Part shown: positions 1 to 64,000 of the stretch, one piece after another
How the letters are laid out: the number at the start of each line of letters is the position of its first letter
Position numbering within the stretch: the stretch's first letter is position 1
Origin: a plasmid
Length of the DNA stretch: 64,000 bases
Reading direction: 5' to 3' (one strand)
Assembly (NCBI RefSeq): GCF_058153355.1
Contig: NZ_JBLWLY010000002.1
The notes under the pieces: model-generated
Databases searched by the model: none
Seen by the model: the letters and a program-made list of their open reading frames with translations, nothing else
What the model was told of the DNA's origin: nothing
Made by a program: the position numbers and the translations under genes

Positions 1-159
1 TAAGGACAATAGTTTATCCAAACTGCCAAGCCCCTTTATTATAAGTACTAAATAAGCGTTCTAAACCGCCCCGAGTAGGCGGCCTGACGGCTGCGGCTTG
101 TCATGGCCTGTGATTACCGTTATAAAAACAGACAATATCATTGTCTTTCAGGCGGTTAT

Positions 160-525
160 ATGGCCCGTTCAGCTAAACCACGCAAACGAAAACCTGCACC
201 TCAAAGAAGCAAACTCCTCCGCTATGTCGTGAAACTTCACGAAGATGATTTTTTTGACGAAGAAGAAGCTGAGGTTCTGCGCTTTGATAATTTTGACGAT
301 GCCGTTGAGTGTTGCGCAGACCTGAATATTCCGTTCTTTGTGGATGCCGGAAACAAAAAACTGGTCTTCTGGTTTGTACGTGTTGATGACGAAGGGTATC
401 CGGAAATTGCCCGCTGCACGGAGCGGGAATTTGCGACAATTCCTGCCGGTATCAGCGCCGACGGCATGTATTGCCCTGAATGCGGTACGGTTCACTGGCC
501 GGATGGCGTTATTCCGCCTTTCTGA
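160..525 (+). CDS. hypothetical protein with acidic central region and C-terminal CPECG motif
   Basis: ORF 103..525 in track; internal ATG at 160 lies just after palindrome gacaatatcattgtc; no family recognised. Confidence 0.45.
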   Translation: MARSAKPRKRKPAPQRSKLLRYVVKLHEDDFFDEEEAEVLRFDNFDDAVECCADLNIPFFVDAGNKKLVFWFVRVDDEGYPEIARCTEREFATIPAGISADGMYCPECGTVHWPDGVIPPF

Positions 526-847
526 TGCTTCCCCGTTTTGCCGATATTTTTCAGCAGGGAAACCGATGGCTTAACTGGCTGGAGAAGCAGCCGGTGCAGA
601 TGAGCCGCCTGGAACATTATGCCGGTCAGGATGAAATTGGCCTGCGTTACAACAGCCACCGGACAAAACGAGAAGAAAACCTTGTGATGAGTGGCGACGA
701 GTTTATGGAAAGGTTCTCCTGGCATGTGGCGGATAAGGGGTTCCGGATGGTGATACGGGGTCCTGAGTCCGGTGAAGCGGCGATTACTGGAAGATGTGGT
801 GTACGCCATAACGGAGACAGTGAGAAAAACGGCGAGGCAAATCACAA

Positions 848-1200
848 GGAGAGGGATGTATCAGCAGTGACTGAAGGTTGACCCGCTGAAGTGCGAGCTG
901 TGCGGAGGTCAGATGCGGTTTACGGGGCTGAAGAGGGGTTACCGTCTGGCAGAGCAGGTTATGATGCATGAGCCGCTGGCACGAATACGGTGGTGCGGCT
1001 GAGAGTCGCAGAGGGGAAGTTGCGTCCATGTTGAGGGGAACGGAGCAAAAAACCATCAGAGATACATTGAATCAATCAATGTAAGCAATATTAAGTGTCT
1101 ATACCGATTACTTGATGATCAGGTTGTGTTGAATAAATGCGCATTCTTCGGTGCTTTTTTAATCTTTTGGGGATTTAAATTCCTATCGATGGACATGAAT
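848..1200. repeat. about 350-bp IS-derived segment, second copy at 31512..31860
   Basis: near-identical sequence read at both loci (gagagggatgtatcagcagtgactgaagg...); different flanks at each copy. Confidence 0.7.
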
Positions 1201-1768
1201 GCAGGCTATATAAGAGCAGCGCGCATCCACTTACCCAATGCGGTTGAGAAAATAGCCTTCGATCGCTTTCATGTGGCGAAACAACCGGGTGAGGTGGTGG
1301 ATAAAACCCGCCAGAATGAACATCCGCATCTTCCTGTTGAAAGTCGTCGTCAGGCAAAGGGAACTCGCTTCCTGTGGCAGCACAGCGATAAATGGATGAC
1401 CGAATCCAGGCAGGAAAAGCTGATATGGCTGCGTGCGCAGATGAAGCTGACGAGCCTGTGCTGGGAAAGAACTGGCAAAGGATATCTGGAGCAGACCATG
1501 GAGCGAGGAAAGACGCAACGACTGGCAGAGATGGCTGTCGCTGGCGGCCAACAGTGACGTCCCCATGATGAAGAATGTGGCTAAAACGATAGGGAAAAGG
1601 TTGTACGGTATCCTGAACGCCATGCGCCATGGCGTATCAAACGGAAATGCGGAAGCACTGAACAGCAAGATCAGGCTGCTGAGAATAAAAGCCAAGGGAT
1701 ACCGCAACCGGGAGCGCTTTAAGCTGGGAGTGATGTTCCACTATGGGAAACTGAATATGGCGTTCTAA
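1126..1768 (+). pseudogene. ISL3-family transposase, fragmented by frameshifts
   Basis: ORFs 1126..1557 and 1565..1768 carry ISL3-like motifs (FDRFHV, C-terminal KGYRNRERF) but are split and lack an intact N-terminus. Confidence 0.55.
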
Positions 1769-1861
1769 GCCTTCCCACCATGATCGGGGAAGACCCAGAT
1801 ATGAACAGGCACATTCAGAGTTACTTTAAAGAGCTTACTGAACGTTTGAGGTGTTAGAGCC

Positions 1862-2199
<338 letters not shown>

Positions 2200-2783
2200 A
2201 AACTGGATTGTGGGCCATAAATATTCCCAAAAAATAGCCCGCTCCGTTTATTACCGGAACGGGCGAGAGCATGACATTGTCTGTAATTATAATGAGACTG
2301 CTGATTCTACTTATTTTTAATTTCAAGAAAAGCGTTTTCTACAAGGAATTATGAGATTTAATGTTTTGTTTAGACAATATTATCATTCTGTTCAATAATG
2401 AAAGTCTTCATCAACAACAAGTAAAAACAACGTCCCTCTCATCGAACCGGACTTACAGATTTCCCGCATCCGGCTCTCTTGCAACACATCAGACCTTCAC
2501 GTTCGGGCGGTTATGGGGAAGGTCCAACAAGCTGTATGAGCCCTAACTGTTTGAATACCAGTAGATTACCAGAAACTTCTATCGATTGAAGACATTACCA
2601 ACTAGCGTTACTAAATGTTGACCAAGTTTTGTTCACTTGTCTGGTTTTGATAGTAGCATTCTGCAGAGTATTTTGATATGATAAATATGCATTAACAATG
2701 ATATTATTGTTAATTTCCTAGCATGAAAATTAAAAGATCAACTTTTTATCTCGAATATTTTTTACATTATCAGTTGGTTTCTT

Positions 2784-3500
2784 ATGAATGACAATTCATT
2801 GCTTAGAAATTCTTCATTATTCATCGCCTATATGGGATGTGTAGGGTGGGTCAGTGCTTATTCTTATGGCTGGGGAACCTCTTTTTACTATGGATTTCCA
2901 TGGTGGGTTGTTGGTGCAGGTTTGGATGATGTTGCCAGAAGTTTACTCTATGCTATCATAGTAATGGGTATACTCTTTACCGGTTGGGGGATTGGTATTT
3001 TATTTTTTCTTCTTATAAAGAAAAGAAGTAAAATACAAGACTTGAGTTTTTTTAGACTATTTTTTGCTATTACCCTACTGTTTTTCCCTGTAATATTCGA
3101 ACTTTTAATTCTCAAACAATATTTCATACTTCCATTATCACTTTCATGCATTATTAGTTCATTGGTTATTTCAATAATAATTCGTATATATGGACGGATC
3201 TTTTCTGTATCATGTTTTTCAGATATCCCTTTTGTTAGAGAACACCGCATTAAGTTAATTATGGCTGGTTTTTTGGTTTATTTTTGGCTTTTTTCCTTTC
3301 TTGTTGGCTGGTATAAACCTCAATTAAAAAAAGAATATCAGATGCTTTGTTATAATAATAGTTGGTATTATGTTCTTGCTCGTTATGATTCACGGCTCGT
3401 TTTGTCTAGTTCATTTAAAGATGACAGTAACAGATTCTTAATATTTAATACAGAACAGTCGGGATTTTATGAAATCAATGATGTTTATGTCAGAAAGTAA
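2784..3500 (+). CDS. hypothetical polytopic membrane protein (Trp/Phe-rich hydrophobic segments)
   Basis: 238-aa ORF in a low-GC block; several hydrophobic stretches; no family recognised. Confidence 0.5.
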   Translation: MNDNSLLRNSSLFIAYMGCVGWVSAYSYGWGTSFYYGFPWWVVGAGLDDVARSLLYAIIVMGILFTGWGIGILFFLLIKKRSKIQDLSFFRLFFAITLLFFPVIFELLILKQYFILPLSLSCIISSLVISIIIRIYGRIFSVSCFSDIPFVREHRIKLIMAGFLVYFWLFSFLVGWYKPQLKKEYQMLCYNNSWYYVLARYDSRLVLSSSFKDDSNRFLIFNTEQSGFYEINDVYVRK

Positions 3501-3848
3501 TAATCCTCTCCCACAAAGTGAATTAAATGAATATATAATGCGTTCGAAGTATATGTATTGAGCTGTCATACTGAGAAACAAACCTTAGGGCAGCACAATT
3601 AAAGCCAGAAACAACTATGCAAGAAATTCACCGTCATACTGATGCTGCATCGTGGTGACACTGTCTGTCACTTTCATGTTGACTGAACAACTCTGCTGCG
3701 AAGAAGGTGTACCGCCGGCGGGATTTGATTGTCCGGCGTCTAGCTTTCACTTCCCTGATGGAACTGAAAGTTGTTATGACCGGTCAGCTTGCCCTGTCCG
3801 CAGGACATGAGGTGCTGTGACGGACAGCACCAGTAACGGAAAGTGACA

Positions 3849-4259
3849 ATGAAAATGAATACTGCGCTGATAGTTGCACTAATGTGTATGTGGTATGCGG
3901 TACCCGCTGCTGCAAAAGAGACTTTACTGGCTATGCCACGTAATTCAACAGAACATTGCTATGCGGAGATTAATGTGCACGGACCATATGGGGTGTATTT
4001 CCGAGTGGTCCCGCATACCCCCGGGGGAAAGAGCTGGGTCGAATGTAACAGTGACTACTATTACTCTGATAAACCACCGGGAGTACAGATACTCGGAACC
4101 CGTGCAGGGTGTCGGGTATACGGAATCTGCGGGACCACCTCGACACTGCATGTGGCTGGAAGAGGGGTTGTGTGTATTAAAAATATATGCAGTCCACGTG
4201 GGATGATAATTCACAGGATACGGAAACGTCCTGTAGTGGCTGTAAGCGATGAGATGTGA
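3849..4259 (+). CDS. secreted cysteine-rich protein of unknown function
   Basis: ORF 3843..4259; ATG at 3849; N-terminal signal-peptide-like segment ending AAAKE; six Cys in the predicted mature part. Confidence 0.5.
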   Translation: MKMNTALIVALMCMWYAVPAAAKETLLAMPRNSTEHCYAEINVHGPYGVYFRVVPHTPGGKSWVECNSDYYYSDKPPGVQILGTRAGCRVYGICGTTSTLHVAGRGVVCIKNICSPRGMIIHRIRKRPVVAVSDEM

Positions 4260-4312
4260 TCTTACCCAGCAATAGTGGACACGCGGCTAAGTGAGTAAAC
4301 TCTCAGTCAGAG

Positions 4313-4475
4313 GTGACTCACATGACAAAAACAGTATCAACCAGCAAAAAAACACGTAAACAGCATTCGCCTGAATTTCGCAGTGAAGCCCTGAAGCTTG
4401 CTGAACGCATCGGTGTTGCTGCCGCAGCCCGTGAACTCAGCCTGTATGAATCTCAGCTCTATGCGTGGCGCAGCA
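4313..4475 (+). pseudogene. IS3-family orfA 5' fragment, truncated by IS66 end
   Basis: N-terminus MTKTVSTSKKTRKQHSPEFRSEALKLAERIGV is IS3 OrfA-like; reading frame runs into the IS66 terminal repeat starting at 4476. Confidence 0.6.
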
Positions 4476-4686
4476 GTAAGCGGCTCGCCAGAACCGTATT
4501 GATATTTACTGAGAGCTCAGATCAACTTTCCAGGGCAACAGATCGCGTACCCGGTTTGCCGGCCAGTCCTGGATATGTTCAATGACGTAACGCAGCCACT
4601 TTTCTGGCTCCACATTGTTCAGACGGCATGTGCCGATCAGCGAGTACAACACCGCAGCATGTTCACCACCGCTGTCAGAACCCGCG

Positions 4687-6511
4687 AGTCGAGTCAGCCG
4701 GAGAGAATTTCACTCCCCGGCTGCTCACGGAACCGTACGTGACACTCTCGCGTCATACGGCTCTTGATCACTCATTTGATGCACGTAGTAAATACCAGTG
4801 AACAAATAGCTTCGGATACTCCTTCCTTACCAGCGTCAGCTTTCGCTGAGCCTTCCGGTTCGAAAGTCTGTATTTAGACTGCATCCACTTGAGCAGACGT
4901 GACTGCATTGCACTCCACAGTCGATAGTTGAAATTTCTGGACCAGAACTTTCCGTAGTACTCGATCCAGCCTCTCACTATCGCATTGTAGCGCCTCGCAA
5001 AATCCAGCAAACTCTCAGCTGTTGAGCGATGTATACGCCACTTCTTGATTGTTTCTGTTATTTTGCGCATTGCTGCATTTGACGCACCCGGCATGCATTT
5101 TCGGTACAGTTCGCCTTTGAAATTCTTCAGCGTACGCACTTTGAAGTCATATCCGAGAAAGGTGAAACTCGTTGCGACGTTTCTCCTTTTAAACGTGTCA
5201 ATGTAGGCGATATTCGTTTTCCCTGCATTCAGGACCAGCCCGACTTCCGAGAAGCGCTCCGATAACCTGTTCTTCAGCCTTGTTGCATCACTCATTCGTG
5301 AACAATGTACTACAATATCGTCAGCGTACCTCTCAAACGGTACCCCCCGATATTCTCTTTCCATCCACAAATCAAATGCATAGTGAAGGAACAAGTTAGC
5401 AAGTAGTGGACTAATGACCCCGCCCTGCGGAGTGCCTCGTGTTCGGGTTATTAATTCTCCATTTTCACAACTCTGCATTGGCGCTTCCATCCAGCGTCGA
5501 CAGTACAGGATGACCCATTTAGGCATCCCGTGGTGTTCCAGAGCTTTGAGCACCAGATCATGTCTCACATGGTCGAAAAACGCACTGATGTCCACTTCCA
5601 GTATCCAGCTATAACGCCAGCACCGGATGGCACATTGTTTCAGAGCGTCATGAGCTGATTTGCCTGGTCGGTAACCATATGAATCAGCATGGAAAATCGG
5701 GTCAAGCTTTTCTTCCATGAAAAGTTTTATCGCTCCCTGAGCAATTCGATCGGATACTGTTGGGATCCCCAGAATGCGTTCCTTGCCATTCGACTTCGGG
5801 ATCCGTTTTTCCAGCACTGGTGGCGGAAACCATGTTCCCGAACATAGCCGGTTCCAGATCTTGTATAGATTGCCATCACGTTGCTGGTCGAACATTTTCA
5901 AAGTCTGCCCGTCGCATCCGGGGGCTCCCTTGTTGCGACGCACATCCAGATATGATGCCCAGACCAGTGCTTTTGGTATTTCAAATGATTTTCGTTGCAT
6001 CAGTTACGTCATCCCCTTTTGGGTTGTGTCTTCTGCAATGAATGTGATCCCCATCCCTTCGCTCCAGACCCATTACAGATCTTTCATCACTACTACGAAT
6101 GGGTCCGCCCCTGTTTCCCGATACGTGCCGGAAACAGGTTCTCACGTTCCCTGAGATGGTCTGGCCCGGGATCCTGCTGCCTTCACACCGGATGCCGCGC
6201 AGTCAGTAAGCAGGTGTCTTCTGCGCTTATCAGGGGACGGCTGTACGGCCCCATTTTGACATCATCTAAGATTTCGATGCTTCATCGGACAGTTTACTTT
6301 CGTTCAGCTTCCCGAACCCCACGTGACAGTAGATCTCTGCCTTTTCCCGAGTCGCTCACCACCTCATTCCTTAGAATGAAGCAGCACCGGGTCGTTTGGT
6401 CAGTGCTCCTGTAAACCCTGACCGGAGGGCCCACCTCCACCCACCTCAGAGCATGGATAACTTATGCTGCAATTTTCACATTGTTGCCATAAGTACTCCT
6501 TCGTGACACAC
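4687..6511 (-). mobile_element. bacterial group II intron, copy 1
   Basis: 5' GTGTG and 3' ...AC termini; domain V-like hairpin gagccgtatgacgcg...cacgtacggttc after the IEP; interrupts tnpC between codons for GRKNWL and FAGSDSG. Confidence 0.8.
4768..6000 (-). CDS. group II intron-encoded reverse transcriptase/maturase (no endonuclease domain)
   Basis: 410 aa with RT motifs including YADD (RYADDIVV) and a maturase-like C-terminus. Confidence 0.85.
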   Translation of the reverse strand: MQRKSFEIPKALVWASYLDVRRNKGAPGCDGQTLKMFDQQRDGNLYKIWNRLCSGTWFPPPVLEKRIPKSNGKERILGIPTVSDRIAQGAIKLFMEEKLDPIFHADSYGYRPGKSAHDALKQCAIRCWRYSWILEVDISAFFDHVRHDLVLKALEHHGMPKWVILYCRRWMEAPMQSCENGELITRTRGTPQGGVISPLLANLFLHYAFDLWMEREYRGVPFERYADDIVVHCSRMSDATRLKNRLSERFSEVGLVLNAGKTNIAYIDTFKRRNVATSFTFLGYDFKVRTLKNFKGELYRKCMPGASNAAMRKITETIKKWRIHRSTAESLLDFARRYNAIVRGWIEYYGKFWSRNFNYRLWSAMQSRLLKWMQSKYRLSNRKAQRKLTLVRKEYPKLFVHWYLLRASNE

Positions 6512-7943
6512 AGAGCCAGTTTTTCCGGCCTACGGCCACTCCCCGTAAGGCGTTCTCTGCGATGTTGTTGTCGATTTCCACCCAGCCATTACTGCAGTAC
6601 ACGTTCAGTGCATCCCACTGTTTCAGCAGGTATGCGAACGCTTTTGCCGTGTCCGAGTGACGCGACAGTGTTTTCATCTGTTGCTGTATCCAGTCATACA
6701 GTGACTGCATCAGTGGCGCGGCTCTGGCTTTTCTTGCCGCCAGACGCTGTTCTGCTGAACAGCCCCGGACCTCTGCCTCGATGGCATACAGTTCACCGAT
6801 ACGCTGCAGGGCTTCCGTGGTGATGTCGGTGGGCACTCTTGCATGCACATCGTGGATTTTTCTCCGGGCATGAGCCATACATGCGGCTTCCGTTATTCTG
6901 CCGGATTCGTACAACGCCCGGTAACCACCGTAAGCATCGGCCTGAAGCACTCCGCTGTAACCGGCCAGATGATTCTGTGGATGGATACCTTTCCGGTCCG
7001 GGCTGTACGCGAACCAGACCGCCGGAGGCATTTCCGAACCGGCATTCCTGTCATCCCGGACATACGTCCAGATATATCCTGTTTTCGCCTTCTTCCTGCT
7101 CGGTGCCAGCACTTTTACTGGTGTGTCATCAGTGTGAACCTTGCGGGTGTTCATCACATAACGGTACAGGGCATCATTCAGCGGAGTCATTAACTGGCAG
7201 CACGCGTCAACCCAGTTGGAGAGTAACGTACGGCTCAGTTCGACCCCCTGACGGGCAAAGATTTCACTCTGACGATACAGTGGCAGGTGTTCGCAGTATT
7301 TTCCCGTTAACACGCGGGCAAGTAACCCCGGGCCCGCGATACCACGCTCTATCGGACGGGACGGTGCCGGAGCTTCAACGATGCAGTCACATTTTGTACA
7401 GGCTTTTTTTACCCGTTCTGTGCGGATCACTTTCAGAGCGCTGCTCACCAGTTCCAGTTGTTCTGCGCTGACTTCCCCCAGATAATCCAGCTCACCGCCA
7501 CACTCCGGGCAACAGCTTTCTTCTGGCTCCAGGCGATTTATTTCGCGGGGCAGATGCTCCGGTAACGGGCGACGATGACGAGACTGTCGTAACTGGCGGG
7601 GAACCCGGAACTCCACCTTGCAGGAGTTTGCACTGACAGTTGTCTGAGTAGATAGAGACGGAGTAAGAGCCGCCACCGGTTCTTTCTGCTCATCCGGCGT
7701 TATCTCCACAGGTAATAATTCAACGCCAGCGTCAGAAGGGGTTGTTACCGGAAGACGCCGTGATATACGCCCTTCGTTTTGCCAGAGTCTGAGCCATTTG
7801 AAAATAACATTATCATTAACGCCATTTTCTCGTGCAATCTGGGCCACACAAGCTCCGGGTTGTGATGCCAGTTCAACCATACGAAGTTTGAATTCATTCG
7901 AATGCTTTTTACGAGGTTCTTTTCGCCAGTCCTGTAATTCCAT
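6512..7943 (-). pseudogene. IS66 orfA-tnpC in-frame fusion, interrupted at 3' end by the intron
   Basis: N-terminus matches orfA of copy at 25452, then jumps at [19 protein letters not shown] into the middle of tnpC; tnpB absent; downstream tnpC exon at 4506..4686. Confidence 0.7.
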
Positions 7944-7993
7944 ACTCAGGTGTCCGTCTGTGTCAGATGGGCGTCTAAGTTACCAATTCTTGT

Positions 7994-8311
7994 CTAATGG
8001 CTACATACGGCAGTTGGTTTACGCTTACCAACTACACCTTTCAGTTCGGTAAAATCCGACAGGCCCCGCAGACCGGGCTGATGCCGCTGGCGGAACATGA
8101 CCTCCTGCTCTGCACCATACTGTAGCTTCCATTCGCGAACCCGCCGTTGCATTGTTCTTCGAAGGCTGTTGGGGTACTGACCGGGATATTTATCCTGTAG
8201 CATCTCCAGCAGAGTTGTTGGTGTTAGAGCAGGCCTCTCTTTCAACAGAGGAACAAGCATGCTGTCCCACACAGCTTCAGTAATAATGCCGGTATCAGTT
8301 TTTATCATCAC
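7994..8311 (-). pseudogene. short fragment, possibly from an IS transposase
   Basis: 105-aa ORF ending at the IS66 terminus; assignment is a guess from its position among IS elements. Confidence 0.3.
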
Positions 8312-8701
8312 TCTGTTTGCTGTTTAACCAGACTGGTGTGATTACTGATGCAGTGAAGACCTTCCCGCATCCTGACTCACACAGCGATCGACCCTTTGTG
8401 TCCTGCCCTGGACCTGTCGGTTGCCGGAAGCGCCTTCATGCGAGGTGTCTCCTCACCGATGCGCGTGACTCAAGAAGGGCCTGACGGCTTGTCTCGTTAC
8501 TGTCCTGTCCGGGTTATCTGTCTGGAGATTCAACTCTGTTTCCTCACAGGAGAATGAGATGAACGCATCCCCCAACATTAAATCCGGAGCACAGTGATGA
8601 ATAAAGGGGGAAATCAGAGAGGTGTGGAGCCTCGCAGATTTCCGGCATCATTGTGCCCAATACGGGATGCATAAAGCTCCCTCAGACTGGAGACTCCACA
8701 A

Positions 8702-9721
8702 ATGAAATATACACCGGTTGGCGTTGATATCGCAAAACATCTGATTCAGGTTCACTTCATTGATGAGAACACAGGTGAAGTGGTGGATAAGCAACTTCGC
8801 GGCAGAGATTTTCTTGAATATTTCAGCAACCGGGAACCCTGCCTGATTGGTATGGAGGCCTGTGGAGGCTCTCAGCACTGGGCACGGGAGCTGACAAAGC
8901 TGGGGCATAAAGTCCGCTTGTTACAGGCCCGCTTCGTTAAGGCATTCGTCATGGGAAACAAGAACGACGTGATGGATGCCCGGGCTATCTGGATGGCGGT
9001 TCAGCAGCCCGGTAAAGAAATTGCCGTCAAAACAGAAGAACAGCAGTCGGTACTGGTTCTGCATCGTACCCGCATGCAACTGGTGAAGTTCCGGACCGCA
9101 CAAATTAACGCCCTACACGGGACGTTACTGGAGTTTGGTGAAACCATCCACAAAGGTCGGGCAGCGATGGAGCGGGAGTTCCCAGAAGCACTGGAACGAA
9201 TGAAAGAGAGACTGCCACCGTATCTCATCACGGTACTGGAAAACCAGTATAAGCGGTTGAATGAGCTGGACTCCCTGATAGAAGACATCGAAAAACAGCT
9301 TGCCAGCGTGGCGAAACAGAATGAGACCTGTAAGCGGTTGCTGGATATTTCTGGCGTTGGGCCACTTATTGCGACGGCAGCGGTGGCCACCATGGGGGAA
9401 GCATCAGCGTTTAAATCAGGGCGAGAGTTCGCGGCTTATGTTGGTCTGGTGCCCAAACAGACTGGCTCAGGAGGGAAAATCCGCCTGCTGGGGATAAGCA
9501 AACGTGGTGATACATATCTGCGAACCCTGTTTATTCATGGCGCAAGGGCGGCAGCATTACTGACCAAAGAACCTGGTCCGTGGATAACCGAACTGAAAAA
9601 ACGTCGTCCAGCCAGTGTGGCTATCGTCGCCATGGCAAACAAGCTGGCACGAACAGTATGGGCGATAGCTGCCCATGACCGTAAGTATGACAGGAACCAT
9701 GTCAGTATCAGACCATATTAA
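8702..9721 (+). CDS. IS110-family transposase
   Basis: 339 aa with N-terminal GVDIAKH and typical IS110 C-terminal region (VAMANKLARTVWAI). Confidence 0.8.
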   Translation: MKYTPVGVDIAKHLIQVHFIDENTGEVVDKQLRGRDFLEYFSNREPCLIGMEACGGSQHWARELTKLGHKVRLLQARFVKAFVMGNKNDVMDARAIWMAVQQPGKEIAVKTEEQQSVLVLHRTRMQLVKFRTAQINALHGTLLEFGETIHKGRAAMEREFPEALERMKERLPPYLITVLENQYKRLNELDSLIEDIEKQLASVAKQNETCKRLLDISGVGPLIATAAVATMGEASAFKSGREFAAYVGLVPKQTGSGGKIRLLGISKRGDTYLRTLFIHGARAAALLTKEPGPWITELKKRRPASVAIVAMANKLARTVWAIAAHDRKYDRNHVSIRPY

Positions 9722-9936
9722 TCGCTGATACCGATAAACAATGAACTCTTAACAAAAGGGTGAATGCTGAAAGGTTGCTCTGGCGGCCCGAGTGATGACA
9801 ACGACAGGTAAGACCGTGACCTGATAAACCTGAATAACAGCCGGGATATAAAGTCCGTAAGGAGAATAAGGCTCAGGTCAGCGAATCTCATAGTGGCCCG
9901 CAGCCCTGGCTGCAATAAGGCCGGAGTTACCGGCAG

Positions 9937-10434
9937 ATGCTGGCATGGATGACTTCGTTTGGGGCATTAAAGCGAATTGGTGTTGAGTGTACAGGCACCT
10001 ATGGATCAGGTCTGCTTCGCTATTTACAGAATGCCGGGTTAGAAGTTCTTGAGGTGACTGCGCCAGATCGGATGGAGCGACGCAAACGGGGTAAAAGTGA
10101 CACGATTGATGCTGAATGTGCCGCTCACGCCGCATTCTCCGGAATAAGAACCGTCACACCCAAAACGCGCAATGGCATGATTGAGTCTCTGCGAGTATTA
10201 AAAACTTGCCGAAAAACAGCAATATACCGCAATGTTACCAACGTTTATCGTATTTCATTAAAGTCCCTTGCCCGACGCTATCTCGAGTTACATGACGAAA
10301 TCGCTGATTTGGATGTCATGATTGCGGCAATTGTCGATGAGCTGGCGCCTGAACTGATTAAACGTAATGCTATTGGATACGAAAGCGCTTCGCAGTTGCT
10401 GATTTCTCAAGTCGCTGATTTCAAAAAACTGTAG
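9937..10434 (+). pseudogene. IS110/IS1111-family transposase N-terminal fragment
   Basis: 165 aa with IS110-like N-terminal motifs (ECTGTYGSGL, KSDTIDAECAAHA); no C-terminal half. Confidence 0.55.
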
Positions 10435-10478
10435 TATCCTCTGCGAAACGATCCCTGTTTGAGTATTGAGGAGGCGGG

Positions 10479-10739
10479 ATGTCGCAGATCGAAAATGCAG
10501 TAACTTCCTCACCGAAACGCATTTACAGAAAAGGTAATCCGTTAACCGGAGCCGAGAAACAACGCATATCTGTTTCCCGGAAAAAGGGGACACATAAAGC
10601 GATTAATGTTTTCATCCAGAGTGAACTCAAAGATGATTTGACACAGCTTTGTAAAGATTCGGGCTTAACTCAAAAAGAAATGATAGAGCACTGGATTTTG
10701 AAAGAAAAAGCTGCGGTGGATGATGCGAATAGAAGGTAA
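10479..10739 (+). CDS. repA2: RepA2/CopB replication copy-number repressor
   Basis: 86 aa starting MSQIENAVTSS, same length and N-terminus as IncFII CopB. Confidence 0.8.
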   Translation: MSQIENAVTSSPKRIYRKGNPLTGAEKQRISVSRKKGTHKAINVFIQSELKDDLTQLCKDSGLTQKEMIEHWILKEKAAVDDANRR

Positions 10740-10863
10740 CTAAGTTACTTTCTTGAACATTTGAATCGCGGATGCTAGATTACTGATCGTTTAAGGAATT
10801 TTGTGGCTGGCCACGCCGTAAGGTGGCAGGGAACTGGTTCTGATGTGGATTTACAGGAGCCAG

Positions 10864-10954
10864 AAAAGCAAAAACCCCGATAATCTTCTTTAACTTTGGC
10901 GAGTGAGAAAGATTACCGGGGCCATCTAAAAACCGTATAGCCAACAATCAAGCT
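10864..10954 (-). ncRNA. copA: CopA-like antisense RNA (approximate bounds)
   Basis: position between repA2 and tap; minus-strand hairpin ccccggtaatc...gattatcgggg followed by a T-run at the 3' end. Confidence 0.45.
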
Positions 10955-10973
10955 ATGCGGGGAGTATAGTTAT

Positions 10974-11048
10974 ATGCCCGGAAAAGTTCAAGACTTCTTT
11001 CTGTGCTCACTCCTTCTGCGCATTGTAAGTGCAGGATGGTGTGACTAA
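10974..11048 (+). CDS. tap: Tap/RepA6 leader peptide
   Basis: 24-aa [27 protein letters not shown]; stop overlaps the GTG start of repA1. Confidence 0.75.
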
Positions 11049-11898
11049 TCTTCAACAAACTTATTACCGCCAGGTAAAGAACCCGAATCCGGTGTTCACA
11101 CCCCGTGAAGGTGCCCGGACGCTTCCGTTCTGCGGGAAACTGATGGAAAAGGCGGTGGGCTTCACCTCCCGTTTTGATTTCGCCATTCATGTGGCACATG
11201 CCCGTTCGCTTGGTCTGCGTCGGCGCATGCCACCGGTACTACGTCGCCGGGCCATTGATGCGCTGCTGCAGGGGCTGTGTTTCCACTATGACCCGCTGGC
11301 CAACCGCGTTCAGTGCTCCATCACCACGCTGGCCATTGAGTGCGGACTGGCGACGGAGTCTGATGCCGGAGTACTCTCCATCACCCGAGCCACCCGTGCC
11401 CTGACCTCCCTGGCTGAGCTGGGGCTGATTACCTACCAGACGGAATATGACCCGCTTATCGGGTGCTACATTCCGACCGATATCACGTTCACACCAGCAC
11501 TGTTTGCCGCTCTCGATGTGTCTGAGGTGGCGGTGGCTTCCGCACGCCGCAGTCGTGTGGAATGGGAAAACAGACAGCGCAAGAAGCAGGGACTGGATAC
11601 CCTGGGTATGGATGAACTGATGGCGAAAGCCTGGCGTTTTGTGCGTGAGCGTTTCCGCAGTTACCAGACAGAGCTTAAGTCCCGTGGAATGAAGCGTGCC
11701 CGTGCGCGTCGTGATGCGGACAGGCAGCGTCAGGATATTGTCACCCTGGTGAAACGGCAACTGACGCGTGAAATCTCGGAAGGGCGCTTCACTGCCAGTC
11801 GTGAGGTGGTAAAACGTGAAGTGGAGCGTCGTGTGAAGGAGCGCATGATTCTGTCACGTAACCGTAATTACAGCCGGCTGGCCACAGCCTCCCCCTGA
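11041..11898 (+). CDS. repA1: RepA1 replication initiator (RepFIIA)
   Basis: 285 codons from GTG at 11041; [19 protein letters not shown] and later sequence match IncFII RepA1. Confidence 0.9.
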
Positions 11899-12200
11899 AA
11901 GTGACCTTCTCTGAATAATCCGGCCCGCGCCGGAGGCATCCGCGCGCCTGAAGCCCGTCAGTACACAAAAAAGCAGCACCACATACAAAAAACAACCTCA
12001 CCATCCACCTTCCGGTGCATCCGGTTTCCCCTGTTTTTGATACAAAACACGTCTCACAGACGGGCAATTTTGCTTATCCACATTAAACTGCAAGGGACTT
12101 CCCCATAAGGTTACAACCGTTCATGTCATAAAGCGCCAGCCGCCAGCCTTACAGGGTGCAATGTATCTTTTAAACACCTGTTTATATCTCCTTTAAACTA
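11899..12200. other. oriR vegetative origin region (approximate)
   Basis: directly downstream of repA1; DnaA-box ttatccaca at 12074..12082. Confidence 0.5.
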
Positions 12201-12872
12201 CGTAATTACATTCATTTAAAAAGAAAGCCTATTCACTGCCTGTCCTGTGGACAGACAGATATGCACCTCCCACCGCAAGCGGCGGGCCCCGACCGAAGCC
12301 ATCTTAGTTACAACACTCAAACACAACCACCAGAAAAACCCAAGTCCAGCGCAGAACTGAAACCACAAAGCCCCTCCCTCATAACTGAAAAGCGCCGCCG
12401 CCCCGGCCCAAAGGGCCGGAACAGAGTCGCTTTTAATTATGAATGTTGTAACTAAGCATCATCATCGCTGTCAGTCTTCTGGCTGAAAGTCCTCAGTACA
12501 CGCTCGTAAGCGGCCCTCACGGCCCGCTAACGCGGAGATACGCCCCGACTTCGGGTAAACCCTCGTCGGGACCACTCCGACCGCGCACAGAAGCTCTCTC
12601 ATGGCTGAAAGCGGGTATGGTCTAGCAGGGCTGGGGATGGGTAAGGTGAAATCTATCAATCCGTACCGGCTTACGCCGGGCTTCGGCGGTTTTACTCCTG
12701 TGCCATATGCAACAACGGAGTGCCGCCTTCCATGCCGCTAACGCGGCATCAAAAAATCCCTCTTCTCCAGTGCCCCCCTCCGAACTCAGAGTGTATTTTC
12801 ATTTATTGATGAAATTTACTGTTTGCGCAATTTTCCTGTTTTAGTGTATTTTGTCATTCTGGAGGCTATAAT

Positions 12873-13184
12873 ATGTTTAATGTGATTACTCACCCGGCCG
12901 CACTGGATGAACTTCTGGAATTACCAGACAATCTGCGTGGTCGTATGACCAGACTGATTGAACGGCTGGAACAGGAAGGTAACAAAATGAAAATGCCTCA
13001 CAGCCGTGTAATTGGCGGAGGGCTTTTTGAACTGAGAGTCGGGGATAAAAATATCGCAAGGACACTGTACGCTTATGCAACGGGTAACGAAATCTATCTG
13101 CTGCATGCATTTGTGAAAAAAACGCAAAAGACACCAACGAAAGCTATTGAAATTGCCAGGATGCGTCTGAAGGAGATGAACTGA
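12873..13184 (+). CDS. RelE/ParE-superfamily toxin, HigB-like
   Basis: 103 aa; toxin-first order with overlapping downstream HTH antitoxin. Confidence 0.65.
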   Translation: MFNVITHPAALDELLELPDNLRGRMTRLIERLEQEGNKMKMPHSRVIGGGLFELRVGDKNIARTLYAYATGNEIYLLHAFVKKTQKTPTKAIEIARMRLKEMN

Positions 13185-13471
13185 TGAAAGTAAAAGGTGT
13201 TCCATTCAGCCAGGTAAAGCAAAAACTACTCAGTACTCCAGAAGCTGTCAAAGGGTATGAGGATGCTGACAAAGAACTGGAGATGGTGGAAATGTTATAC
13301 GAAATGAGAGAAAAAGCGGGATTAACAAAGTCAGCACTGGCCGAACGAATGGGGTTACGCCCGTCAGCCATCAGTCGCCTGGAAAGTAACCCTTTAGGGG
13401 CCAGCATGAAAACTTTGACAAAATATGCTCATGCCTGTGGCGCAACCATCGATATTCACGCTGTCTATTGA
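13184..13471 (+). CDS. HTH (XRE-type) antitoxin, HigA-like
   Basis: 95 aa with helix-turn-helix segment LTKSALAERMGLRPSAISRLE; start overlaps toxin stop. Confidence 0.65.
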   Translation: MKVKGVPFSQVKQKLLSTPEAVKGYEDADKELEMVEMLYEMREKAGLTKSALAERMGLRPSAISRLESNPLGASMKTLTKYAHACGATIDIHAVY

Positions 13472-13756
13472 GGGGGCCGCTTGGAATTCGGAAAATAAAC
13501 CACGTTAAGACTATTTTTTAGACAAATGACTTTCAGGAATCGCCAAGATGGCGGGATAACAGCGGTTTTGGTGTCCGAAATCGTACAATTCTGTACATCC
13601 ACGAAAGGGAATGTACGGAAGTAAGCCAGACGGTTATCGGACGGTAAGAACATTTCGTACAGCCTTTACGTTCAGTGAGTTAGCTGGCCTGGACGTAACC
13701 ACTCGTTAACTCAATTCTCTTAGCGTGGGAAAATTTCCGAATTCCAAGCGGACCCC
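13472..13756. mobile_element. Tn3-derived inverted-repeat miniature element
   Basis: 38-bp terminal IRs gggggccgcttggaattcggaaaataaaccacgttaag (13472..13509) and its near-complement (13719..13756), matching the Tn3-family IR pattern; no transposase inside. Confidence 0.7.
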
Positions 13757-13801
13757 TTTATCCTTGCCCCGCTGAATGAGGAAACGCTGTTCCGGGGGAT
13801 T

Positions 13802-14029
13802 ATGCTGAACGTCTTCCGTTCACGGTACTGCTGGACGATGTGGCTGGGTGCGCTGATAACGTCGTTGTTGTTCGTCGCCGCGCACAGCCAGTATCAGAAC
13901 CTGCTGACCCTGGCAGAACTGTTCCTGGTGGGGGTGATTACATCAGCGGCCAGGATCAGAAGTGGTGGCCTGCTGCTGCCGGTATTGCTGCATATGGAAG
14001 CAACCGCGCTGGGTTTACTGTTTGGTTGA
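13802..14029 (+). pseudogene. CPBP/Abi-family intramembrane protease C-terminal fragment
   Basis: 75-aa ORF; family call from memory of the CPBP C-terminal region; a second copy of the same fragment is at 17049..17196. Confidence 0.4.
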
Positions 14030-14121
14030 CAGTTATATTTTTATTAAACATTGCGCGTTAAAGCCTGGTGTGTTTTTTTAGTGGATGTTATATTTAAATA
14101 TAACTTTTATGGAGGTGAAGA

Positions 14122-14379
14122 ATGCATACCACCCGACTGAAGAAGGTTGGCGGCTCAGTTATGCTGACCGTCCCACCGGCACTGCTGAACGCGCTGTCTC
14201 TGGGTACAGATAATGAAGTTGGCATGGTCATTGATAATGGCCGGCTGATTGTTGAGCCGCACAGACGCCAGCAATATTCACTGGCTGAGCTACTGGCACA
14301 GTGTGATCCGAATGCTGAAATATCAGCTGAAGAACGAGAATGGCTGGATGCACCGGCGACTGGTCAGGAGGAAATCTGA
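14122..14379 (+). CDS. pemI: PemI antitoxin, copy 1
   Basis: 85 aa MHTTRLKKVGGSVMLTVPPALL..., PemI/MazE-like. Confidence 0.85.
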   Translation: MHTTRLKKVGGSVMLTVPPALLNALSLGTDNEVGMVIDNGRLIVEPHRRQQYSLAELLAQCDPNAEISAEEREWLDAPATGQEEI

Positions 14380-14380
14380 C

Positions 14381-14713
14381 GTGGAAAGAGGGGAAATCTG
14401 GCTTGTCTCGCTTGATCCTACCGCAGGTCATGAGCAGCAGGGAACGCGGCCGGTGCTGATTGTCACACCGGCGGCCTTTAATCGCGTGACCCGTCTGCCT
14501 GTTGTTGTGCCCGTAACCAGCGGAGGCAATTTTGCCCGCACTGCCGGCTTTGCGGTGTCGTTGGATGGTGTTGGCATACGTACCACAGGTGTTGTGCGTT
14601 GCGATCAACCCCGGACAATTGATATGAAAGCCCGGGGCGGAAAACGACTCGAACGGGTTCCGGAGGCTATCATGAACGAAGTTCTGGGCCGCCTGTCCAC
14701 TATTCTGACTTGA
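14381..14713 (+). CDS. pemK: PemK toxin, copy 1 (GTG start)
   Basis: ERGEIWLVSLDPTAGHEQQGTRPVLIV..., PemK/MazF family; ORF 14249..14713 in track. Confidence 0.85.
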   Translation: MERGEIWLVSLDPTAGHEQQGTRPVLIVTPAAFNRVTRLPVVVPVTSGGNFARTAGFAVSLDGVGIRTTGVVRCDQPRTIDMKARGGKRLERVPEAIMNEVLGRLSTILT

Positions 14714-14978
14714 ACATGGGGGGGTGCCCCTATTAAGTTGTCAAGCATGTTATGACCCCTGCGGGGTATAAAAAGTCCCGTCGCGCATCATGGCGAACAG
14801 AACGTCGCAGCGTCGTCTCGCCAGGGCGATAAGCGCCTGATTGTGTCGTTTTCCCTGACTCATTTTGCGGGTGTAGTAAGCCCTGGAGAGCGGATCCCTG
14901 AGCGCGGCGAAGGCCGACTGTCAACGCCACGATTTTTAACCGTTATTTGCCATTTTCATGCCCGCTAAGATACTTTCG

Positions 14979-16948
<1,970 letters not shown>

Positions 16949-17048
16949 GTTGATGTCCTTTCTGGTGTGGGAACCTTAAGGAAACAACATGTTGGGTGGA
17001 GCGGACAATCCAAATGGCGAATTACCGTCTTATATCACTGGCGCTGAC

Positions 17049-17196
17049 ACACAGCCAGTATCAGAACCTGCTGACACTGGCAGAACTGTTCCTGGTGGGG
17101 GTGATTACATCAGCGGCCAGGATCAGAAGTGGTGGCCTGCTGCTGCCGGTATTGCTGCATATGGAAGCAACCACGCTGGGTTTACTGTTTGGTTGA
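17049..17196 (+). pseudogene. CPBP-family protease C-terminal fragment, copy 2, cut by IS21 end
   Basis: same sequence as 13877..14029 beginning exactly at the IS21 terminus. Confidence 0.4.
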
Positions 17197-17288
17197 AAGT
17201 TATATTTTTATTAAACATTGAGCGTTAAAGCCTGGTGTGTTTTTTTAGTGGATGTTATATTTAAATATAACTTTTATGGAGGTGAAGA

Positions 17289-17546
17289 ATGCATACCACC
17301 CGACTGAAGAAGGTTGGTGGCTCTGTTATGCTGACCGTCCCACCGGCACTGCTGAATGCGCTGTCTCTGGGTACAGATAATGAAGTTGGCATAGTCATTG
17401 ATAATGGCCGGCTGATTGTTGAGCCGCACAGACGCCCGCAATATTCACTGGCTGAGCTACTGGCACAGTGTGATCCGAATGCTGAAATATCAGCTAAAGA
17501 ACGAGAATGGCTGGATGCACCGGCGACTGGTCAGGAGGAAATCTGA
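17289..17546 (+). CDS. pemI: PemI antitoxin, copy 2
   Basis: 85 aa; three substitutions relative to copy 1. Confidence 0.85.
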   Translation: MHTTRLKKVGGSVMLTVPPALLNALSLGTDNEVGIVIDNGRLIVEPHRRPQYSLAELLAQCDPNAEISAKEREWLDAPATGQEEI

Positions 17547-17547
17547 C

Positions 17548-17880
17548 ATGGAAAGAGGGGAAATCTGGCTTGTCTCGCTTGATCCTACCGCAGGTCATGA
17601 GCAGCAGGGAACGCGGCCGGTGCTGATTGTCACACCGGCGGCCTTTAATCGCGTGACCCGCCTGCCTGTTGTTGTGCCCGTAACCAGCGGAGGCAATTTT
17701 GCCCGCACTGCCGGCTTTGCGGTGTCGTTGGATGGTGTTGGCATACGTACCACAGGTGTTGTGCGTTGCGATCAACCCCGGACAATTGATATGAAAGCCC
17801 GGGGCGGAAAACGACTCGAACGGGTTCCAGAGACTATCATGAACGAAGTTCTTGGCCGTCTGTCCACTATTCTAACTTGA
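17548..17880 (+). CDS. pemK: PemK toxin, copy 2 (ATG start)
   Basis: MERGEIWLVSLDPTAG...; ORF 17416..17880 in track. Confidence 0.85.
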   Translation: MERGEIWLVSLDPTAGHEQQGTRPVLIVTPAAFNRVTRLPVVVPVTSGGNFARTAGFAVSLDGVGIRTTGVVRCDQPRTIDMKARGGKRLERVPETIMNEVLGRLSTILT

Positions 17881-18184
17881 ACATGGGGTTTGAGGGACAA
17901 CCGGACGAAAACGTTCGATTTAGGGCACTAAAACCGCTGCTGTTCCCTCATTCAGTGACTGCCCCAGGTTTTTTTCATGCTCTCCAAGATAGGTGTTTCT
18001 GGGCTCTGTTTGGGAAACGTAATCCTATCACACATTTACACCACTGAATTAGATTTCGATTGTGGAGTAATATCTTTAGTAAATAAATTTAGTCTTTCTT
18101 TTTCAGTTGAGAAAATATATCTCTTGGCTTGGGTTGCATTTTTCTTACTAATTAAGTCTGATATATGTTGTGGAGTATTTATTG

Positions 18185-18541
18185 TCAATTACCAAGTGGG
18201 TAGTATTTATGTGTGAAATAGTTATTTCTTGAAGCATTTTTATGACATAAAACTCCTTTAATATACTCTTTCCTTTTATAAAAAAGATGCATTCCGACTA
18301 CAAAACTTGGATATAAATCCTCTAGTGTCTTAAAAAGATCCTCAATGAAGTTGTTTTTACTATCATCAATATAAATAGTGTGCCTGTACATTTGGCCACA
18401 AATTTTTGTGGCATTAAGAGGAACAATTCTTTCTTTTATTTGCTTCTTGCTAGCGTCTATTTTAACAAAACCATAAACTGTATCTTTCCCGACATGTGGA
18501 TCTTTAGATGTTATTTTAAACTGTCTGATATAGTCAACCAA
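18185..18541 (-). CDS. hypothetical protein in AT-rich segment
   Basis: 118-aa ORF with ordinary composition; no family recognised. Confidence 0.35.
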   Translation of the reverse strand: MVDYIRQFKITSKDPHVGKDTVYGFVKIDASKKQIKERIVPLNATKICGQMYRHTIYIDDSKNNFIEDLFKTLEDLYPSFVVGMHLFYKRKEYIKGVLCHKNASRNNYFTHKYYPLGN

Positions 18542-18924
18542 CAGACGTATCGTGTACTAATCATATGGGGGGGCTGTTGGTTGTTTTCCTGCTTCGACAT
18601 AACAAATCTTTCTGGTTCATGTGGTTAAATAACTGTTCATCATACGCCGGAGGAGACTTAACAAAAAATTCCCCTATGTTGCCTCGTGACAGGACGTAGC
18701 TACCAGTGAATGCTGCGCATGGCGGTTTTGGTGTCCGATATCGTACAAAACTTACCCGTCAGCCTATTCATGTATTGCGCCTGTGGCACACACGAGAAAA
18801 CAGGTAGATTGTGTGTGGAGGAAACATGATTCCTTTCGTGTTATACCGCATGTTTTTTCTACTAACATTTTTTATGATAATCTGAATATTCGTAAAAATC
18901 CGATTTTTTAGTATGTATAAAAGA

Positions 18925-18962
18925 AGAGCAGGTAATTGACTGAACCTGCTCTTTTTTATTAT
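18925..18962. terminator. hairpin terminator downstream of parR
   Basis: gagcaggtaattgactgaacctgctc stem with T/A runs on both sides. Confidence 0.5.
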
Positions 18963-19318
18963 TTTTTTAACATAGAAAGATTGCGTCTGGTTTGTTCTTC
19001 GAAATCATCTTTTGAAGTGATGCTCTCTGATTTGTTTTCTGAAGATGCCGCTATGATGTTTTTTAACACACTTATATCAATTGATGTAGATGTGTATCCT
19101 GTTGTTTGCTCTATAAGTTTCACCAGATTTTCTGCAGTGATTTTCTCACTGAAAAAACCACTGATTAGCGTTAACAGTCGGGGGTCAACAGAATAAAGAG
19201 CTGCTCCGCAAATAAGAGATTGTCTGTAGAAGTCTCCCCGCATTTGTATCGGGAGAGAGTCTATTGTTTGTTGTGTCAGGTTATCCTGCGGATAAAGTGT
19301 CGGGTGCAGGTATGCCAC
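18959..19318 (-). CDS. parR: ParR/StbB-like partition adaptor
   Basis: 119 aa immediately downstream of the parM-like gene; ParR-like size and position. Confidence 0.6.
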   Translation of the reverse strand: MAYLHPTLYPQDNLTQQTIDSLPIQMRGDFYRQSLICGAALYSVDPRLLTLISGFFSEKITAENLVKLIEQTTGYTSTSIDISVLKNIIAASSENKSESITSKDDFEEQTRRNLSMLKK

Positions 19319-19349
19319 AACTTTCTTTTTTTCGGATCACTGCTTTCCA

Positions 19350-20238
19350 TTACGCATGCACCATTGCTTTCACCAATGCAAACTGAGGTTCATCCACCTT
19401 GTTCACTTTCAGATTCGGGAAATATTGCTTTATGTGAGGGTAAATAAGCTCGGCTCCCCCGCCTGTGAGGTAGATTCGGTTCATTCCTGAGAATGTTGAA
19501 ATTTCCTGCCTGATGCTTTCTGCCAGAGATTTCACCTCACTGTCTATTACATGAGTAATATTTTTTATTTCAGCCACATCATTTATTAATGTCTGGAGAT
19601 ATTCATTATCATGCCTGTTTTTTATTAACTCATCAGCAATAAAATAATTGCAGGGTGTGGAGGCTTTTGTTAGTGCATTCATGACGGTATGAGTTATGCG
19701 GGATGTCCCGATTTCTGAATTGCCACGGATTTCAGAAATGCCTTCAAATGCACCGAGAATTAAACCACAATCCAGAGTGGTTCCTCCAAGATCGATAATC
19801 AGGCTGCGTTCAAGTTTGTTTACTTTATCTTTTTTTAGTGATTCAAATGCAGCCGGCAAAGATTCAGGCATTACATTAACTTTTTTAATTTTAAATGTTT
19901 CCCCTTTATTCAGAGATATCTCACGGAGAACATTTGCCTTTTTTCTTTCTATTCTTTCTTCATTTGGTTGATTGTCATTATCAAAGAATTCGGTTACAGG
20001 TAATGTTACTGTCAGTTCTACATCCTGTGGCTGAAGGCCGGATGTCAGCAGTGCTGCCCAAATCATAGGTGTATTTTTTTCCATCCACGACGTAATTGTA
20101 AACTTTGCCGGCATTAAACAGTCCCGGGTTCCAGCCTTCTTTAAAGCTGTTTCCTGACAGACTGGTTCTTACCTCGCCATCTTCAAGCCAGGCCAGTTTT
20201 ACGTTAGTTGAACCATCATCGCATGATACTTTTAGCAT
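19350..20238 (-). pseudogene. parM: ParM/StbA actin-like partition ATPase, frameshifted
   Basis: N-terminal part (ORF 19981..20283, CDDGSTNVKLAW) and C-terminal part (ORF 19350..20114, IIDLGGTTLD) are in different frames. Confidence 0.7.
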
Positions 20239-20284
20239 TCTTTTTGCCTCGTTTTGAGTTTGTGTTTGTCTCAAATTGAGCATC

Positions 20285-20400
20285 CTTTATGTCGATGCAT
20301 CTTTTTGAGTTTTTGTTATTTCTTATTGTGACTCAATTTGAGTTCTTGTTGGTTTCTCATTTTGCGTCACAAACTGAGACGGAAACTACTTAACCAGGCC
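20285..20400. promoter_or_regulatory. parC: parC-like centromere/promoter repeats (approximate)
   Basis: repeated ttgag/tcaa motifs directly upstream of parM. Confidence 0.4.
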
Positions 20401-20589
20401 GTGCCGGCACGTTAACCGGGCTGCATCCGATGCAAGTGTGTCGCTGTCGCCGGCCTCCTCACCCGGTCACGTTTCGTCGTTCCTCCTCCACGCGCTGCGG
20501 CTTCGGGGCCGCACCTGCATTCGTATGCGGTCGCCCGGTTACAGGTGCGGCACGGCCTGATGGAGGCCGCATGTGAGAGGAGAATTCCC

Positions 20590-21516
20590 ATGCCAAACTG
20601 GTGCTCGAATCGTATGTATTTTTCTGGTGAACCAGCACAGATTGCTGCGATTAAACGACTGGCCAGCGGTGCAGTCACACCGCTTTATCGCCGCGCCACA
20701 AATGAAGGTATTCAGCTGTTTCTGGCCGGAAGTGCCGGACTTCTGCAGACCACTGAAGATGTGCAGTTTGAACCGTGCCCCGGACTGACGGCTGCCGGAC
20801 GTGGTGTTGTATCGCCGGAGAATATCGCGTTCACCCGCTGGCTGACACACCTGCAGAACGGTGTGCTACTGGATGAACAAAACTGCCTGATGCTGCATGA
20901 ACTCTGGCTGCAGAGTGGTACTGGCCAGCGTCGCTGGGAAGGATTACCGGATGAGGTCAGGGAAACCATCACCGTGCATTTCACCGCCAAAAGAGGTGAC
21001 TGGTGTGGCTTCTGGAGTAACGAGGATGTATCGGTGTGGTGGAACCGTCTGTGTGACAATGTACTGCCGGAAAAAAACATGCCGTTTGACCTGTTGACGG
21101 TTCTGCCCACCCGCCTGGATGTTGAAGTGAATGGCTTTAACGGTGGTGTTCTGAACGGTGTTCCTTCTGCGTATCACTGGTATACGGAACAGTATGGCGT
21201 GAAGTGGCCTGTGGGGTATGAGGTGAATATCAGCCGTCAGGGAGAAAACTTCATTCAGGTGGATTTCGACACGCCGTGGTGTCAGCCGGAAAGCAACGTT
21301 GTTGCAGAATTAAGCCGCCGTTTCGGCTGCACGCTGGAGCACTGGTACGCCGAACAGGGCTGCAATTTCTGTGGCTGGCAGCGATATGAGCGTGGAGAGC
21401 TTGTTGATGTGCTGTGGGGGGAACTGGAATGGTCTTCCCCGACAGATGATGATGAGCTGCCGGAAGTCACCGCGCCGGAGTGGATAGTCGACAAGGTGGC
21501 GCATTACGGGGGATGA
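20590..21516 (+). CDS. hypothetical protein, likely conserved plasmid backbone gene
   Basis: ORF 20545..21516; probable start MPNWCSNRMYF at 20590; family not identified. Confidence 0.55.
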   Translation: MPNWCSNRMYFSGEPAQIAAIKRLASGAVTPLYRRATNEGIQLFLAGSAGLLQTTEDVQFEPCPGLTAAGRGVVSPENIAFTRWLTHLQNGVLLDEQNCLMLHELWLQSGTGQRRWEGLPDEVRETITVHFTAKRGDWCGFWSNEDVSVWWNRLCDNVLPEKNMPFDLLTVLPTRLDVEVNGFNGGVLNGVPSAYHWYTEQYGVKWPVGYEVNISRQGENFIQVDFDTPWCQPESNVVAELSRRFGCTLEHWYAEQGCNFCGWQRYERGELVDVLWGELEWSSPTDDDELPEVTAPEWIVDKVAHYGG

Positions 21517-21899
21517 AGTATGACGGAGACGGGCGGGCAACCGCCCGTTTCTTTTCCGACAAAGGATGTCGCCGTGCTCCTCTTTTTACTGCGCCGGCTG
21601 ACGCGGCGCGGCATAAACGCTGCCTGTGGTCAGTGTCCCGCGTCCGGCGGGCACGGGACGGGCGCTTTACCGCTCCGGGCTGGCGTCGGTGACAGTGTAC
21701 GCCAGCCCGTCGCCCTGTTCTGATGAACGCCCTTCAAGCCGCTTTCTCGGCATAACCTTGCCGTCAGAAAGACGACGGCTGCGGTATTCCACGGTCGGTC
21801 TGACCCGTTACCGGACGCGGTGAACAGCCCACAGGCAGCGGGGAACGGGCACCACAGGGGTGCCCTCCCGGTGCCCTCTGTAAGAGAAGGAGCGTTGTT

Positions 21900-22583
21900 A
21901 TGTCCCGTTTTGTCCTTGGTAACTGCATCGATGTTATGACGCGTATCCCTGATAACGCCATTGATTTCATATTAACTGACCCGCCATATCTCGTCGGTTT
22001 TCGTGACCGTTCCGGGCGCACCATCGCCGGAGATAAAACCGATGAATGGCTGCAACCGGCCTGTAATGAAATGTACCGCGTGCTGAAAAAAGATGCGCTG
22101 ATGGTGAGCTTCTATGGCTGGAACCGCGTCGATCGCTTTATGGCCGCCTGGAAAAATGCGGGATTCAGCGTGGTTGGCCACCTGGTATTTACCAAAACCT
22201 ACACATCGAAGGTCGCATATGTGGGCTATCGCCACGAATGCGCTTACATCCTGGCAAAAGGGCGTCCGGCGCTGCCTCAGAAGCCATTGCCCGACGTGCT
22301 GGGCTGGAAATATTCAGGCAACCGCCATCACCCGACGGAAAAGCCCGTTACCAGCCTGCAACCGCTCATTGAGAGCTTCACACACCCGAACGCGATTGTG
22401 CTGGACCCGTTTGCAGGCAGCGGCTCAACCTGCGTCGCCGCCCTCCAGTCCGGACGCCGGTATATCGGTATCGAGTTGCTTGAGCAGTATCACCGTGCCG
22501 GGCTGCAACGCCTTGCCGCCGTGCAGCGGGCCATGCAGCAGGGGGCCGCGAATGATAACTGGTTTGAACCGGAGGCGGCGTAA
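21900..22583 (+). CDS. orphan DNA methyltransferase (N6-adenine/N4-cytosine type)
   Basis: 227 aa with DPPY motif (LTDPPYLVGF) and SAM-binding-like FAGSGST; no adjacent restriction gene seen. Confidence 0.8.
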   Translation: MSRFVLGNCIDVMTRIPDNAIDFILTDPPYLVGFRDRSGRTIAGDKTDEWLQPACNEMYRVLKKDALMVSFYGWNRVDRFMAAWKNAGFSVVGHLVFTKTYTSKVAYVGYRHECAYILAKGRPALPQKPLPDVLGWKYSGNRHHPTEKPVTSLQPLIESFTHPNAIVLDPFAGSGSTCVAALQSGRRYIGIELLEQYHRAGLQRLAAVQRAMQQGAANDNWFEPEAA

Positions 22584-22805
22584 ATGAACTATGCCGGACA
22601 CGAAAAACTTCGCGCCGAAGTGGCGGAGGTGGCCAACACCATGTGTGACCTTCGGGCCAGGCTGAACGATATGGAGCATCGCTGTCGCTTTGATTCCGAT
22701 GTGCTTGTTGAACGCCTGACACGCCAGACGCTGTATCGCGCCAATCGCCTGTTCATGGAGGCATATACCGAAATTCTGGAACTGGATTCCTGCTTCAAAG
22801 ATTGA
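22584..22805 (+). CDS. hypothetical protein
   Basis: 73-aa ORF immediately after the methyltransferase gene. Confidence 0.4.
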   Translation: MNYAGHEKLRAEVAEVANTMCDLRARLNDMEHRCRFDSDVLVERLTRQTLYRANRLFMEAYTEILELDSCFKD

Positions 22806-23251
22806 GGGGAGAGAGTATGTACGGAACATGCGAAACGCTCTGCCGGGAGCTGGCAGCAAAGTATCCGGGAGACACGCCGTTGATGCTGGTTGTCTGGTCC
22901 CCGGAAGAGATTCAGGCCCTCGCTGACGGAATGGATATTTCCCTGTCCGATCATGAAATCAGGACCGTCCTGGCGCGCCTGGAGGACATCCCGGAAGACC
23001 AGCGAATTGAGTCCGGTATTTCTTCCTCCGCGGCGATGGAGATTATCAGCAACGTGAGCGAAAACCGCCAGGTGACCGTCCCTGCTGAACTGCTGGCGTC
23101 CCTGATTCAGACCGCTGAACAGGCATTGTGGAAGCGTGAATGGGCCGCCCGTGATTACGGCCTCGCCGTCCCGGAATGCGTTACCCGCCGTCAGGCGGTG
23201 GTTAATCAGGCCCGCATCCTGCTGAAAAACAACACGCACGAAAACGACTGA
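22802..23251 (+). CDS. hypothetical protein
   Basis: 149-aa ORF; start overlaps the upstream stop. Confidence 0.5.
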   Translation: MRGESMYGTCETLCRELAAKYPGDTPLMLVVWSPEEIQALADGMDISLSDHEIRTVLARLEDIPEDQRIESGISSSAAMEIISNVSENRQVTVPAELLASLIQTAEQALWKREWAARDYGLAVPECVTRRQAVVNQARILLKNNTHEND

Positions 23252-23296
23252 TGTTATCGCCGCCTGCGGGCGGCGATACAGGGAGAACGATTAATC

Positions 23297-24073
23297 ATGA
23301 ACGAAAACACAACGCTGAATGCACTGATTTGTCGTCACGCCCGAGACCTGCTGCTGGCGCAGGGCTGGCCGGAAGAGACGGATGTTGACCAGCGGAACCC
23401 GAAGTATCCGGGCTGGATCAGCATTTATGTTCTGCTGGATGCGCCCCGGCTGGCGACGTTACTTATCAACCGTCACGGCGGCGCACTGCCGCCACTCCTG
23501 GCCTCCGCCATTCACAAACTGACCGGAACCGGGGCGGAACTTGTACTGTCCGGCAGTCAGTGGCAGTCGCTGCCGGTACTTCCGGCAGACGGAACGCAGG
23601 TGTCTTTCCCGTATGCCGGTGAGTGGCTGGCAGAGGATGAAATCAGGGCAGTTCTTGATGCGGTACGCGATGCAGTACGCTGTGTCAGTTACCAGGTGGC
23701 AGAAGATACGCGGCGTATCCGGGCGGCGCTGACCACAACCGGTCAGACGTTACTGACCCGCCAGACGCGCCGCTTTCGCCTGGTCGTGAAGGAAAGCGAT
23801 CACCCCTGCTGGCTCGATGAGGACGACGAAAACCTGCCCGTGGTGCTCGATGCCATCCTGAACCGGGGCGCACGTTTTTCGGCGGTGGAAATGTATCTGG
23901 TCAGCGATTGTATTGAGCATATCCTGTCCAGTGGGCTGGCCTGCGATGTGCTGCGTATACCGGATGAACCGCCCCGCCGGTGGTTTGACCGTGGTGTTCT
24001 GCGGGAGGTGGTCCGGGAAGCCCGGGCCGAAATTCGCAGCATGGCGGATGCCCTGGCAAAAATCCGGAAATGA
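23297..24073 (+). CDS. hypothetical protein
   Basis: 258-aa ORF, same strand as the preceding block. Confidence 0.5.
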
Positions 24074-24375
24074 TGACGATGGCGGGGAAAATCTATGGTC
24101 ACCCCCGTTTTTGCAACACTGATTTTTGATTAATGGTGGGCTTGCTTAAATCTATCCGGCGTCTCTGTGGGCAAGGGATGCCCGCGCCTCGATGAGTTCC
24201 GCACCTGATAATCCTAAAAATCCCCTCGGCTTCAGTGAGCCATTTTCCCCTGTTAGGTTTTTAATCAGGTCGATTTGCCGTTCATGTCATCAATAATCAA
24301 TCTTCGCAAAACCAGACGGTAACTTGTATCTTATTGTTTGCAATAAGCTAATTGAGTTTTGTCAGCATCTATATA

Positions 24376-25266
24376 TCAGGCCTGATATTCTTTTTGCTGA
24401 GTAGTGATTGCCCAGGCAATTCGGGCCAGTTTATTTGCCAGAGCGCAGGCAACCACATTCGAATGCTTCTTGTTGAGTTGCTCCCGAACCCACTCAGCAA
24501 GTTTTCCATGCTGGCGTTCAAGCTGCATCATGAATGAGCGGGCACACTGAACCAGTAACCGGCGTAAATTTTTATCACCTCGCTTACTGATACCCAACAG
24601 AGTCGATTTTCCTCCAGTGCTATACTGCCGGGGAACGAGCCCTGTGGAAGCCGCAAAATCTCTGCTGCATGAAAACAGTTTCCCGTCACCAAGTTGCGAC
24701 GATAGTAAGCTGGCAGTAATCGGCCCAACACCAGGAATTGTCATAATGCGCTGAGCGGTATCATCAGCGTTGATTGACTGACTTAATTCTGATTCCAGCT
24801 CTGCTATTTGCTCAACAAGGTAAAGGTAGTGGGTATGCAACCTCACCAAAAGGCGGCTCAGATATTCGGGGATTTCGTGTTCAGCCAATACGAGAGACAA
24901 CCGTTTTATTACGGCATCCCCTGTCGGCAGGCTGATTCCAAATTCCAGCAGGAAACCGTGGATCTGGTTGGTTGTTTTCACCTTATCTCTGATGAGCGAT
25001 TCTCTGACCCGGTGTAATGCCCTCATTGCCTGCTGGGTCTCAGTTCTTGGTTGGACAAAACGCATTGATGGTCGTGAAGCCGCTTCACATATGGCTTCTG
25101 CATCAACAAAATCATTCTTATTACTTTTGACAAACGGGCGAACGAACTGTGGAGAAATCAGCTTAGTTTCATGTCCAAAATCAGAGATACGGCGAGCCAA
25201 AAAGTGTGCACCCGCACAGGCTTCCATTACAACAACTGAGGGCGGACATGTTGCCAGAAACTGCAT
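24376..25266 (-). CDS. IS110-family transposase; 5' end overlapped by IS66 terminal repeat
   Basis: 296-aa ORF; upstream in frame to about 25365 encodes YLIGIDLGKHSFHIH but no start codon is left. Confidence 0.7.
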   Translation of the reverse strand: MQFLATCPPSVVVMEACAGAHFLARRISDFGHETKLISPQFVRPFVKSNKNDFVDAEAICEAASRPSMRFVQPRTETQQAMRALHRVRESLIRDKVKTTNQIHGFLLEFGISLPTGDAVIKRLSLVLAEHEIPEYLSRLLVRLHTHYLYLVEQIAELESELSQSINADDTAQRIMTIPGVGPITASLLSSQLGDGKLFSCSRDFAASTGLVPRQYSTGGKSTLLGISKRGDKNLRRLLVQCARSFMMQLERQHGKLAEWVREQLNKKHSNVVACALANKLARIAWAITTQQKEYQA

Positions 25267-25451
25267 CAGTTTAGTACGGGTAAATTTTTTACGCAGAAGA
25301 GCCTTACCAGACTTGTCTTGACAATGAATGTGGAAGGAATGCTTTCCGAGATCGATACCAATAAGGTAAGCGTAAACTGACCGCCGTATGTAGCCATTAA
25401 GCCTGTATTGGTAACGTAGGTGCCCACCTTTTCAACTAGTGGACACCTGTT

Positions 25452-25871
25452 ATGGAACAGAAAGCATTATCCGCAGAACCCCGCAGATCATTTTCAAATG
25501 AGTTTAAACTTCAAATGGTTAAACTGGCTTCACAACCAGGAGCCTCTGTTGCCCGTATTGCCCGGGAACACGATATCAATGATAACCTGCTGTTCAAATG
25601 GCTCAGGCTCTGGCAGAACGAAGGGCGCATATCGCGGCGTCTTCCGGTAACAACCTCTTCTGACACTGGCGTTGAATTATTACCTGTGGAGATAACGCCG
25701 GATGAGCCGAAAGAACCGGTGGCTGCTCTTACTCCGTCTTTATCTACTCAGACTACAGTTAGTGCCAGCTCCTGCAAGGTGGAGTTCCGTCACGGTAACA
25801 TGACGCTGGAAAATCCTTCACCAGAGCTGCTCACAGTGTTGCTCCGTGAACTGACCGGGAGGGGACGATGA
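25452..25871 (+). CDS. IS66 OrfA
   Basis: 139 aa, IS66 orfA-like (FKLQMVKLASQPGASVARIARE). Confidence 0.8.
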   Translation: MEQKALSAEPRRSFSNEFKLQMVKLASQPGASVARIAREHDINDNLLFKWLRLWQNEGRISRRLPVTTSSDTGVELLPVEITPDEPKEPVAALTPSLSTQTTVSASSCKVEFRHGNMTLENPSPELLTVLLRELTGRGR

Positions 25872-26218
25872 TCTCACTCCCGTCAGGCACCCGCATCTGG
25901 CTCGTTGCTGGGATAACCGATATGCGTAAGTCTTTCAACGGGCTGGGTGAACAGGTACAGCATGTGCTGAATGATAATCCCTTCTCCGGTCACCTGTTCA
26001 TCTTCCGTGGCCGACGGGGTGACATGATTAAAATCCTGTGGGCTGATGCTGATGGTCTGTGCCTGTTCACCAGACGCCTGGAGGAAGGCCAGTTTATCTG
26101 GCCTGCTGTGCGTGACGGCAAGGTATCCATTACCCGCTCGCAACTGGCAATGCTCCTCGATAAGCTGGACTGGCGTCAGCCAAAAACATCCCGCCTTAAC
26201 GCACAGACAATGTTGTAA
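25868..26218 (+). CDS. IS66 TnpB
   Basis: 116 aa, LPSGTRIWLVAGITDMRKSFNGL. Confidence 0.8.
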   Translation: MISLPSGTRIWLVAGITDMRKSFNGLGEQVQHVLNDNPFSGHLFIFRGRRGDMIKILWADADGLCLFTRRLEEGQFIWPAVRDGKVSITRSQLAMLLDKLDWRQPKTSRLNAQTML

Positions 26219-26248
26219 AAATGTCATGGCCGGATTATAAAAACGGCC

Positions 26249-27840
26249 ATGAATCAAAAATACCTCATTCGCATTGCAGAACTGGAATGCCAGCTCCGTC
26301 AGAAAGACCAGCAACTGAGTCTGGTTGAAGAGACGGAGGCCTTCCTGCGCTCTGCACTGGCCCGCGCCGAAGAAAAGATCGAAGAAGATGAACGGGAAAT
26401 AGAACATCTGCGGGCTCAGATAGAAAAACTGCGCCGGATGCTGTTCGGTACCCGTTCTGAAAAACTGCGTCGTGAAGTTGAACAGGCTGAGGCCCTGCTG
26501 AAACAACGCGAACAGGACAGTGATCGTTACAGTGGGCGGGAAGACGATCCGCAGGTTCCCCGCCAGTTGCGACAGTCTCGTCATCGTCGCCCGTTACCGG
26601 AGCATCTGCCCCGCGAAATAAATCGCCTGGAGCCAGAAGAAAGCTGTTGCCCGGAGTGTGGCGGTGAGCTGGATTATCTGGGGGAAGTCAGCGCAGAACA
26701 ACTGGAACTGGTGAGCAGCGCTCTGAAAGTGATCCGCACAGAACGGGTAAAAAAAGCCTGTACAAAATGTGACTGCATCGTTGAAGCACCGGCACCATCC
26801 CGTCCGATAGAGCGTGGTATCGCGGGCCCGGGGTTACTTGCCCGCGTGTTAACGGGAAAATACTGCGAACACCTGCCACTGTATCGTCAGAGTGAAATTT
26901 TTGCCCGTCAGGGTGTCGAACTGAGCCGTGCATTACTCTCCAACTGGGTTGACGCGAGCTGCCAGTTAATGACGTCGCTGAATGATGCCCTGTACCGTTA
27001 TGTGATGAACAGCCGCAAAGTTCACACTGATGACACACCAGTAAAAGTGCTGGCACCGGGCAGGAAGAAGGCGAAAACAGGATATATCTGGACGTATGTC
27101 CGGGATGACAGGAATGCCGGTTCGCCAGAGCCTCCGGCGGTCTGGTTCGCCTACTCACCGGACCATCAGGGTAAACATCCGGAGCAGCACCTTAGTCCCT
27201 TCCGGGGTATCCTGCAGGCAGATGCGTTTAATGGTTACGATCGGCTGTTCAGTGCCGAACGAGAAGGCGGCGCGTTGACGGAAGCAGGATGCTGGGCTCA
27301 TGCGCGGCGCAAAGTCCACGATGTATATATCAGTACCAAAAGCGCGACAGCGGAAGAAGCACTGAAACTAATCGGTGAGCTGTACGCCATCGAGCACGAA
27401 ATACGCGGGTTGCCGGTGTCTGAACGCCTGGCGGTCAGGCAAATGCAGAGTAAACCGCTACTGACTTCCCTGTATAAGCTGATGCAGAGAAAGAACACAC
27501 GTTATCGAAAAAATGCCGTCTGAGAGATGCGTTCCGGTATATCAGGAAGCACTGGGTTGTGTTGTGCAATTTCAGTGATGATGGTCTGGCTGAGGCGGAT
27601 AATAATGCCGCGGAAAGAGCGCTTCGTGCAGTCTGTCTCGGAAAGAAAAACTTTATGTTCTTCGGCAGCGATCACGGTGGAGAGCGTGGTGCGCTACTGT
27701 ACGGGCTGACCGGCACCTGCCGACTGAACGGTATCGATCCGGAAGCGTATCTGCGCCATATCCTGAGCGTACTGCCGGAATGGCCTTCCAACCGTGTTGA
27801 CGAACTCCTGCCATGGAACGTAGCACTCACCAATAAATAA
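26249..27840 (+). pseudogene. IS66 TnpC transposase, frameshifted near 27520
   Basis: ORF 26249..27523 continues in another frame as ORF 27559..27840. Confidence 0.7.
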
Positions 27841-28086
27841 GCGTCAATACGGTGCTCCGTTGACGCTTACGGTGACGGGCTGTGCCTCCTGACCAAACGG
27901 CTGGAGCGTGGGCGTCAGCCCGTGATGGCAAAGTGTTCCTTCGGACACGGCAAAAGCGTTCGCATACCTGCTGAAACAGTGGGTATGCACTGAACGTGTA
28001 CTGCAGTAATGGCTGGGTGGAAATCGACAACAACATCGCAGAGAACGCCTTACGGGGAGTGGCCGTAGGCCGGAAAAACTGGCTCT

Positions 28087-29910
28087 GTGTGTCACGAAGG
28101 AGTACTTATGGCAACAATGTGAAAATTGCAGCATAAGTTATCCATGCTCTGAGGTGGGTGGAGGTGGGCCCTCCGGTCAGGGTTTACAGGAGCACTGACC
28201 AAACGACCCGGTGCTGCTTCATTCTAAGGAATGAGGTGGTGAGCGACTCGGGAAAAGGCAGAGATCTACTGTCACGTGGGGTTCGGGAAGCTGAACGAAA
28301 GTAAACTGTCCGATGAAGCATCGAAATCTTAGATGATGTCAAAATGGGGCCGTACAGCCGTCCCCTGATAAGCGCAGAAGACACCTGCTTACTGACTGCG
28401 CGGCATCCGGTGTGAAGGCAGCAGGATCCCGGGCCAGACCATCTCAGGGAACGTGAGAACCTGTTTCCGGCACGTATCGGGAAACAGGGGCGGACCCATT
28501 CGTAGTAGTGATGAAAGATCTGTAATGGGTCTGGAGCGAAGGGATGGGGATCACATTCATTGCAGAAGACACAACCCAAAAGGGGATGACGTAACTGATG
28601 CAACGAAAATCATTTGAAATACCAAAAGCACTGGTCTGGGCATCATATCTGGATGTGCGTCGCAACAAGGGAGCCCCCGGATGCGACGGGCAGACTTTGA
28701 AAATGTTCGACCAGCAACGTGATGGCAATCTATACAAGATCTGGAACCGGCTATGTTCGGGAACATGGTTTCCGCCACCAGTGCTGGAAAAACGGATCCC
28801 GAAGTCGAATGGCAAGGAACGCATTCTGGGGATCCCAACAGTATCCGATCGAATTGCTCAGGGAGCGATAAAACTTTTCATGGAAGAAAAGCTTGACCCG
28901 ATTTTCCATGCTGATTCATATGGTTACCGACCAGGCAAATCAGCTCATGACGCTCTGAAACAATGTGCCATCCGGTGCTGGCGTTATAGCTGGATACTGG
29001 AAGTGGACATCAGTGCGTTTTTCGACCATGTGAGACATGATCTGGTGCTCAAAGCTCTGGAACACCACGGGATGCCTAAATGGGTCATCCTGTACTGTCG
29101 ACGCTGGATGGAAGCGCCAATGCAGAGTTGTGAAAATGGAGAATTAATAACCCGAACACGAGGCACTCCGCAGGGCGGGGTCATTAGTCCACTACTTGCT
29201 AACTTGTTCCTTCACTATGCATTTGATTTGTGGATGGAAAGAGAATATCGGGGGGTACCGTTTGAGAGGTACGCTGACGATATTGTAGTACATTGTTCAC
29301 GAATGAGTGATGCAACAAGGCTGAAGAACAGGTTATCGGAGCGCTTCTCGGAAGTCGGGCTGGTCCTGAATGCAGGGAAAACGAATATCGCCTACATTGA
29401 CACGTTTAAAAGGAGAAACGTCGCAACGAGTTTCACCTTTCTCGGATATGACTTCAAAGTGCGTACGCTGAAGAATTTCAAAGGCGAACTGTACCGAAAA
29501 TGCATGCCGGGTGCGTCAAATGCAGCAATGCGCAAAATAACAGAAACAATCAAGAAGTGGCGTATACATCGCTCAACAGCTGAGAGTTTGCTGGATTTTG
29601 CGAGGCGCTACAATGCGATAGTGAGAGGCTGGATCGAGTACTACGGAAAGTTCTGGTCCAGAAATTTCAACTATCGACTGTGGAGTGCAATGCAGTCACG
29701 TCTGCTCAAGTGGATGCAGTCTAAATACAGACTTTCGAACCGGAAGGCTCAGCGAAAGCTGACGCTGGTAAGGAAGGAGTATCCGAAGCTATTTGTTCAC
29801 TGGTATTTACTACGTGCATCAAATGAGTGATCAAGAGCCGTATGACGCGAGAGTGTCACGTACGGTTCCGTGAGCAGCCGGGGAGTGAAATTCTCTCCGG
29901 CTGACTCGAC
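28087..29910 (+). mobile_element. bacterial group II intron, copy 2
   Basis: same sequence as copy 1 in opposite orientation; begins gtgtg after ...aaaaactggctct and ends ...gactcgac before tcgcgggttctgac. Confidence 0.8.
28598..29830 (+). CDS. group II intron-encoded reverse transcriptase/maturase
   Basis: 410 aa, identical to ORF 4768..6000. Confidence 0.85.
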   Translation: MQRKSFEIPKALVWASYLDVRRNKGAPGCDGQTLKMFDQQRDGNLYKIWNRLCSGTWFPPPVLEKRIPKSNGKERILGIPTVSDRIAQGAIKLFMEEKLDPIFHADSYGYRPGKSAHDALKQCAIRCWRYSWILEVDISAFFDHVRHDLVLKALEHHGMPKWVILYCRRWMEAPMQSCENGELITRTRGTPQGGVISPLLANLFLHYAFDLWMEREYRGVPFERYADDIVVHCSRMSDATRLKNRLSERFSEVGLVLNAGKTNIAYIDTFKRRNVATSFTFLGYDFKVRTLKNFKGELYRKCMPGASNAAMRKITETIKKWRIHRSTAESLLDFARRYNAIVRGWIEYYGKFWSRNFNYRLWSAMQSRLLKWMQSKYRLSNRKAQRKLTLVRKEYPKLFVHWYLLRASNE

Positions 29911-30156
29911 TCGCGGGTTCTGACAGCGGTGGTGAACATGCTGCGGTGTTGTACTCGCTGATCGGCACATGCCGTCTGAACAATGTGGAACCAGAAAAAT
30001 GGCTGCGTTACGTCATTGAGCATATCCAGGACTGGCCGGCAAACCGGGTACGTGATCTGTTGCCCTGGAAAGTTGATCTGAGCTCTCAGTAAATATCAAT
30101 ACGGTTCTGACGAGCCGTTTACTCAGAAAGAGAGCGATACGCTACAGCTGGAGCTG

Positions 30157-31503
<1,347 letters not shown>

Positions 31504-31511
31504 AGAGGGAT

Positions 31512-31860
31512 GTATCAGCAGTGACTGAAGGTTGACCTGCTGAAGTGCGAGCTGTGCGGAGGTCAGATGCGGTTTACGGGGCTGAAGAGGGGTTACCGTC
31601 TGGCAGAGCAGGTTATGATGCATGAGCCGCTGGCACGAATGCGGTGGTGCGGCTGAGCGCCGCAGAGGGGAAGTTGCGTCCATGTTGAGGGGAACGGAGC
31701 AAAAAACCATCAGAGATATATTGAATCAATCAATGTAAGCAATATCAACTGTCTATACCAATTACGTGATGATCAGGTCGTGTTGAATAAACGCGCATTC
31801 TTCGGTGCTTTTCTAATCTTTTGGGGATTTAAGTTCCTGTCGATGAACTGCTGGCGCTGC
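31512..31860. repeat. second copy of the 350-bp IS-derived segment at 848..1200
   Basis: near-identical sequence; here flanked by an IS66 fragment and an IS1 fragment. Confidence 0.7.
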
Positions 31861-31880
31861 TTACCCCTTTTACCATCGGT

Positions 31881-32096
31881 ATGTTGACCACTGACGAATG
31901 GGGTAGTTACACCAGAGAGTTACCGAAGGAGAAGTATCTGACTGGTAAGATTTTTACTCAGCGCATTGAGCGCAACAATCTGCCCCTGAGAACCCGAATC
32001 AAACGCCTGGCTCGCAGAACCATCTGTTTCTCTCGCTCTGTAAAATTTCATGAAAAAGTTATCGGTGCTTTTATCGAAAAACATATGTTCTACTAA
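31881..32096 (+). pseudogene. IS1 InsB C-terminal fragment
   Basis: 71-aa ORF with InsB-like KIFTQRIERNNLPLRTRIKRLARR...HEKVIGAF; IS1-like end ggtgatgact (complement) at 32101..32110. Confidence 0.65.
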
Positions 32097-32490
32097 TTGG
32101 AGTCATCACCCTTTTCCTCTTGGTGTTATCCCATCAATATTTCGGCCACGTGGTTTACGTTTATTATTGATAATAATCAATGAACTGCCGAGTAAAAATA
32201 ACTGCTGATATACGGGATCCCATGTCAACTCCCGTATTATATATTATACCCCAATAGGGTTACATTATTAATGTATGTAAATGTTAATTAATCAAAACAT
32301 TAATCAATTGTTATATAATGCATCACAGGTAAACACCAAATCAACGCAAGTATAATATAGTAAAAATGGTTCATATTTTGGTACTGTTTGGTTTTTTCGT
32401 TTTTAACGGGTGGATATTTGTCTATTTTTTTTTTAAATTATTTGTGTGCTTTCCATAAATAATGGGGTGTAAGTTATTAACTCTAAATTA

Positions 32491-33033
32491 GTGAGTATTA
32501 AATATATTGTGTTTATCTCTGCTTTATTAATTTCCAATACGGGAAAGGGGGGCGAACAGCGAGTTGTTTTCAATGTGGATATTGTAGGTTCTGCCTGTCA
32601 TGTGGTGGTGGATGCGGACGGTTTCGGCAACAGTGGCCGACTGATATTCGGGACTTACCGTAAATCCACTGGCGCACCTGTATTGCCACGTGACTTCGTT
32701 GTGCGCTTGTATGAGTCCGGCGCTACGGTTCAAGGGTGTTCAGCCTTTCGAGCGGGGCAGGTCGCAACTCTGGATTTTGGTAACCCGGGCCAGCTGGACG
32801 CAAAGGGAGTGGTCACTCGCGGTGCTGGTGATGGTATTCGCGTGGATGTACGGGCGGTGGATACACAGGCGGATTATCGCGGACGTCTGACTCAGGACAG
32901 TCATTCGGTGAATTACCCGGTGGAGTTTGCTGTTAAGGGACAGTTCCGTTTTCGTGCACAGCCGGTGTTTCCGGTGAACGTGAAGGCAGGGGAATACACA
33001 GGGGCGCTGACCTTTGTGGTCACGTATCAGTAA
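32491..33033 (+). CDS. K88/F4-type minor fimbrial subunit (FaeC-like position)
   Basis: 180-aa ORF immediately upstream of the usher gene; AT-rich promoter region upstream. Confidence 0.55.
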
Positions 33034-33044
33034 CAGAGGAAAGT

Positions 33045-35480
33045 GTGTGTGCAGGAAAGAAGGGGGCAGAGCTGGTTTTGTTCTTGTTTTTTCGTCGGGC
33101 CGCGCTTGCTGTATCAGTCGCTTTCGCCAGTGCCACAGGTGTTGCAGGTGAAAAACTGGATATGTCCTTTATTCGGGGTGGTGCCGGGATTAATCCGGAA
33201 GTCTGGGCAGCGCTGAACGGCAGCTATGCACCGGGACGTTATTTGGTTGACCTGTCCCTGAACGGGAAGGAAGCCGGGAAACAGATACTGGATGTGACAC
33301 CACAGGACAGTGATGAACTGTGCCTGACAGAGGCATGGCTGACGAAGGCCGGGATTTACGTCAGTGCAGATTACTTTCGTGAGGGATATGACGCCACACG
33401 GCAGTGTTATGTGCTGACAAAAGCGCCGTCAGTGAAGGTGGATTTTGATGTTTCCACTCAGAGTCTGGCGCTGTCCCTTCCCCAGAAGGGGCTGGTGAAG
33501 ATGCCGGAGAACGTGGACTGGGATTACGGGACTGGTGCATTTCGCGTGAACTATAACGCGAACGCCAACACCGGCCGGAATAACACCTCGACCTTTGGCT
33601 CGGCAGATCTGAAGGTTAATATTGGGCACTGGGTGGTGAGTTCTTCTGCCTCAGCCAGCGGTGGTGACAGCGGGGATAACTCCGCCACGATAAACGCGTT
33701 CACGGCCACCCGGGCCATCCGCGCACTGAGTGCGGACCTGACGGTCGGGAAAACATCCACCGGGAGCAGTCTGCTGGGCAGTACGGGAACGTACGGAGTG
33801 TCGCTGAGCCGGAACAACAGCATGAAGCCGGGCAATCTGGGGTATACCCCGGTGTTCAGCGGCATTGCGAACGGGGCGTCGAGGGTGACACTGACACAGA
33901 ACGGGCGGTTGCTGCATTCGGAGATGGTGCCGGCAGGTCCGTTCTCCATCACGGATGTGCCGCTGTACACCAGTGGGGATGTGACCATGAAAATCACCGG
34001 CGAGGACGGTCGTGAGCAGACTCAGGTCTTCCCGTTGTCGGTGATGGCCGGGCAGTTAAGCCCGGGACAACACGAGTTCAGCGTGGCAGTCGGTTTGCCT
34101 GACGATGACAGTGACCTGAAAGGCGGCGTGTTTGCGGCGTCATACGGTTACGGTCTGGATGGACTGACGCTGCGCACCGGGGGCGTGTTTAACCGGGACT
34201 GGCAGGGTATTAGCGCCGGGGCTGTCCTGGGGCTGAGTTATCTGGGGGCAGTGTCTGCTGACGGGGCTTATGCCATGGCGAAATACCGTGACGGCAGCCG
34301 CAGCGGAAATAAGGTGCAGTTATCCTGGAGTAAACAACTGGAGATGACGAACACCGGACTGCGGGTGAGCTGGTCACGGCAGAGTGAGGAATATGAGGAC
34401 ATGTCCTCCTTTGACCCGACAGAGCTGTGGTCGCAGTCAAATCATGGTCGCCGGCCGAAGGATGAATGGAATGCCGGTATCAGTCAGTCGGTGGGGGGGC
34501 TGTTCAGTCTGTCGGTGTCCGGCTGGCAGCGGAGTTATTACCCGGCACAGATGACGGGCCGTTATCGGTACAGCGATGACAATGGTCTGGACACAGGGAT
34601 TACCGGTACCCTGAGCACACAGATTAAGGGCGTCAGTCTGAATCTGGGCTGGTCCGGCTCACGGAATTCGCAGGGAGAGAATAACAGGTCGGCGTCAGCC
34701 TCTATCTCGGTGCCATTCACGCTGTTTGAGCGTCGCTACAGCAGCAGTACGTCGGTGAGTACCAGCAAAGGCGGTGGCACGGGCTTCAGCACTGGCGTGT
34801 CCGGCTCGCTGAATGACCGTTTCAGCTATGGCTTGGGCGGCGGTCGTGATAGCGGTGGTGGTGTGAGTAGTTATCTAAACGCGTCGTACAGTGGTGACCG
34901 GGCTTATCTGAATGGTGCCCTGAACCACTCACAGTCCGGCGGAACCAGTGGTTCTGTATCAGTCAGCGGTTCGGTACTGGTCGTCCCGACGGCGAAAGAC
35001 ATTATGTTCAGCCGCACGACCGGGGACACCGTGGCCGTGGTGAACGTGAAGGATACACCGGGTGTGAAGGTGACGTTCGGTGACGGACAGACTGACAGCG
35101 ACGGCAACCTGGTGGTACCGCTGAACAGCTATGACTGGAACACGGTGACGATTGATGCGGGCACACTGCCGCTGAGCACCGAACTGACGAACACCAGTCA
35201 GAAGGTGGTGCCGACGGACAAGGCGGTGGTCTGGATGCCGTTTGATGCCCTGAAAGTCAAGCGTTACCTGCTGCAGGTGAAGCAGCGTGACGGTGAGTTT
35301 GTGCCAGGGGGAACCTGGGCACGTGACAGTAAGAACACACCGCTGGGCTTTGTAGCTAACAATGGTGTGCTGATGATTAACACGGTGGATGCGCCGGGTG
35401 ATATCACCCTAGGCCAGTGCCGGATACCTGCGGCCAGACTGCAGGATACTGAGAAACTACAGGAGATTACGTGTGAGTAA
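33045..35480 (+). CDS. fimbrial outer-membrane usher (FaeD-like)
   Basis: 811-aa ORF, usher-sized, between subunit and chaperone genes. Confidence 0.85.
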   Translation: MCAGKKGAELVLFLFFRRAALAVSVAFASATGVAGEKLDMSFIRGGAGINPEVWAALNGSYAPGRYLVDLSLNGKEAGKQILDVTPQDSDELCLTEAWLTKAGIYVSADYFREGYDATRQCYVLTKAPSVKVDFDVSTQSLALSLPQKGLVKMPENVDWDYGTGAFRVNYNANANTGRNNTSTFGSADLKVNIGHWVVSSSASASGGDSGDNSATINAFTATRAIRALSADLTVGKTSTGSSLLGSTGTYGVSLSRNNSMKPGNLGYTPVFSGIANGASRVTLTQNGRLLHSEMVPAGPFSITDVPLYTSGDVTMKITGEDGREQTQVFPLSVMAGQLSPGQHEFSVAVGLPDDDSDLKGGVFAASYGYGLDGLTLRTGGVFNRDWQGISAGAVLGLSYLGAVSADGAYAMAKYRDGSRSGNKVQLSWSKQLEMTNTGLRVSWSRQSEEYEDMSSFDPTELWSQSNHGRRPKDEWNAGISQSVGGLFSLSVSGWQRSYYPAQMTGRYRYSDDNGLDTGITGTLSTQIKGVSLNLGWSGSRNSQGENNRSASASISVPFTLFERRYSSSTSVSTSKGGGTGFSTGVSGSLNDRFSYGLGGGRDSGGGVSSYLNASYSGDRAYLNGALNHSQSGGTSGSVSVSGSVLVVPTAKDIMFSRTTGDTVAVVNVKDTPGVKVTFGDGQTDSDGNLVVPLNSYDWNTVTIDAGTLPLSTELTNTSQKVVPTDKAVVWMPFDALKVKRYLLQVKQRDGEFVPGGTWARDSKNTPLGFVANNGVLMINTVDAPGDITLGQCRIPAARLQDTEKLQEITCE

Positions 35481-36255
35481 GCGTAACGCAGTAACGACGT
35501 TTTTCACTAACCAGGTGACAAAAGCACTGGGAATGACGCTGGCGCTGATGATGAGCTGTCAGAGTGCGGTGGCTTCCCTGGCGGCAGACCAGACCCGCTA
35601 TATCTTTCGCGGGGACAAGGATGCGCTGACCATCACGGTCACCAACAATGACAAGGGACGTACCTTTGGTGGTCAGGCATGGGTGGACAATATCGTGGAG
35701 AAAGACACCCGTCCGACTTTTGTGGTGACGCCGTCCTTCTTCAAGGTGAAGCCGAATGGTCAGCAGACACTGCGTATCATCATGGCCTCGGACCATCTGC
35801 CGAAGGATAAAGAGTCGGTGTACTGGCTGAACCTGCAGGATATTCCGCCGGCTCTGGAGGGCAGCGGTATTGCAGTGGCGCTGCGTACGAAACTGAAACT
35901 GTTCTATCGCCCGAAGGCACTGCTTGAAGGTCGCAAGGGGGCAGAAGAAGGCATCAGTCTGCAGAGCCGCCCGGATGGCAGGACCATGCTGGTGAACACC
36001 ACGCCATACATTTTTGCGATTGGCAGCCTGCTGGACGGAAACGGAAAGAAAATTGCCGCGGATAACGAGACGGCGCAGAAACTGCTGATGTTCATGCCGG
36101 GTGATGAAGTACAGGTGAAGGGAAATGTGGTGAAAGTGGACTCCCTGAATGATTACGGTGAACTGCAGACATGGACGATTAACCAGAAGAAATCAGCAAT
36201 ATCGTCTGCACAGAAGTCATCTGATACAGAGGGTAATTCATCTGATAAAAAATAA
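35473..36255 (+). CDS. periplasmic fimbrial chaperone (FaeE-like)
   Basis: 260 aa with signal peptide; start overlaps usher stop. Confidence 0.8.
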   Translation: MSKRNAVTTFFTNQVTKALGMTLALMMSCQSAVASLAADQTRYIFRGDKDALTITVTNNDKGRTFGGQAWVDNIVEKDTRPTFVVTPSFFKVKPNGQQTLRIIMASDHLPKDKESVYWLNLQDIPPALEGSGIAVALRTKLKLFYRPKALLEGRKGAEEGISLQSRPDGRTMLVNTTPYIFAIGSLLDGNGKKIAADNETAQKLLMFMPGDEVQVKGNVVKVDSLNDYGELQTWTINQKKSAISSAQKSSDTEGNSSDKK

Positions 36256-36289
36256 TCGCCCTCCGGCATACGGAACAGAGGGGTAATAA

Positions 36290-36781
36290 ATGAAGAAAAC
36301 AATGATGGTAGTCGCCTTGGCCCTGAGTGCACTCAGTATTCAGTCAACACTTGCCGCTGAATACAGCGAGAAAGCGCAGTATCTGGGGGTGGTGAATGGC
36401 CAGGTGGTGGGTAACAGCGTGGTGAAGGTAACCCGCACACCGACAGATCCGGTGCTGTACCGGAGTGGAGACACGACGCCTCTTCCCGACCGCCTGACCA
36501 TCCGTAATGCAGAATCCAGAGCAGCATCTGGTGGCTTGGCGTATATCACGGTGAAACAGGTGCTGCCTGATAACGGGGAAGCCCGCATCACCCTGAAGAC
36601 GGCCCTGATGGTTGATGGAAAGAAAGTGGCAATCAGCGCCAGACAGCAGGGTGAGGATATGGTGATAACTTTGCCGGAAGCACAGAAGCAGATTGAATTA
36701 AGAACGGATGCACCGGCAGAGCTGGAAGTACCGGTCAGTTACCGGGGAAATCTGCAGATAGCGCTGCAGGTGGAGGACTGA
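36290..36781 (+). CDS. minor fimbrial subunit (FaeF-like)
   Basis: 163 aa with signal peptide MKKTMMVVALALSALSIQSTLA. Confidence 0.6.
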   Translation: MKKTMMVVALALSALSIQSTLAAEYSEKAQYLGVVNGQVVGNSVVKVTRTPTDPVLYRSGDTTPLPDRLTIRNAESRAASGGLAYITVKQVLPDNGEARITLKTALMVDGKKVAISARQQGEDMVITLPEAQKQIELRTDAPAELEVPVSYRGNLQIALQVED

Positions 36782-36994
36782 GGATTCATTTCCTTTATAA
36801 ATGCAGTACATCCCGTGATTCCGGAGCGGGTCATATTGGTAAAGGGATTTACCGTCTTTTAAAACGGGAATAACGTAAAACAATTCTGAGTTAAACACTG
36901 TGTTTAATGAAATGCGGTTATTTAAATGAATCCGCAGGGGATGGTTTTGCGGTAATTCCGGGGAAATAAGGATTACTGATTCAGTTTATTATTT

Positions 36995-37819
36995 ATGAAA
37001 CGTCAAGGTGATTATTTTATGAAAAAGACTCTGATTGCACTGACTGTGGCTGCTTCTGCCGCAGTATCCGGCTCTGCTATGGCGTGGAATCCCGCTGGCC
37101 TTGGTGGCAACGGTGGCACCTTTAGCATGAGTGGTACTCTGAGCAAAGCTGCGAAAGTAGTACCGTGGGCAGTGGAAATAGGTGCTCCGGTAACAGCGCT
37201 TGATGTGACCGTTAAACCTGACCAGAAGAATGTTTTCATTCTTTTAGAAAAAGACATACCGATACTTGGCATTCGTAGCGCCCCGCAGGGTTTCATAGGG
37301 GAAAAGGGTATTGCCCCACAAATCGATTATAATAAAGCCGCTAATTTTGATTATATGGATAAGGGGAATTTACCTGCGGAAATTGATGTCACATCATCTG
37401 ATGGTAAGAAAATTGGTACTCTGGCGTTCGTAATGCGAGTTGCCTGTCAGGCCAGCGAAAAGAAGGGTGAAAGCGACGACAAGTTAAATAGTAGCATGCT
37501 ATTCGCTGGTTCAAAAGGTAAAGCTTTCTTTGGTGGAGTTGCCAAAGATGAAAAGGGTATCTGGAGTGACGCCGCTGCCTATACTTGGGCTACCCACCTT
37601 TTTAGCAGTATTGCTGACTCGTGGGATACTAAAATTCCTTACACGGCGGGCGATGCAGATGAAACCGACTTCAGTGATGGAAACAGTATTTACCGAGGTT
37701 ACTATGCATCCGGCCTTGTCAAGGGTATGCCCATGGAACTAACTCTTGATCAGACTATAACGTCTGCTACCCCAATTCCGTGGAAAGCTTCTCTGCCAAT
37801 TGTTATCTCCTACATGTAA
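36995..37819 (+). CDS. major fimbrial subunit (FaeG-like)
   Basis: N-terminus MKKTLIALTVAASAA...AWNP resembles K88 FaeG MKKTLIAL...AW; 274-aa ORF, probable start about 37020. Confidence 0.75.
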   Translation: MKRQGDYFMKKTLIALTVAASAAVSGSAMAWNPAGLGGNGGTFSMSGTLSKAAKVVPWAVEIGAPVTALDVTVKPDQKNVFILLEKDIPILGIRSAPQGFIGEKGIAPQIDYNKAANFDYMDKGNLPAEIDVTSSDGKKIGTLAFVMRVACQASEKKGESDDKLNSSMLFAGSKGKAFFGGVAKDEKGIWSDAAAYTWATHLFSSIADSWDTKIPYTAGDADETDFSDGNSIYRGYYASGLVKGMPMELTLDQTITSATPIPWKASLPIVISYM

Positions 37820-38032
37820 TTCAGCAGTGTTCAGCAGTAAGCACTTACCCGTTTACTGCTGATTAAAACTTCAGAACACAGTTTCCGGTGACCCGACCTG
37901 AATATACAGAACCGGTATGTCAGAACAGGTGTTTTTCTGTTGGAGTGTCTTGTGACGCATATTGGTTCTGTGCTTTTTTTAACAAAATTATTTTATTGAG
38001 CTGTTTTGTTTTATCCGGATAAACAGGAATGA

Positions 38033-38836
38033 ATGCCGATGAAAATAACGCATCATTATAAATTCTTCCTTTCTGCTGTTATTTTGGTAACCATATTTTA
38101 TTCGGCAGTGCCATATGCAAATATTCTTGATGGCGGCGAAATTCAGTTTAATGGCTATGTTACTGATGAAGCACCCAAATGGGCCTGGCAGATAAGTTCT
38201 CCCGACCAGACTTGGTCTGTGGATACTGCCGATGCCCGTACAGAGAACGGGCAACTGGTTTTTAATTTGCATGATAAAGGGGCTCTGCCATTTCTGGAGG
38301 GACATCTGCATGATGTGGCTGAGCGCGGTGGTCCCGGATTCACGCCATTTATTACTTTCAGCAGTAACGGACAGCCTTTTACTGTGACGGAAGGAAATGG
38401 TGCCTCAGCACAGCACTTTCGCGCCTCTGTCCCGGTGCGTGACCCGGAGACGGGGAACGTGTCGGGACAGCTTTTTTTTACCCTGAATCAGGGAATGGCG
38501 GTCAGTACCGGCAGACAGGACGACGGGGCATCCGTACCGGCTGGCATGTCGCTGGTCAGTGGACAGAGTGTGACGGATGTACAGCCGGGAAGTCTGCCAC
38601 AGGGGCTGAAAGCCCGACTCTCTTCCCTGTTACTGATGAATCAAAATTTTGGCAATGGCATGAATGCGGTGGATAACGGACAGGTTATCAACCAGGGGAT
38701 ACTGACTGACGGTCGGGTGATGGATCTGGCTGCGGCATATGCCTCTGCGGTGTCGGATTTTGAACTGCGGTTGCCGGCAGAGGGTACACCTGCAGCATGG
38801 CAGGCGGGGCTGAATGTGACGGTTACAGTACAGTGA
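38033..38836 (+). CDS. minor fimbrial subunit (FaeH-like)
   Basis: 267 aa with signal peptide; position after major subunit. Confidence 0.6.
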
Positions 38837-38865
38837 TGGTTGCAGGGATATAAGGAGAGAAGAGA

Positions 38866-39630
38866 ATGAAAAAGGTGGCGTTGTTTCTGTTTGCTGCTAG
38901 CCACCTGCCTTCCTGTGTACTGGCTTGGAACACGCCAGGAGAAAATTTCAGCGGAGAGCTTAAGCTGGAAGGCCCGGTGACCAGTACCCGTAACCCGTGG
39001 GTATGGAAAGTCGGGCAGGGAAATGAAGGTCTGGAGGTTAAACAGAGCCGCGGTGTTCGTGGCGGTGGGGAGGGGATTCAGGTCGAACTGCCGGCGATGA
39101 CCGTTTTACTGGGAAAAACCACCCTGACCACACCGGCAGGACGTGAGGGGCTTTCACCCCGGGTCAGTTATGGAAAAGGCACTGAGGGGTTTTCACTTGT
39201 ATGGACAGCGCCTGGCATGGCTGAAGTGACGCTACCTGTCACCGGAGATAATAATGCCCGGGCAGGCACATTTGTTTTCAGAATTCAGGCTGTGGGGGTG
39301 TTGCGCCATGTGCAGGGCGGACAACCGGTGTATGTTGGTATGTATGACGACCTGAATACGAATGGTTTGCCAGGTGAAAGCACTGCCATGAAGGTTTCTG
39401 ATATTCCGGGCGTTCTGCAGAAGATGTTCAGTGGGGAAGGCCCCGGCTGGCTTCAGACAATGACACTCAGTGGTTATTCAGGGGTGAGTCATTTCAGTGA
39501 TGACTTCCTGCGCCAGGTTGAAGGTGTGTATGGTGCACAGACTGTGGCTGGCAGTGGTGAATTACGGCTGAACGGCGAGATGCCGGAACACTGGAGGGTG
39601 TCACTGTCAGTAAACATTGAATATCAGTAA
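38866..39630 (+). CDS. minor fimbrial subunit (FaeI-like)
   Basis: 254 aa with signal peptide ending AWNTPGE, similar N-terminus to the major subunit. Confidence 0.6.
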   Translation: MKKVALFLFAASHLPSCVLAWNTPGENFSGELKLEGPVTSTRNPWVWKVGQGNEGLEVKQSRGVRGGGEGIQVELPAMTVLLGKTTLTTPAGREGLSPRVSYGKGTEGFSLVWTAPGMAEVTLPVTGDNNARAGTFVFRIQAVGVLRHVQGGQPVYVGMYDDLNTNGLPGESTAMKVSDIPGVLQKMFSGEGPGWLQTMTLSGYSGVSHFSDDFLRQVEGVYGAQTVAGSGELRLNGEMPEHWRVSLSVNIEYQ

Positions 39631-39953
39631 GGAGCAGGAGTGCGTTTTATAATCCGGAGATAAGGAACGTCGGTTACTGTAAGATTGGGGAGTTGTGTTG
39701 ATAGCGGGAGTGGCTGGAATAAGTGGTATACATAGATAAAAATTAAAACTATCACTATTTGAGGAGTTTTTTCCTGCTCTCCATGGGCTTTATAGCTCAC
39801 AAAAAATAGAATAATATTATTAATTATTCTGCTTTTTTATGGGCATTCCCCCTTGAAAAATGAGTTTGTGCCAGAATATTATTAATGTGTTTTTTGTGAT
39901 TTACTAATCAAGGATTGCTGAATAGCATCCAGTACTGAATATTTTGTTCAATT

Positions 39954-41180
39954 ATGTCAGGAACCATACCGAAAATCAAAACAGGTGAAAATGTTCTGTC
40001 TGCAGCCATTCAGCGCATTGAATGGCTATTTGGAACGTTTCCTTCTGTCTGCTTGTCCTTTTCTGGTGGTAAGGATTCTACCGTGCTTTTCCATCTTGTG
40101 TCCGAAGTGGCCCGCAAAAAGAGGCGTCGTTTTTCGGTATTGTTCATTGACTGGGAAGCACAATATCAATGCACCATTACGCATATTCAGAAGATGCAGA
40201 AGATGTACCTGGATGTGACGGACAGGTTTTACTGGGTGGCCCTTCCCCTGACTACGGTAAACGGTGTCTCTCAGTTTCAGCCGGAGTGGATATGCTGGGA
40301 GCCTGGTGTGACCTGGGTTCGCCATCCACCGGAATATGCTATTACGGATATGGCGTATTTTCCCTTTTACCGATATGCCATGACCTTTGAGGAATTTATC
40401 CCGGCGTTTTCCTCCTGGTTTGCCAGGGATAAATACCTGGTGGCTGTTCTGACCGGAGTCCGGGCAGATGAGTCCCTCAACCGCTTTATGGGACTGGTAT
40501 CCCGTCGCAAACAGAGATATGCCGATGATAAACCCTGGACTACGGCATCACCTGAAGGGTTTTATTACACCATGTATCCGTTGTATGACTGGAAAGCCCG
40601 TGATATCTGGATATATAACGCCAGAACCCGAGCTATCTACAATCCCCTGTATGACCTGATGCACCGTGCCTGTGTGCCGTTACGCAACATGCGTGTCTGT
40701 GAGCCTTTTGGTCCTGAACAGCGTAAGGGGCTGTGGCTTTATCATGTTCTGGAGCCGGAAACCTGGGCCAAGATGTGTGAGCGGGTGTCGGGTGCTGCCA
40801 GCGGGGCGCTTTATGCCAATGAGAGCGGTGCCTATTTTGCCCTGCGTAAGCGTATCACGAAGCCGCCTCATCATACCTGGCGTAGCTATGCGATGTTCCT
40901 GCTGGATGTGATGCCGGAAAGAACGGCAGAACATTACCGTAACAAAATTGCTGTCTACCTGCGCTGGTATCAGACGCGAGGCTTCCCGGATGACATTCCG
41001 GATGAACAGGAGAATGACCTGGGGGGCCGGGATATCCCGTCCTGGCGACGCATCTGTAAAACACTCATAAAAAATGATTTCTGGTGCCGGACCCTCTCCT
41101 TCAGTCCGAACAAAGCCCGGCACTATGAACGTTACCTGCAGCGTATGAAGGAAAGGAGGAAGGAATGGGGGATTCTGTGA
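39954..41180 (+). CDS. PAPS-reductase-family (PP-loop) protein, IbrA-like
   Basis: 408 aa with PP-loop motif SFSGGKDS near the N-terminus. Confidence 0.7.
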   Translation: MSGTIPKIKTGENVLSAAIQRIEWLFGTFPSVCLSFSGGKDSTVLFHLVSEVARKKRRRFSVLFIDWEAQYQCTITHIQKMQKMYLDVTDRFYWVALPLTTVNGVSQFQPEWICWEPGVTWVRHPPEYAITDMAYFPFYRYAMTFEEFIPAFSSWFARDKYLVAVLTGVRADESLNRFMGLVSRRKQRYADDKPWTTASPEGFYYTMYPLYDWKARDIWIYNARTRAIYNPLYDLMHRACVPLRNMRVCEPFGPEQRKGLWLYHVLEPETWAKMCERVSGAASGALYANESGAYFALRKRITKPPHHTWRSYAMFLLDVMPERTAEHYRNKIAVYLRWYQTRGFPDDIPDEQENDLGGRDIPSWRRICKTLIKNDFWCRTLSFSPNKARHYERYLQRMKERRKEWGIL

Positions 41181-41803
41181 CACCGGAGATACTTGGCAAC
41201 ATGATTCGTCAGTATTTCAGTCAGGTACGAACTGAAAAAGAGAGCATACAGGCTCTGAATCATCTGCGCAGAGTGCTTCATGAGGTCAGTCCTTTTGCAC
41301 AGGAGCCTGTGGACTGTGTGTTGTGGGTGAAAGCGGATGAGGTGGTGGCCAACGATTACAACCCTAATGTCATGGCACTAGGTGAGAAAAAACTACTGAA
41401 ACAGTCTCTGGAGAAAGATGGTTTCACACAACCGGTGGTGGTGTCAGAGGAGAAGAATCATTATCTGGTGGTGGATGGTTTTCATCGTCAGTTACTGGGG
41501 CGGGAAGCAGATACAGGAAAACGCCTGAGGGGCTGGTTGCCTGTAGTCTGTATTAATCCGGAGAGAAAGGGACAGGCCGCACGTATTGCCGCGACCATTC
41601 GACATAACCGGGCCAGGGGGAAACACCAGATCACTTTAATGTCTGATATTGTCAGGGATCTTTCACGTCTGGGCTGGACGAATGAACGTATTGGTACAGA
41701 GCTGGGAATGGACCAGGATGAAGTGCTGAGGCTGAAACAGATTAGCGGGCTGACAGAGTTGTTTCAGGAAGAGGATTTCAGCCCGGCTTGGACGGTTCGT
41801 TGA
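41165..41803 (+). CDS. ParB-like nuclease-domain protein, IbrB-like
   Basis: 212 aa with VVDGFHR (ParB/DGQHR-type motif); start overlaps upstream stop. Confidence 0.7.
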   Translation: MGDSVTPEILGNMIRQYFSQVRTEKESIQALNHLRRVLHEVSPFAQEPVDCVLWVKADEVVANDYNPNVMALGEKKLLKQSLEKDGFTQPVVVSEEKNHYLVVDGFHRQLLGREADTGKRLRGWLPVVCINPERKGQAARIAATIRHNRARGKHQITLMSDIVRDLSRLGWTNERIGTELGMDQDEVLRLKQISGLTELFQEEDFSPAWTVR

Positions 41804-42030
41804 TGCTGTTAAATATGGGCGGTATTTCTGAAAGTTGATACTTTGGGTAGAAAAAATGATACCGGAAACTATGAAGGATGTGCTTGTCAGGTGACTAGAC
41901 ACCATAGGTCTTAGGCTTTGATAACGGGATAAGATGAGCTGCTTTTCTCATACCATCAGGTGTGATGATGTCGCAGATTTACAAAATCTGATTGATTCTA
42001 AAGATGTATAAGTAAGGAAAAAGTTTTGAT

Positions 42031-42915
42031 ATGAAAAAACAGATATTTATTAATAATAAACCTCCTGTAGTCCCTTATTCAGGGGCGCACGCGAAAATAT
42101 TTAAATACATTGAAATCCCTCTGCCGTTTTTCTACTTTATCTATACATCAGGCGAACCATTCCACATGTCTGTCCAAAATACTGTTATTTATGTATCAAA
42201 ATACAATGGTATATTTATTAATAAATCAGTTCCTTTTTCTTTTTTATTTGACAGAGATATATCTGTTCTTCAAAGAAGAGATATTTGTGTTGTGCGATTT
42301 ACGTCAGAGGAGATAAGTGAACATAATGTTTTATTTGATCATGACTTTGAACGATTAAAAAAAATTTCCAAAGCTCAGCTTATATCTCCCGATTATGTTT
42401 TGATTGATTTTTCTAGTGGGGGGGAGGATGAATCCTACGCAATGTCCTGGTTAATATCTCAGTGTACTCATCAGTATACAGATAATAAAAAGACGGAGAC
42501 AGATGCTATTTACGATAAAGTGCGGAGTTCTTATTTGCTTTCATGTATTCTGCAAAAAAACGAAAATGTTGGGCTTATTCTTCATGCACCATCATTTGTT
42601 TCTGTGTCTGAAAAAATCGCCAGAATTGTGATGGCAAATTACTCCCGTAACTGGAGTACTTCCGAGTTGGCCAGTGCGGTTTTAATGAGTGAATCTTCTT
42701 TAAAAAGAAGAATGTACAAAGAGGTCGGTTCTATAAGTACATTTGTACATAAAATAAAGCTTACAGAAGCTATCAGGAAATTACGAAGGACAAATACTCC
42801 CATTTCTGTCATATCATCTGAGTTAGGTTACAGTTCACCATCGTATTTTTCTAAAGTTTTCTTTAAATATTTAAAGACATACCCTCAAAACATAAGGAAG
42901 AAAAATGGTCGGTAA
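42031..42915 (+). CDS. AraC-family transcriptional regulator (Rns/AggR-type position)
   Basis: 294 aa, low-GC gene; C-terminal region AraC-type HTH. Confidence 0.75.
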   Translation: MKKQIFINNKPPVVPYSGAHAKIFKYIEIPLPFFYFIYTSGEPFHMSVQNTVIYVSKYNGIFINKSVPFSFLFDRDISVLQRRDICVVRFTSEEISEHNVLFDHDFERLKKISKAQLISPDYVLIDFSSGGEDESYAMSWLISQCTHQYTDNKKTETDAIYDKVRSSYLLSCILQKNENVGLILHAPSFVSVSEKIARIVMANYSRNWSTSELASAVLMSESSLKRRMYKEVGSISTFVHKIKLTEAIRKLRRTNTPISVISSELGYSSPSYFSKVFFKYLKTYPQNIRKKNGR

Positions 42916-43102
42916 TGTCACCAATTAGGAGGACTTGCCGGGCCGCGTTGCAAGGATGAGCCCGCATTACGATTATTTCGTGCTCGATGGCGTACAGCTC
43001 ACCGATTAGTTTCAGTGCTTCTTCCGCTGTCGCGCTTTTGGTACTGATATATACATCGTGGACTTTGCGCCGCGCATGAGCCCAGCATCCTGCTTCCGTC
43101 AA
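42863..43102 (-). pseudogene. IS66 TnpC internal fragment
   Basis: 79-aa ORF matching [42 protein letters not shown] of copy B. Confidence 0.6.
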
Positions 43103-43144
43103 CGCGCCGCCTTCGTAAGCGGCTCGCCAGAACCGTATTGATAT

Positions 43145-44716
43145 TTACTGAGAGCTCAGATCAACTTTCCAGGGCAACAGATCGCGTACCCGGTTTGCCG
43201 GCCAGTCCTGGATATGTTCAATGACGTAACGCAGCCACTTTTCTGGCTCCACATTGTTCAGACGGCATGTGCCGATCAGCGAGTACAACACCGCAGCATG
43301 TTCACCACCGCTGTCAGAACCCGCGAAGAGCCAGTTTTTCCGGCCTACGGCCACTCCCCGTAAGGCGTTCTCTGCGATGTTGTTGTCGATTTCCACCCAG
43401 CCATTACTGCAGTACACGTTCAGTGCATCCCACTGTTTCAGCAGGTATGCGAACGCTTTTGCCGTGTCCGAGTGACGCGACAGTGTTTTCATCTGTTGCT
43501 GTATCCAGTCATACAGTGACTGCATCAGTGGCGCGGCTCTGGCTTTTCTTGCCGCCAGACGCTGTTCTGCTGAACAGCCCCGGACCTCTGCCTCGATGGC
43601 ATACAGTTCACCGATACGCTGCAGGGCTTCCGTGGTGATGTCGGTGGGCACTCTTGCATGCACATCGTGGATTTTTCTCCGGGCATGAGCCATACATGCG
43701 GCTTCCGTTATTCTGCCGGATTCGTACAACGCCCGGTAACCACCGTAAGCATCGGCCTGAAGCACTCCGCTGTAACCGGCCAGATGATTCTGTGGATGGA
43801 TACCTTTCCGGTCCGGGCTGTACGCGAACCAGACCGCCGGAGGCATTTCCGAACCGGCGTTACGGTCATCACGAACGTAGACCCACAGCCGGGCAGTCCT
43901 TGTTTTACCGCTGCCCGGCTCCTGGACCGGAACGGGGATATCATCGGCATGGACTTTACCGGGCATCAGCACATACTGGCGCAGGATGTCATACAGCGGT
44001 TCCAGCAGTTCAGCAACAGCACCTGTCCAGCGCCCCAGTGTGGCACGGCTCAGCTCCACGCCCTGACGACGGTATATTTCTGACTGGCGGTATAACGGCA
44101 GATGGTCTGCATATTTTCCAGCGACAACATGGGCCAGAAGCCCCGCTCCGGCATAACTGCGTGCAATGGGTTTTGAAGGCACCGGAGCCTGCACGATATG
44201 GTCGCACCGGCAACAGGCCAGTTTCGGACGTTGTGTTTCGATAACCTTAAAGGCGCTGCTGATAAGCTCCAGTTGCTCTGACACATCACATCCCAGAGAA
44301 CTGAGTTCGCCACCACAGGCCGGGCAGCATTCCTCTTCCGGACGGATGACCCGGGTTTCACGGGGAAGTGAGGCAGGTAACGGTTTACGGGCTGAAGACT
44401 GGCGCAGGGGAGATGGCAGTACCGGGTCATATTGCTCACCCAGCGTTTCCGCCATTTCTTCCTGAAGAGCGCTGATTCGCTCCTGTGCTTCCTGTATCTG
44501 CCGTTCGGTTTTTGCACGAAGTTTTTCTGAGCTTTTACCGAACTGCATGCGCTGCAGTTTTGCAACCAGCGCCTTCAGCCGGTTGATTTCGGAAGCATAA
44601 GCCGCCACCCGCTGTGAGAGCAGGCGGTTGTATTTCGCCATCTGGCGGATGGTGTCCTGTTGCGTCTGCAACAGTGCCCGCAGGCGGGCATTCTCATGAG
44701 CAAGTGAGGTGTCCAT
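43145..44716 (-). CDS. IS66 TnpC transposase
   Basis: 523 aa, intact. Confidence 0.85.
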
Positions 44717-44735
44717 ATCCTCACTTTACAACGGG

Positions 44736-45083
44736 TTATATGCGGATGCCAGCGCGTTCCGTTCGTTTCGGGTGTTTCCAGTCGATGCCCTCAAGAAGCA
44801 TGGATAACTGGGCCGGAGTAAGGTGCACCTTGCCGTCACGGGTGACCGGCCAGACGAAGCGGCCCCGCTCCAGGCGTCTGGTGAAGAGGCACAGTCCGTC
44901 ACTGTCAGCCCACAACACTTTTATCTGGTCACCCCGGCGTCCGCGGAAGATGAACAGATGCCCGGAGAACGGGTCATCCTTCAGGACGTTCTGAACTTTT
45001 GAGGCCAGGCCGTTAAAGCCATTTCGCATATCGGTGATACCTGCAACCAGCCAGATACGCGAACCTGCAGGGAAAGATATCAT
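44736..45083 (-). CDS. IS66 TnpB
   Basis: 115 aa. Confidence 0.8.
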   Translation of the reverse strand: MISFPAGSRIWLVAGITDMRNGFNGLASKVQNVLKDDPFSGHLFIFRGRRGDQIKVLWADSDGLCLFTRRLERGRFVWPVTRDGKVHLTPAQLSMLLEGIDWKHPKRTERAGIRI

Positions 45084-45694
45084 CAGTGGCTACTCCCTTT
45101 TATTTCGCGGATAAGTATCTGTAATAACGCCAGCGTCAGTTTACCTTTAAGCCTGAGAGTTCCGGCCGGCAGAACCAGCTCATAGCACAGACTGTCGGAC
45201 GGTGTATTTATCTGCTCTGGTTCCTGTGCCGGAGCCGGGATTTTATTATCCGGCTCCGGCGTTAACGTCACGGGAAGTAGCGATGTTTCATGTTCGCCGG
45301 GCGGCTGCAGGCCGCCGTTACGCCAGAGATGCCGCCAGTTAAAGAGCAGGTTATCGTTGATTCCATTCTCACGAGCTATTTGTGCGACACAGGCACCGGG
45401 TAAAAGAGTTTGCTGAACAAGTCTCCATTTAAACTCCGGTGAAAATCGGTTCCGGCGGGGTTTCTCTGCTTTCACAGGCTGAGTCACGGTCGGGGTTGAA
45501 GGATATCGCCCCGGGAAAAGAGCCCGGGCCAGTTGCCCGCAGGAATATTCGCCGGAAAGAGGCCAGTCAGTGAATACCTGGTGAAATCGCCTCACCAGAG
45601 AAAAAATGGCGGTTTTGCTGACACCAGTCTGCGCAGAAATGCGCGGGTACGACAGTGACTCGTCAAATCTCAGCTGTAGCACACGCAGGATCAA
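45083..45694 (-). CDS. IS66 OrfA with unusual 90-aa N-terminal extension
   Basis: C-terminal 110 aa orfA-like ([28 protein letters not shown]); N-terminal part unlike other copies. Confidence 0.5.
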   Translation of the reverse strand: MILRVLQLRFDESLSYPRISAQTGVSKTAIFSLVRRFHQVFTDWPLSGEYSCGQLARALFPGRYPSTPTVTQPVKAEKPRRNRFSPEFKWRLVQQTLLPGACVAQIARENGINDNLLFNWRHLWRNGGLQPPGEHETSLLPVTLTPEPDNKIPAPAQEPEQINTPSDSLCYELVLPAGTLRLKGKLTLALLQILIREIKGSSH

Positions 45695-45732
45695 TTCCGG
45701 ATTATCTGCCAGTACCGCCTTTCGTGCATTCG

Positions 45733-45987
45733 GACGGTGGCGGTTACATGATGCCGGATGGCGACCGTTTTTATCTGGTCAACAGTGAAAACTGGTTTGA
45801 CCGCACGGTCAGCGCCGATGCCGCAGGCATCATTCTTACCTCCCTTGTGATTAACCGCCTGTTGTGGCTGTACCACGACAGCGGGGATGCGGGACTGACA
45901 CACCTGTACCGGATGCGCGATGCGCAGTTGTGGAGCCACATCGAATTTCACCCCGAATGTAACGCGATTTACGCGGCACTGGACTGA
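45733..45987 (+). pseudogene. KlcA/ArdB-family antirestriction gene, 3' fragment
   Basis: C-terminal SDGGGYMMPDG...SADAAGI...AIYAALD resembles KlcA; no matching N-terminus upstream. Confidence 0.55.
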
Positions 45988-46061
45988 TTAACGGACGGGG
46001 CGGCAATGCCGCCCCTGTAAAGGAGACGAGAACATGTACTGTTAAAGAAATTATCCGCGAA

Positions 46062-46451
46062 GTGCTGGATACAGACGTGCCGGACAGTGAATGCGTTTTT
46101 GCCGTGGTGCTGACCCGTGGGGATGTGCGTCACATAGCCCAGGACTGGAGTCTGACAGACGATGAGCTGGAAACCGTCATGCAGCGGCTGGACGATGCCT
46201 TTGAGCATGGTGCGGATGTCAGCGTTGTTCACGACGTTGTTCGTGAACTGATGGAAGAAAAGCGCGCCAGTCGTCATGTGACAGTCCCGGCGGTGATGCT
46301 GGAAAAAGTGATGGCGCTGGCAGGCAGTGAAATGAAGCGCCTGTATGCCGTCGGGAGTGAGAACGGGGGCGACAGTGACGCATTCGTCAGGGAGGAACGC
46401 GAAGCAATGGACGTTGTGTTACAGGCGCTGGACGGGGAGACGATGTCATGA
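46062..46451 (+). CDS. hypothetical leading-region protein
   Basis: 129-aa ORF. Confidence 0.5.
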   Translation: MLDTDVPDSECVFAVVLTRGDVRHIAQDWSLTDDELETVMQRLDDAFEHGADVSVVHDVVRELMEEKRASRHVTVPAVMLEKVMALAGSEMKRLYAVGSENGGDSDAFVREEREAMDVVLQALDGETMS

Positions 46452-46639
46452 ATATCAGCACAGAAACCTGCGAAATTCTGCGTAATTACAGGGCCGTGAT
46501 TAATGCGCGGCGTCGTGAAATGGGGCAGAAACCGCTCACCACCGCGCAGATTGTTGATGAAATCTGCGATTTTGTGGCGAATCAGCAGGCGGTTTTCCTC
46601 GGTGGTCACTACATCCTTCAGGGCAGCAGAAACAGGTGA
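46448..46639 (+). CDS. hypothetical small protein
   Basis: 63-aa ORF overlapping the upstream stop. Confidence 0.4.
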   Translation: MNISTETCEILRNYRAVINARRREMGQKPLTTAQIVDEICDFVANQQAVFLGGHYILQGSRNR

Positions 46640-46827
46640 TACAGGGGCAGGCGGTTGAGGCCGCCTGTCAGCCCGCGCGAAAACCCCTGGCAGGCTGGCG
46701 CCTGCCGGAAGGGAAGCGGGCCACGCTGGCGCGTCGCCCGTTACCCTTCCCGTCTGTGATGTGTCTGACTCAGGAGTGTTTCTTTCTTATGTTATGGAAC
46801 TGTTCCTGATGTTGTTGTTCCTTTATC

Positions 46828-47295
46828 TGCTGCTCTGATTCTGACTACTGCAGTGTTGTTCTGTCTGCCGGGCGCACCTTCGGCTCCCGGCTGCCTGGCG
46901 GCATCTGGTCGTCAGGCCCGACTCCGACAGGCAGCTGCTGGCGCACCTGCCAGTCTCCGCCGAACCCGCTGGCGCGGTTTCGGGCTGTCGCTACGGTCCG
47001 ATGCGTGAAAACCCCGGGCTTGCAGCGACCGTTCCGGTCGCGCCGCCTCTGTCGCGCCGTGGCCTGCGCTCCTGGCATCCCGGCAAAAGGCCGCCGGGAT
47101 GTAAGGCGCAACGCCGTTTCGCAAACCGCGCTTCACGTCGTTGCGGCGGGTCCCTGCCCGTTGTTGTGTCCGGTGCCATTCACCTGTTTAAGCCCCTTGC
47201 GGCGAAGGTTCTCAAACAGGTGATGGTGAATACCGGAGGGAACAAAAGGCCGGTCCCCGCAAAACGTCAAAACCGCGGCTCCCGAAACTCAACAG
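46828..47295 (+). repeat. leading-region repeat upstream of ssb (Frpo/ssi-like single-strand promoter candidate), copy 1
   Basis: GC-rich structured sequence repeated at 51998..52640; the ORFs predicted inside are identical between copies and look spurious. Confidence 0.55.
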
Positions 47296-47334
47296 ATGAT
47301 GGGGGCTGAAAACATCAACAGAAGGAGACACATC

Positions 47335-47874
47335 ATGGCAGTTCGTGGCATTAACAAGGTCATTCTCGTAGGACGCCTGGGTAAAGATCCGGAAGTCCGT
47401 TACATCCCCAACGGGGGCGCAGTGGCAAACCTGCAGGTGGCCACGTCAGAAAGCTGGCGTGACAAACAGACGGGGGAGATGCGGGAGCAGACAGAATGGC
47501 ATCGCGTGGTGCTGTTCGGCAAGCTCGCGGAAGTGGCAGGTGAATATCTGCGCAAGGGCGTGCAGGTCTACATCGAAGGCCAGCTTCGTACCCGTAGCTG
47601 GGAGGATAACGGTATCACCCGTTACGTCACCGAAATCCTTGTTAAAACCACGGGCACCATGCAGATGCTGGGACGTACCGCAGGTGCTCAGACTCAGCCG
47701 GAAGAGGGGCAACAGTTCAGCGGTCAGCCTCAGCCGGAACCACAGGCGGAGGCCGGTACGAAAAAAGGTGGCGCGAAAACGAAAGGCCGTGGACGTAAGG
47801 CCGCGCAGCCCGAGCCTCAGCCGCAACCGCCGGAGGGGGAGGATTACGGGTTTTCAGACGATATCCCGTTCTGA
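47335..47874 (+). CDS. ssb: plasmid single-stranded DNA-binding protein
   Basis: [23 protein letters not shown]..., Gly/Pro/Gln-rich tail and acidic C-terminus DDIPF. Confidence 0.9.
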
Positions 47875-47888
47875 ACGACTGACTGTGA

Positions 47889-48164
<276 letters not shown>

Positions 48165-48224
48165 GAGAGGTGCCGGACGGGAACGCGTCCGGCAGACATT
48201 AACTAAACCATAAAGGGAATAATC

Positions 48225-50183
48225 ATGTCAGTTACAGAGTTTAAGGTAAAAGCGGGGCGTAAATCCAGCCGTAAACCGTCAAAAGTGCAGGAGACTGCAC
48301 TGTCTGCCCTGCTGGCGCAGACGGAAGAAGTGAGCGTGTCGCTGGCCTCGCTGATTAAATCACCGCTGAATGTGCGCACGGTGCCGTATTCCGCAGAGTC
48401 CGTCAGCGAACTGGCGGAGTCCATTAAGGGCGTCGGCCTGTTGCAGAATCTGGTTGTTCATGCCCTGTCGGGTGAGCGTTACGGTGTCGCCGCAGGTGGT
48501 CGCCGACTGGCAGCACTCAACATGCTGGCAGAGCGCAACATCCTTCCGGCTGACTGGCCTGTACGTGTAAAGGTTATTCCGCAGGAACTGGCGACTGCCG
48601 CATCAATGACTGAAAACGGTCATCGTCGGGATATGCACCCTGCCGAACAGATTGCCGGATTCCGCGCAATGGCGCAGGAAGGCAAAACACCTGCACAAAT
48701 CGGTGATTTGCAGGGCTATTCACCCCGCCACGTTCAGCGAATGCTGAAACTGGCTGACCTTGCCCCGGTTATCCTCGATGCGCTGGCAGAAGACCGCATC
48801 ACCACCGAACACTGTCAGGCGCTGGCGCTGGAGAACGACACCGCGCGTCAGGTGCAGGTGTTTGAAGCCGCCTGTCAGTCGGGATGGGGAGGTAAACCGG
48901 AAGTACAGACCATTCGTCGTCTGGTGACCGAAAGTGAAGTGGCGGTGGTGGGGAACACTAAATTCCGCTTCGTGGGGGCTGATGCCTTCTCGCCAGATGA
49001 ACTGCGCACCGATTTGTTCAGCGACGACGAGGGTGGCTATGTGGACTGTGTTGCGCTCGATGCTGCCCTGCTGGAAAAACTCCAGGCTGTTGCTGAACAC
49101 CTTCGGGAAGCCGAAGGCTGGGAATGGTGCGCCGGACGCATGGAGCCTGTCGGTTTCTGCCGTGAGGATGCCGGAACATACCGCTGTCTGCCGGAGCCGG
49201 AAGCGGTGCTGACGGAGGCAGAAGAAGAACGCCTGAACGAACTGATGGCACGTTACGACGCGCTGGAAAACCAGTGTGAGGAATCTGACCTGCTGGCAGC
49301 AGAAATGAAGCTGATTGACTGCATGGCGAAGGTCAGGGCGTGGACGCCGGAGATGCGTGCCGGAAGTGGCGTGGTGGTGTCCTGGCGTTACGGTAATGTG
49401 TGTATCCAGCGTGGTGTGCAGTTACGCAGTGAGGATGATGCGGCTGACGACGCTGACCGCACAGAACAGGTGCAGGAAAAAGCGTCAGTGGAGGAAATCA
49501 GTCTGCCACTGCTGACGAAAATGTCTTCCGAACGCACGCTGGCAGTCCAGGCGGCACTGATGCAGCAACCGGACAAATCCCTGACACTGCTGGCATGGAC
49601 GCTCTGCCTGAATGTGTTTGGCAGCGGGGCGTACAGTAAACCAGCACAAATCAGCCTGGAATGTGAACATTATTCGCTGACCAGCGATGCGCCATCGGGG
49701 AAGGAAGGTGCCGCATTCATGGCGCTGATGGCAGAAAAAGCCCGTCTTGCTGCCCTGTTACCGGAGGGATGGGCACGGGACATGACGACATTCCTGTCAC
49801 TCAGTCAGGAGGTGCTGTTATCCCTGCTCAGTTTCTGCACCGCATGCAGCCTTAACGGTGTCCAGACCCGCGAGTGTGGTCACACGTCACGCAGTCCGCT
49901 TGACTCGCTGGAAACCGCTATCGGATTCCACATGCGCGACTGGTGGCAGCCGACAAAAGCAAACTTCTTCGGACACCTGAAAAAGCCGCAGATTATCGCA
50001 GCCCTGAATGAGGCAGGGCTGTCCGGTGCCGCACGGGACGCGGAGAAGATGAAGAAAGGTGATGCGGCTGAACATGCAGAGCACCATATGAAAGACAACC
50101 GCTGGGTTCCAGGCTGGATGTGTGCACCACATCCACAGACAGATGCCACTGAACGCACCGATAACCTGGCTGATGCCGCCTGA
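48225..50183 (+). CDS. ParB-like nuclease-domain protein of the leading region (652 aa)
   Basis: N-terminal ParB-like region (LLQNLVVHA...GGRRLAALN); size and position typical for F-like plasmids. Confidence 0.75.
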   Translation: MSVTEFKVKAGRKSSRKPSKVQETALSALLAQTEEVSVSLASLIKSPLNVRTVPYSAESVSELAESIKGVGLLQNLVVHALSGERYGVAAGGRRLAALNMLAERNILPADWPVRVKVIPQELATAASMTENGHRRDMHPAEQIAGFRAMAQEGKTPAQIGDLQGYSPRHVQRMLKLADLAPVILDALAEDRITTEHCQALALENDTARQVQVFEAACQSGWGGKPEVQTIRRLVTESEVAVVGNTKFRFVGADAFSPDELRTDLFSDDEGGYVDCVALDAALLEKLQAVAEHLREAEGWEWCAGRMEPVGFCREDAGTYRCLPEPEAVLTEAEEERLNELMARYDALENQCEESDLLAAEMKLIDCMAKVRAWTPEMRAGSGVVVSWRYGNVCIQRGVQLRSEDDAADDADRTEQVQEKASVEEISLPLLTKMSSERTLAVQAALMQQPDKSLTLLAWTLCLNVFGSGAYSKPAQISLECEHYSLTSDAPSGKEGAAFMALMAEKARLAALLPEGWARDMTTFLSLSQEVLLSLLSFCTACSLNGVQTRECGHTSRSPLDSLETAIGFHMRDWWQPTKANFFGHLKKPQIIAALNEAGLSGAARDAEKMKKGDAAEHAEHHMKDNRWVPGWMCAPHPQTDATERTDNLADAA

Positions 50184-50237
50184 TGAACAACCACACCGCC
50201 CCGCCGGAGACGGGGCGGCAGCAAGGGAGATACTGTG

Positions 50238-51290
50238 ATGAAAACTGAACTGACCCTGAATGTATTACAGACCATGAGTGCACAGGAATATGAAGATATC
50301 CGGGCTGCCGGAAGTGATGAACGCCGTGAGCTGACACACGCCGTGATGCGGGAACTGGATGCGCCGGACAACTGGACGATGAATGGCGAGTACGGCAGCG
50401 AGTTCGGCGGCTTTTTCCCCGTCCAGGTCCGTTTCACGCCTGCCCACGAACGTTTTCACCTGGCGTTATGTTCACCGGGCGATGTCTCTCAGGTCTGGGT
50501 GCTGGTTCTGGTGAATGCCGGTGGTGAGCCGTTTGCGGTGGTTCAGGTGCAGCGGCGGTTTGCACCGGAAGCTGTCAGCCATTCACTGGCACTGGTTCCC
50601 CTCAGCGCAGAGCAACAGGCCGCATGGCGGGCGCTGGCAGAGACGGAAAAACGCCGCCATCAGGGAAACTTGCTGGCGGAATATCCGTATGCGGGGGCGT
50701 TTTTCCGCTGTCTGAACGGAAGCCGCAGGATATCGCTGTCTGACCTGCGATTTTTCATGCCGTCCCTGACCGCAGAAGAACTGCACGGCAACCGTCTTCA
50801 GTGGCTGTATGCCATCGATGTGCTGATTGAAACACAGGGCGAGGTCTGCCTCCTTCCCCTTCCCGGTGATGCAGCAGAGCGGTTGTTTCCGTCGGTGCGG
50901 TTCCGTGTCAGGGAGCGCAGTCGCCACAAATCCGCACTGGTCATGCAGAAGTACAGCCGTCAGCAGGCACGGGAGGCAGAGCAGAAAGCCCGTGCGTACC
51001 AGGCACTGGTTGCTCAGGCTGAAATCGAACTGGCGTTCCATTCACCGGAAACAGTCGGAAGCTGGCATGCCCGCTGGAGTGACCGGGTGGCAGAGCATGA
51101 CCTGGAAACCCTGTTCTGGCAGTGGGGTGAGCGTTTTCCGTCACTGGCCGGGATGGAACGCTGGCAGTGGCAGGATATGCCATTCTGGCAGGTTATCGCG
51201 GAAGCCAGTCTGGCAGCAAGAGAGGTCGGTCACGCTGTCCGTGAGATGGAGCGGTGGATGGTGCCGAACAAACTCCGGGAGGCAGCGTAA
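50238..51290 (+). CDS. psiB: PsiB-PsiA in-frame fusion protein
   Basis: N-terminal about 119 aa PsiB-like ([13 protein letters not shown]...), remainder PsiA-like to the end. Confidence 0.7.
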
Positions 51291-51479
51291 TGCGGCAACA
51301 ATCACACAGATTACCCGTAAACAGCCTGAATGAGCGGGTTATTTTCAGGAAAAGTGAATGTGGTCAGCGTGCTGGTATATGGGCTATGATGTGCCCGGCG
51401 CTTGAGGCTTTCTGCCTCATGACGTGAAGGTGGTTTGTTACCGTGTTGTGTGGCAGAAGGACAAAAGCCCCGTAGTTAA

Positions 51480-51545
51480 TTTTCATTAACCCACGAGGCC
51501 CTGCATGCTTAGACAACATCAGGATAGCCTCTTACCGCGCTTTGC
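51480..51545 (-). ncRNA. sok: Sok antisense RNA (approximate)
   Basis: expected antisense partner upstream of hok and overlapping the mok start; bounds not determined. Confidence 0.35.
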
Positions 51546-51717
51546 GCAAGGAGAAGAAGGCCATGAAACTACCACGCAGCTCCCTTGTCTGGTGTGTGTT
51601 GATCGTGTGTCTCACACTGTTGATATTCACTTATCTGACACGAAAATCGCTGTGCGAGATTCGTTACAGAGACGGATACAGGGAGGTGGCGGCTTTCATG
51701 GCTTACGAATCCGGTAA
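51505..51717 (+). CDS. mok: Mok (modulator of hok translation)
   Basis: 70-aa ORF overlapping hok in another frame. Confidence 0.6.
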
Positions 51718-51721
51718 GTAG
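51563..51721 (+). CDS. hok: Hok host-killing toxin
   Basis: 52 aa [52 protein letters not shown]. Confidence 0.9.
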
Positions 51722-51997
51722 CAACCTGGAGGCGGGCGTAGGCCCGCCTTTTCAGGGCTGATGCTGGTCTGACTGCACTGAAGCGCCTTTATAAAGGGGC
51801 TGCTGGTTCGCCGGTGGCCCCTTTCTCCTTGCTGGCATTGTGCGGGCATGAACAACCAGGCTGCCAGGAAGGCCGTTTCCCTTCGGGAACGGGGAAGAAC
51901 GCGCGCCTGCGGCGCCCGTTCTTCTCCTCCGTCTTCTCTGTTTATGGCCAGTTGTCAGAAATGACATTACCTTTCCCGTGATTATTCTCTTTTTCTT

Positions 51998-52640
51998 CCT
52001 GCTCTGATTCTGACTACTGCAGTGTTGTCCTGTCTGCCGGGCGCACCTTCGGCTCCCGGCTGCCTGGCGGCATCCGGTCGTCAGGCCCGACTCCGACAGG
52101 CAGCTGCTGGCGCACCTGCCAGTCTCCGCCGAACCCGCTGGCGCGGTTTCGGGCTGTCGCTACGGTCCGATGCGTGAAAACCCCGGGCTTGCAGCGACCG
52201 TTCCGGTCGCGCCGCCTCTGTCGCGCCGTGGCCTGCGCTCCTGGCATCCCGGCAAAAGGCCGCCGGGATGTAAGGCGCAACGCCGTTTCGCAAACCGCGC
52301 TTCACGTCGTTGCGGCGGGTCCCTGCCCGTTGTTGTGTCCGGTGCCATTCACCTGTTTAAGCCCCTGTCGCCGGGGGCAAAGACAGCCACAACCTGCCGC
52401 ACTGACTGTCTAGGGTAAATGAACAGCCCACAAAATTTTTTACCCAAAACCCGGTAAAAAATTTTGCGTTCTGCCCCGGACAGGTGCGTCAGGCCGTGGC
52501 AGTGATGCCCCTTGCGGCGAAGGTTCTCAAACAGGTGATGGTGAATACCGGAGGGAACAAAAGGCCGGTCCCCGCAAAACGTCAAAACCGCGGCTCCCGA
52601 AACTCAACCGATGATGGGGGCTGAAAACCAGAGAGAGGAG
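51998..52640 (+). repeat. leading-region repeat, copy 2, with about 130-bp internal insertion
   Basis: same sequence as 46828..47295 plus an extra block (tgtcgccgggggcaaagacagcc...gtgatgcccc). Confidence 0.55.
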
Positions 52641-52648
52641 AAAGCAGG

Positions 52649-52936
52649 ATGAGTACCCGAAATATCCACGTTAACACCGCGTCGTACACGCTTCTTGTTG
52701 CCGGGAAGAAAAAAAACACCGGGGAAGAGTGGGACGTCCTGGAATTCAGCAGCCTGACTGAGCTGAAAAAATATCGCAAAAGCCACCCGGAAAAGATGGC
52801 CTTCAGCTATAGCTACGCGCTCAGCCGGGGTGTGGATACGCAGTTCCGCCATATCAACATTGCGGAAGCCGATCACTTCAAACAGTTCCTGCGTCAGATT
52901 AAGCGTGCCGGCCTCGATATCCGGGCGATCTGCTGA
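52649..52936 (+). CDS. hypothetical leading-region protein
   Basis: 95-aa ORF directly after the repeat. Confidence 0.5.
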   Translation: MSTRNIHVNTASYTLLVAGKKKNTGEEWDVLEFSSLTELKKYRKSHPEKMAFSYSYALSRGVDTQFRHINIAEADHFKQFLRQIKRAGLDIRAIC

Positions 52937-53055
52937 CCGGATGTGATGAATATCCCTCCTGATTATTGCAATCTTGTTAATGGAGATCAGGAGGGGATGA
53001 TATTAAGCGGAAAAATTTTTTATTAAATTTATTCTTTCATAAAGGAGTAGCTGTT

Positions 53056-53877
53056 ATGCGATTAGCTTCCCGTTTTGGTCGGTATAATTCCATCCGCCGT
53101 GAACGTCCTTTAACGGATGATGAATTAATGCAGTTCGTGCCTTCGGTATTTTCCGGTGATAAACATGAGTCCCGGAGTGAACGTTATACGTATATTCCAA
53201 CAATCAATATCATCAATAAGTTACGTGATGAAGGTTTCCAGCCATTCTTTGCCTGTCAGAGTCGGGTTCGTGATTTGGAACGTCGCGAATACAGTAAACA
53301 TATGTTACGTCTTCGCAGGGAAGGGCATATTAACGGGCAGGAAGATCCTGAAATTATCCTGCTTAATTCACATGATGGTTCATCCAGTTATCAGATGATC
53401 CCCGGAATTTTTCGTTTTGTCTGCACAAATGGCTTGGTGTGCGGAAATAATTTTGGCGAAATCCGCGTTCCACATAAAGGTGATATTGTCGGGCAGGTTA
53501 TCGAGGGAGCGTATGAAGTGCTCGGTGTCTTTGATAAGGTCACTGATAATATGGAGGCGATGAAAGAAATTCATCTTAACAGTGACGAGCAACATTTATT
53601 TGGCAGAGCTGCACTGATGGTCAGGTATGAAGATGAAAATAAAACGCCAGTGACACCTGAACAGATAATTACTCCCCGTCGTCGGGAAGATAAACAGAAC
53701 GATCTCTGGACAACCTGGCAGCGGGTTCAGGAGAATATGATAAAAGGTGGATTATCGGGGCGAAGTGCCTCCGGGAAAAATACCAGGACAAGAGCCATTA
53801 CAGGTATTGATGGTGATATAAGAATCAACAAGGCGTTATGGGTGATTGCCGAACAGTTCAGAAAGTGGAAGTCATGA
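53056..53877 (+). CDS. DUF932-family protein (leading region)
   Basis: 273-aa ORF; family assignment from memory. Confidence 0.55.
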   Translation: MRLASRFGRYNSIRRERPLTDDELMQFVPSVFSGDKHESRSERYTYIPTINIINKLRDEGFQPFFACQSRVRDLERREYSKHMLRLRREGHINGQEDPEIILLNSHDGSSSYQMIPGIFRFVCTNGLVCGNNFGEIRVPHKGDIVGQVIEGAYEVLGVFDKVTDNMEAMKEIHLNSDEQHLFGRAALMVRYEDENKTPVTPEQIITPRRREDKQNDLWTTWQRVQENMIKGGLSGRSASGKNTRTRAITGIDGDIRINKALWVIAEQFRKWKS

Positions 53878-54172
53878 TAATATAAGTAAAGCCCCGAAAA
53901 ATTTTCGGGGCTTTACTTATATTATCATTTTTCGGCATCTCTGTGTCGTCTGATATACCTCAATTTCATCAACCGGATTTCCGGTTGTCTGTAAATATTG
54001 TGCCCGCGAAAAATGGTCTGGCAGGAGGCTGCGCAGTTACCGGGTATATATAAGATGGGTTCCCGCTTCGCGGGGCTTCGGCCAGTCAGTATTGTCACTC
54101 ATATGATATTTTTGTGTGTGGCCTTCCATGCCGCTTTTGCGGCATAACCGGTATCTGACAATGTCTGTAAGA

Positions 54173-54682
54173 TTAATTGTTCTGCACGCTGTTAATTTCC
54201 GGAAGTGATTTCTTCGTGGCCGGAAGCCGGATACCTTTACTGCTTTTTATCCCGGTATAAATCCGGTAAACATCTGATGCGTAGGCAAGACGTCTCTGGT
54301 TCTGGCGTTCGGTTTTCCTGAATCCTGCATTGTATGCACCAACGGCCTCCCAGGTGACGCCCCATTTTTTAAATGCTATTGCCAGATAATAAGCACCGGT
54401 ATAAATGTTCATGCAGGGATCTGTTGTCAGATGTTCCGGCTTAATTCCGTAGCGGGCCAGTTCGTTAAAATGCTGGGAATCTACCTGCATCAGTCCGCTG
54501 CCATATCCCGTTACCGGATTAATACCGATGGCATTAACCCGGTAACGGGATTCTTTCCATGATATTGCTCTCAGTAAATCAGGATCTATTTTGTAATCCC
54601 GGCCTGCAAGATCAAAGCAATCAGTGGCTTGGCAGATCTCATTTATAAACATCAGGCAGATGGCTAACATCCATTTTTTCAT
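54173..54682 (-). CDS. lytic transglycosylase Orf169/gene X
   Basis: 169 aa from [15 protein letters not shown]-like motifs ([19 protein letters not shown]); the longer track ORF 54173..54820 would run across oriT. Confidence 0.8.
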
Positions 54683-54724
54683 TTTTCCACCTCTGGTGAC
54701 TTTATCCGTAAATAATTTAACCCA

Positions 54725-54815
54725 CTCCACAAAAAGGCTCAACAGGTTGGTGGTTCTCACCACCAAAAGCACCACACCCCACGCAAAAACAAGTTTTTTC
54801 TGATTTATCTTTAAT
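54725..54815. other. oriT with F-type nic sequence
   Basis: minus-strand sequence tttgcgtggggtgtggtgcttttggtggtgagaaccacc; predicted nick between 54773 and 54774. Confidence 0.75.
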
Positions 54816-55095
54816 ATCATTGAGTTGTATTTGTGGATTTATATTGTTTAAATCTGCTTTATTTAAAGCAGCGTCGTTAACGCAGCTACAGCAACGCGCC
54901 GACACCGCTTTGTAGGGGTGGTACTGACTATTTTTATAAAAAACATTATTTTATATTAGGGGGGCTGCTAGCGGCGCGGTGTGTTTTTTTATAGGATACC
55001 GTCAGGGGCGCTGCTAGCGGTGCGTCCCTGTTTGCACTATGAATTCTAGTGTTTCGAAATTAACTTTGTTTTATGTTTAAAAAAGGTAATATCTA

Positions 55096-55479
55096 ATGGC
55101 TAAGGTGAATCTGTATATCAGCAATGATGCTTATGAAAAAATAAACGCGATTATTGAAAAACGTCGACAGGAGGGGGCGAGAGAAAAAGATGTCAGTTTT
55201 TCAGCAACGGCTTCAATGCTTCTTGAACTGGGTCTTCGTGTATATGAGGCTCAGATGGAGCGCAAAGAGTCTGCATTTAATCAGGCCGAGTTTAATAAAC
55301 TACTTCTTGAATGCGTTGTAAAAACACAGTCATCAGTAGCGAAAATTTTGGGTATTGAGTCTCTCAGTCCTCATGTCTCAGGAAATCCAAAGTTTGAATA
55401 TGCCAATATGGTTGAAGATATCAGAGAGAAGGTGTCGGTTGAGATGGAAAGGTTCTTTCCAAAAAATGATGATGAATAA
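55096..55479 (+). CDS. traM: TraM
   Basis: 127 aa MAKVNLYISNDAYEKINAIIEKRRQEG... Confidence 0.9.
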   Translation: MAKVNLYISNDAYEKINAIIEKRRQEGAREKDVSFSATASMLLELGLRVYEAQMERKESAFNQAEFNKLLLECVVKTQSSVAKILGIESLSPHVSGNPKFEYANMVEDIREKVSVEMERFFPKNDDE

Positions 55480-55670
55480 AGGGAAATAAATTTTGACTTT
55501 GTTCAAATATCAGAGTTTTTAATGGTTCAAACTGATGACAATAATCAGAATAATTAGTATATTAATTACGTGGTTAATGCCACGTTAAAATTTGAACTTG
55601 AAAATCGCCGATGCAGGGAGCTTGTCCCTCCCTGCATCGACTGTCCATAGAATCCTTTGAGGAGGTTCCT

Positions 55671-56348
55671 ATGTGTGCGATGGATACTAGAGAAAGAGCA
55701 CTCATACGTCAATCAGGCCTGCCGGAAATTATTTTATCCGCAAAATATCCAGTCTGTGTCCGCACAGAGTCTACCGTTCCCGGTGACCGGATTATCGCCG
55801 TGAACAGTCTGGATGGTGCCCTGACCAATAATGAGCAGACCGCCTCCGGCGGTGTGGTGGTTGCCACCGTCAACAAAAAGCCCTTTACGTTCATTCTGGA
55901 AACAGAACGTGGTCTGAACCTTTCCATTCAGGCCGTTCCCCGTGAAGGCGCGGGGCGTACCATTCAGCTGGTCAGTGACCTGCGCGGAACCGGAGAAGAA
56001 GCCGGTGCGTGGGAAACGTCCACGCCTTACGAATCCCTGCTTGTGACCATCAGCCAGGCCGTCCGTGGCGGAAAATTACCCGCAGGCTGGTATCAGGTCC
56101 CGGTGACAAAGGAAACCCTGCAGGCCCCGGCGGGGCTGTCTTCAGTGGCAGATGCCGTATGGACGGGGAATCATCTGAAGATGGTCCGCTTTGCCGTGGA
56201 AAATAAAACGCTGTCTGCCCTGAATATCCGGGAAAGTGACTTCTGGCAGCCGGGAACCCGTGCCGTGATGTTCAGCCAGCCTGCCAGCCAGTTACTGGCA
56301 GGTGCGCGCATGGATGTGTATGTCACCCGTGACGGGGAGGGCAACTGA
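55671..56348 (+). pseudogene. traJ'-'traK fusion left by deletion of traJ through traE
   Basis: ATG at 55671 with RBS gaggagg; first about 36 codons TraJ-like, then TraK-like sequence from [13 protein letters not shown] to the end. Confidence 0.65.

Positions 56349-64000: not shown

Follow-up and report, generated by a model that had tools for sequence, protein, structure and literature searches.

The question raised by this locus is how one group II intron came to lie twice at the same site of an insertion sequence, in a stretch of plasmid that also holds two empty copies of that site. A second question is whether splicing of the intron still serves the transposase gene that it interrupts. 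The stretch analysed, called the window, comprises 64,000 nucleotides of contig NZ_JBLWLY010000002.1 (NCBI RefSeq assembly GCF_058153355.1). Besides RepA and CopA, the surrounding plasmid, an IncFII plasmid related to pINV, has hok/sok, an F4-like fimbrial operon and the beginning of a tra region.

Copy B of the intron is 1824 bp long and lies at 28087..29910 on the + strand. It starts with GTGTG and ends with GAC (5' GUGUG ... GAC 3' in the RNA). Copy A, at 4688..6511 on the - strand, is the exact reverse complement of all 1824 nt, and the two copies are 100% identical. The ends follow the group II boundary rule (5' GUGYG, 3' AY), and the junctions are unambiguous when compared with the empty alleles. 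The initial annotation, made from the sequence alone, had reported an identical copy in opposite orientation at the same tnpC site. This is correct, except that the copy starts at 4688 and not at 4687.

Two Rfam models match both copies. RF01999 (group-II-D1D4-2) scores 91.9 bits against a gathering score of 36 and marks the conserved domain I segment, located at 28160..28276 (+) in copy B and at 6322..6438 in copy A. RF00029, which covers domain V/VI, scores 57.1 bits (gathering score 40) at 29833..29910 and 4688..4765, respectively. Folding of the intron 3' end (29800..29910) generated two hairpins with a z-score of -5.3. The first, at 29835..29868 (+), is domain V, a 34-nt hairpin that contains the AGC triad and a 2-nt bulge and is capped by a GAGA loop. 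Domain VI forms the second, at 29871..29908 (+), and its bulged nucleotide is the A at 29904, located 7 nt before the 3' splice site. An intron of about 1.82 kb with a GTGTG start and a domain V-like hairpin had been proposed at the outset and is confirmed by the Rfam matches and the fold. The RNA folding suggested there as a check recovered the domain V and VI hairpins with the bulged A, and domain I was recognized by its Rfam match.

The intron-encoded protein (IEP) is specified by a 410-aa ORF at 28598..29830 (+) in copy B and at 4768..6000 in copy A. It contains the Pfam domains RVT_1 (E 5e-41) and GIIM (E 2e-14) and no other Pfam domain, which agrees with its first description as a 410-aa RT/maturase lacking an endonuclease domain. 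The RT domain spans aa 67-285, with YADD present, and the maturase domain X spans aa 311-385. The protein stops 25 aa past X and has no D/En domain. It is 47% identical to the 419-aa IEP of RmInt1 over 405 aa, end to end. Identity to the IEPs of common Klebsiella plasmid introns is only about 33%. In many RefSeq records the ltrA gene of this intron is labelled a pseudogene with a 'missing N-terminus', despite the open 410-aa frame.

The intron is E.c.I3, a known element whose class and IS target are already published. This identity, and the fact that two perfect sites in the window are empty, had been missed by the initial annotation. Copy B is 99.0% identical over positions 1..1824 to an intron of E. 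coli 536 (NC_008253, 4007952-4009775), which is listed as E.c.I3-2b in Table S3 and assigned to class D in Table S2 of Leclercq & Cordaux 2012 (PMC3522654). The name E.c.I3 is applied there to introns with >90% nucleotide identity to the reference (PMC3522654, Table S2). It extends to the window through the 536 copy (99.0%), itself listed as 99% identical to the reference (PMC3522654). The sources cited for E.c.I3 in the same paper are the Zimmerly group II intron database and Dai & Zimmerly (2002, RNA 8:1294), and its specific target is given as IS679 (Leclercq & Cordaux 2012, PMC3522654).

Class D introns are those without a D/En region (PMC3035460). The IEP described here has no DNA-binding/endonuclease region, and both the IEP and domain I align with RmInt1. 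We place the intron in class D, with RNA of predicted subclass IIB3, by pairwise comparison and the published class.

Some part of the intron is carried by 168/5426 complete E. coli genomes, and in 55 a copy spans at least 80% of the intron. No intron 100% identical to that of the window was found in the plasmid and E. coli collections, where the best full-length match was 99.2%. Neither an identical plasmid nor an identical exon-intron combination was found in these collections. A 1789-bp fragment lacking the first ~37 nt has been reported on Shigella virulence plasmids (PMC3522654). The pINV copies of Shigella and EIEC (E.c.I3-tr2) are 99.7% identical, start at intron nt 37, and are identical (100%) to the window from intron nt 37 to nt 314. 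They are 5'-truncated and frameshifted. By these matches, the lineage truncated on pINV is present in the window in a full-length version with an intact ORF. The window was also searched for additional pieces of E.c.I3 comparable to the 120-620 bp relics of pINV, and none was found besides the two full copies.

Both copies are flanked by AAAAACTGGCTCT on the 5' side (the 5' flank is also written as GGAAAAACTGGCTCT) and by TCGCGGGTTC on the 3' side. Two uninterrupted tnpC genes, at 43145..44716 and 61201..62772 (both -), hold the junction sequence contiguously, and the flanks are identical to both genes for 60 nt to either side of the junction (120 nt in all). The first of these genes encodes 523 aa and has its empty homing site between 43327 and 43326. 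In the second intact gene the empty homing site lies between 61383 and 61382. Comparison with the gene at 43145..44716, also suggested at the outset, defined the exon junctions, and when the intron is removed the tnpC exons rejoin into a continuous frame. The intron does interrupt tnpC as first proposed, not between codons but inside a Phe codon, which is split after its first base (T, then TC). It is in sense orientation, 212 bp from the right end of the IS.

The host carries DDE_Tnp_IS66 and related domains and is therefore an IS66-family element. Its nearest relatives are labelled 'ISCro1 family' in RefSeq, and it is referred to here as IS679-like. The window was scanned for sites with up to 4 mismatches from GAAAAACTGGCTCTTC, and only the four known sites were recovered. 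Each of the corresponding sites in the remaining IS66-family remnants (27645 and 31319) has 4 differences.

Both occupied tnpC genes were defective before any splicing. The host of copy B consists of a 146-bp 5' exon remnant of tnpC (27941..28086, +), with a frameshifting 1-nt insertion at 27984, and a 212-bp 3' end. The 3' exon extends to the IS right end (29911..30122, +), includes the terminal inverted repeat at 30095..30122, and departs from the other three IS copies by 6 substitutions. The 5' exon of copy A (6512..7943, -) is part of a chimeric ORF (6462..7943), in which an HTH_Tnp_1 (TnpA-like) N-terminus is followed by tnpC of a second IS66 member, then by IS679-like tnpC beginning at ~7055. 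The middle tnpC part is 96.6% identical to 26554..27164 using megablast, and 87% identical over a longer alignment, 26554..27394, using blastn. The leucine-zipper region persists only as a remnant (marginal LZ_Tnp_IS66 match), and between the tnpA-like and tnpC-like parts there is no sequence homologous to tnpB. The 3' exon of copy A extends to the IS right end (4476..4687, -; IR 4476..4503) and is identical to the intact IS copies at 212/212 positions. The empty sites are identical to the exons of copy A over 358 nt, of which 146 are 5' exon and 212 are 3' exon.

EBS1 could be placed because it covaries with the exon across 13 further E. coli loci that span the 5' junction. It is ACAGCCG, intron nt 268-274 (28354..28360, +; 6238..6244 in copy A), in the loop of the hairpin GGGG-CCGUACAGCCGU-CCCC. 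The loop, CCGU-A[C/G]AGCCG-U, covaries with exon position -2 in 12/13 of the other loci. AGAGCC is paired with GGCTCT in 5 loci and ACAGCC with GGCTGT in 7 (GGATGT in L013), and 1 locus is mismatched. EBS1 of the window intron is of the ACAGCC form, yet each of the window's four IS sites reads GGCTCT; IBS1 of copy B, for example, is TGGCTCT (28080..28086, +). Intron nt 269 (28355, C) thus faces a C at exon -2 (28085), a C×C mismatch that leaves 6/7 EBS1 positions paired. The mismatch is common to both resident copies and both empty sites.

In all 13 of the other E. coli loci the 5' junction follows the same tnpC motif, GAAAAA[C/T]TGG[C/A]T[C/G/T]T, and the 3' junction is followed by TC in 7/7 other loci where it was read. 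The same junction is used in divergent IS66-family tnpC genes, namely those of the FFGSDHGG type (L005, L010 and L011) and a third variant (L014). Together with the published specificity of E.c.I3 for IS679 (PMC3522654), this constancy upholds the original proposal of site-specific retrohoming into IS66 tnpC.

EBS3 and δ-δ' were placed by homology to RmInt1. In the S. meliloti pSymB intron, C227, G266, G329, EBS2 (AUGAA) and the +1 C fit the published RmInt1 numbering. By alignment to C227/G266, δ' is A231 (28317, +) and its partner δ is U267 (28353), a compensatory change from the G-C pair of RmInt1 to U-A here. EBS3, aligned to G329, is A329 (28415, +) and pairs with IBS3, T+1 (29911). This is again a compensatory change, with G329/C+1 in RmInt1 and A329/T+1 in E.c.I3. 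Exon positions -25..-1 were scanned exhaustively against intron 1-520 for complementarity, and no convincing EBS2-IBS2 pairing was found. The loop homologous to EBS2 of RmInt1 is shorter by 3 nt and lacks complementarity to exon -8..-20. An 8-nt perfect match between intron 378-385 and exon -18..-11 was rejected as EBS2. It is presumed to belong to the domain II stem, we estimate that ~0.1 such matches would arise by chance, and the L005 site does not have it. A loop at intron 93-107 that resembles an EBS was rejected on its position and its lack of covariation.

We consider it very probable that E.c.I3 is present here as a mobile class D intron (RNA subclass IIB3, RmInt1 group), that it lies twice at its known homing site in an IS679-like tnpC, and that it was moved by RmInt1-like retrohoming. 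Between the two occupied 2.18-kb loci there are 7 differences in 359 nt of exon and 0 in 1824 nt of intron. One is an indel, at -103, and the others are substitutions, at +80, +89, +110, +143, +200 and +208, so the exons are identical from -102 to +79. Under uniform divergence the probability that 7/7 differences fall in exon is ~3e-6. Since the differences are confined to the exons, the intron copies are much younger than the divergence of their hosts, and the pattern points to a recent spread of the intron.

In the proposed mechanism the intron would be transcribed together with the host IS, and the 410-aa RT/maturase would assist its excision as a lariat. The resulting RNP would read the DNA site via EBS1-IBS1 (exon -7..-1) and EBS3-IBS3 (+1), and the intron RNA would then reverse-splice into the sense strand. 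Class D introns are known to reverse-splice into single-stranded DNA at replication forks, using the nascent lagging strand as primer (PMC3035460), and invasion by RmInt1 reaches 36.6% in the lagging orientation versus 0.53% in the leading one (PMC4075523). Because the IEP of E.c.I3 has no endonuclease, its cDNA would most likely be primed by the nascent DNA strand at the fork, as in RmInt1. Splicing, RNP formation and mobility are in this sense properties that we infer for E.c.I3.

The replication fork of the plasmid presumably leaves oriR downstream of repA (11029..11898, +) and heads in the + direction. Replication of R1-type IncFII plasmids is unidirectional (PMC5883639). With a fork moving in the + direction, and assuming no second replicon outside the window, the + strand would be the lagging-strand template. 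On this assumption copy B occupies the sole site in the favoured orientation, while the orientation of copy A and of the two empty sites is the disfavoured one.

The consequences of the mismatch can be gauged from RmInt1. A G-2C exon change retains 86.5% of excision (PMC3123198), and in target-site selections each splice-site-proximal IBS1 position was paired in at least 92% of insertions (PMC4075523). These data suggest that the -2 mismatch should reduce homing but not abolish it. The two intact IS copies are probably unoccupied on account of the -2 mismatch, their presumed leading-strand orientation, and/or poor donor expression. Mismatch, orientation and weak expression from dead host genes could in this way have produced the occupancy of 2/4 sites. 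We tentatively suggest that the EBS1 alleles AGAGCC and ACAGCC are matched to GGCTCT and GGCTGT, respectively, and that the window may record a cross-type invasion of two GGCTCT sites by an ACAGCC intron, despite the C×C mismatch, in which two identical sites on the presumed leading-strand template were left empty.

Two identical empty sites within 35 kb of a donor also raise the possibility that the copies are inactive relics, which came with the plasmid and no longer move or splice in this host. The mere 146-bp 5' exon remnant kept by copy B points the same way, as do the 5'-truncated, frameshifted pINV relatives and the many unsaturated genomes and inactivated copies reported by Leclercq & Cordaux (PMC3522654). 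The intron itself, however, is intact in its GUGUG/AC ends, domain V, domain VI branch A, δ-δ' and EBS3, and in an ORF with YADD. The zero substitutions between the copies argue for very recent copying. The mismatch between EBS1 and IBS1 at -2 in both copies could be a further sign of inactivity, but the equivalent change in RmInt1 keeps 86.5% of excision (PMC3123198). We regard inactivity as rather unlikely.

The second copy may instead have come from an event at the DNA level. IS66 copies may have exchanged sequence by homologous recombination or gene conversion, or an occupied IS may have undergone inverted segmental duplication. Recombined IS66-family fragments make up a mosaic in this region, as illustrated by the three-part chimera that hosts copy A, and an EBS1/IBS1 mismatch would disfavour reverse splicing. 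Plain duplication followed by divergence is rejected by the location of 7/7 differences in the flanks (P ~3e-6). The exon identity from -102 to +79 does fit transfer of the intron with short flanks, and a short conversion tract centred on the intron is possible. That divergent IS66-family tnpC genes elsewhere carry the intron at this same junction shows true retrohoming by the intron family, and we regard a DNA-level origin as unlikely.

It is highly improbable that the intron is a functional part of IS66 expression whose splicing restores active TnpC, since, although it is sense to tnpC and the joined exons are in frame, both host genes were defective before splicing, the intact and presumably active IS copies are the intron-less ones, and exon joining by RmInt1 in its natural IS context came to only 0.07% (PMC3123198), where splicing is described as 'almost completely abolished' (PMC3035460). 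The initial annotation held that splicing would be needed to restore tnpC. The frame is indeed restored, but with host genes that are already defective splicing could not restore a normal transposase. Because both host transposase genes are defective, the intron acts here as a selfish retroelement nested in dead IS copies and not as a gene-rescuing intron.

The intron of the window can be compared with several named systems. E.c.I3-2b of strain 536 resembles it in its 1824 bp length, class D assignment and IS679/IS66-family tnpC host. The window differs in having two copies beside two free sites, whereas no free IS679 was found in genomes with full-length E.c.I3 in the 2012 survey (PMC3522654), and in an EBS1 allele that is unmatched to its own exon. 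RmInt1 (Sr.me.I1, in ISRm2011-2), from Sinorhizobium meliloti and the model for class D/IIB3, also has no D/En domain, interrupts an IS transposase gene, and contains the same Rfam domain I motif (RF01999, 113.7 bits). Its EBS1 (267-273), δ (266/227) and EBS3 (329) are at positions homologous to those of E.c.I3. The two differ in target, which is the IS630 family for RmInt1 and the IS66 family for E.c.I3. E.c.I3 is also ~60 nt shorter upstream of the ORF, has a smaller domain II, and, unlike RmInt1, has no recognisable EBS2-IBS2 pairing.

E.c.I4 and S.f.I1 are likewise endonuclease-less introns of E. coli and Shigella that home into IS transposase genes. They belong to class A, reside in the IS3-family hosts IS629 and IS911, and are ~2.27 kb long (PMC3522654, Table S3). 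Ll.LtrB and EcI5 share EBS/IBS target recognition and RT/maturase-assisted splicing with E.c.I3, but they possess a D/En domain and their cDNA is primed by bottom-strand cleavage.

Little is at stake in the identification as such, since this element has been published together with its class and its IS target. Models of intron spread and extinction do gain a clean example from nature, with two identical full-length copies whose ORFs are intact and two empty sites of identical sequence on one replicon. Its EBS1/IBS1 mismatch is conspicuous given the covariation among other strains. If the tentative reading of cross-type invasion is true, the window would record, on an IncFII plasmid in nature, how an intron without an endonuclease retrohomed with a strand bias and with tolerance of a mismatch, and its intron would be the intact progenitor of the truncated E.c.I3 relic on all Shigella/EIEC pINV plasmids.

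Two intact IS66-family copies in the window carry an empty homing site for the class D group II intron E.c.I3. These sites lie at 43326/43327 in the minus-strand tnpC at 43145..44716, and at 61382/61383 in the minus-strand tnpC at 61201..62772. Sequence comparison within the window found both empty sites identical to the occupied sites over 60 nt on each side of the junction, and the empty-site tnpC genes share 358 identical nt with the exons flanking copy A, the minus-strand intron copy. Over 1969 bp the two intact IS copies share 99.8% identity; they diverge upstream, in the tnpA region.

Other IS remnants and repeats were found in the window. Directly next to the right end of the IS at 43 kb, 141 bp (42974..43114) match 27263..27403, a part of the other IS66-family tnpC (26249..27523), with 100% identity in inverted orientation. 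A 62-bp IS right end also stands alone, again inverted, at 63650..63711. Both features point to nested insertion and IS-mediated rearrangement. An 839-bp direct repeat (13883..14721 and 17050..17888, 98% identity) brackets an IS21-type istA/istB pair (14979..16948, minus strand). A ∼410-bp ORF occurs in a diverged tandem duplication (77%) at 59245..60060.

In the leading region, ParB-like, psi and hok-sok genes sit between the arms of a 385-bp direct repeat (46815..47197 and 51982..52366, 98%). A single 351-aa ORF (50235..51290) contains the domains of both PsiB and PsiA, which are normally two separate genes. At 55568..56348, Rfam matches to the traJ 5' UTR (128 bits) and FinP (101 bits) run straight into an ORF that has both the N- and the C-terminal domain of TraK; TraB-, TraP- and TraV-like ORFs lie downstream. 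Because the traJ 5' UTR/FinP abuts the TraK ORF, traJ through traE appear to have been deleted, with fusion of the traJ leader to traK.

Pairing of the intron with its 5' exon was examined at EBS1 and EBS2. At EBS1, nt 269 faces exon position −2 as a C×C mismatch both in copy B, the plus-strand copy (28355/28085), and in copy A (6243/6513). The two positions are complementary in 12/13 other E. coli loci, where the pair occurs as two covarying alleles. The loop homologous to EBS2 of RmInt1, the Sinorhizobium meliloti model intron, lies at 28322..28336 in copy B (intron nt ∼236–250) and is 3 nt shorter than in RmInt1. Complementarity between this loop and the 5' exon was sought, none was found, and no EBS2-IBS2 pairing was assigned.

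PGAP annotates the intron-encoded ltrA as a pseudogene 'missing N-terminus' in five RefSeq E. coli loci (L001 and L003-L006). In all five the 410-aa frame is open throughout, and the call looks like an annotation artefact. The ORF is truly broken in L002 and L008.

In four other E. coli loci (L005, L010, L011 and L014), E.c.I3 sits at the corresponding position of IS66-family tnpC genes that are more divergent. The 3' exon at the L005 insertion is TCTTCGGCTCGGATCAT, and the 5' exon at L014 ends in ...GGAAAAATTGGCTTT. The target range of E.c.I3 therefore extends beyond a single IS.

Follow-up and report, generated by a model that had tools for sequence, protein, structure and literature searches.

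Fimbrial operons of the K88 (F4) class usually carry the PapI/PapB-type regulators FaeA and FaeB. The locus analyzed here combines a K88-type set of assembly genes with an AraC-family gene and thus raises the question of what turns such an operon on. In the 64-kb stretch of plasmid DNA that we analyzed (the window), the list of open reading frames places seven intact genes at 32491-39630, all on the + strand and in the order faeC-D-E-F-G-H-I. This bears out the first-pass annotation of the DNA, which had read them as minor subunit, usher, chaperone, minor, major, minor, and minor subunit; the AraC-family gene that it had placed downstream is likewise there (Table 1). Compared with their homologues, none of the seven ORFs is truncated. 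We consider it likely from the sequence that this is a K88-type operon on an IS-bounded island, with an exchangeable adhesin and an AraC-based switch replacing FaeA/FaeB.

Table 1. Features of the fimbrial island and its borders (coordinates in the window)
Feature	Coordinates	Strand	Length (aa)	Remarks
IS1 remnant (C-terminal transposase fragment and element end)	31881..32111	+		Left border of the AT-rich tract
AT-rich non-coding tract, putative 5' regulatory region of the operon	32112..32490	+
Conserved upstream element, candidate activator-binding site	32340..32384	+		ATCAAC...ATRGTAAAAATGG.TCAT.T.TTGGTA
Putative sigma-70 promoter	32411..32439	+		-35 TGGATA 32411-32416; -10 TAAATT 32434-32439
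faeC-like minor (tip) subunit	32491..33033	+	180	GTG start
Outer-membrane usher, FaeD-like	33045..35480	+	811
Periplasmic chaperone FaeE	35473..36255	+	260
faeF-like minor subunit	36290..36781	+	163
Major subunit, presumed adhesin	36995..37819	+	274	PGAP label 'cshE pilin'
faeH-like minor subunit	38033..38836	+	267
faeI-like minor subunit	38866..39630	+	254
IbrA/YbdN-like PP-loop protein	39954..41180	+		PAPS-reductase-like domain and DUF3440
IbrB/YbdM-like ParB-N-domain protein	41165..41803	+		Overlaps the ibrA-like gene by 16 nt
Rns/CsvR/ToxT-type AraC-family regulator	42031..42915	+	294	Low GC
Right border: IS66 transposase fragment, then complete IS66-family element (tnpA, tnpB, tnpC)	42950..45694	-

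The K88/F4 assignment holds for the assembly backbone. Gene order is that of porcine enterotoxigenic E. coli (ETEC) K88, the assembly proteins are 83-97% identical to those of pUMNK88_K88 (authentic porcine K88, our reference for protein identities), and nucleotide identity outside the major-subunit gene is 85-89%. The usher, which the first-pass annotation had proposed to compare with FaeD, is 92.7% identical to it, scores 1203 bits against a cutoff of 752 with the NCBIfam PefC/AfrB usher model, and is of the kappa class. The chaperone is 96.6% identical to FaeE and matches the FaeE crystal-structure chains 3gew and 3f65 (phmmer E 2.8e-134). Identities to the K88 minor subunits are 85% for the faeC-like protein (over residues 23-180), 86.5% for the faeF-like protein, 83.4% for the faeH-like protein (100% to its copies on the plasmid pINV of Shigella and EIEC), and 83.5% for the faeI-like protein. 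Homologues of the faeC-like and faeF-like proteins carry PF27684 (K88_fimbrial_pA) and PF17547 (DUF5462), respectively. The N-terminal signal region of the faeC-like protein is common to AraC-linked loci only, and inspection of the sequence at its start revealed no obvious Shine-Dalgarno sequence, which, like the GTG start, counts against our reading. In K88, subunits are exported by the Sec system, captured by a FaeE-type chaperone, and polymerized through a FaeD-type usher. By analogy, we expect the same pathway here, with the faeC-like protein at the tip, the faeF-, faeH-, and faeI-like proteins as minor subunits, and the 274-aa Fimbrial_K88 protein as the shaft and, like FaeG in K88, probably the adhesin.

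We identify the region as an intact chaperone-usher fimbrial operon of the kappa class (K88/F4 backbone) on an IS-bounded island that is also found on pINV. The island spans about 11.5 kb (31491-42949) and is 98% identical in nucleotide sequence to pINV of EIEC VL7S7 and, over 31918-42949, to that of S. sonnei 53G; islands at this level of identity also occur on pINV of S. boydii and EIEC O96:H19 CFSAN029787. Over 11-11.5 kb, the pINV island has the same ten genes, 5' tract, and IS1 remnant. It differs in the 5' tract (93-95% identical, compared with 98% across the whole island), in the major subunit (89-92% amino acid identity, with dN/dS above 1), and in its right flank; homology ends at 42949, and IS66 follows here. 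In addition, the sequenced surroundings here are IncFII/F-transfer backbone, not T3SS effector genes. The flanking IS remnants reported earlier are real, with IS1 and, further out, IS66 fragments on the left and IS66 on the right (NCBIfam). The IS1 transposase fragment (31881-32096) matches transpos_IS1 (E 1.5e-13) at profile positions 155-199 of 199 only, and the homologous position on pINV of EIEC VL7S7 is annotated as a partial IS1 transposase; the right-border element matches transpos_IS66, IS66_TnpB, and IS66_access_TnpA. The earlier concern that the locus might be nearly identical to a characterized operon is half borne out: The pINV island has been sequenced many times and is already named a 'K88 (fae)' locus in two recent papers, but we found no functional characterization of it in the literature searched, and the papers that name it make no mention of the AraC gene or of regulation.

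The major subunit departs from K88. A Pfam Fimbrial_K88 match (E 1.2e-45) spans the whole protein, but its identity to FaeG is 26.6% (E 7e-5), and with the FaeG PDB chains phmmer aligned the C-terminal half alone (E about 1e-3). The FaeG-like N terminus noted previously is thus weak as a protein resemblance, although the 5' end of the gene is indeed conserved: Across loci, conservation is confined to the first ∼94 nt, which encode the signal peptide, and the last ∼50 nt, with a hypervariable part at ∼37089-37767. Amino acid identity to the alleles of other K88-like loci is 23-41%. The PGAP label of the major subunit, shared by all Shigella/EIEC alleles, links it by annotation only to CS13 (csh) of human ETEC, whose seven-gene operon (cshA-G) belongs to the K88 family and has the gene order seen here. 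Between this island and S. sonnei 53G, the major-subunit gene has 36 nonsynonymous and 3 synonymous differences (dN/dS 3.65); relative to EIEC VL7S7, dN/dS is 1.48. It differs in this respect from the other nine genes (Fisher p 7.5e-9 and 1.4e-5, respectively), eight of which have dN/dS values of 0.08-0.32, the value for the ibrB-like gene being undefined because it has no synonymous differences. These data bear on whether the island is no longer expressed and is decaying as a relic on a plasmid rich in IS elements, like many adhesin loci in Shigella. There are IS elements on both sides of it, some records have a frameshift in the AraC gene, and the operon has been deleted from S. sonnei lineage 3 and S. 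flexneri and is therefore dispensable for those pathogens. However, none of the ten ORFs is interrupted in the window, purifying selection acts outside the major-subunit gene, and the significant nonsynonymous excess within it would be the pattern expected of an expressed, surface-exposed antigen rather than of neutral decay. We consider a relic very improbable. In our reading, the adhesin gene is an exchangeable, fast-evolving cassette within an assembly scaffold under purifying selection.

Regulation is the second departure. K88 has FaeA and FaeB upstream and FaeJ downstream; no homologue of any of the three was found anywhere in the window, in agreement with the earlier statement that FaeA and FaeB are missing upstream, and in place of these genes the locus has a 5' tract of another kind, an AraC gene on its 3' side, and ibrAB-like genes. 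The 5' tract is, as first described, AT-rich, non-coding, and bordered by an IS1 fragment: The composition window that covers it (32000-32499) has 31.8% GC, and no regulator-like ORF was found within it. AT-rich tracts of this type are often silenced by H-NS. The tract is conserved in all AraC-linked K88-like loci examined and is unrelated to the upstream regions of L003 and L004, two loci without an AraC gene. In an alignment of eight AraC-linked loci, its most conserved block is an element ∼60-105 bp 5' of the putative start site, which is unique in the window and had no match in 100 shuffles. A degenerate pattern for the element occurs in 8/8 AraC-linked loci that include upstream DNA and in 0/12 other fetched loci, counts that are descriptive only because the pattern was derived from the same loci. 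Downstream of the element lies a putative promoter with a T-rich spacer of 17 nt, including a T10 run at 32425-32434. The promoter-like pattern is unique in the window, and its hexamers and spacing are kept in all AraC-linked loci, mostly as TGGACA-17-TAAATT or TAAGTT. A simple promoter scan with a threshold of 9/12 consensus positions listed no + strand promoter in the tract; the site scores 8/12 and therefore fell below the threshold. Tract, hexamers, and element are absent from a FaeA/FaeB-carrying locus (A30 chromosome) and from a locus with PsaE/PsaF-like regulators (p2014C-3075).

The AraC-family protein resembles the DNA-binding domain of Rns in sequence (phmmer E 3.3e-9). Its AF2 model (pLDDT 80.7, pTM 0.81) gave full-length Foldseek matches, covering both domains, to Rns, CsvR, and ToxT (E 1e-12 to 1e-10). 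Alignments with Rns/CfaD/CsvR of ETEC and ToxT of V. cholerae comprise 264-282 columns with TM scores of 0.56-0.73 (normalized to target length), at 14-18% identity over the aligned structure for Rns, CsvR, and ToxT. The protein reached no NCBIfam equivalog, the best being HilC/HilD at 59-60 bits against cutoffs of 354-423. Rns, CsvR, and ToxT activate fimbrial or pilus operons and are encoded by low-GC genes acting on AT-rich promoters; Rns is not known to act on K88-family operons. All eight contexts with enough contig have an AraC homologue immediately 3' of a seven-gene K88-like operon (96, 87, 82, 81, 80, 70, 70, and 70% identity), four of them with ibrAB in between and four without. These are not eight independent events, since the AraC-linked loci may be one clade with an inherited gene order. 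Records differ in the length of a poly-G tract in the gene (42418-42424), which in some of them shifts the frame.

An AraC gene in this position could instead be a passenger of the island that regulates another target or nothing, with the operon driven otherwise or constitutively. Its GC content of 32-38%, compared to about 44-60% for the operon, suggests a separate origin, and homologues that are more distant (62% and 42-47% identity) have neighbors other than K88-like operons, for example a polysaccharide deacetylase/glycosyltransferase/acyltransferase cluster. On pWR100 of S. flexneri M90T, the AraC ORF is intact despite deletion of the fimbrial genes, so it may have other targets or may simply not have decayed yet. 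A passenger would, however, not be expected to keep its place beside the operon at 70-96% protein identity, whether or not ibrAB intervenes, nor to share with AraC-linked loci only a distinctive, co-inherited 5' tract. The protein belongs to the fold class of dedicated activators of fimbriae and pili, and the disruption of the gene by IS1 or its partial match in several S. flexneri plasmids is consistent with decay after loss of a target. With dN/dS of about 0.3, the gene is also subject to purifying selection. We regard a passenger as unlikely and favor the AraC protein as the regulator of the operon. There is precedent for AraC-type regulators at K88-like loci. According to a passage in a secondary source, PMC6440114, Lda, a K88-related adhesin locus of atypical EPEC, includes a putative regulator that resembles AraC/Caf1R, LdaA, and the pilus operon for AF/R1 of RDEC-1 includes another such putative regulator, AfrR. 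By these descriptions, both share the design idea of an AraC-type regulator within a K88-like locus, although gene positions may differ.

Two genes between the faeI-like and AraC genes, overlooked in the first-pass annotation, encode an IbrA-like and an IbrB-like protein. The former has Pfam matches to PAPS_reduct (E 1e-7) and DUF3440 (E 2.5e-24) and is called 'ybdN' in a published listing of the S. sonnei pINV island; the latter matches ParB_N weakly (E 0.032) and is named 'IbrB-like domain-containing protein' by PGAP. IbrAB of E. coli ECOR-9 and YbdN/YbdM likewise pair a PAPS-reductase-like and DUF3440 protein with an overlapping ParB-N-like protein. This pair, rather than the AraC protein, could be the main positive regulator, acting as IbrAB does on eib or as the ParB-family anti-silencer VirB does. 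Activation of the eib adhesin genes by IbrAB has been reported (Sandt 2002, cited in a passage of PMC7649339). The ibrA-like gene is under strong purifying selection (dN/dS 0.08), is preceded by a promoter-like site (TTGAAA-18-TATTAT, 39853-39882), and has counterparts 3' of K88-like operons on several other plasmids. Many K88-like operons without an AraC gene have ibrAB-like genes immediately on their 3' side (query span 590-9802; locus L003), and such genes also lie near the A30 chromosomal operon. On the other hand, four of the eight AraC-linked operons (L006, L014, L018, and L019) have no intact pair, and the ParB_N match of the IbrB-like protein is weak. Copies at about 88% nucleotide identity are present in 2147 of 5426 complete E. 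coli genomes (40%), mostly on chromosomes. The pair is far commoner than K88-like operons and thus not operon-specific. We think it improbable that ibrAB is the main activator and treat it as a candidate co-regulator beside the AraC protein.

The different regulatory logic suggested at the outset has survived these computational checks: FaeA, FaeB, and FaeJ are absent, the AraC gene is adjacent in 8/8 contexts, and the 5' tract is conserved only there. With no PapI/PapB-type switch, transcription would most likely start at the conserved promoter-like site in the AT-rich tract, and the Rns/ToxT-type AraC protein, made from the 3' end of the island, would turn the operon on through the candidate upstream element, possibly with the IbrA/IbrB-like pair as an auxiliary activator. 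We postulate that changes in the poly-G tract could switch the regulator, and hence the fimbriae, on and off. The system is of a known and ordinary kind for which AraC-based control is plausible on sequence grounds, and its control would probably lie with an AraC-type switch encoded downstream rather than with the regulators usual for K88.

The region 32491-42915 holds ten genes in one direction (ORF list; table below). The first seven keep the fae order of minor subunit, usher, chaperone, minor, major, minor, and minor subunit, as the first-pass annotation had read it. That annotation also correctly placed an AraC-family gene downstream of the operon, but its gene inventory was incomplete: the eighth and ninth genes, ibrA-like and ibrB-like, had been overlooked. 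For a gene-by-gene comparison with K88, the reference was the bona fide fae operon of UMNK88, a porcine ETEC. Identity of the window proteins to their K88 counterparts was 85% for FaeC, 92.7% for the usher FaeD, 96.6% for the chaperone FaeE, 86.5% for FaeF, 83.4% for FaeH, and 83.5% for FaeI. The usher scored 1203.5 bits against NCBIfam NF011760 (cutoff 752), which places it in the PefC/AfrB/FaeD clade, and the PapD-like chaperone is of the FaeE type, matching the chains of the FaeE crystal structures (PDB 3gew and 3f65, E 2.8e-134). These identities and the match to the FaeE chains indicate that the assembly machine is genuinely fae-type, and the earlier assignment to K88 type holds for the assembly backbone. 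By usher clade, FaeE-type chaperone, PF02432 subunit, and gene order, the operon belongs to the kappa class (K88 family). It nevertheless appears, by sequence, to fall outside strict F4 (K88), which is defined by a FaeG major subunit, upstream FaeA (PapI-like) and FaeB (PapB-like), and a downstream faeJ. Searches by tblastn with A30 FaeA, A30 FaeB, and K88 FaeB gave no match in the entire 64-kb window, bearing out the claim that these regulators are missing, and no FaeJ homologue was present within the 64-kb window or after the faeI-like gene.

Features of the fimbrial island and its surroundings (window coordinates)
Feature	Coordinates	Strand	Remark
Group II intron reverse transcriptase/maturase	4768-6000	-	
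Group II intron reverse transcriptase/maturase	28598-29830	+	
5′ tract	32112-32490		379 bp
Upstream element (conserved block 1)	32340-32384		
Promoter-like pair (conserved block 2)	32411-32439		TGGA(C/T)A-17 nt-TAA(A/G)TT
Putative promoter, T10 run in spacer	32425-32434		
faeC-like	32491-33033	+	
Usher (FaeD-like)	33045-35480	+	NCBIfam PefC/AfrB usher model
Chaperone (FaeE-type)	35473-36255	+	
faeF-like	36290-36781	+	
Major subunit	36995-37819	+	274 aa; Pfam Fimbrial_K88
faeH-like	38033-38836	+	
faeI-like	38866-39630	+	
Promoter-like site before ibrA-like	39853-39882		TTGAAA-18-TATTAT (10/12)
ibrA-like	39954-41180	+	PAPS-reductase-like + DUF3440
ibrB-like	41165-41803	+	ParB-N-like; overlaps ibrA-like
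AraC-family gene	42031-42915	+	294 aa
G tract in the AraC gene	42418-42424		G7; in frame

The major subunit matched Pfam Fimbrial_K88 (PF02432) over its full length (E 1.2e-45) and was 26.6% identical to K88 FaeG (E 7e-5). The first-pass annotation had likened its N terminus to FaeG; the family assignment stands, but the N-terminal likeness is weak, and FaeG PDB chains align in the C-terminal half only (E ~1e-3). On this evidence, the structural subunit and presumed adhesin is a member of the Fimbrial_K88 family different from FaeG. It shares the PGAP label "cshE pilin" with CS13 (csh), a likeness of annotation label alone: authentic CS13 CshE was not found by tblastn (plasmids), blastn (complete E. 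coli genomes), or among cluster members, all three giving only Shigella/EIEC alleles with that tag. Across related loci, the assembly proteins are 76-100% identical and the major subunit 23-41% outside the pINV lineage. DNA similarity stops about 94 nt into the major-subunit gene, past the signal peptide, and returns either in the last ~50 nt of the gene or only in the one that follows. Of the differences between the major-subunit gene and its S. sonnei 53G allele, 36 are nonsynonymous and 3 synonymous (dN/dS 3.65); against the EIEC VL7S7 allele, dN/dS is 1.48. Eight of the nine other island genes gave values of 0.08-0.32, the ratio for ibrB-like being undefined because it has zero synonymous differences (Fisher p for the major subunit versus the other nine genes, 7.5e-9 with S. 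sonnei 53G and 1.4e-5 with EIEC VL7S7). Judged from these alleles, this is how a protein that is expressed and exposed at the surface is expected to look when diversifying selection acts on it while its scaffold is conserved. The excess of nonsynonymous change in the major subunit, with the scaffold conserved, argues against the alternative that the island is a silent relic.

The island is 98% identical to that of EIEC VL7S7 pINV across 31491-42949 and to that of S. sonnei 53G across 31918-42949, and S. boydii and EIEC O96:H19 plasmids carry it at the same 98% identity. It is an allelic variant of a pINV island sequenced and noted before, in a well-known fimbrial family, and the gain is therefore incremental. 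Near-identity to a characterised operon with known regulators had been named as a reason to drop the variant reading; near-identity in sequence to the pINV island was indeed found, but known regulators or a known function for that island were not. Two recent S. sonnei papers, in which there is no functional work on the island, report its loss from S. sonnei lineage 3 and treat loss of the "K88" locus as part of the immune-evasion signature of successful lineages. All that S. flexneri M90T pWR100 (locus L005, 8007-9891) retains is the ibrA 3′ end, the ibrB-like gene in intact form, and the AraC ORF, with IS2 and IS600 adjoining; the fimbrial genes were lost there through IS-associated deletion. 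The IS remnants described at both flanks are present: on the left, an IS1 transposase fragment adjoins the 5′ tract with IS66 fragments further out, and on the right an IS66 fragment is followed by a complete IS66-family element. The remaining window is rich in IS elements and consists of IncFII/F-transfer backbone with 94-95% identity to plasmids of E. coli. Two copies of a group II intron reverse transcriptase/maturase, inverted relative to each other and separated by about 23 kb, have the same NCBIfam score (393.9 bits). No T3SS genes were seen within the window, 64 kb being too short to decide if the replicon is pINV.

K88-like operons of seven genes are followed immediately on their 3′ side by homologues of the AraC protein at 87, 82, 81, 80, 70, 70, and 70% identity, in addition to the pINV copies at 96%. 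These contexts (pINV, E. albertii pEA29_1, pRHB04-C17_3, and five Logan/ENA contigs) comprise all cases with a long enough contig. The homologues in Salmonella (42-47% identity) and at locus L012 (62%) showed no K88 linkage, so the synteny argument is limited to the clade of at least 70% identity, and the eight contexts may represent one clade rather than eight independent events. The gene is under purifying selection (dN/dS ~0.3). An AlphaFold (AF2) model of the protein (pLDDT 80.7, pTM 0.81) gave Foldseek matches across both domains to Rns, CsvR, and ToxT (E 1e-12 to 1e-10), with 14-18% sequence identity to Rns and ToxT; the DNA-binding domain matched Rns by sequence (E 3.3e-9), and homologues carry PF12833 and PF00165. 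The protein is thus predicted to have the two-domain Rns/ToxT-type architecture, an N-terminal beta-barrel and a C-terminal double helix-turn-helix. The dedicated role of Rns, CsvR, and ToxT is to activate operons for fimbriae or pili, and AraC regulators of the Rns/ToxT type are characterised by a fatty-acid-binding pocket between the domains. PADLOC returned nothing for the AraC protein. E. albertii pEA29_1 (L006, 25583-26449 and 15533-23705) has a second AraC gene, about 73% similar to the window's at the nucleotide level, next to a second chaperone-usher cluster, which is unrelated and has a PapB/FocB-type regulator.

Composition (31.8% GC in the 32000-32499 interval covering the 5′ tract), an ORF scan, and NCBIfam confirmed the AT-rich non-coding tract bordered by an IS1 fragment; it contains no regulator-like ORF and no ORF of at least 60 aa. 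The tract can be aligned across all AraC-linked loci, where it holds two conserved blocks, an upstream element and a promoter-like pair, each occurring once in the window. A degenerate pattern of the tract matches AraC-linked loci only, a count that is descriptive because the pattern was derived from those loci themselves. Where a K88-like locus lacks the AraC gene, its upstream DNA is unrelated and its regulators are different ones. A simple promoter scan of the tract found no plus-strand site of at least 9/12; the putative promoter scores a weak 8/12 against the consensus, below this threshold, and is proposed on its conservation across loci, not on the scan. Its spacer contains a T10 run where most related loci have T8-C; homopolymer length did not differ among the aligned loci, and length change here could modulate expression. 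The 5′ tract is 93-95% identical to the pINV copies, compared with 98% for the whole island, which diverges fast in two places, this tract and the gene for the major subunit. Taken together, synteny, the co-inherited 5′ tract, and the modelled fold support the view that the AraC gene and the operon are genuinely linked. That the protein would act as activator of the linked fimbrial promoter is favored only indirectly, by conserved synteny and the co-inherited tract. We conclude that the original observation is confirmed and that its interpretation as a different regulatory logic is supported, as far as sequence comparison goes, by the lack of FaeA/FaeB, a 3′ AraC gene in eight of eight contexts, a 5′ tract of its own, and the Rns-type fold.

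In most records, PGAP gives the AraC protein as its C-terminal 158 aa only (WP_005038443.1), and in some the N-terminal piece is called "partial" or a pseudogene; the break falls at a G tract in the gene (16410-16417 in records L001 and L002; also in L005, L016, and L017). Public annotation in this way divides an ORF that is uninterrupted (294-296 aa) in all four translated sequences, those of the window, S. sonnei 53G, EIEC VL7S7, and pWR100 (coordinates in other records: L001 and L002, 16023-16907; L005, 9001-9891), and whose N-terminal domain shows conservation and was modelled with confidence. These intact translations contradict the PGAP tables, by which the gene would be a split pseudogene in pINV, only some records (CFSAN029787 and pWR501) being out of frame; the short gene models look like an annotation artefact spread from frameshifted references. 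Like the window's tract, those of S. sonnei 53G and EIEC VL7S7 (both G8) and of S. flexneri M90T pWR100 (G12) are in frame, whereas EIEC CFSAN029787 (G7 in a G8 context) and S. flexneri M90T pWR501 (G11) are both at -1. Two explanations fit this variation: the regulator is phase-variable through slipped-strand events, or the homopolymer was misread in sequencing.

The two genes between operon and regulator have a make-up that fits an IbrAB-type pair by sequence: a predicted PAPS-reductase-like/DUF3440 protein (Pfam DUF3440, E 2.5e-24; PAPS_reduct, E 1e-7) and a ParB-N-like protein (weak ParB_N, E 0.032; the IbrB-like name is from PGAP), encoded with a 16-nt overlap. The promoter-like site in the 39% GC gap between the faeI-like and ibrA-like genes suggests that ibrAB may have its own promoter. 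Of 5426 complete E. coli genomes, 2147 have a copy of the pair (YbdN/YbdM-like) at about 88% identity, in most cases on the chromosome; the pair also lies 3′ of many K88-like operons without the AraC gene and, adjoining a PerC-like gene, near the A30 operon. It separates operon and AraC gene in four of the eight contexts and is missing from the other four, one of which keeps an ibrA remnant. Since every second AraC-linked operon does without the pair, it is not essential to the module. IbrAB is reported to activate the eib adhesin genes (Sandt 2002, as cited in PMC7649339), and eib is the only known case of adhesin-gene activation. The pair is a candidate auxiliary activator. In PADLOC, the ibrA-like protein had weak similarity to DNA-modification PP-loop enzymes (BrxP, E 6e-7; DndC, E 6e-5), and the ibrB-like protein gave nothing.

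Other K88 assembly backbones carry different regulators: FaeA/PapI, FaeB, and FaeJ on the A30 chromosome (L004, 11436-12475 and 19660-20433) and PsaE/PsaF-like genes 3′ on p2014C-3075 (L003, 16052-17054). Regulator modules thus appear to have been swapped on one K88 assembly scaffold. The design at the window locus is not unprecedented, since, according to a secondary source (PMC6440114), the K88-related Lda locus and AF/R1 likewise include AraC/Caf1R-like regulators (LdaA and AfrR). A fuller model, which we regard as speculative and rather unlikely in its entirety, is that on the K88 backbone a self-contained module, made up of a cognate 5′ AT-rich promoter tract and a 3′ Rns/ToxT-type AraC activator, took the place of the FaeA/FaeB switch of PapI/PapB type, that the Shigella/EIEC activator is phase-variable through G7-G12 slippage, and that the IbrAB-like pair serves as a ParB-type co-activator or anti-silencer. 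The present analysis adds a model of AraC-based control that is specific and can be tested, evidence that the adhesin is under diversifying selection, and the possibility that the regulator varies in phase; the promoter tract, candidate operator, and poly-G tract offer a testable handle on the timing of expression. The usual description of Shigella and EIEC is that they have no functional fimbriae. For these organisms, the locus is a true fae-type machine with an adhesin under diversifying selection, likely governed by a Rns/ToxT-like AraC switch, not by FaeA/FaeB. If the fuller model were true, an adhesin that is diversifying antigenically would be switched ON and OFF in organisms commonly held to be non-fimbriate.

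Follow-up and report, generated by a model that had tools for sequence, protein, structure and literature searches.

What does a gene pair encoding a PP-loop enzyme and a ParB-like protein do between a fimbrial operon and a regulatory gene? The locus that raises this question lies in a window of 64,000 nucleotides (the whole stretch of DNA that was analysed), which represents an IncF conjugative plasmid of Escherichia coli. Judged by sequence, the pair is a member of the known IbrA/IbrB (YbdN/YbdM) family. The pair itself is already known and is annotated in thousands of genomes; IbrAB was reportedly named in 2002, when Sandt, Hopper and Hill are reported to have shown in J Bacteriol that the overlapping genes ibrA and ibrB jointly turn on eib in trans. 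The activation of eib by ibrAB has since been restated (PMC7649339). New here are the cysteine-free nature of the IbrA family, the ParB/Noc/KorB fold of IbrB without the GERR and QPR motifs, the pairing in phages, the recurrent fae-ibrAB-araC order and the purifying selection. The initial annotation of the window held that the function of the pair is not established, and this is still true. We tentatively favour a reading in which ibrAB would encode a two-protein activator that is directed to DNA, uses ATP and turns on surface-factor genes gained by horizontal transfer, with the adjacent fimbrial operon as its likeliest target.

The gene pair and its plasmid setting

The ibrA-like gene (39954..41180, plus strand) encodes 408 aa and the ibrB-like gene (41165..41803, plus strand) 212 aa. 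The two genes share 16 nt, the ATG of ibrB being located at 41165 and the TGA stop codon of ibrA at 41178-41180, and the Shine-Dalgarno sequence of ibrB, AAGGAGG (41153..41159, plus strand), lies within the 3' end of ibrA. From this position and the overlap, translation of ibrB is predicted to be coupled to that of ibrA. The dN/dS ratios of 0.07-0.12 for ibrA and 0.05-0.10 for ibrB indicate strong purifying selection in every context examined, so that ibrA and ibrB (0.05-0.12 overall) are real genes and not chance ORFs. The pair in the window is an intact, selected copy of a phage-derived IbrA/IbrB module.

Upstream of the pair is a K88/CS13-type chaperone-usher operon (32491..39630, plus strand), whose ORFs encode a faeC-like product, the usher, the chaperone, faeF, a cshE-like major subunit, faeH and faeI. 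The names faeD/E/F, cshE, faeH and faeI are taken from a 98.5%-identical block of the virulence plasmid pINV in RefSeq, and the Pfam K88 families are found in orthologous fimbrial loci. An AT-rich intergenic region (39631..39953, plus strand) separates faeI from ibrA; it shows no conservation with the regions upstream of ibrAB copies in other contexts, and a consensus scan gives a promoter-like TTGAAA-18-TATTAT at 39853-39882, a type of match no commoner here than in shuffled sequences. Downstream, an AraC-family regulator gene (42031..42915, plus strand; 294 aa, 35% G+C) encodes a protein with HilC/HilD/AraC-type helix-turn-helix (HTH) matches. An IS66-family element with tnpC, tnpB and tnpA (43145..45694, minus strand), recognised from its ORFs and from the IS66 names in matching plasmids, forms the right bound of the accessory block, and IS66 fragments lie on the left at 30157-31535. 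The initial annotation had described two overlapping genes with SFSGGKDS and DGFHR motifs between K88-type fimbrial genes and an AraC regulator; both ORFs, both motifs, the overlap and the placement are found in this form. The locus is unusually intact: its AraC gene is full-length and none of its fimbrial genes is incomplete.

The proposed assignment to the IbrA/IbrB family is borne out by several comparisons. RefSeq names the second gene 'IbrB-like', its product shares 85% identity with the protein annotated as IbrB in E. coli phage PhiR5_2, and IbrA and IbrB are 57% and 55% identical to YbdN and YbdM of E. coli K-12, respectively. The two proteins are 99% identical to those in the same block of EIEC/Shigella pINV, where they are annotated as 'ybdN, spo0j', and IbrA and IbrB are 90% and 95% identical, respectively, to the pair of a STEC island, whose second gene goes by the name ibrB in PMC7649339. 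The co-oriented, overlapping ibrA-then-ibrB arrangement recurs in the K-12, STEC, Klebsiella and PhiR5_2 copies. The IbrA/IbrB proteins (immunoglobulin-binding regulators) of ECOR-9, the O157 islands and PhiR5_2, compared here via the STEC and PhiR5_2 copies, have the overlapping gene order and the domains in common with the window pair, which differs from them in its genomic setting: an IncF plasmid instead of a prophage-like island with antirepressor or perC neighbours. YbdN and YbdM are likewise full-length homologues encoded by overlapping genes in equal order, but they form a chromosomal paralogue pair under the control of the LysR regulator CitR, which represses ybdNM in K-12 (PMC9068703). 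Overexpression of YbdM costs about 10% of the growth rate (PMC8764527), and no biochemical study of IbrAB or YbdNM was found in the literature searched.

The IbrA and IbrB proteins

IbrA is composed of an N-terminal PAPS-reductase-like PP-loop domain (approximately residues 1-240), followed by a C-terminal helical DUF3440 domain, as seen in Pfam matches and an AlphaFold2 (AF2) model. The Pfam matches are PAPS_reduct (1e-07 and 3.7e-07), the PP-loop family ATP_bind_3 (3e-04) and DUF3440 (2.5e-24), and the PHROG family phrog_2302, 'PAPS reductase', matches residues 7-392 at 4.9e-82. The PP-loop motif SFSGGKDS (40056..40079, plus strand), read from the translation, comprises residues 35-42. Among 63 diverse IbrA homologues, G39, K40 and S42 of this loop are invariant and S37, G38 and D41 are conserved in at least 90%; outside it, D66, E68, S174, D217 and Y233 are invariant in the same set and R170, E173, R177, D212, N230 and R247 are conserved in at least 90%. 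In Foldseek searches with the AF2 model (pLDDT 92), the N-terminal ~240 residues match CysH, the PAPS domain of FAD synthase (FMN adenylyltransferase) and CysD with E values from 1e-5 to 4e-7 at 14-19% sequence identity. The matches to solved structures stop there and leave the extra helical DUF3440 domain of 170 residues uncovered. With its PP-loop and polar residues kept on the fold of CysH, FMN adenylyltransferase and CysD, IbrA looks like an active enzyme. An intein is inserted within the conserved YNxxYD motif of one IbrA homologue, and inteins favour nucleic-acid enzymes.

CysH has a catalytic C-terminal cysteine, and the cysteines of DndC and APS reductase are Fe-S ligands, conserved cysteines also serving sulfur transfer in DNA phosphorothioation. 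In IbrA, none of the eight cysteines is conserved among 79 diverse homologues, and the best-kept one, C249, is present in 46% and replaced by alanine in 37% of these. IbrA thus seems to have no counterpart of either the CysH catalytic cysteine or the DndC/APS reductase Fe-S ligands, which makes sulfur chemistry of the CysH or DndC type unlikely.

IbrB consists of a ParB-N-type domain and an HTH and has no C-terminal dimerisation domain, as judged from its AF2 model and Foldseek. Pfam gives a weak ParB_N match only (E = 0.03), and phrog_2159, 'ParB-like', matches at 2e-81. For the domain identity of the pair the two PHROG families are decisive, and the PAPS-reductase and ParB-type domains that the initial annotation expected from profile searches are recovered, by PAPS_reduct, DUF3440 and phrog_2302 for IbrA and, with the weak ParB_N match, by phrog_2159 for IbrB. 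The IbrB model (pLDDT 84) matches Noc, ParB and KorB across the N-domain and the HTH (E ~1e-6 to 1e-7 for Noc and ParB; TM 0.52 and rmsd 2.7 Å for KorB) and is structurally nearer to these three than to other ParB/Srx-fold proteins. VirB of Shigella is a ParB-family DNA-binding regulator.

The DGFHR motif (41474..41488, plus strand; residues 104-108) stands at the position of ParB box II (GERR), with D104, G105, H107 and R108 invariant in the IbrB family alignment. In a profile alignment with Helicobacter pylori ParB and Bacillus subtilis Noc, DGfhR aligns over AGERR and NDYNPN over NPYQPR; box I QPR is replaced by NPN and box II GERR by DGFHR, and with them the CTP-binding and hydrolysis residues of ParB. 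A family-invariant RHNRARG motif (41600..41620, plus strand; residues 146-152) follows, of which R146, H147, N148, A150, R151 and G152 are invariant in 28 IbrB sequences of 42-92% identity. The predicted HTH region (LGMDxDEVLRLKQISGL; 41681..41767, plus strand; residues ~173-201) contains helices H173-180 and H184-201, which align with the DNA-binding domain of Noc, ParB and KorB, and the invariant residues G181, M182, E186, R189, Q192 and G195. No conserved cysteine is present in the IbrB family alignment.

No IbrA-IbrB fusion proteins were found, and long IbrA homologues carry other extensions or the intein. Where the IbrB cluster has mixed members, these are plain IbrA proteins and not fusions. 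A sequence search of solved structures with the pair returned only PP-loop and ParB-N fragments.

Activator, DNA-modifying module or passenger

The analysis shows the domain identities, the intact motifs of catalytic type, the obligate pairing, the purifying selection and the recurrent association with this locus; for complex formation, DNA binding, target genes and chemistry of the favoured activator we infer the following scheme. IbrB, with its ParB fold and HTH, would be the DNA-binding and nucleotide-binding subunit, and IbrA would be an active PP-loop ATP pyrophosphatase or an adenylyl-transferring enzyme that does without sulfur-handling cysteines. The two proteins, made together by translational coupling, may form a complex that works on DNA itself or on a DNA-bound partner, and normally poorly expressed, horizontally acquired surface-factor genes would thereby be switched on. 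Here, the target would be the K88/CS13-type operon, with or through the AraC neighbour, much as ibrA and ibrB reportedly activate the eib adhesin genes of prophages.

The distribution of the pair in phages bears on this scheme and on its strongest rival. The pair is found in 226 cultured phages and 80 viral contigs, and an IbrA homologue adjoins an IbrB-like gene in 74 of 79 phage loci, whichever gene comes first and usually with an overlap; the pairing is obligate. Most of these loci lie in replication/recombination modules, where the neighbours are SNF2, DEAD and DnaB helicases, exonucleases, RecT/Erf and SSB; in Arthrobacter phage Salgado, the pair stands beside a methyltransferase, an HTH protein and a terminase, and in PhiR5_2, the closest phage copy, it comes after two antirepressor genes. 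A search for a palindromic parS-like site common to 80 phage loci gave AT-rich low-complexity palindromes only. A phage-specific 141-aa 'X' domain belongs to no Pfam or PHROG family and was absent when searched for in enterobacterial loci.

A less probable but serious reading is that the pair is a phage DNA-modifying or DNA-metabolic module, in which IbrB would target DNA and IbrA would adenylate a base, a backbone group or a DNA end. Plasmid or island DNA would then be protected or marked, for example against restriction, and the effects on eib or fimbriae would be indirect, for example by changed H-NS silencing or prophage derepression. This reading is consistent with the conservation of the pair in phages of many phyla, from those of Actinobacteria to those of Bacteroidetes, with the enzyme-like invariant polar motifs of both proteins, with the intein in YNxxYD and with the fusion of a ParB-N domain to a DNA methyltransferase that occurs in phages (phrog_498 match). 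The replication and recombination neighbours, and the methyltransferase and terminase of Salgado, point the same way, although a regulatory role fits them equally. On the other hand, no modification chemistry can be named, sulfur-handling cysteines and partner enzymes are missing from the module, and the PADLOC matches to BrxP and DndC are weak. Furthermore, copies of the pair are kept on chromosomes and on virulence plasmids that are not mobilisable, where guarding incoming DNA would be of little use, and the published phenotype is gene activation.

In a more speculative and improbable reading, IbrAB would be a nucleic-acid-modifying machine invented by phages, in which the ParB-fold DNA-binding subunit guides a cysteine-free adenylyl-transferring enzyme of undescribed chemistry. 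Bacteria would have co-opted it to switch horizontally acquired adhesin and virulence loci, by epigenetic means or by relief of silencing. Its chemistry would be neither phosphorothioation nor any base hypermodification known so far.

The enterobacterial contexts of the pair raise the question of whether its place beside fimbrial genes has a meaning at all. A DNA match to the pair is present in 2147 of 5426 complete E. coli genomes (~40%), in varied islands, and most copies are chromosomal. Elsewhere, the neighbours are autotransporter genes, perC, iro, iuc and Cah, all horizontally acquired colonisation loci, and the pair is present in the iro/iuc regions of hypervirulent Klebsiella plasmids and in STEC islands with perC. 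Many sites are without fimbriae, including the core-like citR-ybdNM locus of K-12, and the frequency of such sites means that fae and ibrAB may be neighbours only because both reside in IS-rich accessory DNA. Homology to copies elsewhere extends from the ibrA start codon to ~55 nt past ibrB, so the module comes without a regulatory region of its own, and no shared upstream regulatory region was found in ibrAB copies from seven contexts. Synonymous divergence to copies in unrelated contexts is about as large as to copies that share the locus type, a dS result that yields no support for co-divergence of ibrAB with the fimbrial genes. Decay of the block is seen on pINV: ISSfl4 interrupts ibrA in Shigella flexneri, and S. 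sonnei lineage 3 has lost the block altogether.

The order fae, ibrA, ibrB, araC nevertheless recurs in diverged loci in which the AraC protein is only 80% and 70% identical to that of the window, and AraC homologues (70-87% identity) are always located downstream of the same K88-type operon, which makes the AraC gene its constant partner. In three sampled loci (L013, L014 and L015), the fimbrial operon and the AraC gene are kept without ibrAB at the junction. In L013 and L015, however, DNA homology detected by blastn reaches ~150-190 nt into the 5' end of ibrA, and tblastn identifies a 39-aa IbrA remnant in L013. A late insertion of ibrAB, which the three loci might suggest, is disfavoured by the 5'-end homology, and a deletion of ibrAB at the L013 and L015 junctions is more likely, given this homology and the remnant. 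Both L013 and L015 also carry a second ibrAB copy no more than ~10 kb from the fimbrial operon. Together, these comparisons support a lasting link of ibrAB with the fae-type locus, yet the pair also occurs in many unrelated contexts.

It has to be considered that the pair is a passenger phage remnant, which serves itself or a prophage, for instance by controlling prophage genes next to antirepressors, does nothing for the fimbrial operon and owes its place to an accident of IS-mediated assembly. The IS66 copies on both sides of the block, the tight module boundaries with upstream regions that vary by context, the wide spread among E. coli islands, the persistence of the operon and AraC gene without junction ibrAB in three loci and the antirepressor neighbours in the closest phage copy are all in keeping with this. 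We regard it as unlikely, as the purifying selection holds in every context, gene order is kept in diverged loci with another ibrAB copy nearby in L013 and L015, and in STEC ibrB, perC and the following gene are induced together on contact with epithelial cells (PMC7649339).

Comparison with known systems

DndC/DndB and BrxP of type 4 BREX likewise combine a PAPS-reductase-like PP-loop protein with a ParB/Srx-fold DGxHR protein, and a reading of the pair as a Dnd-like phosphorothioation module (DndC with DndB), or of IbrA as a PAPS reductase for sulfate assimilation, encoded by an auxiliary metabolic gene, would draw on this common superfamily and on weak matches to DndC, BrxP, CysH and CysD models. 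All scores are, however, far below the curated cut-offs: the DndC model TIGR03183 gives 15.5 bits against a cut-off of 290.4, and the CysH models TIGR02057 and TIGR00434 give 33 against 254 and 29 against 165 bits, respectively. The PADLOC DndC models reach 20 and 15 bits and the PADLOC BrxP model 26 bits, the latter in the PP-loop region only. IbrB has no match to a DndB model in NCBIfam or PADLOC, no genes of the dndA, dndD or dndE type and no cysteine desulfurase gene occur in the window between 30 and 48 kb or among the recurrent neighbours of the 80 phage loci, and no BREX genes (PglZ, BrxC, BrxL) are found near ibrAB in the window. The kinship with DndC and DndB proposed initially therefore stands at the level of the superfamily, whereas membership fails on the scores, the cysteines, the partner genes and the fold of IbrB. 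IbrA further differs from DndC and BrxP by its C-terminal DUF3440, and from CysH and CysD, which share the fold and PP-loop of its N-terminal ~240 residues, as does eukaryotic FMN adenylyltransferase, by the extra helical domain and an obligate ParB-like partner. Membership of the Dnd, CysH or BREX systems was rejected because the models score too low and no cysteine is conserved in the family, and the Dnd-like or PAPS-reductase reading, already largely refuted, is highly improbable.

Least probable of all is that IbrB is a plasmid partition ParB and that the pair aids segregation, as the ParB/Noc-like fold and database entries that name a ParB/Spo0J partition protein might suggest: IbrB lacks the motifs, the architecture and the partner gene of such a protein, QPR and GERR being replaced by NPN and DGFHR, the 212-aa protein ending after the HTH and the neighbours of ibrB being ibrA and the AraC gene with no ParA-type gene adjoining, while the plasmid has a ParM system of its own and most ibrAB copies are chromosomal. 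KorB of RK2, Noc and chromosomal ParB have a like layout of ParB N-domain and HTH, from which IbrB differs in lacking the C-terminal dimerisation domain, in its own invariant RHNRARG motif and in its PP-loop enzyme partner.

The pair rides with major virulence loci, namely the fimbriae of pINV, the perC islands of STEC and the iro/iuc plasmids of hypervirulent Klebsiella, and a solved mechanism would explain a very common gene pair. Phage 'PAPS reductases', which are routinely mis-annotated as genes of sulfur metabolism, would be put right as well. If IbrAB should prove to be a nucleic-acid-modifying machine, the intact fae-ibrAB-araC block of this plasmid would provide a natural test bed.

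Family identity and protein architecture

The genes ibrA (39954-41180; 408 aa) and ibrB (41165-41803; 212 aa) overlap by 16 nt, and the Shine-Dalgarno sequence of ibrB, AAGGAGG, lies inside the 3′ end of ibrA. IbrA carries SFSGGKDS at residues 35-42 and IbrB carries DGFHR at residues 104-108, and every detail of the overlapping genes and motifs described in the initial annotation was borne out by ORF, Pfam and PHROG analyses. IbrA matches the Pfam families PAPS_reduct, PP-loop and DUF3440, IbrB has a weak ParB_N match and nothing else, and both have strong matches to PHROG families (4.9e-82 for IbrA and 2e-81 for IbrB). The RefSeq names are ‘phosphoadenosine phosphosulfate reductase’ and ‘IbrB-like domain-containing protein’, respectively. 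The pair of a STEC island is 90% (IbrA) and 95% (IbrB) identical to the window proteins, the annotated IbrB of E. coli phage PhiR5_2 is 85% identical, and K-12 YbdN and YbdM are 57% and 55% identical. Judged by the RefSeq name and these identities, the window pair is a member of the IbrA/IbrB family, as initially proposed, and it agrees with IbrAB/YbdNM in every sequence feature tested. Two overlapping genes that jointly activate prophage-borne eib adhesin genes were reportedly described by Sandt, Hopper and Hill in 2002. The pair is already known and annotated, including the copy on the invasion plasmid pINV.

A search of 1.84 billion representative proteins returned 1767 IbrA relatives, and conservation was scored in 63-79 diverse full-length members. 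Among these, G39, K40 and S42 of the PP-loop as well as D66, E68, W121, S174, D217 and Y233 are invariant, S37, G38 and D41 are at least 90% conserved, and no cysteine is conserved, the best being C249 (present in 46%, Ala in 37%). The AlphaFold model (pLDDT 92) matches the folds of CysH, the PAPS-like domain of FAD synthase, CysD and TtuA. Solved-structure matches cover the first ~240 residues only, and structure comparison of the model found no solved relative of the helical DUF3440 half. The intact PP-loop, the absence of a conserved cysteine and the predicted CysH/FAD synthase/CysD-like fold suggest that IbrA is catalytically active, either as an ATP pyrophosphatase or in transferring adenylyl groups. 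Assignment as a PAPS reductase or a DndC-type sulfur transferase was rejected, since no cysteine is conserved and all IbrA scores against the DndC, CysH, CysD and BrxP models of NCBIfam and PADLOC fall far below cut-off. For the same reasons, the analogy with the Dnd system drawn in the initial annotation fails, the likeness to DndBC being at the superfamily level only. The pair is commonly annotated as sulfur metabolism, for example under ‘host metabolism’ in PMC11318856, which is unsupported, as the cysteines are missing. For NinC of phage lambda, the annotation given is PAPS reductase family protein (PMC10695390). One 631-aa IbrA homologue, P0300, contains a ~240-aa insertion, intein-like by eye, that interrupts the family's conserved YNxxYD motif.

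IbrB is very strongly conserved, with 42-60% identity between the window plasmid and phages of unrelated hosts, and its invariant motifs are NxYNPN, DG, DGxHR, TxRHNxARGxH and an HTH-like LGM..E..R..Q..G. Its model (pLDDT 84) is matched by Noc, ParB and the regulator KorB across the N-domain and HTH, and by sulfiredoxin and a serine kinase over an ~85-residue core only. In a profile alignment, NDYNPN of IbrB takes the place of NPYQPR (ParB box I) and DGFHR that of AGERR (box II). The Glu and Arg of ParB box II are the residues for CTP binding and hydrolysis; in contrast to ParB, IbrB has not kept them and is without a C-terminal dimerisation domain, and a function as a partition protein was rejected on both counts. 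As modelled, IbrB is a ParB-fold DNA-binding-type protein in a subfamily of its own, and the likeness to KorB/Noc-type ParB regulators lies in the fold of this one subunit.

Genomic settings in phages and enterobacteria

An IbrB-type gene adjoins the IbrA relative in 74 of the 79 scorable loci from 80 viral contigs encoding an IbrA relative. The order is A->B in 28 loci, with a 4-nt overlap the commonest, and B->A in about 45. The B->A loci also encode a 141-aa domain, as a C-terminal extension of IbrB or as the product of a separate gene between B and A, with the motif IFHTWDKWECYPAGFY...NSCEHYL...MNRIAWLGQ (phage loci L047, 3384-3809, and L055, 4821-5966, C-terminal 140 aa); neither Pfam nor PHROG has a family for it, and the enterobacterial loci searched lack it. 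Recurrent neighbours of the phage pair are SNF2, DEAD and DnaB helicases, exonucleases, RecT/Erf and SSB, and in Arthrobacter phage Salgado the pair lies among ParB-like genes, a methyltransferase, an HTH protein and terminase. IbrB relatives occur in 226 cultured phages, whose hosts include Flavobacterium, Mycobacterium, Streptococcus, Arthrobacter and Bacillus. The pairing, the DNA-processing neighbours and the wide range of phage hosts argue for an old, obligate phage gene pair tied to DNA transactions.

Of 5426 complete E. coli genomes, 2147 contain DNA that matches ibrAB (80-90% identity), in most cases in the chromosome. In PhiR5_2 the two genes come after two antirepressor genes. STEC islands have the pair ahead of perC, with the name ibrB in PMC7649339, and near iuc or Cah. 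Further plasmid copies adjoin pseudogenised autotransporter genes; hypervirulent Klebsiella plasmids have the pair between fecIRA and iroBCD, another Klebsiella plasmid has it near iuc, and Nissle 1917 has it in an island. In K-12, ybdNM follows the LysR gene citR and is repressed by CitR. The upstream regions are unrelated between contexts, homology beginning at the ibrA ATG. Given the helicases and recombination genes beside the phage pairs, the main alternative to the activator reading set out below, and somewhat less probable than it, is a module chiefly for DNA modification or DNA metabolism, with gene activation as a side effect.

The fimbrial locus and its IS66-bounded block

The window comes from a conjugative E. 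coli plasmid of the IncF type (IncFII repA, parM backbone, ssb at 47296, psi and tra genes). IS66 fragments (30157-31535) on the left and a full IS66 element (43145-45694) on the right bound an accessory block with a K88/CS13-type chaperone-usher operon (32491-39630) and an AraC-family gene (42031-42915; 294 aa), and the window ORFs confirm the earlier placement of ibrAB between the two. A fragment resembling IS1 transposase, judged by eye from its translation, lies just 5′ of the first fimbrial gene (31881-32096). No faeA/faeB-type regulator genes were found among the window ORFs ahead of the operon, so the nearby candidate regulators come down to the AraC gene on its 3′ side and perhaps ibrAB.

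The entire 39600-42950 region is 98.5% identical to pINV of EIEC, S. boydii and S. sonnei, with identical gene order. That the window is pINV itself was rejected, as only backbone pieces are in common and osp genes are missing from the compared stretch. In S. sonnei lineage 3, a ~11 kb pINV deletion flanked on one side by IS66 removes the same block, including ibrAB, there called ‘ybdN, spo0j’, along with the fae genes (PMC12795559). Together with IS66 on both flanks of the window block, this suggests that the fimbrial-ibrAB-araC block may be both acquired and lost through IS66. In S. flexneri pINV, ISSfl4 truncates ibrA. The AraC gene is full length in the window, and the pINV block holds it in two pieces, a 423-nt ORF labelled ‘hypothetical’ and a 474-nt AraC fragment. 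In the protein collection searched, exact matches to the intact protein came from Logan assemblies only (7 contigs), most cluster members read being short Shigella/E. coli fragments. The window may show the pINV locus as it was before decay.

Databases hold few relatives of the AraC regulator (20), and those at 70-87% identity always follow the same K88 operon type. Two related fimbrial loci, L008 (AraC 80% identical) and L009 (70%), share the order fae, ibrA, ibrB, araC with the window, and ibrAB is missing from the fae-araC junction of L013, L014 and L015. The DNA of L013 and L015 aligns with the window from faeI to ~150-190 nt into ibrA and resumes just 5′ of araC, and L013 retains a 39-aa IbrA remnant at the junction. 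This homology and the remnant make it likely that fae-ibrAB-araC is the older state and the deletion later. Both loci have a second ibrAB copy at most ~10 kb from the fimbrial operon (remnant and copies: L013, 1-1414 and 9623-9739; L015, 13493-15482); these copies sit a few kb away beside a LysR-type gene, a neighbourhood that resembles citR-ybdNM of K-12.

A 71-aa ORF follows faeI in L008 (1857-2072), L013 (9297-9512) and L015 (7586-7801); window 39631-39953 has no ORF of at least 60 aa at that place, though the DNA still aligns. The cshE-like major subunit (36995-37819) is 90% identical to the pINV copy and only 27-29% identical to the L009 (about 27%), L013 and L015 versions, the rest of these loci being 77-96% identical; such hypervariability points to diversification, antigenic or receptor-related.

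Between the window and L008/L009, IbrA and IbrB are 89-92% identical, FaeH and FaeI 77-87% and AraC 70-80%. The dN/dS ratios are 0.07-0.12 for ibrA and 0.05-0.10 for ibrB. At synonymous sites, ibrAB is about as distant from copies in unrelated contexts as from copies in its own locus type, so that strict co-divergence with the fimbrial genes is unsupported and exchange among ibrAB copies is possible. With the recurrent gene order and low dN/dS, a passenger role of the pair with no bearing on the fimbriae seems rather improbable.

A possible activator of acquired surface-factor genes

A Dnd-like, CysH-like or partition role is essentially excluded. Domain identity, intact motifs, obligate pairing, translational coupling, selection and a recurrent neighbourhood are established for ibrAB. 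Tentatively, we read the pair as a DNA-targeted, ATP-using activator of acquired surface-factor genes, here the neighbouring fimbrial operon; we infer a complex of the two proteins, its DNA binding, its targets and its chemistry. IbrB would bind DNA and a nucleotide, and IbrA would consume ATP to adenylate something at the IbrB-bound site. The outcome would be activation of poorly expressed, horizontally acquired surface-factor genes, in this case the adjoining fimbrial operon, with or through the AraC regulator. The ibrAB instance described here is ordinary; the mechanism of the family is testable, and in the window the locus is unusually intact.

Follow-up and report, generated by a model that had tools for sequence, protein, structure and literature searches.

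The closest described relatives of the element examined here are the IS66-family insertion sequences of the ISCro1/IS679 group. ISCro1 is a 2699-bp element of this family (PMC6650469). Two full-length copies served as references, one in the Escherichia coli plasmid pEC012-3 (NZ_CP119580.2) and one in the E. albertii plasmid p1RM9974 (NZ_CP043270.1). In both, the element measures 2704 bp (2033-4736 of either reference sequence) and has the same gene order and lengths, with a tnpA of 651 nt, a tnpB of 348 nt and a tnpC of 1572 nt. The p1RM9974 copy is flanked by a perfect 8-bp target duplication, GTTGACTC, and its transposase is named 'IS66-like element ISCro1 family' by PGAP. A different element, ISSfl4 of the Shigella pINV plasmid pCP301, is also of the IS66 type, with three ORFs (ORF1-ORF3, CP0204-CP0206) and a long ORF1 of 224 aa. 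For the antirestriction gene klcA (KlcA/ArdB), the reference was the plasmid pAUSMDU00014361_01, which has an intact F-like leading region and carries the full gene at 5831-6256, encoding 141 aa (WP_001198928.1).

We analysed a stretch of plasmid DNA of 64,000 nucleotides, referred to below as the window, in which an element of this group, copy C, abuts klcA. The features at this site are as follows.

43115-45731, minus strand: copy C, a truncated ISCro1/IS679-type IS66-family element (blastn against pEC012-3 and a further reference, L004)
43115-43139, plus strand: right terminal inverted repeat (IRR), GTAAGCGGCTCGCCAGAACCGT..., with GTAAGCG at 43115
43145-44716, minus strand: tnpC, intact, a 523-aa DDE transposase (Pfam DDE_Tnp_IS66, 348 bits)
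44736-45083, minus strand: tnpB, intact, 115 aa (Pfam TnpB_IS66, 135 bits)
45083-45733, minus strand: long-form tnpA frame of 216 codons (NCBIfam NF038385, 283.6 bits; 97% amino-acid identity to the pEC012-3 TnpA)
45731-45732: novel joint, ...CGTGCATTC then GGACGGTGG... (three-way comparison of the window, pEC012-3 and the klcA of pAUSMDU00014361_01)
45732-45987, plus strand: klcA remnant, nt 171-426 (aa 58-141 and stop; 96.8% identity to pAUSMDU00014361_01 6000-7471)

Using blastn, we found that copy C was 96.9% identical to 2033-4649 of pEC012-3, which equals positions 1-2617 of the full element, and 96.1% identical to L004. It retains 2617 bp of the 2704-bp full element, with its right end intact and its left end shortened by 87 bp. 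The IS66-type gene order tnpA-tnpB-tnpC was evident from the Pfam matches and the ORF layout. The tnpC product also matched zf-IS66, LZ_Tnp_IS66 and DDE_Tnp_IS66_C, and tnpC and tnpB had the same lengths as their counterparts in pEC012-3 and p1RM9974 (WP_000624622.1 for tnpB). DNA identity to these references was 96-98.6%, the long form of TnpA was found in both, and the IRR was identical to that of the reference element, its extent of about 25 bp being taken from the comparison of the right and left inverted repeats. On these likenesses copy C can be placed in the ISCro1/IS679 group. Unlike the copies in pEC012-3 and p1RM9974, however, it lacks the last 87 bp, and the 8-bp target duplication of the family is absent. 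Of the imperfect terminal inverted repeats that belong at both ends and start with GTAAGCG, the right one was present and the left one (IRL) absent, and CCGCCTTC stood beside the IRR where GGACGGTG followed the joint, as would be expected because one end has been deleted. Copy C is thus a truncated derivative and no complete member of the IS66 family.

The joint itself could be placed to the nucleotide. Homology to the IS ended at 45731 and homology to klcA started at 45732, the only overlap being a single C at 45731 common to both parents, a microhomology of 1 nt that favours no particular mechanism. After ...CGTGCATTC the reference elements run on as ATCTTAAATG... for 87 more bases, ending ...GATGCGCTTAC, whereas the window runs on with GGACGGTGGCGGTTACATGATG instead; the intact klcA of pAUSMDU00014361_01 reads ...CGCCTGCC then GGACGGTGG... 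at nt 170/171. With the missing 87 bp went the IRL (GTAAGCGCATCATTTAAACCGTC... on the IS strand), the leader of tnpA and the first two letters, AT, of its ATG. When 45083-45790 was compared by megablast with plasmids and complete E. coli genomes, thousands of matches were obtained, of which all those to the IS part stopped at query base 649 (window 45731) and all those to query bases 649-708 were annotated antirestriction genes. As a sequence junction the joint is deterministic, and a chance model is inapplicable to it.

A preliminary description of this DNA had seen no terminal repeat before the klcA-like sequence and had proposed a deleted or degenerate left end, naming a normal IS66 terminal repeat in the interval as the finding that would speak against it. 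Our searches bore this out. GTAAGCG, the opening motif of all IS66 ends in the window, was absent from the minus strand between 43121 and 57406, a range that includes 12 kb past the joint, and the 23-nt left inverted repeat of the full element had no match across the window with up to three mismatches allowed; no normal IS66 terminal repeat was found in the interval. The IS sequence next to the break (GAATGCACGAAAGGCGGTAC, IS strand) had 7 of 20 positions in common with the IRL, no more than chance would give. Of these two proposals for the left end, deletion proved correct, the shortfall against the 2704-bp reference being exactly 87 bp.

The best explanation for this arrangement, and a very probable one, is that a native long-TnpA element of the ISCro1/IS679 type lost its left end, and klcA its 5′ part, by illegitimate deletion. 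The comparisons establish both breakpoints, the two parents and the native origin of the OrfA extension: copy C started as such an element, with a long-form TnpA of 216 aa that probably contains two helix-turn-helix (HTH) motifs. We infer that one or more deletions not made by a transposase then extended from inside the IS into klcA. The deletion or deletions would have taken the 87 bp of the left end, any DNA flanking it on the outside and a minimum of 565 bp of backbone, including the region upstream of klcA and klcA nt 1-170. Within the 87 bp, the left inverted repeat, the tnpA leader (presumably with the promoter and ribosome-binding site) and two of the three bases of the start codon would have been removed. 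Neither the missing 87 bp nor the 5′ end of klcA was found elsewhere in the 64-kb window, and an inversion in place of a deletion was rejected on that ground. No ancestor with an intact left end at the site of the joint was found.

We considered whether another mobile element had made the joint, through an adjacent deletion of the IS26 or IS1 type or through recombination between copies later lost, or whether it arose by one-ended (pseudo-end) transposition of the IS66 element. The region is full of IS66, IS110 and group II intron sequences, and pINV-like plasmids are as a rule rearranged by IS elements; even so, a route of this kind appears improbable, given that neither a foreign element nor a footprint was found at the joint, that CCGCCTTC and GGACGGTG form no target duplication and that the internal break is unlike an IS66 end. 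Pseudo-end transposition in particular was rejected, there being no target duplication and no inverted-repeat-like sequence at the break.

We found the same joint in 0 of 72,556 plasmids (PLSDB) and 0 of 5,426 complete E. coli genomes, the best coverage being 92% and confined to the IS part. A relative with ISCro1 in or adjoining klcA, which would show as 100% two-piece coverage, was likewise absent from these plasmid and E. coli genome searches. The joint was also absent, as an exact 24-mer, from 100,044 GTDB representative genomes, and an exact-protein index gave no match for the 203-aa TnpA, the 110-aa hybrid ORF or the 79-aa KlcA remnant. A 20-mer scan of metagenomes returned three matches on unrelated contigs, two at 65-69% G+C and one at 49%, and these were judged to be due to chance and rejected as true occurrences. 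In one of the three, a soil contig of 69% G+C (C688J18823_10007649, 3715-3740), the joint was matched exactly over 26 nt, in an unrelated ORF of 199 aa.

The occurrence of the junction in no other public sequence searched, together with the several near-identical IS66 segments in the window, a classic cause of misassembly, would be compatible with a chimeric join made during assembly. We regard such an artefact as very unlikely, as the joint lies 649 bp from the end of the intra-window repeat (45082/45083) and at no repeat boundary, and both of its sides are unique within the window. The feature is real, and is an ordinary junction between a truncated IS and a pseudogene, built of known components: a scar of plasmid decay. 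That the left terminal repeat is still present in degenerate form, the other proposal of the preliminary description for the left end, has nothing found in its favour and is scarcely credible, since klcA homology of 96.8% begins at the base directly after the IS homology and leaves no room for a decayed repeat, and the break shows neither GTAAGCG nor any agreement with the IRL beyond that given above. The third suggestion of that description, that the extended OrfA is read-through into foreign, non-IS DNA, has a negligible probability: the other IS66 copies in the window do have OrfA proteins of 139 aa (25452-25871) and 142 aa (63136-63564), and the open frame does enter antisense klcA for 16 codons before a stop, with no start codon among them, but all of the extension bar the first codon lies within 649 bp that are 96-98.6% identical to full-element tnpA and present in hundreds of plasmids and genomes, the curated long-TnpA model is matched from position 2, and there is conservation at the protein level in ORF1 of ISSfl4.

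The extension is instead native to the ISCro1/IS679-type element, as judged from comparisons at the DNA and protein levels. In the full-length elements of pEC012-3 and p1RM9974, the RefSeq tnpA encodes 216 aa from an ATG at the site matching window 45733-45731. These three bases read CCG in the window because the break falls inside the first codon, which is the only codon of the long tnpA outside the IS homology; with the leader deleted as well, the gene has lost its start codon and translation signals. The mechanically called OrfA ORF (45083-45694, minus strand) runs from a TTG at 45694, the first usable start, and comprises 203 aa, of which residues 80-137 form an HTH_Tnp_1 domain. When the window was translated in the RefSeq tnpA frame, the protein read P-NARKAVLADNPELILRVLQ... 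and retained the 97% identity to the pEC012-3 TnpA. NF038385 (IS66-like accessory protein TnpA, 190 positions) was matched over positions 2-189, a full-length match well above its cut-off of 150 bits, while the short TnpAs of the other copies (139 and 142 aa) matched positions 84-189 only and fell below the cut-off. The preliminary description had put the extension at 90 aa; this OrfA is indeed longer than those of the other copies, by about 75-80 aa.

At the DNA level, the extension was 98.6% identical to the tnpA of full-length ISCro1-type elements with a 216-aa TnpA. The tnpA segment, at a coverage of at least 80% of the query, was present in 420 plasmid records and 454 E. coli genomes, and among the matches listed such coverage always meant the whole tnpA segment. 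Furthermore, the N-terminus of ISSfl4 ORF1 aligned with the extension (LRLRF..L..I....G.S...I..L..RF.....WPL), although ORF1 and the copy C TnpA share only 38% protein identity, which marks ISSfl4 as a different element. The extension gave sub-threshold helix-turn-helix matches in Pfam and PDB sequence searches (Sigma70_r4_2, E = 0.0018), and it is probably a second DNA-binding HTH.

The loss of the left end would be expected to affect both the mobility and the expression of copy C. With one end only, the element would no longer be mobilisable by an IS66 transposase. The tnpA-tnpB-tnpC operon would lack start signals of its own and would probably be silent, barring read-through from outside. 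A consensus scan revealed no sigma-70-like promoter on either strand of 45400-46500. Given this empty scan and the loss of the leader and start codon of tnpA, expression of the intact tnpB and tnpC from here is improbable. An in-frame TTG is nevertheless still present at 45694, and transcription may enter from further upstream. In annotation, copy C should appear as an ISCro1/IS679-type IS66 remnant that is 5′-truncated and immobile and whose long tnpA is inactivated, rather than as one whose OrfA is aberrant.

On the other side of the joint, the retained part of klcA was 96.8% identical to the gene of pAUSMDU00014361_01 and occupied the same place, upstream of a DUF1380 gene, ssb and a ParB-like gene. 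In contrast to that intact gene, the window klcA has lost its upstream region and codons 1-57, and with them its start codon and ribosome-binding site, and is fused to antisense IS sequence. It matched Pfam Antirestrict (PF03230) with 70 bits (cut-off 25) over profile positions 13-92 of 92, and contains aa 58-141 only of the complete protein of about 141 aa, with no start of its own. The truncation had been recognized in the preliminary description, which placed the klcA-like coding sequence from about 45733 and regarded the 5′ half as lost; the start is at 45732, and the loss amounts to nt 1-170 of 426, or 40%. The remnant is most likely a pseudogene and should be marked as such, and the plasmid appears to have lost the anti-restriction function of klcA.

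The joint also has a place in a larger rearrangement, of which two further features are listed here.

24094-45730: 21.6-kb block replacing 565 bp of leading-region backbone (comparison with pAUSMDU00014361_01)
42961-43114, minus strand: tnpC fragment of a second, different IS66-family element (type B), with copy C inserted in it at its right end (Pfam DDE_Tnp_IS66, ORF 42863-43102)

In the comparison with pAUSMDU00014361_01, reference positions 2442-5434 corresponded to window 21104-24093 and 6000-7471 to window 45731-47197. The block between them is a mosaic of remnants of IS110 and IS66, a group II intron, an operon for K88-like fimbriae, genes for PAPS reductase and a ParB-like protein and an AraC-type regulator, and truncated and nested IS66 pieces are common across the window. 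Bounded by IS sequences, this block sits in the leading region of a plasmid that is F-like and related to pINV, and the joint between copy C and klcA is its right boundary. The left boundary of the block is formed by a fragment of an IS110-family transposase (24094-25365), which lies in a stem-loop just after ycfA (the ycfA side ending GGCGGGGnAAATC). In Shigella pINV plasmids this ycfA/IS110 junction recurred at 99.3-99.5% identity. The IS110 fragment loses its 5′ part to a complete type-B IS66 of 2505 bp at 25366-27870.

The type-B fragment beside the IRR of copy C corresponds, in reverse complement, to window 27263-27416, and 141 nt of the two are 100% identical. Nearby, 38261-42949 was 98.4% identical to the enteroinvasive E. 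coli (EIEC) plasmid NZ_CP065616.1, where a type-B IS66 tnpC likewise harbours an ISCro1-type copy, flanked by an 8-9-bp duplication. The nesting of copy C is a separate event, because its site and orientation differ from those in NZ_CP065616.1. That plasmid, which has the same AraC neighbour, was rejected as a direct ancestor on account of the different type-B site and the opposite relative orientation. The AraC-family regulator (42031-42915, 294 aa) is low in G+C and adjoins the PAPS-reductase/ParB-like genes and the K88-like (fae) fimbrial operon; EIEC and Shigella pINV plasmids have regions 97.8% identical to it. In NZ_CP065616.1 the AraC gene is annotated as shorter, at 474 nt, and abuts an IS3-family insertion.

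Several other features of the window were noted. A group II intron encoding a 410-aa reverse transcriptase/maturase (TIGR04416, 393.9 bits) was present at 4688-6511 and 28087-29910, at the same site near the 3′ end of an IS66 tnpC in two inverted copies, which form a perfect inverted repeat of 2142 nt (4475-6616 and 27982-30123), 21 kb apart. The tra operon is internally deleted at about 55706-55768, where traM (55096-55479) is followed nearly at once by the body of traK; the absent reference segment, pAUSMDU00014361_01 10835-13247, contains traJ, traY, traA, traL, traE and the 5′ part of traK. Judging from this deletion, self-transmission of the plasmid is improbable, and the loss of klcA, taken with the nearby traJ-traE deletion, would fit a plasmid without autonomous transfer. 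In addition, two pairs of direct repeats of 98-99% identity (46819-47118 with 51988-52287, and 47192-47313 with 52507-52628) have their copies upstream of ssb and within the psiB/psiA part of the leading region, and are possibly single-strand promoter (Frpo/ssi-like) elements of F-like plasmids.

The transposase genes of copy C were also compared with those of another IS66 copy in the window.

61171-63639: copy D, a complete IS66 element with a short TnpA, 2469 bp

We found that 43115-45082 of copy C and 61171-63138 of copy D were identical at 1964 of 1968 nt (99.8%), a stretch that spans the IRR, tnpC and tnpB. The first 1800 nt (43115-44914) were 100% identical in the two copies, and all four mismatches fell within 44915-45074. 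The similarity stopped exactly at the overlap of the tnpA stop and the tnpB start (45082/45083), beyond which the modules carrying tnpA and the left end (45083-45731 in copy C and 63139-63639 in copy D) were unrelated at the DNA level. The preliminary description implicitly treated copy C and the others as one IS, which holds for tnpB, tnpC and the IRR, as shared with copy D, but not for the module of tnpA and the left end. Copy D differs from copy C in being complete, in its IRL and in its short TnpA of 142 aa, which has 39% amino-acid identity to that of copy C; elements of its type also occur in the E. albertii plasmid pESA134_2 (1572-4041 of the reference sequence). Both the long- and the short-TnpA architectures were found in other hosts, where their tnpB-tnpC regions were about 95.7% alike.

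The pattern in copies C and D is suggestive of a swap of modules and, after it, recent homogenisation. IS66-family elements might exchange a cassette of tnpA and the left inverted repeat at the tnpA-stop/tnpB-start overlap, a possibility that we put forward tentatively and that leans slightly towards the doubtful. If it were true, one set of TnpB and TnpC would serve two left ends and two DNA-binding TnpA proteins, and the truncated copy C would still be engaged in gene conversion with an active copy. Such apparent modular exchange of tnpA and the left end between IS66 elements is the sole point of some general interest at this locus. Just outside copy D, 10 bp from its left inverted repeat, an orphan right end (IRR) of the ISCro1 type was found in inverted orientation at 63650-63710; owing to this 61-bp piece, copy D had seemed to possess perfect terminal repeats of 62 bp.

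Follow-up and report, generated by a model that had tools for sequence, protein, structure and literature searches.

The GC-rich repeat located directly upstream of ssb in this plasmid returns about 5 kb further along as a longer second copy. A preliminary description placed both copies among the single-strand promoter and initiation elements of F-like leading regions, which raises the question of whether each of them can still work as such. Our analysis makes it quite probable that the two copies are Frpo units of which the second is intact, while the first, part of which is displayed above, has suffered a deletion and is dead as a promoter. In the Frpo family the transferred strand enters the recipient 5'-first and its Frpo segment folds into a long imperfect hairpin mimicking a duplex promoter, where the host's sigma-70 RNA polymerase initiates. 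Its transcript has two uses, as messenger for the leading genes downstream and as primer for complementary-strand synthesis, and the resulting double-stranding removes the hairpin and turns the promoter off. Such promoters set the first minutes of expression after entry of a resistance or virulence plasmid, and it is worth knowing which copies are intact.

Global alignment delimited copy 1 at 46819-47313 (495 nt) and copy 2 at 51988-52628 (641 nt), both as elements of the - strand. The unit occurs twice in the window, i.e. the whole 64-kb stretch of DNA that was analysed. In the repeat search, 46819-47118 matched 51988-52287 at 98% and 47192-47313 matched 52507-52628 at 99%. About 484 nt are shared at 99.4% identity, which is far above chance, and the copies differ by three mismatches (46860, 46906 and 47294 in the core 46830-47313) and one 146-bp indel, the initial 11 bases of the alignment being ragged. 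The near-identical repeat was thus borne out where it had been reported, and an additional block does exist in the second copy, its size being 146 bp (52361-52506) instead of the roughly 130 bp given before. The GC content of copy 1 is 64%, against 51% for the whole window.

Copy 1 ends 21 nt before the ATG (47335) of an intact plasmid ssb (47335-47874, + strand; full-length match to NF010292, 381 bits), at the position held in F by Frpo2 (ssp1b). Copy 2 ends 20 nt before a 95-aa gene at the position of F ygeA (52649-52936, + strand), all 95 residues of which equal those of F YgeA. This is the site of F Frpo1 (ssiD, ssp1a). The second gene of the operon (53056-53877, + strand) is at the ygeB position, collinear with F, and carries a DUF932-domain annotation in related plasmids. 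Copy 2 is preceded by hok/sok, sok being found via Rfam at 51396-51565. From ssb onward the genes and sites (ssb, ParB-like gene, psiB, psiA, hok/sok, repeat, ygeA, DUF932 gene, SLT gene, nic, traM) follow the order of F, and annotation confirmed the reported placement of the repeats before ssb and, after hok, before the next leading-region gene. An exact match (0 mismatches) to GTGGGGTGT/GGTGC, which we take to be the F oriT nick site, is present on the - strand at 54769-54782, and traM was identified by a profile match at 55096-55479. The leading region is situated at lower coordinates than the nick (about 54775). With the nick sequence on the - strand and every leading gene encoded on the + strand, the - strand is the one that is transferred and used as template.

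On the published F map, Frpo2 precedes ssb and Frpo1 precedes ygeA/ygeB, about 5 kb apart and with flm/hok between them. The copies described here are spaced 5.17 kb apart, and because homology, layout, this spacing and the flanking genes all match F, the assignment to the F-like family of leading-region single-strand promoters was right. Judged by sequence, both repeats are the unit carrying the class-1 single-stranded-DNA promoter of such regions (Frpo, ssi, ssp1).

The intact copy and its apical hairpin

Copy 2 combines full-length homology to the class 1 promoters with a hairpin in the transferred strand and a position in the leading region. It aligns at 89% over the entire 351 nt of F ssiD/Frpo (D90178), a sequence that maps to the Frpo1 site upstream of ygeA in F, and shows 90.5% identity to the Frpo1 region and 93% to the Frpo2 region of F. 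By folding and homology, the - strand of 52273-52628 (356 nt) is the equivalent of F ssiD/Frpo, forming one long imperfect hairpin with a predicted energy of -103 kcal/mol (z -10.0), while the + strand folds more weakly (-92.9 kcal/mol, z -7.4). Two layouts of promoter boxes, both positionally conserved, emerged as candidates from an enumeration of hexamers, which cannot choose between them. In the first, an A-tract is followed by TTGTGG, 15 nt and TAGACA on the 3' arm; in the second, TTGAGA, 17 nt and CATCAC are found on the 5' arm. Linear sigma-70 consensus scans of both strands of both copies gave nothing relevant and no strong consensus. The Rfam search returned only the traJ 5' UTR, FinP and sok and left the repeats unmatched, which is no surprise for a DNA element. 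Copy 2 is most likely a working class-1 single-strand promoter for ygeA-ygeB, whose hairpin would drive these genes once the transferred - strand enters from the nick.

The block of 52361-52506 is the apical hairpin of this structure (146 nt, - strand; -53.6 kcal/mol, z -8.0), at whose borders copy 2 has GCCCCT as a direct repeat of 6 bp (52361-52366 and 52507-52512). Its apex is the only A/T-rich tract of the element, its 3' arm carries the TTGTGG and TAGACA boxes, and CATCAC marks the foot of its 5' arm; all four are within the segment deleted from copy 1. The duplex in which the element is best conserved in sequence, between CTGTCCGGGG and CCCT(A/G)GACAG, is also situated here. The hairpin is supported by covariation. 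In the apical stems of 10 Frpo/ssi homologues, 93% of the cells are paired compared to 82% after shuffling, with none of 500 shuffles reaching as high a value, and nine pairs are changed on both sides, slid controls pairing at 37-48%. In copy 2 the block shows 95% identity to that of F Frpo2 and 81% to that of Frpo1.

An apical block was found in F ssiD, F Frpo2, ColIb-P9 ssi1-3 and the elements from Serratia and an insect-gut metagenome, i.e. in every reference Frpo/ssi sequence examined, and a public plasmid search recovered it in at least 5000 plasmids. In addition, the Frpo2-acrIIA4 construct for which leading-region protection was seen in vivo consists of block and leader only, the block being its 5' end. 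Because no outgroup (F, ColIb-P9, Serratia, insect element) lacks it and these plasmids share it, the block is, on comparative grounds, the ancestral centre of the Frpo element and not an accessory insert. Its earlier description as an extra is therefore to be reversed. An inserted mobile element could be ruled out, since all outgroups have the block and its two arms covary.

The deleted copy upstream of ssb

Alignment to copy 2 places the deletion junction of copy 1 at 47192-47197, where a single GCCCCT is left. The precise loss of 146 bp between two GCCCCT repeats, at the foot of the apical hairpin, is the kind of scar that replication slippage across a hairpin leaves, and we infer that slippage was the mechanism. 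The junction is rare, being found in only about 13-15 public plasmids. In the plasmids with the same excision (about 15) the deletion is always at the ygeA-side copy, and the complete assemblies that show it are independent and come from more than one laboratory and country. No other plasmid among the public ones examined has a deletion on the ssb side. Recombination with the known ygeA-side deletion alleles was rejected as the simplest account of how copy 1 came by its deletion: in the 22-50 nt or so next to the junction, none of the differences that mark their flanks occur in copy 1, which has 99.4% identity to copy 2 in the same plasmid.

Copy 1 retains both arms of the basal stem on the - strand. 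The 3' arm (47104-47191) has the same pairing partners in both copies and matches the end of F ssiD. The 5' arm (47192-47313), delimited by repeat search, fold and F alignment, is at the same time the leader between the Frpo hairpin and ssb; its F counterpart is about 97% identical and is the leader of the Frpo2-acrIIA4 construct. In the fold predicted for the - strand of 47104-47313 the basal stem is all that forms, at -50.6 kcal/mol (z -4.5). A stable structure in the transferred strand, on which the preliminary description had made its reading depend, can therefore still form in copy 1. Further from ssb, a conserved segment common to both F copies (47009-47103, - strand; the F match begins at 47009) contains small hairpins, CATCCCGGC...GCCGGGATG and GCGACCGTTCCGGTCGC, and hairpins of different sequence occupy the equivalent position in the ColIb-P9 and insect-metagenome elements.

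As to promoter function, the flagged copy probably does not hold up as the element it was taken for. Its central hairpin is missing and only the basal stem and the upstream module are left. In the best local alignment with D90178 no more than the 117-nt flank on the leader side is covered, the other retained flank (189 nt) showing 97% identity to the Frpo1 side and 91% to the Frpo2 side of F. Full-length homology is interrupted by the absence of the central 146 nt, and of the long hairpin with promoter boxes the basal stem alone persists; the leading-region position, upstream of + strand ssb with the - strand transferred, is kept. The missing part is the portion of the hairpin needed by every candidate promoter layout. 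Under the second layout the -35 candidate TTGAGA (47215-47220 on the + strand) stays in the basal stem, and the loss in copy 1 is confined to the -10, the start site and the initial stretch of template. No sigma-70-like duplex promoter was found in 46500-47400, and the window does not contain the ssp2/Frpo3 region, the single-strand promoter that comes next upstream in F.

With the apical hairpin lost and basal stem, leader and GC-rich module kept, copy 1 is probably non-functional as a Frpo single-strand promoter. Most likely it is a deletion derivative, a defunct leftover in a transfer region that is decaying. The transfer module is degraded by a traJ-to-traK deletion, a psiB-psiA fusion and an IS66 truncation, and a klcA/ardB homologue is cut at 45731, adjoining IS66 genes. 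The genes deprived of their own zygotic-induction promoter in this plasmid would be ssb, the ParB-like gene, the psiB-psiA fusion gene and hok. Transcription of ssb could come from an unrecognised duplex promoter or from upstream read-through, and the stable basal hairpin could, according to the folding model, have kept some other role.

The GC-rich module and alternative explanations

Each copy begins with a GC-rich, non-coding structured module of 179 nt, delimited by alignment and folding at 46830-47008 (- strand) in copy 1 and 51999-52177 in copy 2. No match to it was found in the F locus, where F carries a different sequence. It is widespread in F-like plasmids, being present in at least 5000 plasmids, 4096 of these at 80% coverage or more. 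Diverged homologues were sought by scanning contigs with the 17-mer GCGACCGTTCCGGTCGC, a GC-rich palindrome for which most matches were chance occurrences in unrelated genomes. Seven loci had any similarity to the repeat unit; five of them were plasmid contigs of E. coli type from assemblies filed under other labels (L030, L031, L048, L120), so that only Citrobacter FP75 (L021) and Kosakonia cowanii (L095) were usable. The module is 68-75% conserved in these two, with long invariant blocks, and the indels among these homologues measure 1, 2 and 4 nt, which are not multiples of 3. The - strand folds better (-79.3 kcal/mol, z -4.5) than the + strand (-72.5 kcal/mol, z -2.8), and many of the predicted pairs are G-T wobbles, possible on the - strand only.

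These properties bear on two proposals beyond the deletion itself. The more far-reaching one links recurrent excision between the GCCCCT repeats, at either copy, with a module that functions as a single-strand structure, and as a pair we regard it as doubtful. If it were true, there would be natural plasmids in which either of the two early operons is no longer tied to zygotic induction, and the module, located 3' of the Frpo hairpin in the transferred strand, might brake complementary-strand synthesis and so prolong the life of the single-stranded promoter hairpin.

The second proposal accepts that copy 1 is dead as a promoter and supposes that its basal stem and module have kept a role in the transferred strand. 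By analogy, they could form a barrier slowing complementary-strand synthesis, as F ssp2 does, or a boundary or terminator for upstream transcripts. The repetition of the widespread module with each Frpo copy, its conservation into Citrobacter and Kosakonia with non-triplet indels, the better fold and the wobble pairs of the - strand, and the fact that another F single-strand promoter hairpin is a proven roadblock all speak in its favour. However, the covariation term of RNAalifold lends no support (+2.56, from 5 sequences only, 3 of them close relatives), F itself has a different sequence at the module site, and the published roadblock activity belongs to ssp2 and not to ssp1/Frpo. When the whole window was searched for homology linking the module to F ssp2/Frpo3, and hence to the class 2 promoters and roadblocks, none was found. 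We consider such a retained activity unlikely.

A sequencing or assembly artefact across the strong hairpin is very unlikely as the origin of the deletion. A hairpin of -54 kcal/mol flanked by direct repeats is a classic substrate for polymerase jumping in vitro, and the ssb-side deletion was seen in no other public plasmid examined. However, the identical excision is found at the other copy in independent complete assemblies, the near-identical intact copy 2 posed no problem to the assembly of the same record, and the decay nearby makes a real deletion plausible.

It is also highly improbable that both copies are working promoter or initiation elements and that copy 2 has merely gained the 146-bp block as an accessory insertion. 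Both copies do occupy canonical positions, both keep basal stem and leader, and the -35-like TTGAGA is still in duplex in copy 1. Against this, the distribution of the block over all outgroups and at least 5000 plasmids makes it ancestral, its stems covary, it holds the sole A/T-rich tract and the most conserved duplex, the construct functional in vivo comprises block and leader only, and the form without a block is rare.

The remaining alternative concerns the open reading frames within the repeats, which overlap in several frames on both strands, measure 51-102 aa and are rich in Arg, Pro, Gly and Ala, as expected at 64-69% GC. Their earlier description as the same in both copies applies to those lying wholly in the shared part, save for single-residue changes from the three core mismatches; those crossing the indel differ (102 versus 82 aa on the + strand, 45 versus 78 aa on the - strand). 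They look like artefacts, as was suspected before, given the lack of family matches, the non-triplet indels and the several overlapping frames. That the repeats encode small proteins can practically be dismissed: open frames are available and RefSeq annotates equivalents in related plasmids (WP_001426396.1, WP_244572324.1) as 'hypothetical protein' or 'single-stranded DNA-binding protein', but nine of them gave nothing beyond one chance-level match in the Pfam/NCBIfam search (E up to 1), they overlap on both strands with a GC-driven composition, the 146-bp indel does not amount to whole codons and alters the frames across it, the Citrobacter and Kosakonia indels likewise break triplets, and the substitutions in the hairpin are compensatory between its arms.

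The account of an intact Frpo unit before ygeA and a deleted one before ssb thus concerns an already known element, copy 1 being a minor natural deletion allele. The window itself is ordinary, with the element half decayed and a transfer module that also lacks traJ through traK. The case shows that calling "Frpo" by similarity can mislead, since about 350 nt of near-perfect similarity are possible without the central 146-nt hairpin. The about 15 public plasmids with natural Frpo1-side deletions are mostly predicted to be conjugative, and could be used to ask how early expression of ygeA or of ssb/psiB matters outside the laboratory.

Comparison with known single-strand promoters

The class 2 promoter ssp2/Frpo3 of F resembles the present repeats in being GC-rich and structured and in lying on the transferred strand of a leading region. 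Its hairpin is a proven replication roadblock, an activity mapped to ssp2 and not to the ssp1/Frpo units. The region reported for the F element (L005 936-1500, upstream of F ardB/klcA) has no match in the whole window; it is absent because the leading region is truncated at 45731.

Plasmid ColIb-P9 (IncI1) also carries dispersed, Frpo-like direct repeats in its leading region, ssi1-ssi3, each preceding an operon read from the transferred strand. They share a homologous apical hairpin in which changes are compensatory and the CTGTCCGGGG / CCCTGGACAG duplex is invariant, whereas their basal parts are of other sequence, and three intact copies are present there compared to one intact and one truncated copy here. 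For the class 1 promoters of pESBL, start sites have been mapped by 5' RACE.

The closest relatives are the two Frpo elements of F. Copy 1, like F Frpo2 (ssp1b), is located directly upstream of plasmid ssb and precedes the same operon, with 91% identity over 47009-47197 and a collinear block of 94.4% from 47192 onward, but it is without the 146-nt apical hairpin that F has. Engineered deletion of Frpo2 in F abolished early production of Ssb and YfjA and did not lower transfer frequency. Copy 1 can be seen as a natural counterpart of that deletion. Copy 2 corresponds to F Frpo1 (ssiD, D90178; ssp1a) in its position, its full 351-nt alignment, its long hairpin and the identical YgeA that follows, and differs from it by an apical block of the Frpo2 type. 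Both copies also differ from F by the 179-nt module upstream of the unit, which is not the F one. Finally, the two copies in the window are 99.4% alike, compared to 92% between the copies in F, which suggests a recent homogenisation of the former.

The repeat as a Frpo/ssi/ssp1 unit

The GC-rich repeat noticed in the preliminary description is real at both of its places, before ssb (copy 1) and between hok/sok and ygeA (copy 2). A repeat search of the window paired 46819-47118 with 51988-52287 and 47192-47313 with 52507-52628, and global alignment placed copy 1 at 46819-47313 and copy 2 at 51988-52628. The copies are 99.4% identical; over the core from 46830 onward they differ by three mismatches (46860, 46906 and 47294) and one indel, a block found by alignment of both copies in copy 2 only (52361-52506), which is 146 bp long and not about 130 bp as first estimated. 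GCCCCT bounds the block on both sides (52361-52366 and 52507-52512), and a single GCCCCT is left in copy 1 (47192-47197). The window as a whole has 51% GC, against which copy 1 reaches 64% and the upstream part of that copy 69%. BLAST of the unit revealed no third copy in the whole window. In related plasmids a third Frpo-type unit, about 89-91% identical (L001 131-559, L009 1423-1786), is located further from oriT, before a DUF3560/methyltransferase operon; it has no counterpart in the window. The repeat unit was also found, with main matches of 87-95% identity, on contigs of a Streptomyces morookaense assembly (L030/L031) and of Oscillibacter (L048) and Collinsella (L120) MAGs, most likely through contamination or binning errors from enterobacterial plasmids.

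The supplementary material of Samuel et al. 2024 (PMC11541004) provided the reference Frpo/ssi sequences. F ssiD (D90178) is placed directly before ygeA in the F locus with 98% identity, and is Frpo1; its whole 351 nt align with window positions 52271-52620 at 89%. In copy 2 the ssiD-equivalent region (52273-52628) matches the Frpo1 region of F at 90.5% identity and its Frpo2 region at 93%, and both window copies, both F copies and both pMRY16-002_1 copies form one family in a six-way alignment. The repeat is a known element, the Frpo/ssi/ssp1 repeat unit. The D90178 record shows a few differences from NC_002483 (L005 8233-8580, 98% identity); a 1-nt indel in it turns CATCACT into CATACT, a much better -10 match than that of the real plasmid.

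On the - strand, one long hairpin with imperfect pairing is predicted for 52273-52628 (-103 kcal/mol; z -10.0 relative to dinucleotide-shuffled sequences), compared with -92.9 (z -7.4) on the + strand; the stronger - strand fold fits the conserved G-T wobble pairs, which are present only on that strand. In an alignment of ten homologues (window, F, pMRY16-002_1, ColIb-P9 ssi1-3, Serratia and an insect metagenome), pairing over the 22 base pairs in the apical stems was 93%, versus 82% in column shuffles, with nine pairs altered on both sides. These pairing values were reached by none of 500 shuffles, and registers slid by 1-3 columns gave pairing of only 37-48%. Homology, fold and covariation together make copy 2 a well-supported intact member of class 1. 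The single-strand promoter elements proposed initially for both copies could therefore be upheld for copy 2, by its homology to F Frpo/ssiD, but not for copy 1, an apparent deletion derivative without the central hairpin. A hairpin on the transferred strand is predicted in copy 2, and copy 1 keeps the basal stem, which folds alone (- strand 47104-47313, -50.6 kcal/mol, z -4.5).

Loss of the apical hairpin from copy 1

The block is the apical part of the copy 2 hairpin (alone -53.6 kcal/mol, z -8.0) and includes the element's sole A/T-rich tract. The sequence of its duplex, CTGTCCGGGG / CCCT(A/G)GACAG, hardly varies among the homologues as a set, whereas the stems beneath covary freely. It was found in every reference sequence, was matched in at least 5000 PLSDB plasmids and, with its 146 nt, opens the Frpo2-acrIIA4 construct, which made F about 225-fold more Cas9-resistant, only when it stood on the transferred strand within the leading region (PMC11541004). 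Its presence in all references, in these plasmids and in a working construct shows that the block is ancestral and central to the element, and copy 1 is a deletion derivative rather than the basic form. The opposite reading, of the block as an extra over a basic form, is made unlikely by its occurrence in every reference sequence. Two defining class-1 tests, both on the central hairpin, were negative for copy 1, and the description that suits this copy best is a natural remnant left by a deletion in Frpo2.

Two candidate box layouts with conserved positions were identified in the homologue alignment. Layout (a), which reads away from the loop along the 3' arm, consists of an A-tract, TTG(T/C)GG, a spacer of 15-17 nt including the unpaired TTCATTTA, and T(A/G)GAC(A/T); it lies wholly within the block and fits the A+T-rich UP element upstream of the -35 described by Samuel et al. 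(PMC11541004). Layout (b), on the 5' arm towards the loop, consists of TTGAGA, 17 nt and CATCAC (CATACT in the old D90178 record, a 9/12 match), with its -35 in the retained basal stem and its -10, start site and first template stretch in the block. Under either candidate layout, the deletion would take away parts needed for initiation. The strongest single argument for boxes within the block and leader is the make-up of the working Frpo2-acrIIA4 construct; depending on the sequence around its insertion site, layout (b) may still apply.

The distribution of the deletion was followed by megablast with a 46-nt probe (47172-47217) that has the junction in its middle and shares at most 26 contiguous matching bases with block-containing DNA, so that no megablast seed is possible there. 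Matches came from 14 records in PLSDB and from 6 genomes in a set of 5426 complete E. coli genomes; these counts are lower bounds, as a 28-nt exact match is required and other flanks are missed. One representative per distinct lineage was inspected, and five RHB-series records were assigned by their match coordinates, which are those of CP099238. One match, in a Klebsiella plasmid, was intact. All others carried the deletion in the hok-ygeA copy, and among the representatives of the probe-matched public records none carried it before ssb. The identical 146-bp excision was present at seven inspected loci, and has been further remodelled into a perfect palindrome in plasmid A of strain D10 and in pH282-3. 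In these two (L010 1201-1250, from E. coli D10, and L012) the loop GCGGCGAAGGTTCTC has become GCGACAGGGGCTT and the arms form a perfect inverted repeat, a pattern resembling quasi-palindrome correction by template switching.

Copy 1 lacks every flanking difference seen in the public deletion alleles, and this, with its near-identity to its own copy 2, would most simply make the ssb-side deletion an independent event. A hairpin between short direct repeats is a classical substrate for slipped-strand deletion in replication, and the block may have been lost from copy 1 in this way, between the GCCCCT repeats. It is mildly new that the same exact removal of the hairpin has apparently happened repeatedly in natural plasmids, at one copy or the other.

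The GC-rich module and the internal ORFs

The unit is common to both F copies from 47009 onward, and the distinct GC-rich module at 46830-47008 has no counterpart in F. The module was found in at least 5000 plasmids, usually one to three times per plasmid, and its homologues in Citrobacter sp. FP75 and Kosakonia cowanii (three copies in the latter) show 68-75% conservation; as a conserved companion travelling with each unit it is also mildly new. Long invariant blocks alternate in its homologues with indels of 1, 2 and 4 nt, so no reading frame is conserved. The - strand is more stably folded than its shuffled versions (z -4.5; + strand z -2.8) and many predicted pairs are G-T; the covariation term, from five sequences only, was non-supportive. 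The module may be a structural element of the transferred strand. It could act as a boundary between operons, or possibly as a brake on complementary-strand synthesis like ssp2 (bioRxiv 10.64898/2026.01.09.698686).

Pfam and NCBIfam searches with nine ORFs (46-102 aa) taken from the two copies gave no match. They overlap on both strands and are rich in Arg, Pro, Gly and Ala, as expected for GC-rich non-coding DNA, which bears out the preliminary description of them as artefacts; they had also been considered the same in both copies, but those spanning the indel change with it. The 51-aa WP_244572324.1, within the Frpo leader (L001 8981-9136, L002-L004 2981-3136; window equivalent 52484-52624), carries the RefSeq label "single-stranded DNA-binding protein", which looks like annotation carry-over, and WP_001426396.1, a 76-aa ORF in the GC-rich module, is a RefSeq hypothetical protein. 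Both are probably false gene calls in non-coding structured DNA.

The leading region and its likeness to F

Based on NCBIfam profiles and comparison with F, and on Rfam for sok, the order is a truncated klcA/ardB homologue, a DUF1380 gene, copy 1, full-length ssb (47335..47874), a ParB-like gene (48225..50183), psiB/psiA, hok/sok (sok 51396-51565), copy 2, ygeA (52649..52936, product 100% identical to F YgeA), a DUF932 gene (53056..53877), an SLT gene (- strand) and traM (55096..55479). A perfect palindrome at 53874-53928 (27-nt arms and a 1-nt centre, ATGATAATATAAGTAAAGCCCCGAAAA T TTTTCGGGGCTTTACTTATATTATCAT) begins within the DUF932 gene stop codon; it looks like a bidirectional terminator and gave weak spurious microRNA matches in Rfam. 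The sequence GTGGGGTGT/GGTGC, which we take to be the F nick site, matched the - strand at 54769-54782 with no mismatches, identifying this as the strand that is transferred. Its 5' end goes in first, starting at about 54775 and heading to lower coordinates, and it is the template for every + strand leading gene.

No sigma-70-like duplex promoter was found in 46500-47400. The class-2 promoter ssp2/Frpo3 is reported to lie upstream of the F ardB/klcA gene (bioRxiv 10.64898/2026.01.09.698686), and the corresponding F interval (L005 936-1500) has no match in the whole window. Together with the copy 1 deletion, this would leave the ssb-to-hok segment with no recognisable single-strand promoter. 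By comparison with F, the klcA/ardB homologue is cut at 45731, adjoining the IS66 genes tnpC (43145..44716), tnpB (44736..45083) and tnpA (45083..45694), all three on the - strand, and the distal piece of the F leading region (L005 1-935) is 22 kb off, at 23156-24093. A second copy of the IS66-family region (43114-45730), with 99.8% identity over 1969 bp, is found past the tra remnant at 61170-63138. Among the cargo that separates the two leading-region fragments are a group II intron reverse transcriptase/maturase gene (28598-29830) and, within 33045-42915, genes for a fimbrial usher of the PefC/AfrB family (33045..35480) and a regulator of the AraC family (42031..42915), a content that suggests a mosaic virulence plasmid.

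Other changes also point to decay of the module. A 351-aa ORF (50235-51290; profiles PsiB 1-127 joined to PsiA 4-238) is an in-frame fusion of psiB and psiA. At the junction (50582-50595) 98 bp comprising the psiB end and psiA start are gone relative to F, between two 14-nt direct repeats, and the frame is kept. In another ORF (55611..56348, 245 aa) about 35 N-terminal residues of TraJ run directly into TraK, which begins at its residue 51; compared with pMRY16-002_1, about 2.6 kb is gone (the rest of traJ, traY, traA, traL, traE and the traK start), and the traJ 5' UTR and FinP are still there (Rfam). Judged from this gene content, the plasmid should not be self-transmissible, and there would then be little selection to keep zygotic-induction promoters.

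In F, deletion of Frpo2 abolished early Ssb/YfjA production and did not lower transfer frequency, and deletion of Frpo1 reduced transfer about 3.7-fold (PMC9849209); the surviving intact copy in the window is the one of greater weight in F. The F map places Frpo1 before ygeA/ygeB and Frpo2 before ssb, at 92% identity and a spacing of about 5 kb that takes in the hok/sok-type flm locus (PMC9849209), and this published leading-region layout is the layout of the window.

Follow-up and report, generated by a model that had tools for sequence, protein, structure and literature searches.

Plasmid F (NC_002483, locus L001) carries psiB as a separate gene of 144 amino acids (aa), followed by the psiA frame, and the stop codon of psiB overlaps the start codon of psiA in the sequence ATGA (the gene table of PLSDB, which is incomplete, holds no psiA feature for NC_002483). 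In the plasmid sequence analyzed here, a contiguous stretch of 64,000 nucleotides (nt) that we refer to as the window, a single reading frame at positions 50238 to 51290 covers both genes. We asked how the two genes came to be joined, how often this has happened, and whether the joined form is a lesion or a product of selection.

One reading frame contains most of psiB and psiA

The open reading frame (ORF) list and the sequence gave one unbroken ORF on the plus strand, consisting of 350 codons and a TAA stop codon. A GTG at 50235, one codon 5′ of the ATG, would yield a protein of 351 aa; public protein collections contain the ATG-initiated 350-aa form only, and the GTG-started form is absent. 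The 350-aa protein matched two Pfam profiles with scores far above their cutoffs. The PsiB profile (PF06290; E = 3.2e-55, 186 bits against a cutoff of 25.2) was matched by residues 4 to 121, which correspond to profile positions 1 to 119 of 139. The match to the PsiA profile (PF06952; E = 1.3e-37) was nearly full length, with residues 115 to 346 covering profile positions 4 to 236 of 237. The sole solved structure matched by the sequence of the fusion was 3NCT, the PsiB protein of the F plasmid (E = 6e-75, residues 1 to 121); beyond this PsiB hit, the PDB held no significant structural match for the PsiA module.

Alignment to F resolved the protein into PsiB residues 1 to 119 and PsiA residues 9 to 239 (119 + 231 = 350 aa), with an Ala-Leu at the junction that can be assigned to either parent. 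The initial annotation of the window, made from the letters alone, had described psiB and psiA as merged here and as separate genes in F-like plasmids, with roughly the last 25 codons of psiB and the first codons of psiA missing. The two Pfam matches and the F alignment bore out the merger, F does have the genes apart, and the junction peptide was as given there. The missing parts are exactly psiB codons 120 to 144 (25 codons) and psiA codons 1 to 8.

The part of the ORF that derives from psiB only (50238 to 50581; PsiB residues 1 to about 115) encodes three N-terminal helices, the β-sheet, and the start of the helix at residues 110 to 119, as judged from Pfam, the F alignment, the 3NCT match, and AlphaFold. 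It is followed at 50582 to 50595 by the deletion junction, which was located by the F alignment and a repeat search and consists of the single remaining copy of a 14-bp direct repeat, TTCACTGGCACTGG. The psiA-derived part (50596 to 51290; PsiA residues 9/10 to 239; Pfam and F alignment) ends where psiA normally stops. The psiB gene has kept its own Shine-Dalgarno sequence, AAGGGAG, which was read at 50223 to 50229, 8 nt 5′ of the ATG. All of these features are on the plus strand.

Compared with PsiB of F (144 aa; 3NCT; PF06290), the fusion is 98% identical over residues 1 to 119, has the same ribosome-binding site, and lies at the same place in the leading region, with the ParB-like gene before it and psiA after it; in contrast to F PsiB, residues 120 to 144 are missing and 231 PsiA residues stand in their place. 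A complete PsiB domain of about 140 to 145 aa, including the C-terminal helices, is thus not present. Compared with PsiA of F (239 aa; PF06952; function unknown), residues 9 to 239 are 96 to 97% identical and the stop position is the same, whereas the start codon, the ribosome-binding site, the first 8 residues, and the ATGA coupling are gone. The initial annotation had allowed that PsiB might be full length here and a length of 144 aa wrong for this lineage, which did not hold. PsiB has 144 aa in F, and among relatives with identities as low as about 40%, most have 142 to 146 aa (one has 159 aa) and the C-terminal segment is conserved; the allele is therefore a truncated PsiB rather than a short variant of its lineage.

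The surrounding leading region has the gene order of F and other IncF plasmids, with the psiB start 3′ of ssb and the ParB-like gene and read towards oriT. A repeat made up of blocks of 300 nt and 122 nt (46819 to 47313, plus strand) lies 5′ of the plasmid ssb gene (47296 to 47874, plus strand; domain annotation), the first gene of the block. A DUF905 gene and an intact ParB-like gene of 652 aa (48225 to 50183, plus strand; ORF and domain evidence) precede the fusion. Directly 3′ of the fusion is a hok/sok-type (flm) postsegregational killing locus (51396 to 51721, plus strand; Rfam sok match and Hok-like ORF), and then come a second copy of the two-block repeat (51988 to 52628; blocks 98% and 99% identical to the first copy), a DUF932 gene, an SLT transglycosylase gene, and traM. 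By their position, the two repeats are inferred to correspond to Frpo2 and Frpo1, the single-strand promoter regions described for F (PMC9849209).

A 98-bp deletion between direct repeats joins the two genes

The alignment to F that the initial annotation had proposed as a check gave one clean gap of 98 bp in sequence that was otherwise about 97% identical. In F, the deleted stretch is flanked by a 14-nt direct repeat with one copy in psiB (TTCACTGGCACTGG) and one in psiA (TTCACAGGCACTGG). The copies are identical at 13 of 14 positions, their starts lie 98 bp apart (family D4), and the imperfect repeat can be written as TTCAC(T/A)GGCACTGG. They are located around codons 115 to 119 of psiB and codons 4 to 8 of psiA. 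The repeat is thus found at both ends in intact relatives and in one copy in the mutant, as in direct-repeat-mediated deletions. The same two copies with the 98-bp spacing were also found in H133 and H139; H1 has them too, but its psiA copy contains one additional mismatch. L013 carries a G at the variable position of its psiA copy.

The 98 bp comprise the last 25 codons of psiB, the ATGA stop/start overlap, the GGAGG ribosome-binding site of psiA, and its codons 1 to 8, including the start codon, and psiA therefore no longer exists as a separate, translationally coupled gene. Since the psiA frame is offset from that of psiB and 98 mod 3 equals 2, PsiA residues 9 to 239 fall in frame behind PsiB. 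The alignment shows that the ORF is a deletion-derived chimera: an intact F-type psiB-psiA pair with the ATGA overlap lost the 98 bp between the two repeat copies, and one hybrid copy was left. The chimera is translated from the ribosome-binding site of psiB, and the start that would yield free PsiA is gone.

Replication slippage and short-homology illegitimate recombination are an established RecA-independent route for deletions between short direct repeats that lie close together. Its signature is a missing segment bounded by repeats of which the mutant keeps one, and from this we infer that the 98 bp were lost in this way. Several properties are shared with short-direct-repeat deletions in E. 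coli replicons: the 14-bp repeat pair at a distance of 98 bp with one copy kept, crossovers at two points within the repeat, and a second deletion that uses the 5-bp microhomology CAGGG (see below). Unlike in such cases, no hairpin that would favor slippage was found between the repeats. The inter-repeat single-stranded DNA folded no better than shuffled sequence (z = −0.04), and secondary structure was rejected as a driver of slippage. The psiB-psiA locus holds other equally good short repeats; it would be its recurrence alone that earns the 14-bp pair the label “hotspot.”

The chimeric allele is rare

As the initial annotation had also suggested, sequenced relatives were searched for the same fusion, and it was found in public E. 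coli drafts. The exact 350-aa protein is public as EGO8355114.1. At 90% identity it clusters with others from E. coli drafts and read-set assemblies, 13 distinct sequences in all, and the DNA of most of these was retrieved. Seven members have a name at NCBI, which is “conjugation system SOS inhibitor PsiB” for six and “plasmid SOS inhibition protein A” for the seventh. The junction is common to 12 of the 13 members, 11 of which have it in one form and one as SHSQAL|VPLS; the remaining member, P0005, has a different junction (LDTQG|NTLAEY). The main PsiA clusters, in comparison with these 13 sequences, have thousands of members.

To count the allele in nucleotide databases, we used a 46-nt query across the junction (window positions 50569 to 50614; blastn, E ≤ 1e-8), since two-piece matches ranked equal to one-piece matches with queries of 81 nt and 1.3 kb. 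In a local control, all four known junction variants gave E ≤ 4e-10 at the database sizes used, whereas intact loci gave E ≥ 3e-5. The query had no match in 72,556 PLSDB plasmids, more than 5,000 of which carry the psiB-psiA locus, and none in 5,426 complete E. coli genomes, 3,447 of which carry it. Together, these searches indicate that the fusion allele is real but very rare. The fusion sequences are thus already public, and a full-text literature search found no account of a psiB-psiA chimera or of a deletion hotspot.

The fusion was also considered as the normal architecture of some lineage. This possibility was rejected: in an HMMER search of 1.84 billion proteins (50% identity cluster representatives), none of the best 150 of 365 hits spanned both halves. 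These 150 hits matched either the PsiB part (at most residues 1 to 133) or the PsiA part (residue 109 onward), so that PsiB and PsiA are separate proteins across their families. A domain fusion of the “Rosetta stone” type would be kept across diverged lineages; the fusion alleles found here are identical or near-identical to intact ones.

Other sporadic psiB-psiA chimeras (P0005, P0014, P0020, P0024, P0067, and P0083) likewise combine a PsiB N terminus and a PsiA C terminus in one ORF, but they differ from the window fusion in their junctions, which include a frameshift read-through in a Klebsiella plasmid. Where cluster sizes were listed, they were mostly singletons; P0005 occurred on contigs from about a dozen samples. 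Further chimeric ORFs were observed nearby, namely, P0128, P0025, P0048, and P0065, which join a ParB-like N terminus to PsiB or PsiA, and P0016, an Antirestrict-PsiA fusion. Small deletions may be frequent in the leading region generally.

The deletion removes an ordered part of PsiB

Intact PsiB is a conjugation SOS inhibitor that binds free RecA (PMC8744291, PMC8406263). In pED208 matings, loss of psiB raised the mating-induced SOS response and deletion of psiA lowered it, and both PsiA and PsiB are substrates of the type IV secretion system (T4SS) (PMC8406263). Loss of psiB lowered the transfer of a cointegrate plasmid (PMC10976473); the transfer efficiency of F determined by plating was unchanged by psiB deletion (PMC9849209). 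The products of leading genes, including psiB, are made only transiently in transconjugants and are undetected in vegetative donors (PMC9849209).

The role of the PsiB C terminus was assessed from AlphaFold models, superposition on 3NCT, and conservation in the family. The model of intact F PsiB (pLDDT 92, pTM 0.87) contained C-terminal helices at residues 110 to 125 and 130 to 141 with a pLDDT of about 95. It superposed on chain D of the 3NCT crystal structure over 140 columns with a root mean square deviation of 1.2 Å; these helices are therefore ordered parts of the fold and not a floppy tail. PsiB homologs down to about 40% identity keep the C-terminal pattern LD..GYS..DII..L..EG, and at least 90% of them have E140. 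The chimera lacks the end of helix 110-125 and the whole of helix 130-141.

In the AlphaFold model of the chimera, both modules were confident (pLDDT 92.8), and the low pTM of 0.59 is expected of two domains with no defined mutual orientation. AlphaFold is insensitive to destabilization, and the model is no proof of a stable or active truncated PsiB module. From the models and the conservation, the RecA-sequestering anti-SOS activity of the chimera is probably lost or weakened, which makes the suggestion in the initial annotation of an altered or lost SOS inhibition plausible; the PsiB core of 119 residues could keep RecA binding. The PsiA module, which is nearly whole, would survive only as a tethered C-terminal domain.

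The window plasmid has lost much of its transfer region

Compared with the conjugative plasmid CP088640.1, the window plasmid keeps the 5′ untranslated region of traJ and FinP (55568 to 55771, plus strand; CP088640.1 comparison and Rfam) and then reaches a breakpoint at about 55769 to 55771, where the overlap is just about 3 nt. The tra operon is broken here right after traM, and about 2.3 kb are gone, comprising most of traJ, traY, the pilin gene traA, traL, traE, and the start of traK (about 50 codons). The ORF at 55611 to 56348 is a traK with an altered N terminus. A second disruption was seen in the comparison with CP088640.1 where traC should begin, at an IS66-family element (61170 to 63138, minus strand), and no homology to the traC-trbJ region of CP088640.1 was detected within the window. 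This element and a second IS66-family copy at 43114 to 45153 each had about 97% identity to the IS66 of CP088640.1 over about 2 kb. Because traJ, traY, traA, traL, traE, and everything from traC onward have been lost, the plasmid can no longer transfer itself.

A tolerated lesion probably explains the fusion better than selection does

The best overall explanation, to which we assign a probability of about 0.72, is that the ORF is a chimera produced by a recurrent, repeat-mediated deletion, that its PsiB activity is lost or weakened, and that it persists as a tolerated decay lesion on a transfer-defective plasmid. Leading-region genes have a role only when the plasmid enters a recipient, and selection on them is probably relaxed in a plasmid that does not transfer itself. 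The fusion would then be a further step in the decay of this plasmid, tolerated since vegetative cells do not express psiB. Decay of the plasmid is no precondition for the fusion, since two of the other contigs that carry it (L002 and L017) have an intact-looking traM-to-traV region.

These two contigs are also among the observations that would fit a different reading, in which the fusion is an adaptive bifunctional protein and selection has repeatedly favored the covalent coupling of PsiB and PsiA. The gain could lie in co-translocation through the T4SS, in a damping of PsiB by PsiA, or in silencing PsiB while PsiA is still translated. Such a reading would be in line with an in-frame fusion that recurs on several backgrounds, with the confident models of both modules, and with the nearly exclusively synonymous variation among related fusion alleles. 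One backbone, described below, even has two different in-frame deletions. That both proteins are T4SS substrates, and that a psiA deletion lowered SOS in pED208 matings, hints at an interplay between them (PMC8406263). However, the in-frame outcome is dictated by the geometry of the repeats, and only in-frame products could be detected in our survey. The extreme rarity of the allele, with no occurrence among the PLSDB plasmids and complete genomes that carry the locus, speaks against a benefit, as does the absence of any protein spanning both halves among the best 150 of the 365 representatives of the family. At least two of the alleles are identical or near-identical to intact relatives and are thus recent and not long maintained, and the part of PsiB that is destroyed is conserved and ordered. 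We therefore regard an adaptive fusion as unlikely.

A more specific form of this idea, that the 98-bp deletion is a recurrently selected switch making one tethered protein, either to abolish RecA inhibition by PsiB while keeping PsiA or to deliver a co-translocated effector, seems to us equally doubtful. If it were true, the switch would give the plasmid an advantage in some hosts, e.g., where suppression of RecA or SOS is costly, and the natural chimeras would point to PsiA and PsiB working in physical association.

With a tolerated deletion chimera as the preferred reading, the ORF would be better labeled a psiB′-′psiA deletion chimera, probably a loss-of-function allele of psiB. Since the repeat pair repeatedly yields an in-frame fusion, surveys that score psiB by a Pfam hit will count such noncanonical alleles. 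The finding amounts to a correction of annotation and a natural tool rather than a new system. Near-isogenic natural pairs, e.g., NZ_CP091025.1 (intact) and GCA_015094175.1 (deleted, with no other difference in the gene), could be used to dissect the C-terminal helices of PsiB and the uncharacterized PsiA in the control of SOS during conjugation.

The 98-bp deletion arose more than once

Intact relatives from which the 98 bp had been cut in silico were aligned with the fusion alleles. The allele of L002 (GCA_015094175.1) equaled that of the intact plasmid NZ_CP091025.1 minus 98 bp, with 0 of 1,050 other positions different, and the allele of L007 equaled that of the intact NZ_CP024281.1 minus 98 bp, with 1 difference in 1,050. 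Between L002 and L007 themselves there are 58 differences (5.5%). Across the set, fusion alleles were 33 to 70 nt apart in about 1,050 and were no nearer to each other than to the intact allele of F. The junction itself also varied. L010 has the psiA-type base in the repeat (CACAGG; CATTCACAGGCACTGG), which places its crossover to the left of the mismatch, while in the other alleles it lies to the right. Marker single nucleotide polymorphisms (SNPs) 5 to 14 nt on either side of the junction vary between backgrounds and agree with the intact relatives of each background.

Because L002 and L007 match different intact alleles, the crossover of L010 differs, and the flanking SNPs differ, the sequences indicate that the 98-bp deletion arose independently at least two times, and it probably did so on four or five plasmid backgrounds. 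The survey detects in-frame products only, and its ascertainment is biased in that direction.

A group of three alleles (L002, L017, and L018) is less divergent, at 5 to 10 nt apart, and nearly all of these differences are synonymous. L017 and L018 encode an identical fusion protein on upstream flanks that are mosaic and just 91.6% identical, and in PLSDB the intact allele closest to L018 has 98.9% identity to it. These three could go back to additional separate deletions on backgrounds outside the sample, to spread by recombination, or to a fusion lineage that has persisted. If the synonymous changes occurred after the fusion, they would indicate purifying selection on the chimera.

The same protein on such different flanks is how recombinational spread would look, and F-like plasmids are highly mosaic. 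Both points would suit a single origin, with one fusion spreading by plasmid transfer and homologous recombination and no recurrent deletion. For the whole set, such a history is hard to reconcile with the near-perfect match of L002 and L007 to two different intact alleles across the whole gene, with the background-specific SNPs beside the junction, and with the different crossover base of L010; it would require recombination to have broken the sequence repeatedly within about 15 nt of the junction on each side. We consider a single origin of all fusion alleles highly improbable, and by these comparisons it is largely refuted; within the subgroup of L002, L017, and L018, it may still hold.

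The k-mer sizes typical of short-read assemblers are well above 14 bp, and most other occurrences of the fusion are in short-read drafts or Logan contigs, but a sequencing or assembly artifact is very unlikely, bordering on negligible, because an identical junction recurs on different allele backgrounds and in NCBI, ENA, and Logan assemblies that are independent of one another and come from different laboratories, because an imperfect repeat of 14 bp is well under the usual k-mer and should not force a false join, and because the window itself is one contiguous sequence of 64 kb.

Two further loci, L011 and L012, carry a different deletion of 104 bp at the CAGGG microhomology, on a backbone that they have in common with L014, which carries the 98-bp deletion. 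This backbone (Logan contigs ERR10711976, ERR10712099, and SRR31129144) thus has two in-frame psiB-psiA deletions in different samples. Its leading region abuts a fragment from the middle of TraI and a TolA-like gene, and the stop codon of psiA has been lost, which adds a tail of 14 aa.

Other features of the window plasmid

The window is an IncFII plasmid laden with insertion sequences, with four IS66-family copies or fragments, two IS110-family elements, one IS21 element, and two group II introns. Its IncFII replication module (10866 to 11898) contains the CopA antisense RNA (Rfam, 98.6 bits) and RepA (TIGR03474, E = 2.6e-172). No PLSDB plasmid covered more than about 72% of either of the two 24-kb stretches of the window that were searched, and the plasmid is therefore a mosaic that is not represented in PLSDB; the complete RefSeq genomes of E. 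coli did not contain it either.

The group II introns (4688 to 6438, minus strand; 28160 to 29910, plus strand) are inverted relative to each other and have identical Rfam scores and identical family scores for their 410-aa reverse transcriptase/maturase. Both are apparently flanked by IS66-family sequence, with fragments at 4476 to 4687 and 6516 to 7064 for the first and at 29911 to 30122 for the second. This arrangement suggests that an intron inserted into an IS66 element, which was then duplicated.

The window also contains a K88 (F4)-like chaperone-usher fimbrial operon (32491 to 39630 and 42031 to 42915), which encodes an usher of the PefC/AfrB family, a chaperone, and three Fimbrial_K88 subunits and which marks the plasmid as one of the virulence type. 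A gene for an AraC-family regulator is located near the operon. At positions 39954 to 41803, a gene for a protein of 408 aa that has PAPS-reductase and DUF3440 domains overlaps the next ORF, which has 212 aa and no Pfam hit; the two presumably resemble the IbrA/IbrB pair.
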